Positions 1-64,000 of a DNA stretch of 64,000 nt are shown one piece after another. Within the stretch, counting starts at the first letter, position 1. Every line of letters starts with the position of its first letter. The translations under genes were made by a program, and so were the position numbers. This DNA comes from Squalus acanthias. Lineage: Eukaryota. The notes below the pieces were generated by a model. The model did no database searches, was not told the DNA's origin, and saw nothing but the letters and a program-made list of their open reading frames with translations. The stretch spans positions 310,001 to 374,000 of the forward strand of contig JASTWF010000048.1 in the NCBI GenBank assembly GCA_030390025.1, in the 5' to 3' direction.

Positions 1-105
1 GGGGAATATCAGTCACGGAACAGCTAATCATTAAACAGGTTAATGTGTCTTATTTCTGGGGAAATAACTGTCTCTCTTTGCTGTTCTTTCACGTTTTGAT
101 TCGAG

Positions 106-405
106 GTGTTGGCGGATCTCAGAAGATAGTGCAGTCCCGGGAGTATGTGTCGGTGAGAGAGGGCGAGACTGTGACTATCCCGTGTACCCAACGCGGGACT
201 GATTCTAACATGTACTGGTACCGTCAGCTGCCGGGCCAGGGTCTCCAGAACCTTCTGCAAGCGGTGTATGAAGATGATCCGAGCAGGTCGGACGGGATCA
301 CGGAGCGATTTTGGGCCAAAAAAACTGCAGATAACTCCTTCGATCTGAAGATCTCGATGGTGCGGCCGAACGACACGGCGCGGTATTTCTGCGCCTGCAG
401 TGATG
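106..405 (+). CDS. TRBV: TCR V segment V1, family A; V exon intact, leader upstream of window
   Basis: Ig V-set: IPC..MYWYRQLPG..FDLKIS..DTARYFCACSD; phase-1 acceptor TTCGAG|G at 105/106; followed directly by 23-RSS. Confidence 0.85.
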
Positions 406-444
406 CACAGAGATACACTCAGACTGAACCGTGCTACAAAAACC
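406..444 (+). other. 23-RSS of V1
   Basis: CACAGAG + 23 nt + ACAAAAACC. Confidence 0.95.
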
Positions 445-494
445 CGCCCGTCTCAGACACTACCGCCTTACCAGTTCTAATGATAGATAGACCG

Positions 495-765
495 GGATAG
501 AGTGAAGAAGAGGGATAGAGAGAGGGTGAGAGGGAGAGAGAAGGAGACGGAGAGAGAGAGAGGGAGGACGAGAGGGTATGAGACGGAACAGAGACAGAGA
601 GATAGGGAGAGAGGGAGCGCGAAGGCAACAGCGAGGCAGGTTTAGAGAGTGACAGGGAAAGAGAGAGATTGAGAGATAGAGAAGACAGAGGGAGAGACGG
701 AGAACGAGCTGTCCAACGATTTATGCATGTATTTATCTATCTATCTATCTATCTATTGATCTCTG
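495..765. repeat. GA-rich low-complexity tract plus short (TATC)n
   Basis: Direct inspection; paralog at about 45275-45560. Confidence 0.85.
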
Positions 766-1384
766 TATCTTTGGATGATTATAATTTGTTATTAATTAAT
801 TGTAAAATGTTATATCAATGCATTCAATGTCCTTTTTAAACAAATTAACTACATTTTAATCAACAGATTTTGCGGTGGGTAAATGGGTTAACGTCAGTGG
901 TGAAAGAGTGGTGAGTGGAGTATGTGGAGGAGATACCCATACCTGCCGATGCGCCAGTGAATTATTCCTGTTATTTCCCCTATTGCAATAGCGACTTGAG
1001 ACGCGCTCCTTGTCACAGCATCATGGAATGATACTTCACGGAAGGAGGCCATTCGACCCATCGCACCTGTGCCGGCTCTGTGAAAAAGCTATTATATTAG
1101 TCCCATTCCCCTGCCCTATCCCCTATAGACCTGCAACGTTTCCTCCACGAAATATGTATCCAATTTCCTTTTGAATGTTAGTATTGAATCTGTTTCCACC
1201 ACCCTTTCAGGATGAGCGTTTGAGATCATAACAAAGCGCTGTGAAAAAAAAAATCTCCGCCTGTCGCCTCTGGATCTTGTACCATTTACATTATATCCGT
1301 GTGCTCTGGTTATCGATCCTCCTGCCAGTGGAAACAATTTCTCATTATTTACTCGATCAAAACCCTTTATTATCTTTAACAAGG

Positions 1385-1690
1385 GGTACGGTAGCATAGG
1401 CGTTATGCTGCTGAACCAGTAATCCAGAGTTCGGGAAAAATGATCCAGAGACATGAGTTCAAATTCTACCACGACCACGAATTTAAATTTAGTTAATTGA
1501 CTAAATCTCGAATTGAAAAGCAAGTATCAGTAATAATGACCATGAAACTACAGGAGTGTCGTAAAAACCCAGTTGGTTCACTTAACTGCTCTCTTGTGGT
1601 TCAAGAACGCTTTCTCACCACCACCTTTCCCAAGGGCAATTAGGGATTGACAATAAATGCCAGCGACGCCCACATCCTATGAATAAAAAA
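1385..1690 (+). mobile_element. Internally deleted tRNA-derived shark SINE, within decayed CR1-type 3' fragments
   Basis: Shares GTATCAGTAAT..GACCATGAAACTAC..GTCGTAAAAACCCA..GGTTCAC and CACCACCACCTT..AATTAGGGAT with the fuller copy at 9668-10060; paralog about 46180-46490. Confidence 0.55.
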
Positions 1691-2664
1691 AATCTCCATT
1701 ACATCTCACATTAACATTCTCTGCTTTAATTAGAACAATCCCAGCTTCCCTATCTCTCATACCTGACGTCCCTCATCCCTGGTACCATTCGGGTAAATCT
1801 CCTCTTAACCTTCACTAAGGCGAACAGCCCCATACACATAGGATATAGTTCATCTTAGAACCCTTAAACGTGTCACGAATGTTTCACACTGTGCAAAGGC
1901 CAGATGACTCCTCAGATATGTTTGTCACTGAGACACCTGCGTCCTGACGGCGGGTGCAAACTCTGTTGAAAACCGTTTACCCACTTCTCATCAGACACTA
2001 GGCGCCTTTTGAAGTGTTTTTTCAAATAAACTAGAAGTTCAGCCCGGGGAAGAATTCGCGTTTAGCACATGGGAACTGAAAGCTGCACTGCCTGAAACAA
2101 GAGAGAACTTTGACCCAACAATGATCCGTGTTTTATAGAACCATAGAATCCTACAGCACAGAGAGAGGTCACTCGATCAGTCCAGTCCGTGCCGGCTCTT
2201 TGAAAGAGCGATTCAATTAGTTCCAACATGAGACTCCTCCCTCCCAGCTTCCTCTCACCCCGTCAACATATCCTTCTATTCCTTTCTCCCTCATGTGTTT
2301 ATCTCGCTTCCCCTTAAATGCATTTGTGTTATTTCCCTCAACTACGCCTTGTTGTAGCGAGTTCCACATTCTCACCACTCTCTGCGTAAAGAGGTTTCTC
2401 CTGAATTCCCTATTGGATTTATTAATGTCTTTCTGATACTTATGGCCCCTAGTTTTGGCCTCTCCTATCCAATTATTCCCACAACCCTGCTCATTCCCCG
2501 CAGACCTGTTTTTTCCCTCTTCAAGTTGATGTCCAATTCCCTTGTCAAAGTTACCAGTGAATCTGTCCCCAGCACACTTTCAGTAAGTGCATTCCCGATC
2601 ATAACATCTTGCGGCATAAAAAATCTGTCTCCTCATCTACCAGTTGGATTTGGAAGCAGAGAAA

Positions 2665-3510
2665 CATAGAAAAATAGGAGCAAGGGTCGGCCATTCGGCC
2701 CTTCGAGCCTGCTCCGCCATTCAATATGATCATGGCTGATCCTCTATCTCAATACCATATTCCCGCTCTCTCCCCACACCCCTTACTGCCTTTTGTGTCT
2801 AGAAATCTATCTATCTCCTTATTAAATATACACAGCGAATTGGCCTCCACAGACTTCTGTGAGAGAGAATTCCACAGTTTCACCATCCTCTGAGTGAAGA
2901 AATTTCTCCTCATCTCAGTCCTAAATATCCTAGCCCGTATCCTGAGACTGTGACCCCTCGTTCTAGAACCCCACCCCCCCACCCGCCACCAGCCAGGGGA
3001 AACATACTCCCTGCATCCAGTCTGTCTAGCCCTGTCAGAATTGTATATGTTTCAATGAGATCCCCTCTCCTTCATCTAAACTCCAGTGACTACAGGCCTA
3101 GGCCCTCCTCATACGACAGACCAGCCATTCCAGGAATCAGTCTGGTGAACCTTCGCTGCACTCCCTCTATGGCAAGTATATCCTTTCTTAGGTAAGGAGA
3201 CCAAAACTGCACACGATACTCCAGGTGTGGTCTCACCAAGGCCCTGTCTAACTGTAGGAAGACATCCTTGCTCCTGTACTCAAATCCTCATTTTTAAACA
3301 CGATTTGACTTTCATAAATCCATGTTGACTTTGTCTAATCCCGTTGATATTTTCTAAGTGTCCTGTTATCACATCCTTTATAATAGACTCTAGCATTTTC
3401 CCTACTACTGATGTTAGGTTAACCGGTCTGTAGTTCCCTGTTTTCTCTCTCCCTCCTTTTTTAAATAGTGGGGTTACATTTGCCAACCTCCAATCTGCAG
3501 GAACTGTTCC
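2665..3510 (-). mobile_element. CR1-type LINE fragments (RT region and 3' end, internally deleted)
   Basis: Minus-strand peptides WRLANVTPLFKKGGREKTGNYRPV..QHGF and RTRGHSLRI..RRNFFTQR; paralog about 49595-50420. Confidence 0.85.
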
Positions 3511-3789
3511 ATAATTTATCCTTGTCTGCTCTGTCAAAACCCCTCTGATATTTGAACACCTCTATTAACTCTCACCTTATCGTCTGCGTTTTATTATTAT
3601 ATGAAATTGAAAAACTTGCTCCGTTTCAAGCTTCTCACCGTATAGAAATACTCTCATATATTATTCTTAGGTCCCAAGTTGATGACGTCACACTTGCCCC
3701 AATGAATCCAACTGTCACTGTTTTTCTCACTCATTTAATCTCTCTCTGTGCACTTTGAAACTGACTGTTCCCGCCTGCTCTGCTCACTG

Positions 3790-4460
3790 CCAAGCAGAGA
3801 GAGATGGGTGGGACTGTCAACCAAGGAGAGAGAGTCAGGGCTGCGAATCAGAGAGCGCGTTGCAGGGCTGTCAATCAGAGACGGGAGCGGCGGAGCTTTC
3901 AATCAGAGAGGGCGTGGCAGAGTTGTCAATCATAGAGGGGAGCGGCGGAGATTTCAATCAGAGGGGGAAGGGGGGAGCTGTCAATCAGAGAGGGCGCGAC
4001 AGGGTTATCAATCAGAGAGTGAGTGATGGAGCTGTCAATCAGAGGGGGTGACGAGTTTTCAGAGAGGGGATGGGTGGTGATGTCAATCAGAGACGGACGG
4101 GCGGTGCTGTCAATCAGAGAGGGGAGTGGTGGAGCTGTGAATGATTACATAGGATTACATAGGATATCTGGCACAGAAACAAGCCATTCGGCCCAACCAA
4201 TCCATGTCGGCGTTTTTGCTCCACACGAGCCTCTTCCTGTCTTTCCTCATCTAAATATATCGGCATAACATTCTATTTCCTTGGCTCTCATATGCTTGTC
4301 TTTCCTCCCCTTAAATGCATCCATGCGATTCGCTTCAACCACTCCCTGTGGAATCAGAGAGGATAGGGGCGATGCTGTCACTCGGAGAGGGCGGGGCAGG
4401 TGTGTCAATCAGGGAGGGCGCGGCAGGCCTGTCAATCAGAGAGTGAGGGGCGGGGCATTG
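3790..4460 (+). repeat. ~27-bp minisatellite GCTGTCAATCAGAGAGGG.. upstream of a family-A leader
   Basis: Exact CTGTCAATCA at about 3869, 3978, 4032, 4107 and 4429 plus variants; interrupted by a LINE-end fragment at about 4145-4350. Confidence 0.85.
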
Positions 4461-4604
4461 TATATCCAGTGTTTTTTTATGAATGGTGGAGATCGTGCGT
4501 TTTCCACGCGCCAGTCTGGCCTTGCAAACAACAGGCTCATAGGTTCTGTCGCTGGGCAGCTTATTGGCCGCGGGTTCCCGCTCTCAGACCTTCTCTCCCA
4601 GAAC

Positions 4605-5963
4605 ATGCAGATTTTCTTCCTGTCCTGCACGTTGCCGCTGTTCCTATTAGCGGGTAATTAAAGCGAGAGACCGGTGTCCTATAGGAGGTCTTTGAGTCTG
4701 GTGCGGGAATGTATTAAAATCCTACAAAACAATTGTTCTATAATTAGAGAAAGAAAGAAAGAAGGCAAAGGAGAAAGAAAGAAGGAAAGAAAAAAGAAAG
4801 AAATGAGAGAGAAAGTAAGAAAGAAAGATAGAAAGAAAGAAAGGTAATGATAGAACAGCGTTGAGAAATAAATAGACTGTATCAGTTAAGTGACAAATAA
4901 AGAAGACACATTGTGCTAAATACAGTCGGGTTGGACATATAGAGAACAGGGTTATTCCTGTATTGTTTAAATCAGTGAGGGATTTTTCCACGCCAATCCA
5001 TGAGAATTGCCCCTTTTACAAAGAGAGCTCCGCTAAAAAAACGGGCTCCCAAATAACTACAAGCGCCTGGGGGTTTAGAATATAATTCTGGTTTTACCAA
5101 ATCGACTAAAAGCAGGATGTCCCGCGATAGAGCAGATCGAATGTTTATGTTAAGGAACATAGGAACAGGAGGAGGCCATTCAGGCCCTCGAGCCACTCAA
5201 TTAGATCACGGCTGATCTGTATCTTAGCTCCATCTCCCCTCCCTGATCGCGTCACATTTCATACCATCACCTAAAAAAATCTTTCATTCTCAGTTTTGAA
5301 ATTTTCAATTGACCCCCAGCATCAACAGCTTTCTCCTGGAGAGAGTTCCAGATTTCCACTACCCATTTTGTGAAGAATTGCTTCATGACATCACCACTGA
5401 AAGGCTTCGCTCCATTTATAAGATAGTGCTCCCCTTGTCCTGGACCCTCCGCTAGCGAAGGAAATAGTTTCTCTCTATCCGCATTATCCACTCCTTTAAA
5501 CGGTTCAATAAGATTTCAGTGAAAAATACAGGAAATATATCGATTTAAATCAAAGGTAAGCGAGGGAGGGTCATTGGAATAGTAGTCACGGAACAGCTAA
5601 TAATTAAACAGGTCAGTGTGTCTTATTTGTTGGGAAATAACTGTCTCTCTTTGCTATTCATTCCTGTTTTGCTTCGAGGTGTTGGCGAGTCTCAGAAGAT
5701 GGTGCCGTCCCGACGTTTGTGTCGGTGAGAGAGGGCGAGTCTGTGACTATCCCGTGCACCCAGCGCGGGACTGATCCTTACATGTACTGGTACCGTCAGC
5801 CCCCGGGCCTGGGACTCCAGCACATCCTGCAGGCGGAGCATGAAGCTGACCCGAGCAGGTCGGACGGGATTACGGAGCGATTTTGGGCCACGAAAACTGC
5901 AGATAACTCCTTCGATCCGAAGATATCGATGGTGCGGCCGTTATTTCTGCGCCTGCAGTGATG
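4605..5963 (+). pseudogene. TRBV: TCR V pseudogene V2, family A
   Basis: Leader 4605-4653 MQIFFLSCTLPLFLLA+G|GTAATT; V exon 5679-5963 with FR1 frameshift and FR3 deletion; defective RSS CTCAGAG-23-ACAAATACC at 5964-6002. Confidence 0.9.
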
Positions 5964-6479
5964 CTCAGAGACACACTCAGACTGAACCGTGCGACAAATA
6001 CCCGCCCGTCTCTGACACCAACCCCCAACTTGTTCTAATAATATATAGATAGATAGAATGATAGAGTAACTAAACAGCGATTGTTCACACTTTGTTTCAC
6101 AAAAGATACCTTCATGGAGAGATTTTTACAATCATGTAGCTTATTGGGAGTCCAGAATCGGCTCATTGGAAATCCAGATGTGGTTATTTGGGAATGTACA
6201 GCTGTTTAAAACGCTGAAGGGTTTACACAGACTACATAAAGGTGAACTGTTTCCAATGGCTGTAGGGCCGATAAACAGAGGGCACAGTTGTATAGTGATT
6301 TGCAAAAGAACCAGAGGCGACTTGATCCAAAAACCATTATACGCAGAGGGTGGTTAGCATTTGGAATGCACTGCATGATAGGGAGCTGGATACAGATACA
6401 ATAGTAGCCTTCAACAGGGAATTAGATACATACTTGAAGGAGGAAAAACTGCAGTGATATGGGAAAAGAGCAGGGGAGT

Positions 6480-6683
6480 GGATTCTGATTGGTTCGCTCG
6501 AGGAATGGACGTATCCAACCCTGCATCACTTCCTTACGCTCTTCCTTTTCCACTCAATCGTTTGAGAAGTGCGGGAAGGCTCCTCACGAGACACAACTCT
6601 CTTGTTCTCGCTCCATTCAGTTATTTAGAGAAAAGCTTCAAGTAAAATATGTCTGTTACTGGGTCTGATTATCTTGTTTCACC
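6480..6683 (+). pseudogene. Orphan family-B promoter and frameshifted leader (6649-6683); V exon absent
   Basis: Matches 53430-53635; leader is 35 nt versus 37 nt in intact copies; intron is cut at about 6765 by the GPCR block. Confidence 0.85.
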
Positions 6684-7278
6684 GTAAGGGACTTTTTGAA
6701 ACATTAATTTTTGCTAATAACCGATATTTACGTTATTCTTTTTTTCTTCCTTTCGTTCTTTGCTACCGTACTCTTCAAATATATCGCTGTTCCAGTGCCA
6801 ACTTTTGCGGTGTAAAAAAGTAAAAAAAAATAATTTCCACTGATTTATCATTTAAAAATACTTTTAAGAAAGGTAAGTTTATTTTTAGCCCCGTTAAAAA
6901 CTTTAATTACTTAAAAAAAATGTTTTTAAAATACTTAATTTATTGTAATTTAAAGTCATTTTAAAAATGTGATGTTTTTTTGTAAATTTATTTCATGTTT
7001 TACTATGTTTTTGGGGTGATCTCCATTCATATTATTGACAGGTCTTCCTGTCAAATGCAGGAAGGGAGATTCCCTTCTCGGATTGGCTCCCCATGGCCCA
7101 CGTGATCCCAGGAACGCTGCGAACCGCCAGTGCTGCTGGGATATGTGGGCCCTGCGCCAGTTTGGAGAGGCCCAGCAGCGGAACTCTGCGCCTCCCGGGA
7201 GCCCTCCGGTCTTGGCGCAGATTTTTCCAGATCGCAGCCATCCGCCCGCAGAAGGCCTGCGATCGGAATTTCTGGGCC

Positions 7279-7572
7279 ATTTAGTTTTCCGCTTCTGGCA
7301 ACAAATGGCCACAAATCGATCATAGTTGAAAGTGACGTTGAACCAGACAGAACAGTCTGTGGCTGCATAAAGCAGGATGGCGTGGATATTACACACGTGG
7401 ATGGACCGCACGATATAAAACTGTCTCCAATAAACAATCGGAATCTGCCTCAATATCAGGTCGAGGATAACGAAAAGTAGATCCGACGCTGCCATGGCCA
7501 CCTGGTAGCGAGTGGCACAATTTGAGAGACCGCACTTTCCCTGAGACAGGATCACAATCATCACTAAGTTTA
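7279..7572 (-). pseudogene. Truncated GPR139/142-like GPCR exon 2 (TM1-TM3 only)
   Basis: NLVMIVILSQGKCGLSNCATRYQVAMAASDLL..YDRFVAICCQKRKTK, paralogous to 11500-11790; acceptor mutated (CACAT); cut at about 7279 by unrelated sequence. Confidence 0.88.
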
Positions 7573-7636
7573 TGTGAGGAAGGGAGTAAACAGGGAAAAT
7601 TTCCATCTGGCTGGGAGCAAAAACAGCAGTTTGATG

Positions 7637-9609
7637 GAATTTGTGTTGTATTCGGCAACTGATTAGCGACATTCAATGATATAATCAAATAATATATTCG
7701 TGGAGCTGATTACAGGGCTTATTGAAAGAATAATCGATAATACATTGTGGAATCAATAAATGAAATGGAAATAAACACAACGTGAAAGTAACAGATGTTT
7801 GATCAAAGATAAACTAAATGATAGATCTACCTTTAGCCCAGCAGACAAAAGCACCGCCCGAGGTACCAGGTACACAAAGGGCCAGAACCTCTCAGGAAGC
7901 CTTCGTTTCACGGGATCAGTCAGCATTTGGAGCGGTGCAATTCGCTTCTGTGCCCCTGTGTGAGGGAGGGGAAAATCCCGCTTGGATTTCTGCTCCTGGT
8001 TATAGTATCTGTTATATTTATACCTGAAAATGAATGCAACAGCAAAATACAGAAACTGCAACCGTGTCATGCAATAATTACAGGCAATTGTATTTAACAT
8101 ATACGGAGTTAATATGGAAATGGTAAGATAATAATTACAAGTGCACTACAGTTATAAAGATAACTAGGTAGTAAGGAGTGTTTTGAAGGTTTGAGTGTTC
8201 TGCATTTTTGTTGAAATACAAAAAATGTAGCTTATTGAAAGGAAGATTTTGCAAATAACATTGCAAAGAATGGACTCTGAATTAAACTAGTTATCATTGA
8301 CCATCTCATGTCCCACTAAATGCATTTATTAGCATTGAATTCAGATGACTTATCCAACAGGCAAATTCCCGCCGGATACTTCTGTAAAGTATGCTTGGAA
8401 TGGTTACTTAAACAGAGTCACAGGAACACATCCTGTCAGATCACACACACATCTTGAAATGTCTGAAATATCCGCTAATCATTCAGTTCCAGTCAGTGTC
8501 TCCTTTACCGCCATCTCCAGTTCCGCATTCGTGGCGCTGCTTCTGATGGTTAGAAAAGGATTACAAGGATAATTTACAGTCTCACAAAATGTTCATTCAG
8601 TCAGATTTCAATACTTTCCAATCTTTGTTTTGAATTTACAATTGTATCCCATGCCCGTCTGTCACAGTTCAGTGGATCTCTGTGAGACGCAGAGTGATTC
8701 TCCATTGCCTCCTGCTGTGCTCCAGGATACACAAGTACTGAAGTACTGAGGATTAGCAAATCATTTGATAATTTTTTTTTAATATTCTCTGCACACGTTG
8801 GAAAACAACTGGTGAAAAAGCAGAAGGATAAATCTCTTCCATTCGTGTTCAAATACGTTACAAAAGTATCCGGCGGGAATTTGCCTGTTGGATAAGTCAT
8901 CTGAATTCAATGCTAATAAATGCATTTAGTGGGACATGAGATGGTCAATGATAACTAGCTTAATTCAGTTTCCATTCTTTACAATGTTATTTGGAAAATC
9001 TTCCTTTCAATAAGCTTCAGTTTTTGTATTTCAACAAAAATGCATAACACTCAAATTTTGAAAACACTCCTTACTACCCAATTATCATTATAACTGCAGT
9101 GCACTTGTATTTATTATCTTACTATTTCCATATTACCTCCGTCTATGTTAAATGAAATTTCCTGCAACTATTGCATGACGCGGTTTTAGTTTATCTATTT
9201 TGCTGTTGCATTCATTTTCAGGTCTAAATATAACAGATACTCTAACCAGGAGCAGGAATCCAAGCGGGATTTCCCCCTCCCTCACACAGGGGCACAGAAG
9301 CGAATTGCACCGCTCCAAATGCTGACTGATCCCGGGACACGAAGGCTTCCTGAAAGGTTCTGGTCCTTTGTGTCCCTGGTACCTCGGGCGGTGCTTTTGT
9401 CTGCTGGGCTAAAGGTAGATCTGTCATTTAGTCTATCTTTGATCAAACATCTGTTACTTTCAGGTTGTGTTTATTTCCATTTTATTTATTGATTCCTCAA
9501 TGTATTATCGATTATTCTTTCAATAAGCCCTGTTATCTACTCCACGACTAATATTATTTGATTATGTCATTGAAGGTCGCTAATCAGTTGCCGAATACAA
9601 CACAAATTC
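7637..9609. repeat. Long inverted repeat: arms about 7637-8386 and 8858-9609
   Basis: For example GACTTATCCAACAGGCAAATTCCCGCCGGATAC (about 8347) versus GTATCCGGCGGGAATTTGCCTGTTGGATAAGTC (about 8866); the ORF track shows mirrored peptides on opposite strands. Confidence 0.9.
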
Positions 9610-9667
9610 AAGGTGCTCTCGGAATACTGTTACGGGAGGAATTTCAGGCTTTGACCCATTGACGATG

Positions 9668-10060
9668 AGGTAACATAGTGGTTATGTTGCTGGACTATTA
9701 AACCAAATGCCTGGATCAACTGATCCGGTAATTCAAATCCCAGCAGCTGGGGAATTTAAATTCAATTAATTAAACAAATTTGGAATAAAAAGCTAGTATC
9801 AGGAATGGTGACCATGAAAGTACCGGATTGTCGTAAAAACCCATCTGGTTCACTAATGTCCTTTGGGGAAGGATATCTGCTGTCCTTACCCATTCTGGCT
9901 GAAATGTGACTCCAGACCCGCAGCAATGTGGTTGACTCTTAACTGCCCTCTGAAATAGCCTAGCAATCCACTCAGTTTTCTCAGGCGACTCACCACCACC
10001 TTCTCAAGGTCAATTAGGGATGGACAATAACTGCTGGCCTTTCCAGCGACGTTCACATAC
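9668..10060 (+). mobile_element. tRNA-derived shark SINE
   Basis: A-box-like TAGTGGTTA, B-box-like ATTCAAATCCC, body shared with the 1385-1690 copy, A-rich tail. Confidence 0.6.
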
Positions 10061-10219
10061 AAAAAATTAATTATAAAATGATTTATTAATGGTCATAATA
10101 ATTTTAAAAGCGTCATCCTGTTTTATAAATGGTCATAATGATTTCTAAAGGGTTATAAAGATCTGTAAAGTGTTGTAATGATTTTAAAGCATTATAAAGG
10201 GTTATAATGATTCATAAAG

Positions 10220-10860
10220 TCCTGCTGCCGGGCCTCCTTCTCCCCGGGCTCGGTCTGCTGCGGGCCGGGCCGGGATTCTCCCCCCTCGCTGCCCGCTCTC
10301 ACGGTAACCGGGCTTCTCGCTGCTGCTTCCGTCTGAACGCTCGACTCCCGCCGCCAGGGAATTTCCCAAGTCACAGCCGCCATCTTTGTGACGTACGCCA
10401 GAGCCGCCATCTTTGAGCGGGGCGCCAGAGCCGCCATCTTTGAGCGGGGCGCCAGAGCCCCCATCTTTGAGCGGGGCGCCAGAGCCACCATCTTTGAGCG
10501 GGGCGCCGTCGCCACCAACTTTGTGCGGGGCCGCAGAGCCGCCATCTTTCTGCTGTGCGCGGTCGCGTCCCGCTACTTTGCTCAATGAGCGGGTGCCGCC
10601 ATCTTTGTCTCGGGCACAGCGGCCGCCATCTTACTGCGGGGAGGAGTTGCGCTGCTTCAGGCGGCGCGCTTGGAGCGACCATCTTTGTCTGGGGCACTGG
10701 TGCCTTTCCAGAGGGGCCTGAGAGATGGCCGCCATCCTCACAGGGAGCTCAGTGTGGAGAGTGCGTCAGGGAACGTGTTAATATTCACCCCGATCACCGG
10801 CCCCGCGGGCGGCCCAGCCCGGGGCAGAGCGGCTCAACACAATATCAGGACCAGGAAGCT
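10220..10860. promoter_or_regulatory. CpG island with a 27-bp tandem repeat of YY1 consensus sites
   Basis: GCCGCCATCTT at 10376, 10403, 10430, 10538, 10595 and 10622, variants at 10457, 10484 and 10511; GGGAATTTCC at 10357. Confidence 0.65.
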
Positions 10861-10887
10861 CAGAGGCAGCAAATTCTCCGCTTCTTC

Positions 10888-13800
10888 TCAGCTTTTAATG
10901 AGTTTCACAATTAGAGCAAAGGGATATTTCCCCACATTCTTCAACTGCTCTCTGAACTTAGTCTGGGTCACGGCATAAATCCCAGTGTTTGTGCAGCAAC
11001 TCAGCAGCTGCAACATCAATCCTATTTCTATTACATAATAAGGTAGATATACAGACTGATACCCCAACCAACACATCCGCAAATATATATAATACACCAT
11101 AAACACTGCCCATAACAGGATGAAATTGCCCGAGATAACAAGCAGTAAAATCATGGATTTCCTGCGGCTCTCCATCTCTGTGTCTCTGGGACTCTCCTCA
11201 CTCCTGGGACCCCGGAGTCTCCTGCGGGCTCTGCTGGACACTAAAATGTGTCTGACGTTAAAAGCATTGAGCAGCAAAATCACGACAAATGGGACCCCAG
11301 GGGTGAGAATATAATGAAGGAGCTCAATTGCTCCCCAGACCGGTGAATACAGAACATCGCGTGTTACATCACAAAACAGAGCTGCTTTGTCAATTGTATA
11401 CCAACCTGTGAACATAAAATACCAGGTGATATCCTTTAAACAGCTCAGCACAGTCACTGTTCCTAGAACCACAGCCGCTGTTTTCTCGGTGCAATATTTA
11501 GTTTTCAGCTTCTGGCAGCAAATGGCCACAAATCGATCAAAGGTGAAAGTGACGGTGAACCAGACAGAACAGTCTGTGGCTGCATAAAGCAGGACGGCGT
11601 GGATATTACACACGCGGATGGAATGAACAAAATAAAGCTGTCTCCAATAAACAAACAGTATCTGCCTGAAAATCAGGTCGAGGATAACGACCAGTAGATC
11701 CGCCACTGCCATGGCCACCAGGTAACGAGTGCCACAATTGGAGAGACCGCACTTTCCCCGAGACAGGATCACAATCGTCACTAAGTTCACTGTGAGGAAG
11801 GGAAATTAACAGGGAAATTATACATCAGGCCGGGAGCAAGAGCAACAGTTTGATGGAATTCGGGGTGAAATCTGAAACTCATGAGCGACATTCAATGATA
11901 TAATCAAATTCTATTACCTGTGGAGCTGAATACAGGGTTCTTGTAAGAATAATTGGGAATACATTGTGGAATTAATCAATGAAATGCGGTTAAATACAAC
12001 AGCAAATTAAGAGATGTTTGATCAATGAGAGATTAAAAGAGAAATCTACCATTAGCCCAGCAGACAAATACAACGCCCGAGGTAACAGGGACACAAAGGA
12101 CCAGAACCCCTCAGGAAGCCTTCGTGTCCCGGGATCAGTCAGCATTTGGAGCGGTGAAATTCGCTTTTGTGCCCCTGTGTTAGGAAGGGGGTAATCCCGC
12201 TTGGATTCCTCCTCCTGGTTAGAATATCCATTATATTTAGAACTGAAAATGAATGCAACAGCAAAATACAGAAACTGCATCCTTGGCGTGCAACAATTAC
12301 AGGCAATAGCATTTAAAATTTTCGGATGTAATATAGAAATGTTAAGATAATAAATACAATTGCACTGCAGTTATAAAAATAACTGGGCTGTAAGACGTGT
12401 TTTGAATATTGAGTTGTATGCATTTTTGTTGGAATGGATGAATTCTAGATCATTGAAAGGAAGATTTTCCAAAATAACATTGCAAAGAATGTATTCTGAA
12501 TTAAAATAAATAGTTATCATAAGCCAGGTAACGTCTCACTAAATGCATTTATCTGCATCGAAATCAGACGACTTATCCCACAGGCAAAGAGCCGACGGAT
12601 GCTTTTGTACAACATCTGAACAGAAATGGAGGAGCGGTATCCTTGTACTTTTTCACCTGTTGGTTTCCAACTTGTGCAGAGAGTATTAGATGGGAAAATA
12701 TCAAAGGATTTTCTTATCCTCAGTACTTCAGTTACAATCAGCTGGGATTGTTTATCCTGAAGTACAGCAGGAGGCAATAGAGAATCACTCTGGGTCTCAC
12801 TGAGAGATCCACTGAACTGTGACAGACAGGCATGGGATCCAAATGTAAATTCAAAACAAAGATGAATGAGTATATTGTGAGAATAAAAAGTATCCTTAAA
12901 ATCCTATTCCAACCATCAGAAGCAGCGCCACTAATGTGGAACTGGAGATGGTGGGAAAGGAGACACTGACTGGAACTGAATGATTAGCGGATATTTCAGA
13001 CATTTATAGATGTGTGTGTGATCTGCCAGGATTTGTTCCTGTGACTCTGTGCAAGTAACCATACCGAGCATTAGGTGAAAACGTATGCAAAGAACTGCGG
13101 CTGCTGGAAATCTGAAATAAAAACAGAAAATATTGCAAATACTCAGCAGGTCAGGCAGCATCTCTGGAGAGAGTAACAGATGTAACGTTTCAGGTTGATG
13201 AAATTTCGCCATTGGGTGAAAAGTCTCCTAAACAAAGAGAACATTCTTCTGATCTGTTACAAATGTTCTTTGGAGATAGCCGACCGAAATTCGTTCAATA
13301 AAGAGACTCGTACAATATCTTTGCCTGAGTTGATTATAGAACATGAATCTGGGTAACACCGTATCACCTTCAGAATCAATTGCTGACAGCAGTGCGGATG
13401 GGAAGTAGTCTAACAAGAAGAGAAATACAGTTAAGCATTATTCACAGAATTAATAGCTGGAACAAAGACTTACCAGGGACACCAACAGCAGAGAGGGGCG
13501 TGGAGAGGAGCAGGAATAAATGACCAGAGCAGTAATACAGTGAAACATGACTTACAGAATCAATAACTGAATACAAAGTCTTACCAGGAACACCAACATC
13601 AGCGAGGTGTGGGGGGAGTAAATGACAAGAACAGCAAAAGTGATACATGATTTATAAAATTAATAGTTGGATACAGAGACTTACCATGAACACCAACAGC
13701 AGCGAGGATGTGCCAGTCTTGTTAAACAAAAACCCATGCATTAACAAAGATGCAACCACTTGAAACACAGAATACCATTAATAACTGAGTATCCCACGGT

Positions 13801-13979
13801 AAATAGCAAGAATAATATTACAGTGTAACATGTTTTATAGAATTAGTAACTGGACATAGATACTTACTGGGAACACCAACAGCAGCGAGGAGGGGATAGT
13901 AAATCTTTTTAATATCTTTACATATGCTTTCTATCTTCCACTCAGAAAGCCGACCTTTAATACCGATGCTTGAACTCAT
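10888..13979 (-). CDS. Class A orphan GPCR, GPR139/GPR142-like; two exons (13979-13868, 11789-10888), 337 aa
   Basis: Exon 1 MSSSIGIKGR..IYYPLLAAVGVP+A|GTAAGT joins phase-1 acceptor TTCCTCACAG|TG to give ..VGVPMNLVTIVIL..; TM2 AVADL, TM3 FTFDRFVAIC, TM7 NTGIY, helix 8 TKFREQL; no stops. Confidence 0.85.
13088..13205. mobile_element. Short elasmobranch interspersed repeat fragment in the GPCR intron
   Basis: GCTGGAAATCTGAAATAAAAACAGAAAA..ACTCAGCAGGTCAGGCAGCATC, recalled as a common shark repeat; class uncertain. Confidence 0.5.
13440..13900 (-). repeat. Tandem reiteration of the GPCR exon-1 3' end plus splice donor
   Basis: Plus-strand CTTAC[C/T]..ACACCAACA at about 13469, 13580, 13680 and 13863. 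Confidence 0.8.
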
Positions 13980-14054
13980 GCCTTCCCTTCTGTGAGTGAC
14001 TGATGGTATTTGTGCTGGAGGCAACGCGCTGACTGTGTGAGGTGACACAGTGAA

Positions 14055-14100
14055 GGGAGCTCCTTATTTAGAGCAGAGAGAAATTCCCGAGTGACATCAT
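14055..14100 (-). promoter_or_regulatory. Putative GPCR promoter: TATA-like, NF-kB-like and CRE/Vbeta-decamer motifs
   Basis: Minus-strand TAAATAA (about 14064-14070) and GGGAATTTCT (14079-14088); AGTGACATCA at 14090-14099; 85-120 nt upstream of the ATG. Confidence 0.4.
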
Positions 14101-14379
14101 TAGGCCTCTCTGTAACTGGCATTAATTACAGTCATTGAACAAACAGACTTATGGAACCATTATCACCACAACACCTTATGCAACACAATCCAGCTCACAT
14201 TATTGTAAACAGTTGAAAATTCAAAGTGAGCAAATGCACAATATTTCACCCACCCGTAAAATACCAAGGATAGAACAAAGAGAACGGAGTTTCTCTTCCT
14301 GTATTAAACTCAAACTGAGAACAAAAGACGAGAAAGTGACCGAACGGGTTAGAATAAAAGTGAAAGATTAGATATAGAG

Positions 14380-15940
14380 GCTGTTACACAGGAACAGGAG
14401 GAAGAGATTCATCCCTCCTCGAGTCTGTTATTCAGGAACAGGAGGAGGCCATTCAACACTTCTCGAGTCTGTTACACAGGAAAAGGTGGAAGCGATTCAT
14501 CCCTCCTCGAGTCTGTTACACAGGAACAGGAGGAGGTCATTCACCGCTCGACCCTGTTATGTAGGAGCATAGGAACAGGAGTAGGCCATTTAGCCCCTTG
14601 AGCCTATTCCGCTATTCATAGAGTTCATGGCTGCACTGTTACCTAACTCCATATACCCGCCTTTGCCCCATATCTCTTAATACCTTTGGTTACCAGAGAT
14701 CTATCAAGCTCAGATTTAAAATGAACAATTGACCTAGAATCAACCGCTCTTTGTGGAAGAGAGTTTAAACTTCTGCCACCCTTTGCATGTAGAAGTGTTT
14801 GCTAACTTCACGCCTGAACGGCCTCACCATGTCCCCATGTCCTGGACTCCCCAACCAGCCAAGGTAGTTTCTCTCTATCTTCCCCATCAGTTCCCCATAA
14901 TTTCTTGAAATCTTCGAACGAATCTCCCCTTAACCGTCTAAATTACAGGGAATACAACCCCAGTTTGTGTAATCTCGCCTCGTAAATTAACCCTTGAATT
15001 CCAGACATCATTCCGGTAAATACTAAGGTTTGGTGCCCAGAACTGTGCACAGCACTCCTGGTGTGGTCCAACCAGGGTTTTGTATAGCGGTCGCATAACT
15101 TCTACCACTTTTTTTCTAGTCATCTTGATGTAAAGACCAGAATTCTATTAGACTTTTTGATTATTATCATTACCTGTCCGTGACATTTTAATGATCTATG
15201 TTCATGGGGCCCTAAGTCTCTTTGGACCTCCATTGTTTCTAGATTTTCACCATTTAGAAAGTTCGCTGATCATTCCTTTTCCCGTCCAAAGTGGATGACC
15301 TCACACTTACGTACATTGAAATCCATTTGCCACAGTTTTGCCCACTCGCTGAATCACCCTTTGCAATTAAATGCTGTCTCCACTCTGTTTACCATGCTGC
15401 CTATCGTTGTGTCATTGGCAAAGTTGGATATGTGGCTCTCTATCCCATCATCTAAGTCGTTAATAAATACGGTAAATAGTTGAGGACCCAACACAAATCC
15501 CAGTGGGAAAGCACTAGTCACATGATACCAATTAGACTATCTGCCCATTATCTCTACTCTCTGTCTCCTGACGCTCAGCCAATTCCATAATCAGCTCAAT
15601 AATTTGCCTTCAATTCGAAGTCCTTCAACTTTAGCTAACAATCTCTCTTGAGAAAAGTATGGGGCCATGCAGCCCATCGAGCCTGTTACACATGAACAGG
15701 AGGAGGCCATTCAGCCCCTCGAGCTTGTTACACAAGTACAGTAGTTGGCCCATTCAGCCTTTTACATAGGAACAGGAGGAGGCCACTTAGCCTGTAGAAC
15801 CTATTACATTGGAATAAGATGAGGCCCCTGCAGCCACACAAGCCTATTACATAAGAACAGGAGGAGGTCCATTCAGTCACTCGAACATTTTACATAGGAA
15901 CAGGAGGAGGCCATTTAGCCCCACGAGACTTTTACACATG
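14380..15940 (-). mobile_element. Decayed CR1-type LINE flanked by ~40-bp LINE-tail minisatellites
   Basis: Remnant peptide LYKTLVGPHQECCAQFWAP; paralogs at about 18960-20320 and 56450-57560. Confidence 0.75.
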
Positions 15941-16354
15941 GCTACGTCACGTTTGCAACTTTCTGCTCCCATTAACTCTACTTTCTGCCAATCAGAGAGG
16001 GAGGGCTGGAGCGGCCAATCAGAGAGGGAGGGGTGGAGCATTCAATATACAGTGTTTTCTTCTGTATCATAGAGATCGTTGCCCTTTACACCCGTCAGTT
16101 CCGGGCCTTGCACACGACAGTCTCAGAGCTCGCATCGCTGACCAAGTATATTGATTCTAATTGGTTCGACTGGGGAAGGAGGCGTGTCCAACCCTGCATC
16201 ACCTCCTTATGCTGTTCATGCTCAATTATTTGACAATTTCCGTGAGACGATGACGTCGGAGACGCCAGACCCCACTCCAACTAGTAACCAATCGGTGCAA
16301 TTTTGAGTGATGCAGTTCCGGACTGAATCAGGAGCAGCGAAGGAGCGGAGGGGG

Positions 16355-16427
16355 ATGGAAGTGCGGGGCTGTGGGACCGCGTGTCTCTCATTCCTGCTCC
16401 ACTGTCTGCGTCTGGAGATCAGCTCTG
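16355..16427 (+). pseudogene. Orphan family-D leader exon; V exon deleted
   Basis: MEVRGCGTACLSFLLHCLRLEISS+G|GTCAGA, homologous to 57953-58025; TGACGTC and CCAAT upstream; only a GA tract follows. Confidence 0.8.
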
Positions 16428-16464
16428 GTCAGAGCAAGTTTACCTTTCAATTCAGTTTGTTTTA

Positions 16465-17068
16465 ATAGAGAGAGAGAGAGTGAGAGACATAGGGAGTGGG
16501 AGAGGGAATCAGAGAGGCAGTATTACACAGACAGACAGAGAGAGAAAAAGAGAGAGTGGGGGAGGGATTGTGAGAAAGAGAGACAGAGAGAGACAGACAC
16601 ACCGAGTGAGAGACATAGAAAGTGACTGAGGGATAGTGAGAGAAAGAGTAAATGATAGAAACAGAGAGAGAGTGAGAGACATAGAGACAGCGTGAGAATT
16701 CGAGACAGGGAGAGAGACAGAAAGCATGAGTGAGTTAGTGACAGTTACAGAGATAGAGATAGAGAGAGAGACAGAGAGAGATACAGAGAGAGGCAGAGAG
16801 AGAGAGCGAGACAGAGAGACAGAGCGTGAGACAGACACAAAGAGACAGAAACAGGGAGAGATAGACTATGACAGAATGAGACTGTGACAGAGAGCGAGAG
16901 AAATAGAGAGAGCGATACAGAGATAGAGAGGGAGCGGCAGAGAGACAGAGAGAGAGAGAGACAGAGAGAGAGAGAGACAGACAGACAGCGCGAAAAAAGA
17001 GTGAAATAGAGCAAGAGACATACAGAGAGGGTGAGAGAGGGAAAGAGACACACACACAACACACACTC
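16465..17068. repeat. Compound GA/GACA microsatellite
   Basis: Direct inspection. Confidence 0.9.
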
Positions 17069-17519
17069 AATAAGCTCTACATCTGTGGCCATTCATGTTC
17101 AAGCTCCGCGCATATTATCTCTGATGTGGAACGGGTTCACTGCAGTCTGAATACAGTGGGGCCGTTTGCAAGTTCCCCTGTCAAGGTCGAGACTTGGCGT
17201 CCTCCTGATCGTCATAGGCCCAACCATGCAATAGAACAGATGAACAGCCCGATGTGACCCGGATATTATTGCACCGACTGCCACACGTTATCAAAAGCGT
17301 TTACTTTAGACCAGTGTTGTCCAGGTGTTAGCCACTAGTCACGTGTGGCTAATTGGGAATCAAGGTATGGCTAATTGTGAATCTACATGTGGTTAATCGG
17401 GAATCCAGACGTGGATAATTTCATTTCTGATCAGCAAACAATAAACGAGCGATCGACACCGTTGTTGGGAAAGTTAACGGCATAAGGTCCAGTCAGTCAT
17501 TGGTAATTAGCAAGCACAT

Positions 17520-17580
17520 CGATTCTGATTGGTTCACTCGAAGAAGGGGGCGTGTGCAACTCTGCATCACTTCCTCAATC
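17520..17580 (+). promoter_or_regulatory. Family-B V promoter module (example copy)
   Basis: CTGATTGG (inverted CCAAT), GGGGCGTG (Sp/KLF) and TGCATCACTTCCT (ETS plus decamer-like on the minus strand); repeated before most B leaders. Confidence 0.6.
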
Positions 17581-17688
17581 TGCTCAGGGTTTCCTCAAGG
17601 ATTTTTAAAGAGCGGGTTGGCTCCTCACAAGACTGCACGCTTCTGTTCTCGCTGCTTTCATTATTGAGAGAAACGCTTGAAGTAAAAG

Positions 17689-18145
17689 ATGTATCTGTTA
17701 CTGGGTCTTATTATCTTGTTTCACCGTAAGGGACTTTATCAAACATTAATTATTGTTAATAAACAACGTTTACGTCTTTCTTTCTTGTTCTCCCATTGCC
17801 CCGGATGTCCCAATTTACTGAACTCCTCCTCCCCCTGTCTCTTACCCAGATGTGAACTCGCAGAGTATCCGCCAGACTCCCGCCGCTGTCTCCAGATTTC
17901 CCGGGGATGGAGTGGTACTGAATTGCACTCTGGAAAGCACCAGTACTCAGACTATGTTCTGGTACAGACAATACCCGGGGAAGGAGCCGCAGTTGATGTT
18001 TTACTCCGCGGGTACCAATCATGTGAATCCAAAGGGGACGGTGGACGGTTTTACCGCCGAGCGATCGAATGGCAACGAGTTCAACCTGAAGTCCCCCAGC
18101 CTGCAGGCGAATCACTCGGCCGTGTATTACTGCACCTGGAGTCTT
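17689..18145 (+). CDS. TRBV: TCR V segment V4, family B (TRBV30-like), intact
   Basis: Leader 17689-17725 MYLLLGLIILFH+C|GTAAG; V exon 17850-18145 ..LNC..WYRQYPG..AVYYCTWSL. Confidence 0.92.
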
Positions 18146-18184
18146 CACAGTGACTCAGAGAGATGGAGGAGCTCAACAAAAACC
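18146..18184 (+). other. 23-RSS of V4
   Basis: CACAGTG + 23 nt + ACAAAAACC. Confidence 0.97.
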
Positions 18185-18444
18185 CCAAAGGCGGCAGGAA
18201 ACACCTGTGGATGATAAAACTGCGCAGTGCAGTTGGGGTTATTTTACAGAGCGAACATGTTTTCGACAACTGGAAGAGACGGGTTAGAATAAAAGTGAAA
18301 GATTAGATATAGAGGCACTGGAGAAAGTGCAAAGAAAGATTAACAAGAATCACACCAGTACTGAGAGGTTGTAACTGTCTGGAAAGAATAACAATAATAA
18401 GACTTTGGTTTTTCGGTTCTGACACTGTGTTTTCTTTCTCCACA

Positions 18445-18463
18445 GGGACAGCAGAGGGCGCTC
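18445..18463 (+). promoter_or_regulatory. Putative CTCF-binding element downstream of V4 (one of about 12, see findings)
   Basis: GGGACAGCAGAGGGCGCTC versus CTCF consensus TGGCCASYAGRKGGCRSYR. Confidence 0.6.
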
Positions 18464-18534
18464 TATGACCATAAAACACATCTGATGCAAGAACATAGTT
18501 AAATAGGAACACAGAAGCAGGAGAGCGTCTTAAA

Positions 18535-18960
18535 GGTCGAGTCTGTCATACAGGAACAGGAGGAGGTCATTCAGCACTCCTCGAGTCTGTTACACAGGAA
18601 CAGGAGGAAGCGATTCATCCCTCCTCGAGTCTGTTACAAAGGAACAGGAGGAGGTCATTCATCCTTCCTCGAGTCTAATACACAGGTACAGGAGGAAGCG
18701 ATTCGTCCCTCCTCCAGTCGATTACACAGGAACAGGAAGCGGCCATTCAGCCCTCCTCGAGTCTGTTACACAGGAACAGGAGGAAGAGATTCATCCCTCC
18801 TCGAGTCTGTTACACAGGAACAGGAGGAGGCCATTCTGCACTCCTCGAGTCTGTTACACAGGAACAGGAGGAAGATATTCATCCCTCCTCGAGTCTATTA
18901 CACAGGAACAGGAGGAGGTCATTAACCGCTCGACCCTGTTACGTAGGCGCATAGGAACAG
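18535..18960. repeat. ~41-bp minisatellite CTCGAGTCTGTTACACAGGAACAGGAGGAGGCCATTCAGCCCTC
   Basis: About 10 tandem units; resembles the reverse complement of the CR1/HER1 3' tail. Confidence 0.9.
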
Positions 18961-20726
18961 GAGTAAGCCATTTAGCCCCTTGAGCCTGTTCCGCTATTCA
19001 TAGAGTTCATGGCTGCACTGTTACCTAGCTCCATATACCCGCCTTTTCCCCATATCTCTTAACAACTTTGTTTAACAGAAATCTATCAAGCTCAGATTTA
19101 AAATGAACAGTTGACCGAGAATCAACCGAACATTGTGGAAGAGAGTTTAAACTTCTGCCACACTTTGCGTGTAGAAGTGTTTGCTAACTTCACGCCTGAA
19201 TGGTTTCGCCATGTCCCCTTGTTCTAGACTCCCGAACCAGCAGAAGTAGTTTCTCTCTATCCACCCTATCAGTTCCCAGTAATATCTTGAAATCTTCCAT
19301 CAAATCACCCTTTAACCTTCTAAAGTCCAGGGAATACAACCCCAGTTTGTGTAATCTCTCATCGTAACTTAACCCTTGATGTCCAGGTATCATTCCGGTA
19401 AATCCTAAGGTGTCGTACCCACAACTGAACACAGTGCTCCTGTTGTGGTCTAACCAGCGCTTTGTAAAGCGGTATCATAACTTCTACTCCCTTGTATTCT
19501 CGTCATCTAGTTATAAAGCCCAGAATTGCATTAGCCTTTTTGATAATGATCTGCACCTGTCCATGACATTTTAATGATCTATGTACATGGAGCACTGAGT
19601 CTCTTTGGACCTCTATTGTTTCTAGCTTATGGCCATTTAGAAAGTTCTCTGATCATTCCTTTTCCCGTCCAAAGTGGATGACCTCACACTTACATACATT
19701 GAAATCCATTTGCCACAGTTTTGCCCACTCGCTGAATCACCCTTTGTAATTTAATGCTGACTCTACTCTGTTTATCATGTTGCCTATTGTCATTGGCAAC
19801 GTTGGATATGTGGCTCTCTATCCCATCATCTAAGTCGTTAATAAATACGGTAAATATTGGAGGACTCAACACAAATCCAGGTGGGAAAGCACTAGTCACA
19901 TGATACCAATTAGAATACCTGCTCATTCTCTGTACTCTCTGTCTCCTGACGCTCAGCCAATTTTATAATCAGGTCAATAATTTACCTTCAATTCGAAGTC
20001 CTTCAACTTTCGCTAACAATCTCTTAAAAGGAATAATATGGGGCCATTTAGCCCATGGAGCCTGTTACACATGAACAGGAGGAGGCCATTCAGCCCTCGA
20101 GCTTGTTACACAAGTACAGTAGTTGGCCCATTCAGCTTTGCGACCCTTTTAAATAGGAACAGGAGGAGGTCACTTAGCCGGTAGAACCTGTTACATTGGA
20201 ATAAGAAGAGACCCCTGCAGCCACACAAGCCTATTACATAAGAACAGGAGGAGGTCCATTCAGTCACTCGACCTTGTTGCATAGGAAGAGGCGGAGGCCA
20301 TTTCGCCCCACGAGACTTTTACACATGGCTAGGTCACGTTTGCAACTTTCTGCTCCCATTAACTCTGCATTCTGCAAATCAGAGAGGGAGGGCTGGAGCG
20401 GCCAATCAGAGAGGGAGGGCCAGAGAATTCTATATTCAGTCTTTTCTTCTGTATGATAGAGATCGTTGCCAGTTCCGGGCCTTGCACACAACAGTCTCAG
20501 AGCTCGAATCGCTGACCAAGTACATTGATTCTAATTGGTTCGACTAGAGAAGGAGGCGTGTCCAACCCTGCTTCACCTCCTTATGCTCTTCATGCTCAAT
20601 TATTTGACAATTCCGGTGAGACGGTGACGTCGAAGACGCCTACCCGCCTCCAACACCTAACCAATCGGCGCAATTTTGTGAGAAGGGTTCCCGACTGAAT
20701 CAGGAGCAGCGAAGGAGCGGAGGGGG

Positions 20727-20799
20727 ATGGATGTGCGGGGCTGTGGGACCGCGTGTCTCTCACTCCTGCTCCGCTGTCTGAGTCTGGAGATCAGCTCTG
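20727..20799 (+). pseudogene. Orphan family-D leader exon; V exon deleted
   Basis: MDVRGCGTACLSLLLRCLSLEISS+G|GTCAGA followed by GA tract 20838-21460. Confidence 0.8.
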
Positions 20800-20837
20800 G
20801 TCAGAGCAAATTTACCTTTCAATTCAGTTTGTTTTAA

Positions 20838-21460
20838 TAGAGAGAGAGAGAGTGAGAGACATACTGAGTGGGAGAGGGAATCAGAGAGACAGTGTGACAC
20901 AGACAGACAGAGAGAGACAATGAAAGAGTTGGGGAGGGATTGTGAGAGTGAGAGACAGAGAGAGAGACAGAGACACAACGAGTGAGCGACATAGAAAGTG
21001 ACTGAGGGACAGTGAAAGAAAGAGTAGGTGATAGAAACAGAGAGAGAGAGAGTGAGAGACATAGAGACAGAGTGAGAATTCGAGACAGGGAGTGAGACAG
21101 AAAGAGTGAGTGAGTTAGTGAGAGATACAGAGATAGAGAAAGAGAGAGAGCGACAGAGAGAGACACACAGAGAGGCAGAGACAGAGAGAGATACAGAAAG
21201 ACAGAGCGTGAGACAGACACAAAGAGACAGAAATACGGAGAGAGAGGCTATGACAGAGTGAGACTGTGACAGAGAGCGAGAGAAATAGAGAGAGTGAGAT
21301 ACAGAGAGAGAGGGAGAGGCAGAGAGACAGAGAGAGAGAGACAGAGAGAGAGAGAGAGATAGAGAGCGAGAGACAGACAGAGCGCGAAAAAAGAGTGAAA
21401 TAGAGCAAGAGATACAGAGAGAGGGCGAGAAGGGAAAGAGACACACACACAATACACACT
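20838..21460. repeat. Compound GA/GACA microsatellite
   Basis: Direct inspection. Confidence 0.9.
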
Positions 21461-22043
21461 CAGCAAGCTCTATATCTGTGGCCATTCATGTTCAGCTCAT
21501 CGAGTGTTATCTCTGATGTGGGACGGGTTCACTGCAGTCTGAATACAGTGGGGCCGTTTGCAGGTTCCCCAGTCCACGGCAAGTCTTTGCATCCTGCTGA
21601 CCGTCATAGGCCACACAATGAGCCCAACCATGCGGTAGAACAGAGGAACAGCCCGATGTGACCCGGATATTGTTGCACCGTCTGCCTCTTCTAATCTAAA
21701 GGGTTTGCGATGGACCAGTGTTGTCCATGTGTTAGTCACTACCCACGTGTGGATAACTAGAAGCCCTGATCTGGATAAGACCATATCTGATTAGTAAATA
21801 AACAATGACCGATAGACACCATTGTTGGGAATGTTAAAGCCATAAGGTCCAGTCAGACGTTCGTAATCAGCAATCACATCGATTCTGATTGGATCGATCG
21901 GCGAAAGGGGGCGTGTCCAACCCTGCATCACTTCCTCACTCTCTTCATGTTTCCTTCAATAATTTGAAAAGAGCGGGTTTGCTCCTCACAAAACTCTCCT
22001 GTTCTCGCTCCTTTCATTATTAAGAGAACGCTTCAAGTAAAAG

Positions 22044-35743: not shown

Positions 35744-37379
35744 CGCCCGTCTCAGACACTACCGCCAAACGAGTTCTAGANNNNNNNNNNNNNNNNNNNN
35801 NNNNNNNNNNNNNNNNNNNNNNNNNNNNNNNNNNNNNNNNNNNNNNNNNNNNNNNNNNNNNNNNNNNNNNNNNNNNNNNNNNNNNNNNNNNNNNNNNNNN
35901 NNNNNNNNNNNNNNNNNNNNNNNNNNNNNNNNNNNNNNNNNNNNNNNNNNNNNNNNNNNNNNNNNNNNNNNNNNNNNNNNNNNNNNNNNNNNNNNNNNNN
36001 NNNNNNNNNNNNNNNAATTGCTTTTAATTAAGTAAAAAATGATGTATCAACGTACTGAATGTCGTTCTTTTAAGATATTATCGTCATTTTAGAACCAGAT
36101 TGCGTGCTGCAGACAGAACAACACCAGCTTCACCAGTCTCTCCAGCAAACTGGAGTCGCTCATTCCAGGTACCATTCTGGTAAATCTCCGCCTTACATTC
36201 TCTGCTCTAAGGAGAACACCCCATACAATTAGCAAATAGTTAATGTTAGCACCCTTGCAATTCTCACCCACCGATGGTTCACACGGTGCGAAGGCGAGGC
36301 GCATCTTCAGATACGTTTGTCTCCGGGACACCTGCCGCATGACGGCGGTTTCAGAATCTGTTGAAAACCGTTTACCCGCTTCTCTAACATACTCTAGGCG
36401 CCTTTTGACGTGTTTTTCAAAGAATCTGCGAATTCAGCTCAGCAAAGAATTTAACCCTTGAATTCTCGCTCAGCACATAGGAACTCAAACCTGCACTGCC
36501 TGAAACAGGAGAACATTTTTCCCAGGAACGTTACGTTTTTCCAAGAATCCTAGAATCCTACAGCACTGGAGGAGGTCATTCGGCCCGTCTGGTCTGATGC
36601 GGCTCTTTGAAAGACCTATCCAATTTGATCCCCACCGGCTTCGTCCTATCCCTCTGCAATACACATATTAGCATATCCTTCTCTGCCTTTCTCTCTCATG
36701 TACTTATCTAGCTTCCCCATAAATGCAACTATGCTATTTGACCCAAACACCCCATGTGGTAGCAAGTTTCAGATCCTCACCACACTTTGGGTAAAGAGGT
36801 TACTCCTGAATTCCCTCTTGCATGTATTAGTGTATATCCTATAAGGACCCTACCTTTTGATCCCGATTATCAATTTAGTCCCACTCCCCTGCTGTTTTGC
36901 CATAGTCCTGTTTTTTTCCTTATCAAGTGTATATTCAATTCCCTTGAATAATTTGTTATTAAACTGCTTCATCGCCATTTCAGGCAATGCATTCCAGATC
37001 ATGACAACTCTCTGCAATAAAATTTACGTCTCCTCATCTCCCCGCTGGTCGTTTTGCCTATTATCTTAAATCTGTGCCATCTGGTTAACGACCCTCCTGC
37101 CAGTGGATTTACATTCTCCCTATCAACTCTATCGAAACCATTTGTAATATTTAACACCTCTATTTGTCCTTTCCTTAACGTTCTGTGCTGTACGGTTCTG
37201 TGAAGTTACGAAACTAGCGAAGGAATGGGATGTCGCGTGGTTTCAACAGGAAGTGACGTTAGAGTGACAATTATAACCGGATGCTTCGTATTTAATCAGA
37301 TCCAATAGACAAACTGCCTTTAAACGTGGTATTGAGCTGCACTCGTTCGCACAGTGAGACATTGTCGAATGAATAAATC

Positions 37380-38302
37380 ATGTTTCATGAAGCTCATTAT
37401 CTAACGTTGATGGTGGCACTGATCCCACGTAAGTCAAAGTAACAAACTTATGCAGAGTTCTTTGTAGAATAATGTATTATAATGCCAGCTGTTGTTCAGC
37501 TGGTTGAAATCTTGCCTTTGAATCAGAGGATTTGGGTTGGAGTCTTACTCCTGAGACTTGAGCACAAAATCTATGCTGGCAATCCCGAGACCAGCACTGA
37601 GGGAATGCTGAACTATCGGAGATGCCGTCTTTCAGATAAGGTGTTAAACTGAGCTGCCCTCTCAGATGGACGTACATGATCCCATTGCACTATTGGAAGA
37701 AGAGCAGTGAAGTTGTCGCCGGTGACCTCGGCCAACATTAATCCCACAACATACACCAAAAAAATAGATTTACTGGTCATTTATTTCAAAGCAGTATGTG
37801 GGAGCTTGCTGTGCTCAAATTGGCTGTCTCGTTTCCTTCATTACAACAATGACTGCACTTTAATCAGTACTTCATTGATTGTAAAAAGCTTTGTGACTTT
37901 CTGTGGCCGTGATTGGCGCTTTATGAATGGAAGATCTTTTTCTCTGTAGTCCGTGCTCAAATAAATTATTGACAAAAATAAGAAACTAATCGATGTTGCA
38001 TTCGACAGGAATACTCGCCTCGTACGTGGAGCAGTCGCCTTCTGTCCTATCGATTGGAGCAGGAGAGTCGACCACGCTCACATGCACGCTGACTAATACT
38101 GGCTATTCCGAAATGTACTGGTACAGACAACAACCCGACCGGGCATTAGAAGCTCTTTTCTATTCTGTTGGAGCAGGAGCTGTTACGAAATACACAACCG
38201 AGTCTTTTAAGGCCAAAAGAAGCAGCGATACGCTGTTTACTTTGGAACTGAGCGCCGCCTCTCCGTCTCACACCGCTGTCTATTACTGTGCTTGTAGTAC
38301 CG
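37380..38302 (+). CDS. TRBV: TCR V segment V9, family C, intact
   Basis: Leader 37380-37428 MFHEAHYLTLMVALIP+C|GTAAGT; V exon 38009-38302 ILASYVEQSP..LTC..MYWYRQQP..AVYYCACST; ETS/CRE motif AGGAAGTGACGT at about 37248. Confidence 0.9.
37480..37945 (+). mobile_element. Deu-domain SINE (SacSINE1/AmnSINE1-like) in the V9 intron
   Basis: GATGCCGTCTTTCAGAT..TTAAAC..CCCTCTCAGATGGACGTA..GATCCCATTGCACTATTGGAAGAAGAGCAG..GTGGGAGCTTGCTGTG. Confidence 0.7.
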
Positions 38303-38341
38303 CACAGCGTTTGAGAAAGCGGCTCCCCCGCTACAAAAACC
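38303..38341 (+). other. 23-RSS of V9
   Basis: CACAGCG + 23 nt + ACAAAAACC. Confidence 0.95.
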
Positions 38342-38608
38342 TTTTCAGTGCACATTTCTCGCCACCAGGTGACAGCACCAGATATTAGTTCAGTGTTTGA
38401 TTTCTGCTTCACTCCTTCCCCGCCTCTCCTCTCTCCAACTCCTTCGTCTCCCGCCCCTCGCATCCCCTATTACCTCCTCTGCCCTCCCCGCATTAAATGA
38501 CTGGGGACAAGATGGTGAGGCGTGTAGTCTGACATCATACGTCATCCACGCCCCGGAGCAAGTAACCAATCCGTGCACTTGTGATTGAATCAGGAGGAGT
38601 GGAGGGGG

Positions 38609-38681
38609 ATGGAAGTGCGGGGCTGTGGGACCGCGTATCTCTCACTCCTGCTCCACTGTCTGAAACTGGAGATTTGCTTTG
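38609..38681 (+). pseudogene. Orphan family-D leader, donor mutated (G|ATCAG); V exon absent
   Basis: MEVRGCGTAYLSLLLHCLKLEICF followed by GA tract 38720-39290. Confidence 0.75.
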
Positions 38682-38719
38682 ATCAGCGCACGTTTACATT
38701 TGAATGCAGATTGATTTAA

Positions 38720-39290
38720 TAGAGAGAGAACGCGAGAGAGAGAGAGAGTTAGTGAATGAGGGAGTGAGAGAGACAGAGACAAAAAGAGAGAGAGACAGCG
38801 ACAGAGACAGAGAGGAAAGAGAGAGACAAAGAGAGAGAGAAAGCGAGTGAAAGAGAGGCGAAAGAGAGACAGAGAGTGATACATAGCGAGTGAAAGGGAG
38901 ACACAGAGACAGAGAGGGGAAAGAGAGAGAGATAGAGAGAGAGAGAAAGCGAGTGAAAGTGAAACGCAGAGACAGAGAGAGGAAAGAGAGAGACAGAAAG
39001 TGAACAGAGAGAGACACAGAGAGAGAAAGCGAGTGAAAGAGAGACAGAGAGAAAGAGAGGCAGGGAGCGAGAGACAGGAGAGAGAGTGAGACAGAGAGAG
39101 AGACAGAGAGACAAGAGGGAGACACACACATACACAGACATAGAGAGAGACACACATGTACAGAGAGACATAAAGCGAGAGAGACAGAAACATACACAGC
39201 CAGAAAGTGAGAGAGGCACAGAGAGAGCCGGATGAACAGCGAGAGAGAAAGAGAGAGAGAGAGATTAAGAGACAGAGAGAGAAAGGGGGA
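38720..39290. repeat. Compound GA microsatellite
   Basis: Direct inspection. Confidence 0.9.
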
Positions 39291-39477
39291 GACATTAGCA
39301 AACACGTCGATTCCGATTGTTTGAACTGGAGAAAGAGGGTGTATCCGTCCTTCTATTGGTTCCTTATGCTCTTCATATTTTTCTCAATGATTTGAAAAGA
39401 TCGCTTTGCCTCCTCGCAACACTCAATGCTCCTGCTCTCGCTCCTTCCCTCATTAGAATTAAACATGAAAATAAAAT

Positions 39478-39809
39478 ATCTATCTGTTACTGGGTCTGCT
39501 GAACTTGTTCCACCTGAAGAGAAATTTTCAAACAGTAATTATTGTTAACAACCTCCATTTACTTTCTTTCTTCCTTTTTTCTATCTCTCTTTCTGTCTTT
39601 CGCTCTTGCTCCCATTCCCCATTGCCCGAATGACCCTGTCTACTGACCTCCTCCTCTCCCCGTCTCTTTCCTGGATGTGAGATCGCAGATTATCCGCCAG
39701 ACTCCCGCCGCAGTCTCCAAATTACCCCGGGAGCGTGTGGAACTGAAACGCTATGTGAAATCTGTCAGTAACCATAACATGTTCTGGCACAGGCAATACC
39801 CGGGGAAGG
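39478..39809 (+). pseudogene. TRBV: TCR V pseudogene V10, family B, 3'-truncated
   Basis: Degenerate leader (ATG and donor lost); exon remnant from about 39675 IIRQTPAAVSKLPRERVELKRY..FWHRQYPGK, then LINE-like sequence; no RSS. Confidence 0.82.
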
Positions 39810-41640
39810 CTGCTTTCTCTAGAAAAGAGAAGACTGAGGCGTGAGCTGATAGCGAAAATTATGAAAGATGTTCGATAGGATAAATGTAGGGAAGATATTT
39901 CCACTTGTGAGGAAGACCATGCTCGTGGTCATAAATATAAGATAGTCACTAATACGTCCAAATAGGGAACTCAGGAGAAAACACTTTACCCAGAGAATGG
40001 CGAGAATGTTGAACTCGCTACCACAGGGAGTAGTTGAGAGGAATAATATAGTTGCAGTTAAGGGGTAGCTAGATAAGCACATGGGGAGTGAAAGGAATAG
40101 AAGATCATGCTGATCGAGCACAACATCAACCTGTCCTGTCTGAAGTGTTGAGGACATTCTGTCATCCGAGGTCAATGGCTTTAAATGGTAGGTGAAGTTC
40201 CCTCTGAGCAAAACAAATGAAAATAATCAATGCAAAAAGAAAGAAAAGAAGGTATGAAAAAAGAAAGAAAGAGGGAAATAAAGATTAAAGTAAAGAAGGA
40301 AAGAATGATATAATGGGAAGGGAAAAAACGATAGAGAAAGAAAGACAGAAAGAAAGAAAGTAAACACACGGGTGGGGTTTGGTCGACTGACGCTCTGTTT
40401 CTCCAAAAGGACAGCAGAGGGCGCTCTAGAACCATGAAAGACATCAGTGCCTGGAACATAGTTTAATAGGAACACAGGAACAGGAGGAGGCCATTCAGCT
40501 CTTCAAGCCTGCCGCGCCATTTAATTTGGTCATAGCTGGAACTTATCTTAAATCCATCGAGCCGCTTTTGCTCCCTATCTCTTGATCTACTTACCCAAGA
40601 AAAAATCTGTGAATCTCGGTCTAGAAATCTTCAGTTGACAGCCAGCACGCTCATCGTTTTCGGGCAGAGAGTTGAAGATTATTTCTGCCCTTTGTGTGAA
40701 GAAGTGCTTCCTGCCCTAACGCCAGAAAGGCTTAGCTCTCACTGTAAAGTTATGCCCCGTTTTTCTGGACTCCGCCACCAGTGGACATACTTTAATTCTA
40801 TCTTCCCTATCAACTCCTTTTAACATTAAAAGACTGAATCAGTTCACCCCTCAATCCTCTATACTCAAGGGTGTACAAGCCTAATCTGTACAACCTGTCT
40901 TCATAATTTAACCCTCTAAGCCCTGGTATCATTCTGGTGAATCTGCCTTGTCCTCCCTCCAAGGACAAAACATCCTTCCTGAGGTGCGGTCCCCAGAACT
41001 GAACCTAGTTTGCCAGATGGAGTCTGACCAGGGCTCTGTCCAACTGAAGCACAAATTCCTCCCTTTTGTATTCCAGCCTCCTTGACATAAAGGCCAACAT
41101 TCCATGAAGCTGTTTGATTCTTGTTTGCCCCTGGCTTTTAGTGATTTGTGTACCTGGCCAACAAAATGTCTTTGCTCCTCGACAGTTTCCAGCTTCTCAT
41201 TAGTTAGAAAATACTCTGATGTTTCTTCCTCAGGCCCCCAGTGGATGACCTCATACTTGCCCACGTTCCACGTTAAACTCAACCTGCCGCAGTTTCTTCT
41301 CATCCACGTAAGTTGTTTTGGTCAACCTTGCAACTTCCTGCTCCGGTCTGCTCTGCTTACTGCCAAACAGAGAGGGAGGGGCTGGACTGTCAATTAGAGT
41401 GGGAGGGGCTGGACGATGTTTCAGAGAGTGAGGGGGCGGGTCTGTCAATCAGCGTGGGAAGGGGTGGGGCTGTGAATCAGCCTGGGAGTGGAGGAGCGGT
41501 GCTGTCAATCAGAGAGGGAGGGGCCTGCATCACTTCTTTCCGCTCGTCAATGATTTGAAAAGGGCGGGTTGGATCCTCACAAGATTCAACGCTCTTATTT
41601 TTGCTGATTTCATTTTTGAAAGTAAATTTTAAAGTAAAAG

Positions 41641-42145
41641 ATGTATCTGTTACTGAGTCTCATGATCTTATTTCAATGTAAGTGATTTTTTCATACAATA
41701 ATCTTTGTTAATAACCTTTCTTTAATCTTTCTTTCTTTTTTTCATTGTTTCCTTCATTCTCTCTTTCTCTCGTTCTTTACTTCTTTCTTCCTCTACAAAC
41801 CAGAATGCTCCTGTTTACTGACCTCCTCCTTTCCCCGTCTCTTTCCCAGACGTGAACTCAGAGACGGTCAGCCAGACTCCCGCCGCCCTCTCCAATATTC
41901 CTGGGGATGGAGTGGATATAAAGTGCGACGTGGAGGGTGCCAGTAGCGGTACCATGTCCTGGTACAGACAGGACCCGGGGAAGGGACCGCAATTGATGTT
42001 TTACTCCGGGGCTACCAATCACGTGGATCCAGAGGGGACGGTGGACGGTTTCACCGCCAAACGACCGAATGGCAACGAGATCAATCTGAAGTCCGCCAGC
42101 CTGCAGGCGAATCACTCGGCCGTGTATTACTGCACCTGGAGTCTT
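41641..42145 (+). CDS. TRBV: TCR V segment V11, family B, intact
   Basis: Leader 41641-41677 MYLLLSLMILFQ+T|GTAAGT; V exon 41850-42145 ..YYCTWSL. Confidence 0.92.
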
Positions 42146-42184
42146 CACAGTGACTCAGAGAGATGCAGGAGCTCAACAAAAACC
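42146..42184 (+). other. 23-RSS of V11
   Basis: CACAGTG + 23 nt + ACAAAAACC. Confidence 0.97.
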
Positions 42185-44069
42185 CCAAAGGCGGCAGGAA
42201 CACCTGTTGATCATGAAACAGCGCGGTGCCTCGTCCTGTTGGTTTTATCTTGCAGAGCGAACGTGTTCTTGACAAGAATAACAGACGGGCTGGAATAAAG
42301 TGAGAAATTAGATTAAAAAGGACACTGGAGAAGCTGCAATGAAAGATAAGTTAAATATAGTGAAGAACGATAGAACAAAAGGAAGATAGAAATAAAGAAG
42401 GAAAGAAAGAGAGGGAGAACGAAAAAAGAAAGACAGAACGAAAGAATGATATAAAGAAAAATAAATTTCTGGAAAGAAGGAAACAAGGAACAAGGATACC
42501 CAGAAAGAAAGGAAGAAAGATACACAGAAAGAAAGGAAGAAAGAAAGAAAGATAGAAAAAAGGAAATAAAGTAGAAGACTGTGAAGCTTTTGCACACTGA
42601 CACTGTGTTTTCTTTCTCCACAGAGACTGAAGAGGGCGCTCTAGGACCATCAAACACACGGTTGCTTGTAATATGGTTTAATATGGAATAGAAGGCGGTC
42701 ATTCAGTCCCCTTGAGCCTAATACATAGGAACAGGAGAAGGCCATTAAGCATCCTCGAGACCGTATACACAGGTACAGGAGAAGGAGCATTAAGCCACAT
42801 AAGCCTGTTACACAGTAACAGGAGGAGTCCATTCAGCCCCTCTAGTCTGTTACATAGGAACAAGAGAAGGATATTCATGCCCTCGAGTCTGCTCTGCAAG
42901 CCAATTAGATCATGGGTGATGTGTATATTCCTTCTGTCCAACCGCATTTGCTGCACATACCTCGATAATCTTACCCTACAAATATCGGTCAATAACAGTC
43001 TTAAAGGCTCCAATTGTTCCCTCACCTTCAACATACTCTTGGAGCAGAGAGTTCCACATTTCCACTACCATTGTGTGAACAGGTAGTTTTTCACACAAGG
43101 CCTGAACGACCTAACTCTAACTTTAAGTTGCTCCCCGCTGTTCTGGACTCCCCCACCAGAGGAAACAGTTGCTCTCTATCTAACCTATCAACTTATTTTA
43201 ACATTTACAAATCTCAATCAGTTCAGCACTGAATCTTCTATACTCAAGGTAATATAGGCCATGTTTTGCAATCCTTCCTCATAATTTAACACTCTCAGTC
43301 CCGGGTATCAGTCTGGTGAATCTGCGCTGCATCCCCTCCAAGTCTAATATATCCTTCCTGTGATGCGGTTACCAGAATTGAACTCAGTACTCCAGATGGG
43401 GTCTGACCAATTCTCTATAGGACAGAAGAATAACTTCCTGCCGTTTGTATTCCTGACCCCATGAGATAAAGGACAACATCCCTTTAGACTTTTTGATTTA
43501 TTTCCCCCCTATCTACCAGCATTTAGTGAATTTTTACCTGTACAGTTAAATCGCTTTGTTTCTCCGCAAATCCTAGCTTAAAACCATTTAGAAAATACTC
43601 TGATCTATATTTGTTAGGTCCCAAGTGCTAGGCCTCGCACTTGCCCACGTTAAATTACTTCTTGCACTGTTTTGCACGTTCACTTAATCTCTAAATCCTC
43701 TTTGCAAATCCCGGTTCCCATCTGTTCTACTTACTGTCAATCAGAGAGGGAGGGGCCGGGCTGTTCATTGGAATCGGTGGGGAGGGGCTGTCAATGAGAG
43801 AGGTATGACGGGACAGTCAAACAGAGAGGGCGGACGGGGCTGTCAATCATCGAGTGAGGGGTGAGATCGTCAGTGATAAAGGGGCGGGGCGGGATTGACA
43901 ATCATAGAGAGAGGGGCGGGGCATTGTCCCTTCAGTGTTTTATGAAATAGAGACCGTTGCCGTTTACACGCGCCAGTTTGGGCCTTTCAAACAGCAGTCT
44001 CAGTGCTCCAGTCTCTGGGCAGCTTTTTGGGTCGAGGGGCTCCCGGTCACATACCCTCTGTCCCGGACC

Positions 44070-45186
44070 ATGCGGACTTGCCTCCTGTCCTGTCCGTTGC
44101 TGCTGTTCCTATTGGCGGGTAAGTAGAGCGAGAGCTCGGTGTCACATAGAGGGCTTTAGCTTTTGGAGTAGGAATGTATTAAAGAGCCTACAAAACAAGT
44201 TTTCATCAAAAAGAGAAAGAAAGAAAGAACGAGATGAAAAGAAAGATAGAAAGAAAGAAAGATAGAACGATGGAAAGATGGAAAGGAAGAGAGAAAGAAA
44301 GAAGAAAGACAGAAAGAAAAAAACTGAAAGAAAGAAAGAGGAAAGGAAGAGAACAAGGTTTTTGGAGCAAGTAGACAATATCTGTTTAGTGACACATAAA
44401 GGAGATAAATTGTGTTAAATAAGGCGGGATGGACATTTAGTTAACTGGGTTAGTTCTATAATAGTTGAACCAGTGAGTGACATTTCCACGCCAATCCAGC
44501 TTACAAGAGAGCTCCACTAAACCTACTGGCTCCTGTCTAACTACAAGTGCCTGCCGGTTTAGAATATTAATCTTGTTTTGCCAACTCGACTAAACCAGAA
44601 TGTCGCGCGGTAGAGACGGTAGACTGTTCTTTTAAGGAGCAGAGGAGCAGGGGGGTGATAGGGTAGATAGAGGAAATAATTTCTCCCTATCTAGCCTATC
44701 CAATCCTTTGATCACTATTAGATTTCAGTGAAAATACAGAAAATACATCGATTGAAATGAAAAGTAAGAGTGTGAGAGAAAGGGGAATATCAGTCAAAGA
44801 ACAGCTAATCATTAAACAGGTTAATGTGTCTTATTTCTGGGGAAATAACTGTCTCTCTTTGCTGTTCTTTCCCGTTTTGATTCGAGGTGTTGGCGGATCT
44901 CAGAAGATAGTGCAGTCCCGGGAGTATGTGTCGGTGAGAGAGGGCGAGTCTGTGACTATCCCGTGTACCCAACGCGGGACTGATTCTAATATGTACTGGT
45001 ACCGTCAGCTGCCGGGCCAGGGTCTCCAGAACCTTCTGCAAGCGGTGTATGAAGATGATCCGAGCAGGTCGGACGGGATCACGGAGCGATTTTGGGCCAA
45101 AAAAACTGCAGATAACTCCTTCGATCTGAAGATCTCGATGGTGCGGCCGAACGACACGGCGCGGTATTTCTGCGCCTGCAGTGATG
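44070..45186 (+). CDS. TRBV: TCR V segment V12, family A; open frame, near-identical to V1
   Basis: Leader 44070-44118 MRTCLLSCPLLLFLLA+G|GTAAGT; V exon 44887-45186; GAG-type acceptor. Confidence 0.87.
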
Positions 45187-45225
45187 CACAGAGATACACT
45201 CAGACTGAACCGTGCTACAAAAACC
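45187..45225 (+). other. 23-RSS of V12
   Basis: CACAGAG + 23 nt + ACAAAAACC. Confidence 0.95.
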
Positions 45226-45515
45226 CGCCCGTCTCAGACACTACCGCCTAACCAGTTCTATTGATAGATAGACCGGGATAGAGTGAAGAAGAGGGATAGA
45301 GAGAGGGTGAGAGGGAGAGAGAAGGAGACGGAGAGAGAGAGAGAGGGAGGGCGAGAGGGTGTGAGACGGAACAGAGACAGAGAGATAGGGAGAGTGGGAG
45401 CGCGAAGGCAACAGCGAGGCAGGTTTAGAGAGTGACAGGGAAAGAGAGACATTGAGAGATAGAGAAGACAGAGGGAGAGACGGAGAGCGAGCTGTCCAAA
45501 GATTTATGCATGTAT

Positions 45516-45547
<32 letters not shown>

Positions 45548-47075
45548 TGATCTCTCTATCTTTGGATGATTATAATTTGTTATTAAATAATTGTAAAATG
45601 TTATATCAATGCATTCAATGTCCTTTTTAAACAAATTAAGTACATTTTAATCAACAGATTTTGCGGTGGGTAAATGGGTTAACGTCAGTGGTGAAAGAGT
45701 GGTTACTGGAGTATGTGGAGGAGATACCCATACCTGCCGATGCGCCAGTGAATTATTCCTGTTATTTCCCCTATTGCAATAGCGACTTGAGACGCGCTCC
45801 TTGTCACAGCATCATGGAATGATACTTCACGGAAGGAGGCCATTCGACCCATCGCACCTGTGCCGGCTCTGTGAAAAAGCTATTATATTAGTCCCATTCC
45901 CCTGCCCTATCCCCTATAGACCTGCAACGTTTCCTCCAGGAAATATGTATCCAATTTCCTTTTGAATGTTAGTATTGAATCTGTTTCCACCACCCTTTCA
46001 GGATGAGCGTTTGAGATCATAACAAAGCGCTGTGAAAAAAAAAATTCTCCGCCTGTCGCCTCTGGATCTTGTACCATTTACCTTATATCCGTGTGCTCTG
46101 GTTATCGATCCTCCTGCCAGTGGAAACAATTTATCATTATTTACTCGATCAAAACCCTTTATTATCTTTAACAAGGGATACGGTAGCATAGGCGTTATGC
46201 TGCTGAACCAGTAATCCAGAGTTCGGGAAAAATGATCCAGAGACATGAGTTCAAATTCTACCACGACAGCTGGGGAATTTAAATTCAGTTAATTGACTAA
46301 ATCTCGAATTGAAAAGCTAGTATCAGTAATAATGACGATGAAACTACAGGAGTGTCGTAAAAACCCAGTTGGTTCACTTAACTGCTCTCTTGTGATTCAA
46401 GAAAGCTTTCTCACCACCACCTTTCCCAAGGACAATTAGGGATTGACAATAAATGCCAGCGACGCCCACATCCTATGAATAAAAAAAATCTCCATTACAT
46501 CTCACATTAACATTCTCTGCTTTAATTAGAACAATCCCAGCTTCCCTATCTCTCATACCTGACGTCCCTCATCCCTGGTACCATTCTGGTAAATCTCCTC
46601 TTAACCTTCACTAAGGCGAACAGCCCCATACACATAGGATATAGTTCATCTTAGAACCCTTAAACGTGTCACGAATGTTTCACACTGTGCAAAGGCCAGA
46701 TGACTCCTCAGATATGTTTGTCACTGAGACACCTGCGTCCTGACGGCGGGTGCAAACTCTGTTGAAAACCGTTTACCCACTTCTCATCAGACACTAGGCG
46801 CCTTTTGAAGTGTTTTTTCAAATAAACTAGAAGTTCAGAACAGGGAAGAATTTAACCCTTTAATTCGCGTTTAGCACATGGGAACTGAAAGCTGCACTGC
46901 CTGAAACAAGAGAGAACTTTGGCCCAAAAATGATCCGTGTTTTATAGAACCATACAATCCTATAGCACAGAGAGAGGTCACTCGATCAGTCCAGTCCGTG
47001 CCGGCTCTTTGAAAGAGCGATTCAATTAGTTCCAACATGAGACTCCTCCCTCCCAGCTTCCTCTCACCCCGTCAA

Positions 47076-49201
47076 AACATAGAAACATAGAAACATAGAA
47101 AATAGGTACAGGAGTAGACCATTCGGTCCTTCGAGCCTGCACCGCCATTCAATGCGTTCATGGCTGAACATGCTACCTCAGTACCCCATTCCTGCTTTCT
47201 CGCCATACCCCTTGATCCCCTTAGTTGTGAGTGTTATATCTAACTCCCTTTTGAATATATTTAGCGAACTGGCCTCAACAACCTTCTGTGGAAGAGAATT
47301 CCATAGATTCACCACTCTCTGGGTGAAGAAGTTCCTCCTCAGCTCAGTCCTAAATGGCTTCCCCTTAATCCTTAGACTGTGACCCCTGGTTCTAGTTTTC
47401 CCTACCATTGGGAACATTCTGCCCGCATCTAATTTGTCTAAACCAGTCAGGATTTTAAATGTCTCTATAAGATCCCCCCTCATTCTTCTGAACTCCAGAG
47501 GATACAAGTTCAGTTGACCCAATCTTTCTTGATATGTCAGTCCGGCCATCCCAGGAATCAATCTAGTGAACCTTCGCTGCACTCCCTCAATAGTAAGAAT
47601 GTCCTTCCTTAAGTTAGGAGACCAAAACTGCGCACAATACTCCAGGTGTGGCCTCACCAAGGCCCTGTACAACTGCAGCATCACCTCCCTACTCCTGTAC
47701 TCAAATCCCCTTGCTATGAAGGCCATCATTCCGTTTGCTTTCTTGACTGCCTGCTGCACTTGCATTCCCACCTTCAGTGACTGATGTACCATGACGCCCA
47801 GGTCTCGTTGCACGTCCCCTTTCCCTAATCTGCCACCATTCAGGTAATAGTCCGCCTCTCTATTTTTACCACCAAAGTGGATAACCTCACATTTATCCAC
47901 ATTGTACTTCATCTGCCATACATTTGCCCATTCACCCAACCTGTCCAAGTCACTCTGTAGCCTCCTAGCATCCTCCTCATTGTTCACACTGCCTCCCAAT
48001 TTAGTGTCATCCGCAAATTTGGAGATATTACATTTAATCCCTTCGTCCAAATCATTAATATATAATGTAAACAGCTGGGGTCCCAGCACCGAACCCTGCG
48101 GTACCCCGCTGGTCACTGCCTGCCATTCTGAAAAGTACCCATTTACTCCTACTCTTTGTTTCCTGTGTGCCAACCAGTTCTCAATCCACCTCAACACATT
48201 ACCCCCAATCCCATGTGCTTTAACTTTGCTCACCAATCTCTTGTGTGGGACCTTTTCGAAGGCCTTCTGAAAGTCCAAATACACCACATCTACTGGTTCC
48301 CCCCTGTCCACCCTATTGGAAACATCCTCAAAAAATTCCAGAAGATTTGTCAAGCATGATTTCCCTTTCACAAATCCATGCTGACTTGGACCTATCATGT
48401 CGCCACTTTCCAAATGGGCTGTTATGACATCTTTAATAATTGCTTCCATCATTTTACCCACGACCGATGTCAGGCTGACCGGTCTATAATTCCCTGCTTT
48501 CTCCCTCCCTCCTTTTTTAAAAAGAGGGGTTACATTGGCCACCCTCCACTCCATCGGAACTGATCCAGAGTCTAAGGAATGTTGGAAAATGATCGTCAAT
48601 GCATCCACTATTTCCAAGGCCACCTCCTTAAGTACTCTGGGATGCAGACCATCAGGCCCCGGGGATTTTTCAGCCTTCAGTCCCATCAATTTCCCCAATA
48701 CCTTTTCCCGACTAATAAGGATTTCCCTCAGCTCCTCCCTCTTACCAGATCCTCTGACCCCTTTTATTTCCGGCAGGTTGTGTGTGTCCTCCACAGTAAA
48801 CACCGAACCAAAGTACTTGTTCAATTGATCTGCCATTTCCTTGTTCCCCATTACGACTTCCCCTGTTTCCGACTGCAGGGGACCTACGTTTGTTTTTACT
48901 AACCTCTTTCTTTTTACATATTTATAGAAGCTTTTGCAGTCCATTTTTATGTTCTCTGCAAGCTTCCTTTCATATTTTATTTTCCCTGCCCTAATCAAAC
49001 CCTTCGTCCTCCTCTGCTGAGTTTTGAAGTTCTCCCAGTCCCCGGGTTTGCTGCTACTTCTGGCCAATTTGTATGCAACTTCTTTGGTTTTAATACTATC
49101 CCTGATTTCCCTTGTTAGCCATGGTTGAGCCACCTTCCCTTTTTTATTTTTATGCCAGACCGGGATGTACAATTGTTGTAGTTCATCCATGCGATCTCTA
49201 A
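47076..49201 (-). mobile_element. Young 5'-truncated CR1 (HER1-like) LINE insertion
   Basis: 3' tail (TTTCTATG)n at about 47076-47100; absent from the paralogous site at about 2266; open ORF2 fragment. Confidence 0.95.
47178..49190 (-). CDS. CR1 ORF2 reverse transcriptase, partial (no endonuclease domain), 670 aa open
   Basis: KSPGPDG, NYRPVSLTS, QHGF, YLDFQKAF, GVPQGSVLGP and KFADD motifs. Confidence 0.9.
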   Translation of the reverse strand: MDELQQLYIPVWHKNKKGKVAQPWLTREIRDSIKTKEVAYKLARSSSKPGDWENFKTQQRRTKGLIRAGKIKYERKLAENIKMDCKSFYKYVKRKRLVKTNVGPLQSETGEVVMGNKEMADQLNKYFGSVFTVEDTHNLPEIKGVRGSGKREELREILISREKVLGKLMGLKAEKSPGPDGLHPRVLKEVALEIVDALTIIFQHSLDSGSVPMEWRVANVTPLFKKGGREKAGNYRPVSLTSVVGKMMEAIIKDVITAHLESGDMIGPSQHGFVKGKSCLTNLLEFFEDVSNRVDRGEPVDVVYLDFQKAFEKVPHKRLVSKVKAHGIGGNVLRWIENWLAHRKQRVGVNGYFSEWQAVTSGVPQGSVLGPQLFTLYINDLDEGIKCNISKFADDTKLGGSVNNEEDARRLQSDLDRLGEWANVWQMKYNVDKCEVIHFGGKNREADYYLNGGRLGKGDVQRDLGVMVHQSLKVGMQVQQAVKKANGMMAFIARGFEYRSREVMLQLYRALVRPHLEYCAQFWSPNLRKDILTIEGVQRRFTRLIPGMAGLTYQERLGQLNLYPLEFRRMRGDLIETFKILTGLDKLDAGRMFPMVGKTRTRGHSLRIKGKPFRTELRRNFFTQRVVNLWNSLPQKVVEASSLNIFKRELDITLTTKGIKGYGEKAGMGY

Positions 49202-50699
49202 ATATCCTTCTATTCCTTTCTCCCTCATGTGTTTATCTCGCTTCCCCTTAAATGCATTTGTGTTATTTCCCTCAACTACGCCTTGTGGTAGCGAGTTCCA
49301 CATTCTCACCACTCTCTGCGTAAAGAGGTTTCTCCTGAATTCCCTATTGGATTTATTAATGTCTTTCTGATACTTATGGCCCCTAGTTTTGGCCTCTCCT
49401 ATCCAATTATTCCCACACCCCTGCTCATTCCCCGCAGACCTGTTTTTTTCCTCTTAAAGTTGATGTCCAATTCCCTTGTCAAAGTTACCAGTGAATCTGT
49501 CCCCAGCACCCTTTTAGTAAGTGCATTCCCGATCATAACATCTTGCGGCATAAAAAATCTGTCTCCTCATCTACCAGTTGGATTTAGAAGTGGAGAAACA
49601 TAGAAAAATAGGAGCAAGGGTCGGCCATTCGGCCCTTCGAGCCTGCTCCGCCATTCAATATGATCATGGCTGATCCTCTATCTCAATACCATATTCCCGC
49701 TCTCTCCCCACACCCCTTACTGCCTTTTGTGTCTAGAAATCTATCTATCTCCTTATTAAATATACACAGCGAATTGGCCTCCACAGACTTCTGTGGGAGA
49801 GAATTCCACAGGTTCATCATCCTCTGAGTGAAGAAATTTCTCCTCATCTCAGTCCTAAATATCCTAGCCCGTATCCTGAGACTGTGACCCCTCGTTCTAG
49901 AACCCCACCCCCCCACCCGCCACCAGCCAGGGGAAACATACTCCCTGCATCCAGTCTGTCTAGCCCTGTCAGAATTGTATACGTTTCAATGAGATCCCCT
50001 CTCATTCATCTAAACTCTAGTGAATACAGTCCTAGTCTCTCCTCATATGATAGACCTGCCATCCCAGTAATCAGTTTGGTGAACCTTCGCTGCACTCCCT
50101 CTATGGCAAGTATATCCTTTCGTAGGTAAGGAGACCAAAACTGCACACGATACTCCAGGTGTGGTCTCACCAAGGCCCTGTCTAACTGTAGTCAAATCCT
50201 CTTGTCAAACACGATTTGCCTTTCATAAATCCATGTTGACTTTGTCTAATCCCGTTGATATTTTCCAAGTGTCCTGTTATCACATCCTTTATAATAGACT
50301 CTAGCATTTTCCCTACTACTGATGTTATGCTGACCGGTCTGTAGTTCCCTGTTTTCTCTCTCCCTCCTTTTGTACGTATTGGGGTTACATTTGCCACCCT
50401 CCAATCTGCAGGAACTGTTCCATAATTTCTCCTTGTCTACTCCATCAAAACCCCTCTGATATTTGAACACCTCTATTAACTCTCACCTTATCGTCTGCGT
50501 TGTATCATTCTATGAAATTGAAAAACTTCCTCAGTTTCAAGCTTCTCATCGTGTAGAAATACTCTGATATATCTTTCTTCGGTCCCAAGTGGATGACGTC
50601 ACACTTGCCCACAATGAATCCATCTGTCACTGTTTTGCTCACTCATTTAATCTCTCTCTGTCCCCTTTGAAACAGACTGTTCCGGTCTGCTCTGCTCAC

Positions 50700-51405
50700 T
50701 GCCAATCAGAGAGAGATGGGTGGGACTGTCAACCGAGGAGAGAGAGTCAGGGCTGCGAATCAGAGTGCGCGTTGCAGGGCTGTCAATCAGAGACGGGAGC
50801 GGCGGGGCTTTCAATCAGAGAGGGCGTGACGGAGCTGTCAATCATAGAGGGCGCGGCAGGAATGTCAATTAGAGATTGAGGGGTGGAGCTGTCAATCACA
50901 GAGGGGAGATGCGGTGCTTTCAATCAGAAGGGGGAGGGGGGAGCTGTCAATCAGAGAGGGCGCGACAGGGTTATCAATCAGAGAGTGAGTGATGGAGCTG
51001 TCAATCAGAGGGACTGACCAGTTCTCAGAGAGGGGAGGGGTGGTGATGTCAATCAGAGAGGGGACGGGCGGTGCTGTCAATCAGAGAGGGGAGTGGTGGA
51101 GCTGTGAATGATTACATAGGATTACATAGGATACATGGCACAGAAACAGGCCATTTGTCCCAACCAGTCCATGTCGGCGTTTATGCTCCACACGAGCCTC
51201 CTCCCGTCTTTCCTCATCTAAATATATCAGCTTTACCCTCTATTTCCTTTTCCCTCATATGGTTGTCTTGCTTCCTCTTAAATGCATCCATGCGATTCGC
51301 TTCAACCACTCCCTGTGGAATCAGAGAGGGTAGGGGCGCTGCTGTCACTCTGTCAATCAGGGAGGGCGCGGCAAGTCTGTCAATCAGAGAGTGAGGGGCG
51401 GGGCA
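50700..51405 (+). repeat. ~27-bp CTGTCAATCA minisatellite, paralog of 3790-4460
   Basis: Direct inspection. Confidence 0.85.
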
Positions 51406-51552
51406 TTGTATATCCAGTGTTTTCTGATGAATGACAGAGATCGTGCGTTTTCCACGTGCCAGTCTGGCCTTGCAAACAACAGCCTCATAGCTCCTGTCGC
51501 TGTGAAGCTTATTGGCCGTTGGTTCCCGCTCTCAGACCCTCTTTCCCGGATG

Positions 51553-52913
51553 ATGCGGACTTGCCTCCTGTCCTGCACGTTGCCGCTGTTCCTATTGGCG
51601 GGTAATTAAAGCGTGAGGCCGGTGTCTTATAGGAGGCCTTTGAGTCTGGTGCAGGAATGTATTAAATCCTACAAAACAATTGTTTAATAATTAGAGAAAG
51701 AAAGAAAGAAGGAAAAGGAGAAAGAAAGAAGGAAAGAAATAAGAGAGAAAGTAAGAAAGAAAGATAGAAAGAAAGAAAGTTAATGAGAGAACAGCGTTGA
51801 GAAATAAATAGACTGTATCTGTTAAGTGACAAATAAAGAAGACAAATTGTGTTAAATACAGTCGGGATGGACATATAGAGAACAGGGTTATTCCTGTATT
51901 GTTTAAATCAGTGTGTGATTTTTCCACGTCAATCCCTGACAATTGCCCCTTTTACAAAGAGAGCTCCGCTAAAAGAACGGGCTCCCAAATAACTACAAGC
52001 GCCTGGGGGTTTAGAATATAATTCTGGTTTTACCAAATCGACTAAAAGCAGCATGTCCCGCGATAGAGCAGATCGAATGTTTATGTTAAGGAACATAGGA
52101 ACAGGAGGACGCCATTCAGGCCCTCGAGCCACTCAATTAGATCACGGCTGATCTGTATCTTAACTCCATCTCCCCTCCTTGATCGCGTCACCTTTCATAC
52201 CATCAGCGAAAAAAGATGTTTCAATCTCAGTTTTGACATTTTCAATTGACCCCCATCCTCAACAGCTTTGTAGGGGAGAGAGTTCCAGACTTCCACTACC
52301 CATTTTGTGAATAATTGCTTCATGACATCACCACTGAAAGGCTTCCCTCCTTTTATAAGGTTGTGCTCCCCTTGTCCTGGACCCTCCGCTAGTGAAGGAA
52401 ATAGTTTCTCTCTATCCGAATTATCCACTCCTTTAATCGGTTCAATTAGATTTCAGTGAAAAATACAGGAAATATATCGATTTAAATCAATGGTAAGCGA
52501 GGGAGGGTCATTGGAATAGTAGTCACGGAACAGCTAATAATTAAACAGGTCAGTGTGTCTTATTTCTTGGGAAATAACTGTCTCTCTTTGCTATTCATTC
52601 CTGTTTTGTTTCGTGGTGTTGGCGAGTCTCTGAAGATGGTGCGGTCCCGACGTTTGTGTCGGTGAGAGAGGGCGAGTCTGTGACTATCCCGTGCACCCAG
52701 CGCGGGACTGATCCTTAGATGTACTGGTAGCGTCTGCCCCGGGCCTGGGACTCCAGCACATCCTGCAGGCGGAGCATGAAGCTGACCCGAGCAGGTCGGA
52801 CGGGTTCACGGAGCGATTTTGGGCCAAGAAAACTGCAGATAACTCCTTCGATCCGAAGATATCGATGGTGCGGCCGAACGACACGGCGCGGTATTTCTGC
52901 GCCTGCAGTGATG
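51553..52913 (+). pseudogene. TRBV: TCR V pseudogene V13, family A
   Basis: Leader 51553-51601; acceptor AG changed to TG; exon 52616-52913 with the same FR1 frameshift as V2 plus TAG stops; RSS CTCAGAG-23-ACAAAAACC at 52914-52952. Confidence 0.9.
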
Positions 52914-53598
52914 CTCAGAGACACACTCAGACTGAACCGTGCGACAAAAACCCGCCCGTCTCTGATACCAACCCCCAACTTGTTCTAATCATATATAGAT
53001 AGATAGAATGATAGAGTAACTGAGAAGCGATTGTTCACACGTTGTTTCACACCAGATACCTTCATGGAGAGATTATTACAATCAGGCAGCTTATCGGGAG
53101 TCCAGAATCGGCTCATTGGAAATCCAGATGTGGTTATTTGGGAATCTGCAGCTGTTTAAAACGATGACGGGTTTACACAGACTACATAAAGGTGAACTGT
53201 TTCCAATGGCTGTAGGGCCGATAAACAGAGGGCACAGTTGTAAAGTGATTTGCAAAAGAACCAGAGGCGACTTGATCCAAAAACCATTTTACGCAGAGGG
53301 TGGTTATGATTTGGAATGCACAGCGTGATAGGGTGGTGGACACAGATTCAATAGTAGCCTTCAAAAGTGAATTAGATGCATACTTGAAGGAGGAAAAACT
53401 GCTGTGATATGGGGAAAGAGCGGGGGAGTGGATTCTGATTGGTTCGCTCGAGGAATGGGCGTATCCAACACTGCATCACTTCCTTACGCTCTTCCTTTTC
53501 CCCTCAATGGTTTGAAAAGAGCGGATTGGCTCCTCAGCAGACACAACTCTCTTGTTCTCGCTCCTTTCAGTTATTTAGAGAAAAGCTTCAAGTAAAAG

Positions 53599-54218
53599 AT
53601 GTATCTGTTACTGGGTCTGATTATCTTGTTTCACCGTAAGGGACTTTTTCAAACATTAATTGTTGTTAATAACCTACATTTACGCTTTTCTTTTTNNNNN
53701 NNNNNNNNNNNNNNNNNNNNNNNNNNNNNNNNNNNNNNNNNNNNNNNNNNNNNNNNNNNNNNNNNNNNNNNNNNNNNNNNNNNNNNNNNNNNNNNNNNNN
53801 NNNNNNNNNNNNNNNNNNNNNNNNNNNNNNNNNNNNNNNNNNNNNNNNNNNNNCTTTCTTTTCTCAAAATTGCCCGATTATCTGAATTTACTGACCTCCT
53901 CCTCTCCCTGTCTCTTTCCCAGATGTGTACTCTCAGAGTATCCGCCAGACTCCCGCCGCTGTCTCCAGATTTCCGTGGGATGGGATGGAACTGAAGTGCA
54001 CTCTCGAAAGCACCAGTACTCAGTATATGTACTGGTACTGACAGTACTCGGGGAAGGAGCCGCAGTTCATTTTTTACTCTGCTGGTACCAATCACGTGAA
54101 CCCAGAGGGGGCGGTGGACGGTTTTACCGTCGAGCGATCGAATGACTATGAGTTCAATCTGAAGTCCTCCAGCCTGCAGGCGAATCACTCGGCCGTGTAT
54201 TACTGCGCCTGGAGTCTT
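53599..54218 (+). pseudogene. TRBV: TCR V pseudogene V14, family B
   Basis: Leader 53599-53635 intact; exon 53923-54218 with WY-TGA at 54039-54041; RSS CACAGTG-23-ACAAGAAAC at 54219-54257. Confidence 0.9.
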
Positions 54219-55604
54219 CACAGTGACTCAGAGAGATGGAGGAGCTCAACAAGAAACCCAAAGGCGGCAGGAAACACCTGTGGATGATAAAACTGCGCTG
54301 TTGGGTTTATCTTGCAGAGCGAATGTGCGTCGTGTTGGATTTGTTTTACAGAGCGCACGTGTATTGGAAAACAAGAAGACCCGGGCCAGAATAAAAGTGA
54401 AAGTTTCGATTGAGGCACTGGAGAAGGTACAAAGAAAGATTAACAAAGATGATACCAGAATTCAGAGTTTCTAGATTTCAGGAAAGGTTGAACAGACGAG
54501 GACTGTTTTGTCTAGGAAAAAGAAGGCTGAGATGTGACCTAATAGTGGTCTTAAAAGATCAACAATGTGGTTTGTAGGGGAGGGGTAGAGAGGAAAGATA
54601 GAAAAAAGTTAGACAGAAAGCAGGAAAGGAAGGAAGGGTGCAAGTAATAAAGGAAGAGTGAAAGAAAGAAAAGCAGAACAAAAGAACGAAAGGACGAAAG
54701 GAAGGAAGCAGAAAAGCGAAAAAGAGAAGGATAGAACGAAAGAGAGAGAAAAGAATGAAAGATAGAAACGCAGAATGATAGAAAGAAAAATAAAACGAAA
54801 TAAAGAAGAAGGAATGTCAGTAAAATACTATTTTTTATACAGTGACATTGTGTTTTCTTTTTCCACAGGGACAGTAGAGGGCGCTCTAGGACCAGGAAAT
54901 AAACCCGTGCCCGAACGTCGTTCAATCGGAACACAGGAACAGAAGTAGGCTATTCAGCGCACCGAGCCTCTTACACAGGAACGGGAGAAGGCCGTTCAGC
55001 CTCTCGAGCTTGTTACATAGGAACTCGAGAGGCAATTCATCCATTTAATCAGATCATTGCTGATTTGTACCTCGAATTCATTAACCCCCCTTTGCTGCAT
55101 ATCCCTTTATATCCTAACCCAACATAGATCTATCTAACTGTATAATCCAATAAAAAAATTCTCCAAAGTAACTCTTCAGTTGAAGAAGTGAAGTTTGCTA
55201 AAACGATGCTCGGGAAATTATTTCCTCTTCCATTTAGCTCTGTATTCGTGGCCATTCACGTTCCAGCTCAGCGAGTGTTATCACTGATGTTGGACGGGTT
55301 CACTGCAGTCTGAATACAGTGGGGCCGTTTGCAAGTTCCCCAGTCAAGGGCGAGTCTTTGAATCCTCCTGATTGTCATAGGCCCAACCATGCAATAGAAC
55401 AGATGAACAGCCCGATGTGACCCTGATATTGTTGCACCGACTGCCTCCCGTTATCAAAAGGGCTTACTTTAGACCAGTGTTGTCCATGTGTTAGCCACTA
55501 GTCACATGTGGCAAATTGGGAATCAAGGTATGGCTAATTGGGATTCTACTTGTGGCTTATCGGGAATCTAGACGTGGATAATTCCATCTCCTTCTCTTAC
55601 ACAG

Positions 55605-55900
55605 ATGTGAACTCGCAGAGTTTCCGGCATTTTCCCGCCGCTGTCTCCAGATTTTCCGGGGATGGAGTGGTACTGAACTGCACTCTGGAAAGCACCAGTA
55701 CTCAGACTATCTACTGATACAGACAATAACCGGGGAAGGAGCCGCAGTCAATGTTTTACTCCATGGCTACCAATCACGTGAATCCAGAGGGGGCGGTGGA
55801 CGGTTTTACCGCCGAGCGACCGAATGGCAACGAGTTCAACCTGAAGTCCTCCAGCCTGCCGCTGAATCACTCGGCCGTGTATTACTGCGCCTGGAGTCTT
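55605..55900 (+). pseudogene. TRBV: TCR V pseudogene V15, family B; promoter and leader deleted
   Basis: Paralog of V4; TGA and TAA in FR2; perfect RSS at 55901-55939. Confidence 0.9.
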
Positions 55901-57952
55901 CACAGTGACTCAGAGAGATGGAGGAGCCGAACAAAAACCCCTAAACCGGCAGGATTCACCTGTGGATGATGAAACCGCGCGGTGTTGTTGTTTTTATTTT
56001 ACAGAGCAAACGTGTTTTTGACAACAAGAAGAGACGTGTTAGAATAAAAGTGAGAGATTACATATAGAGGCACTGGAGAAGGTGCAAATAAAGCTTAACA
56101 AGAATGATACGACTATTGAGAGGTTGTAAAGGTCTGGAAAGTATAATAAAAATATGTTAGTTTTTCGGCACTTACACTGTGTTTTCTTTCAGCATAGGGA
56201 CAGCAGAGTGCGGTCCATGACCATAAAACACATCTGATGATAGAACATAGTTAAATAGGAACACAGAAGCAGGAGAGCGACTAAAAGCTCGAGTCTGTTG
56301 TACGGGAACAGGAGGAGACCATTCAGCACTCCTCGAGTCTGTTGCACAGGAACAGGAGGAGACCATTCATCCCTCCTCGAGTCTGTTATCCAGGAGCAGG
56401 AGGAGGTCATTCACCGCTCGACCCTGTTACGTAGGAACATAGGAACAGGAGTAGGCCATTTAGCCCCTTGAGCCTGTTCCGCTATTCATAGAGTTCATGA
56501 CTGCACTGTTACCTAACTCCATGTACCCGCCTTTGCCCCATATCTCTTAATACCTTTGGTTAACAGAAATCTATCAAGCTCAGATTTAAAATGAACAATT
56601 TACCTCGAATCAACCGCTCTTTGTGGAAGAGAGTTTAATCTTCTGCCACCCTTTGCATGTAGAAGTGTTTGCTAACTTCACGCCTGAACGGTTTTGCCAT
56701 GTCCCCTTGTCCAAGACTCCCCAACCAGCAGAAGTAGTTTCTCTCTATCTACCCTATCAGTTGCCTGTAATATCTTGAAATCTTCGATCAAATCACCCCT
56801 TAACCTTCTAAAGTCCAGGGAATACAACCCCAGTTTGTGTAATCTCTCATCGTAAATTAACCCTTGATGTCCAGGTATAATTCCGGTAAATACTAAGGTG
56901 TGGTGTCCAGAACTGAACACAGTGCTCCTGGTGTGGTCTAACCAGCGCTTTGTAAAGCTGTATCATAACTTCTACTCCCTTGTATTCTCGTCATCTAGTT
57001 ATAAAGCCCAGAATTGCATTAGCCTTTTTGATGATGATCTGCACCTGTCCATGACATTTTAATGATCTATGTACATGGAGCACTGAGTCTCTTTGGACCT
57101 CCATTGTTTCTACATTATGGCCATTTAGAACGTTCTCTGATCATTCCTGTTCCTGTCCAAAGTGGATGACCTCACACTTACGTACATTGAAATCAATTTG
57201 CCACCGTTTTGCCTTCTCACTTAATCTTTTAATATTTGTTTGTAAGTTAATGCTGTCTCTACTCTGTGTGCCATGCTGCCTTTGTGTCATTGGCAGATTT
57301 GGATATGTGGCTTTCTATCCCATCATCTAAGTCGTTAATAATTACGGTAAATAGTTGAGTCCCCGACACAAATCCCTGTGGGAAAGCTCTAGTCACAAGA
57401 TACCAATTAGAATACCTGCCCATTATCGCAACTCTCTGTCTCCTGACGCTCAGCCAATTCCATAATCAGGTCAATAATTTGCATTCAATTTCCTGTCCTT
57501 CAACTTCAGCCAACAATCTCTTATGATGAACAGGAAGGGGCCATTTAGCCCCACGAGCCTATTACACATGTCTATCTCCCCTTTGCAACTTTCTGATCCC
57601 ATCAACTCAACTTACTGGCAATCAGAGAGTGAGGAGCGGAGCATTGTATATGCAGTGTTTTCTTCTAAATGATGATGAAAGTTGCGCTTTACACCCGCCA
57701 GTTCCGGGCCTTGCACACAACAGTCTCAGAGATCGGATCTCTGACCATGTACATTGATTCTAATTGGTTGGACTGGGGAAGGAGGCGTGTCCATCCCTGC
57801 ATCACTTCCTTATGCTCTTCATGTTTTCCTCAGGAGCCGGCAAGGTGTTGACGTCAGAGACGCAAGACCCGCCTCCAACAAGTAACCAATCGGTGCAATT
57901 ATCTGAGAAGCGGTTCCCGACTGATTTAGGAGCAGCGAATGAGCGGAGGGGG

Positions 57953-58238
57953 ATGGAAGTGTGGGACTGTGGGACCGCGTGTCTCTCACTCCTGCTCCAC
58001 TGTCTGATTCTGGAGATCAGCTCTGGTCAGCGCACGTTTACCTTTCAATGCAGTTTGTTTTAATAGAGAGAGAGAGAGTGAGAGACTGAGCGAGTCAGTG
58101 AGGGAGTGAGGGGGTCACATACAGGCAGAAAGAGATAAATAAAGGATGAGGGAACGAGTCGGTGAGAGAGAGACAGACACACAGAGTGAGAGACATAGAA
58201 AGTGAGTGAGGGATTGTGAGAGAAAGAGTAAGTGATAG

Positions 58239-58273
<35 letters not shown>

Positions 58274-58819
58274 GAGACATAGACATAGAGTGAGCAATTG
58301 AGACAGAGAGAGAGACAGAACGTGTGAGTGAGGGAGTGAGAGAGACAGAGATTGATAGAGAGGGAGAAACAGTTAGATAGATAGATAGATATACATATAG
58401 ATAGATATATAGATAGATAGACCTATAGAGAGATAGCTAGGAAGACAAATAGACAGACAGAGAGATATATAGATATAGAGCGAGTTGCTCAGTGATTCTG
58501 AGTTTCAAATCTCACACTCCACATTTCACAGGCAGCAGAGGCTGGTTTCTAGACCAGGAGCCGGGTTCACTGTCCGTGTCCGGGAGCGAGCTGTTCCAGG
58601 TGAGTTGCGTGCTGAAGGAGCCGAGCTACAGCCACCTGTACTGGTACCGCCAGTATCCCGACTCAGAGCCTGAGGCCCTGATCTAATCCAGCACCAAGGG
58701 GGCAGTTACTCCATACACCAAGGAGCCGTTTACAGCCCAGAGACCCAGCGAGACGCACTTCCTTCTGAAAGCGGCCAACCTGTCACGTTTCTCCGTCTTT
58801 CACTGCGCCTGCAGGAAGG
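57953..58819 (+). pseudogene. TRBV: TCR V pseudogene V16, family D (related to C)
   Basis: Leader 57953-58025; exon 58532-58819 ..VSCVLKEPSYSHLYWYRQYPDSEPEALI*SSTKGAVTPYTKEPFTAQR..VFHCACRK (TAA at 58684); RSS CACAGCG-23-ACAAAAAGA at 58820-58858. Confidence 0.88.
58065..58480. repeat. GA/GATA microsatellite in the V16 intron
   Basis: Direct inspection. Confidence 0.9.
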
Positions 58820-58867
58820 CACAGCGCAGCAAAGAGCGACACGTTCCGCACAAAAAGACTGCACCAG

Positions 58868-59242
58868 AAAGAGAGAGCCAGAGAGGGCCAGACAGAGAGA
58901 GAGAGAGTCAGAGAGCGACAGAGTGAGCCCAGAGGGAGAGGGAGGAAGAGAGAGAGAAGGAGATAGTGAGAGACAGAGAGTGTCAGAGAGAGAGTGTGAG
59001 AGAGAGACGGAGCGAGAGAGACAGAGAGAGACAGAGAGAGAGATGGGGCGAGAGAGACAGAGAGAGAGATAGAGAGACGGAGCGAGATATACACACAAAT
59101 AGACAGAAACACGGAGAGAGTGACTGTGACAGAGAGAGACTGTGAGAGAAAGCGAGAGAAATAGAGAGAGAGATAGTGAGATATAGAGAGACGGACAGAC
59201 AGAGAGAGAGAGAGAAAGAAATACACACACACCACACACACC
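58868..59242. repeat. GA microsatellite downstream of the V16 RSS
   Basis: Direct inspection. Confidence 0.9.
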
Positions 59243-59829
59243 AAGCTCTATATATCCGTGGCCATACACTTTCCAGCTCAGCGAGTGTTATCTCTGATGT
59301 GGAACGGGTTCACTGCAGTCTGAATACAGTGGGGCCGTTTGCAAGTCCCCCAGTCAAGGGCGAGTCTTTGAATCCTCCTGATTGTCATAGTCCCAACAAT
59401 GAGCCCAACCATGCAATAGAACAGATGAGCAGCCCGATGTGACCCGGATATTGTTGTACCGTCTGTCTCTTCTTATCTAAAGGGTTTGCTTTAGACCAGT
59501 CTTGTCCATGTGTTAGTCACTACCCACGTGTGGATAACTAGAAGTCCTGATATGGATAAGACCAATTCTGATAAGTAAATAAACAATGACCGAAAGACAC
59601 CATTGTTGGGAATGTTAACGACATAAGGTCCAGTCAGTCATATATTAATAAGCAGCCACATCGATTCTGATTGGATCGATCGGGAAAGGGGGCGTGTCCA
59701 ACTCTGCATCACTTCCTCACGCACTTCCTGTTTCCTTCAATGATTTGAAAAGAGCGGATTGGCTGCTCACAAAACACAACGCTCCTGTTCTCGCTCCTTT
59801 CATTATTTAGAGTAACGCTTCAAGTAAAG

Positions 59830-60347
59830 ATGTATCTGTTACTGGGTCTGATTATCTTGTTTCACAGTAAGGGACTTTTTCAAACATTAATTCTTGTCAA
59901 TAACCTTTTTATACGTTTTTAATTTCTTTCTTTTTTCTCTTTCTTTCCTGCTTTCTTTCTCTCTTTCTTACTTTCATTCTTTCATTTTTTCATTCTACAT
60001 TGCCCTGTATATCCCCGTTTACTGAATTCCTTCTCTCCCTCTCTTTCCCAGATGTGAACTCCCAGAGTATCCACCAGACTCCCGCCGCTGTCTCCAGATT
60101 TCCCGGGGATGAAGTGGAGCTGAAGTGCAAAGTGGTTGGCGACAGTAACCCTAATATTTACTGGTACAGAAAATACCCGGGGAAGGAGCCGCAGTTCATG
60201 TTTTACTCCATGGGTACCAATCACGTGAATCCAGAGGGGACGGTGTATGGATTCACCGCCGAGCGACCGAATAACTACGAGTTCAAGCTGAAGTCCTCCA
60301 ATCTGCGGGCGAATCACTCGGCCGTGTATTACTGCGCCTGGAGTCTT
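59830..60347 (+). CDS. TRBV: TCR V segment V17, family B (TRBV30-like), intact
   Basis: Leader 59830-59866 MYLLLGLIILFH+A|GTAAG; V exon 60052-60347 ..YYCAWSL. Confidence 0.92.
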
Positions 60348-60386
60348 CACAGTGACTCAGAGAGATGGAGGAGCTCAACAAAAACC
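60348..60386 (+). other. 23-RSS of V17
   Basis: CACAGTG + 23 nt + ACAAAAACC. Confidence 0.97.

Positions 60387-64000: not shown

What the first reader, a model, noticed from the sequence alone, without database searches (positions are those of the whole stretch)
6765..14340. Foreign ~7.6 kb GPCR cassette inserted into the TCR V array, replacing a V exon
Seen: 1-6760 is collinear with 44782-53695. Where the second copy continues into V14, the first breaks off in the family-B intron. TCR-type sequence resumes only at about 14343 with the post-RSS motif ACGGGTTAGAATAAAAGTGAAAGATTAG (compare 18279). Between lie an intact antisense two-exon GPR139/142-like gene, a truncated paralog and a third intron copy. 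There are no N gaps at the junctions. Established: non-TCR passengers occur in TCR loci (trypsinogens in mammalian TRB), and deletional V-to-DJ joining removes intervening DNA. Inference: if D-J-C lies downstream in the same orientation, using V1 or any upstream V would excise this GPCR, while using V4 onward would keep it. Receptor dosage would then be clonally tied to V choice in T cells.
Basis: partly seen in the sequence, partly recalled or inferred. Interest (0 to 1): 0.8.

Follow-up and report, generated by a model that had tools for sequence, protein, structure and literature searches.

The report
Orphan receptor gene inside shark TCR-beta
A piece of a very large shark receptor-gene family has landed among the T-cell receptor beta gene segments and has since been duplicated there; some T cells would cut it out when they rearrange the locus, but it is most likely a passenger, as trypsinogen and olfactory-receptor genes are in mammalian T-cell receptor loci.

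Summary
The insertion is real and the geometry holds. The window lies in a TCR-beta V array; D, J and C lie 640-690 kb downstream on the same strand, so upstream V use would delete the cassette. The cassette occurs twice, 187 kb apart and 98% alike, inside a 56-kb duplication. Its right junction appears in short-read contigs. It is a rearranged fragment of a chondrichthyan receptor family: 129 further matches at 80-86% in a capped list. The family is named 'GPR139' automatically but is only weakly like human GPR139. Gene A (337 aa) is intact in both copies, with modest signs of constraint (6 N, 7 S; P about 0.03). Corrections: probably two V exons were lost, the left end is half a transposon, and the third intron copy is a later inversion product. 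Dosage coupling is unsupported: no copy-specific RNA data were obtained, there are two copies, and an inverted second TRB locus would keep the cassette. Non-TCR genes, including GPCRs, inside TCR loci are known. The scan noted this family earlier on other DNA of this genome.

The parts
6649..6683 (+). Orphaned leader exon of the V14-type gene; its intron breaks off at the start of a (TTTC)n tract near 6760
   Evidence: 2 nt shorter than the V4 leader; collinearity with empty paralogs
6765..6810 (.). About 46 bp of filler at the left junction
   Evidence: A 36-mer from it matches 2 places in the genome at up to 2 mismatches, both cassette copies
6811..7278 (.). About 470 bp of a 560-760 bp non-autonomous DNA transposon (imperfect TIRs starting GG, flanked mostly by AWT); its intact end abuts gene B exon 2
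   Evidence: 4648 candidates, 38 other copies scored at 89-91%; ends of 8 copies; the PIF/Harbinger-like label is recalled
7279..8392 (-). Gene B remnant: first 100 codons of exon 2 and part of the intron; dead
   Evidence: 79% aa to A over 99 codons; nearest outside relatives 91% on C3432
8393..9609 (+). Inverted intron copy; mosaic of flipped B intron (to about 8955) and arm C (beyond)
   Evidence: Diagnostic sites: 19 of 22 B-type in 8477-8950, mostly C-type from 8959 on
10050..10887 (.). CpG-rich module 3' of gene A with 6 CCGCCATNTT motifs (YY1-type; consensus recalled); part of the donor gene unit
   Evidence: CpG o/e 0.87, GC 0.65; found 3' of donor genes
10888..11789 (-). Gene A exon 2 (301 codons incl. 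stop), class A GPCR
11790..13867 (-). Gene A intron, GT..AG, with tandem degenerate copies of the exon-1 3' end at 13413-13712
13868..13979 (-). Gene A exon 1 (ATG at 13979)
13980..14340 (-). Upstream region of gene A with TATA-like TAAATAA (14064-14070) and AGTGACATCA (14090-14099), both conserved in donors
   Evidence: 7 of 8 donor loci printed show both motifs; the eighth was not located by the string search
14340..14379 (+). Right junction and resumed TRB post-RSS sequence (V4/V15-type), 95 bp beyond the nonamer position

Best explanation
The cassette is a fragment of a large cartilaginous-fish GPCR gene cluster that sits in the TCR-beta V array in two 98%-identical copies, and it is likely a passenger that upstream V-to-DJ joining would delete without a programmed effect on T cells. 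Shown: donor-family origin, both junctions, the second copy, the intact ORF, and same-strand D-J-C. Inferred: it arrived once in the germline by break repair that copied in cluster DNA, with a fold-back inside the insert and loss of about two V exons either then or later. The 56-kb V-array duplication then copied it, and the window's copy later suffered an inversion plus a 1.9-kb deletion in the dead B/C part. Gene A probably still works from its own promoter as one more member of its family.
For: Donor homology stops sharply at 14340 while 8 of 8 donor loci aligned run on together. No TSD is definable, and there is no RSS at either junction: nonamer mismatches 5-8 at the 3 CAC sites. Unique filler at the left junction. 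B and C arms are 93.6% alike, more than either is to A (81-83%) or to the nearest donors (89-90%). Cassette and flanks diverge alike between the two copies (1-3.5%). Family size: 131 of 131 scored matches at 80% or more, out of 4681 candidates. Precedent: trypsinogens inside TRB and olfactory receptors interspersed with TRAV1 (PMC2275272, passages; PMC8945572, passages).
Against: Gene A has fewer amino-acid changes between the two copies than the local non-coding rate predicts (6 observed, 12.7 expected; P about 0.03), so it is not simply decaying. Family variation concentrates in the extracellular face (40 of 77 columns with 3 or more residues, against 8 of 222 elsewhere; regions drawn after seeing the alignment). 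A's nearest paralogs are only 85% identical, so this receptor may have its own ligand and family size may not buffer its loss. No exact donor was found (best 91-93%).
Confidence: 0.72

Rival explanations
1. Gene A has been co-opted by its position: it is expressed in developing T cells from the opened TRB chromatin, and V choice sets its dose (4 to 0 copies), giving clones a different receptor state.
For: Deletional geometry. Intact ORF in both copies with P about 0.03 for constraint. Own promoter retained, with an AGTGACATCA decamer that fits the mammalian V-beta promoter consensus (recalled). Distinct extracellular loops.
Against: The decamer is a family-wide feature, present in 7 donor loci, and is not seen at the V promoters of the first 860 kb of this array. 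Three of the four exon-2 amino-acid changes are derived in the window's copy at positions invariant in 13 paralogs, which hints at relaxation. 101 of 169 open-frame V segments delete neither copy. The inverted second locus offers non-deleting routes. The insertion is young: nearest donors have dS about 0.10.
Confidence: 0.08
2. The cassette matters as cis-acting DNA rather than as a receptor: its CpG island with clustered YY1-type motifs, or its antisense promoter, alters accessibility or use of neighbouring V segments.
For: 13 of the 17 CCGCCATNTT matches and 2 of the 4 CpG islands in 1.144 Mb of the contig lie in the two cassettes. A role of YY1 in antigen-receptor locus contraction is recalled, not checked.
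Against: The module is a standard part of the donor unit and diverges faster between the two copies (3.5%) than the flanks (about 2.1%). No functional data.
Confidence: 0.07
3. Gene A is a recent unexpressed copy that has stayed intact by chance.
For: P(no stop, no frameshift) since the duplication is about 0.27 under the local neutral rate. The insert stops about 170 bp short of a 51-bp array that lies beyond the breakpoint in 3 of 3 donor promoters of the 100-kb stretch examined, so upstream elements may be missing.
Against: Deficit of non-synonymous changes (P about 0.03), intact splice sites and promoter motifs in both copies.
Confidence: 0.12
4. The cassette is an assembly chimera.
For: No listed contig spans the whole stretch, and the left junction was not shown bridged. 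The run that bridges the right junction may come from the assembled sample.
Against: Two copies share both junctions yet differ by about 2% in cassette and flanks. A short-read contig of run X3 carries the upstream copy's two junction letters (14344 G, 14346 A) 31 letters from its end, at depth 21.8 of 35.8.
Confidence: 0.01

Closest known systems
Trypsinogen (PRSS/TRY) genes in mammalian and avian TRB
   Same: Non-TCR protein genes lying between TRBV and D-J-C, removed by deletional joining; copy-number variable in human (PMC2275272 and PMC8945572, passages).
   Different: Those are old and conserved across amniotes. This is a young GPCR insert in mid-array that destroyed V exons and was duplicated with the array.
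Olfactory receptor genes interspersed with TRAV1 at the 5' end of mammalian TRA/D
   Same: Class A GPCR genes of a huge family lying downstream of a V segment in a TCR locus (PMC2275272, passage).
   Different: There one or two V segments lie among ORs at the locus edge; here one receptor gene lies deep in a 240-segment V array of TRB.
Chondrichthyan 'probable G-protein coupled receptor 139' multigene family (database label)
   Same: 2475 database proteins at E <= 1e-10 among 3809 candidates; the 120 listed are all from sharks, the best at 71-78% identity. Same exon 2, promoter and 3' CpG module as copies on C3432.
   Different: This copy lies outside the clusters, inside TRB.
Human GPR139 (PDB 7vug, 9m42)
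   Same: Weak full-length similarity, E 1.2e-6, 31 bits.
   Different: No better than the match to an octopamine receptor (E 5e-7); orthology and ligand cannot be carried over.

Membership tests
TCR beta (TRB) locus | V segments with 23-bp-spacer RSS in one orientation | tested here: met
   240 V loci on the plus strand in 1-960 kb, none on the minus strand
TCR beta (TRB) locus | Single D with 5' 12-RSS and 3' 23-RSS and a GGGACAGGGG core, then J cluster with 12-RSS, then C | tested here: met
   D at C3311:960,540, 34 J-like motifs at 961-1,009 kb, C1 domain at 1,014,606; the D core as a TRB hallmark is recalled
Passenger gene inside a TCR locus (trypsinogen / OR type) | Intact non-TCR gene between V segments and D-J-C in deletional orientation | tested here: met
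Passenger gene inside a TCR locus (trypsinogen / OR type) | Expression independent of T-cell rearrangement | not testable with these tools
   Only contigs of runs guessed to be RNA were on offer
Class A (rhodopsin) GPCR | 7tm_1 domain over its length | tested here: met
   PF00001 71.5 bits over a 30.5 cut-off, residues 7-277
GPR139 orthologues | Clear best, high-scoring match to vertebrate GPR139 | tested here: not met
   E 1.2e-6 only, ranked below an octopamine receptor; no tree with true GPR139/142 was built
Transposon-carried cargo (Pack-TIR type) | Cargo between two element ends with a TSD | tested here: not met
   Only one element end is present and it faces the gene from outside; the right end is plain donor DNA
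RAG-mediated germline insertion | Junctions at RSS heptamer borders | tested here: not met
   Right break 95 bp beyond the nonamer, left break in an intron microsatellite, no RSS at either end

The most novel reading that the evidence does not exclude
The shark family is a diversified immune-cell receptor repertoire with hypervariable extracellular loops, and this TRB-resident member is transcribed in T cells, so V(D)J recombination itself sets how many copies of a non-antigen receptor each clone keeps. That would couple TCR V choice to a second signalling input.
Probability: 0.07. Interest if true: 0.78.

Novelty: new member of a known kind. Interest (0 to 1): 0.36.

Why it matters
As it stands, it is a well-resolved young example of how unrelated genes enter antigen-receptor loci, with empty paralogous sites and a donor family in the same genome. 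It also shows that this receptor family seeds copies outside its clusters. It gives a cheap test of whether a gene subject to somatic deletion by V(D)J joining is expressed in T cells, because the two TRB copies differ from all other family members found by about 9-10% of bases in exon 2. If expression followed V position it would be a new kind of clonal coupling. The family and the double TRB locus seen beside it may deserve more attention than the insertion.

Tried and rejected
No RNA holder on record was listed. Three runs guessed to be RNA gave only 36-88-base pieces among those listed, which paralogs could supply, and no 13868-11789 joint; this is not counted for or against expression. 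The left junction was not shown bridged in 4 DNA contig sets. One contig of run X6 crosses the window-specific joint at 8392 with 0 differences but only 25 letters on one side, below the tool's 31-letter rule, so it is not counted. RAG or RSS-mediated insertion and transposon cargo were rejected. A 12-spacer RSS-like site at 13443 has 4 mismatches, like sites at 299 and 5253, and is treated as background. The V-beta decamer idea was rejected as family-wide. No exact donor was found: the best B-type relatives (C3432:1,469k and 1,659k) lack the transposon at the exon-2 break; the 30-44 kb between them and A-type genes was not fetched. No further GPCR copy was seen in 1-1,144 kb of the contig (664-864 and 944-1,144 kb by tblastn; 864-944 kb only through the capped genome searches) or in 20 sampled 10-kb stretches of the remaining 1.13 Mb. 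A first PDB search at 1e-8 gave nothing. Literature searches for the family and for shark TRB organisation listed no paper whose title or abstract start describes either; the library lacks most subscription journals. No structure or complex was predicted, as neither would decide the question.

Full report
Setting. The window is G000:C3311:310,001-374,000 of a 3.7-Gb genome; the homologue names show it is a cartilaginous fish. I held 1-1,144 kb of the contig in full and 20 samples of 10 kb from the rest. The plus strand carries 240 V loci by tblastn, 169 with an open frame and an RSS. It then carries one D (GGGACAGGGGGG between a 12- and a 23-RSS) at 960.5 kb, 34 J-like motifs and a C domain at 1,014.6 kb. 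A second TRB locus faces it tail to tail: C at 1,073 kb, four J motifs, a D at 1,098.9 kb, and V segments on the minus strand in 19 of the 20 samples, out to 2.2 Mb.

The observation. The cassette recurs at 127.76-137.2 kb with the same two junctions, inside a duplicated block of about 56 kb at 95-98% identity. Cassette parts and flanks differ between the copies by 1.0-3.5%. Two diverged copies with shared junctions are not what a misassembly gives. A short-read contig of run X3 shows the upstream copy's two junction letters with 31 letters to its end, and further depth at that place carries the window's letters. That run may be the assembled sample, and the left junction was not shown bridged.

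Anatomy. From the left: an orphaned V leader, whose intron stops where empty paralogs begin a (TTTC)n tract; 46 bp of filler found only in the two cassettes; about 470 bp of a high-copy element with imperfect inverted ends, flanked by AAT or ATT on the left in 8 of 8 copies and on the right in 6 of 8 (the Harbinger-like label is recalled); the first third of exon 2 and the intron of a dead paralog B; an inverted intron copy; a CpG-rich module that follows donor genes too; gene A; and about 360 bp of upstream DNA. In the upstream copy, B runs on to a LINE-like fragment (CR1-like, recalled) that folds back on itself and then into arm C, which is 93.6% like B. In the window, diagnostic sites are B-type to 8950 and C-type from 8959, with a 2-base overlap at the 8392 joint, so the window's copy was inverted and shortened by about 1.9 kb after the duplication. 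On the right, donor homology stops at 14340 while the 8 donor loci aligned continue together. The resumed 36-mer is identical to that behind V4, 3 mismatches from V15-type and 8-9 from V14-type units. Against the two empty paralogs this means loss of the V14 exon and the whole next V, about 2.3-2.7 kb. Neither junction lies at an RSS.

The receptor. Gene A encodes 337 residues in both copies, with GT..AG splice sites. A genome search scored 131 of 4681 candidates; all 131 were full length at 80-100% identity, two of them the TRB copies. These are not copy numbers. The nearest relatives lie on contig C3432 (85-86% protein; 91-93% DNA in the promoter). Databases call the family 'probable GPR139', but the match to solved human GPR139 is E 1.2e-6, below that to an octopamine receptor. 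Among 14 sequences, columns with three or more residues number 40 of 77 in three extracellular-facing stretches and 8 of 222 elsewhere; I drew the stretches after seeing the alignment. Pairwise dN/dS of A against 13 paralogs is 0.48-0.86. Between the two TRB copies there are 6 non-synonymous and 7 synonymous changes, where the local non-coding rate predicts 12.7 and 4.5 (P about 0.03 by two tests). Against constraint: survival of both ORFs alone has probability about 0.27 under neutrality, and three of the four exon-2 replacements are derived in the window's copy at sites invariant in 13 paralogs.

How it most likely works. A germline break in the V array was repaired with cluster DNA, once; the fold-back, the filler and the loss of V exons may date from that event or later, which these data cannot order. 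Array duplication then copied the insert. In a T cell, joining a V upstream of a cassette to the plus-strand DJ would excise it (established V(D)J mechanism applied to the geometry shown). Of 169 open-frame V segments, 31 would remove both copies from that allele, 37 only the window's copy and 101 neither (the array may continue past the contig start). Use of the inverted locus would remove none, and a plus-arm V joining its DJ would invert rather than delete (inferred from orientation). Somatic loss is therefore expected in a minority of rearrangements. It has a consequence only if the gene is expressed in T cells and is not covered by paralogs; neither is shown. The promoter's AGTGACATCA fits the recalled V-beta decamer but is shared by 7 donor loci and is not seen at this array's V promoters.

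Comparison with what is known. Trypsinogen genes lie between TRBV and TRBC, and olfactory receptor genes are interspersed with TRAV1, in opossum, human and mouse (PMC2275272, passages seen); human trypsinogen-like genes inside TRB vary in copy number (PMC8945572, passages). So GPCR and enzyme passengers in TCR loci are a known kind. Inverted TRBV segments 3' of TRBC are described for amniotes (PMC11754216, passages); those passages do not describe a full second inverted locus in sharks. The whale-shark paper speaks of a relative paucity of GPCRs in cartilaginous fishes (PMC8455134, passages), which sits oddly with this family's size. Searches (family; shark TRB) listed nothing on point; I saw listings only, opened no supplements, and subscription journals are largely absent.

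Verdict. Real, well resolved, and most likely a passenger (0.72). Co-option with V-dependent dosage remains possible at 0.07-0.08 and is directly testable with thymus or single-cell RNA. Novelty: new member of a known kind. Interest 0.36.

Noticed in passing
G000:C3311:1-2,205,000: Nearly the whole contig is two tail-to-tail TRB loci, each with about 1 Mb of V segments, its own D, J cluster and a C domain; the two C domains are only 34% identical.
   Followed up: partly
G000, many contigs (C2671, C3432, C2450, C1087, C3707 and others): The 'GPR139-like' family gave 4681 first-look candidates, and its variation is concentrated in extracellular loops, as in chemosensory or immune receptor repertoires; I found no paper on it.
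   Followed up: partly
window 10200-10850: CpG island with six tandem CCGCCATNTT motifs; such a module follows donor genes, with 2-8 motifs in 5 loci checked.
   Followed up: partly
G000:C3432:947,771-948,016; 1,005,592-1,005,836; 1,016,234-1,016,478: A 51-bp tandem array lies about 170 bp beyond the insertion breakpoint in three donor promoters; 27-bp arrays lie farther off.
   Followed up: no
window 6811-7278 and thousands of other places: A 560-760 bp non-autonomous DNA transposon with GG-starting inverted ends and AWT flanks, about 90% alike among copies on all large contigs.
   Followed up: partly
window 13413-13712: Three degenerate tandem copies of the exon-1 3' end, each with a GTAAG donor, inside gene A's intron; possible alternative splice donors.
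   Followed up: no
window 5670-5990: The V just left of the cassette is a pseudogene with a frameshift and a deletion before the YFC motif.
   Followed up: no
G000:C3311:1,028,000-1,048,000: About 20 kb of CT-rich simple repeat lies between the two C genes.
   Followed up: no
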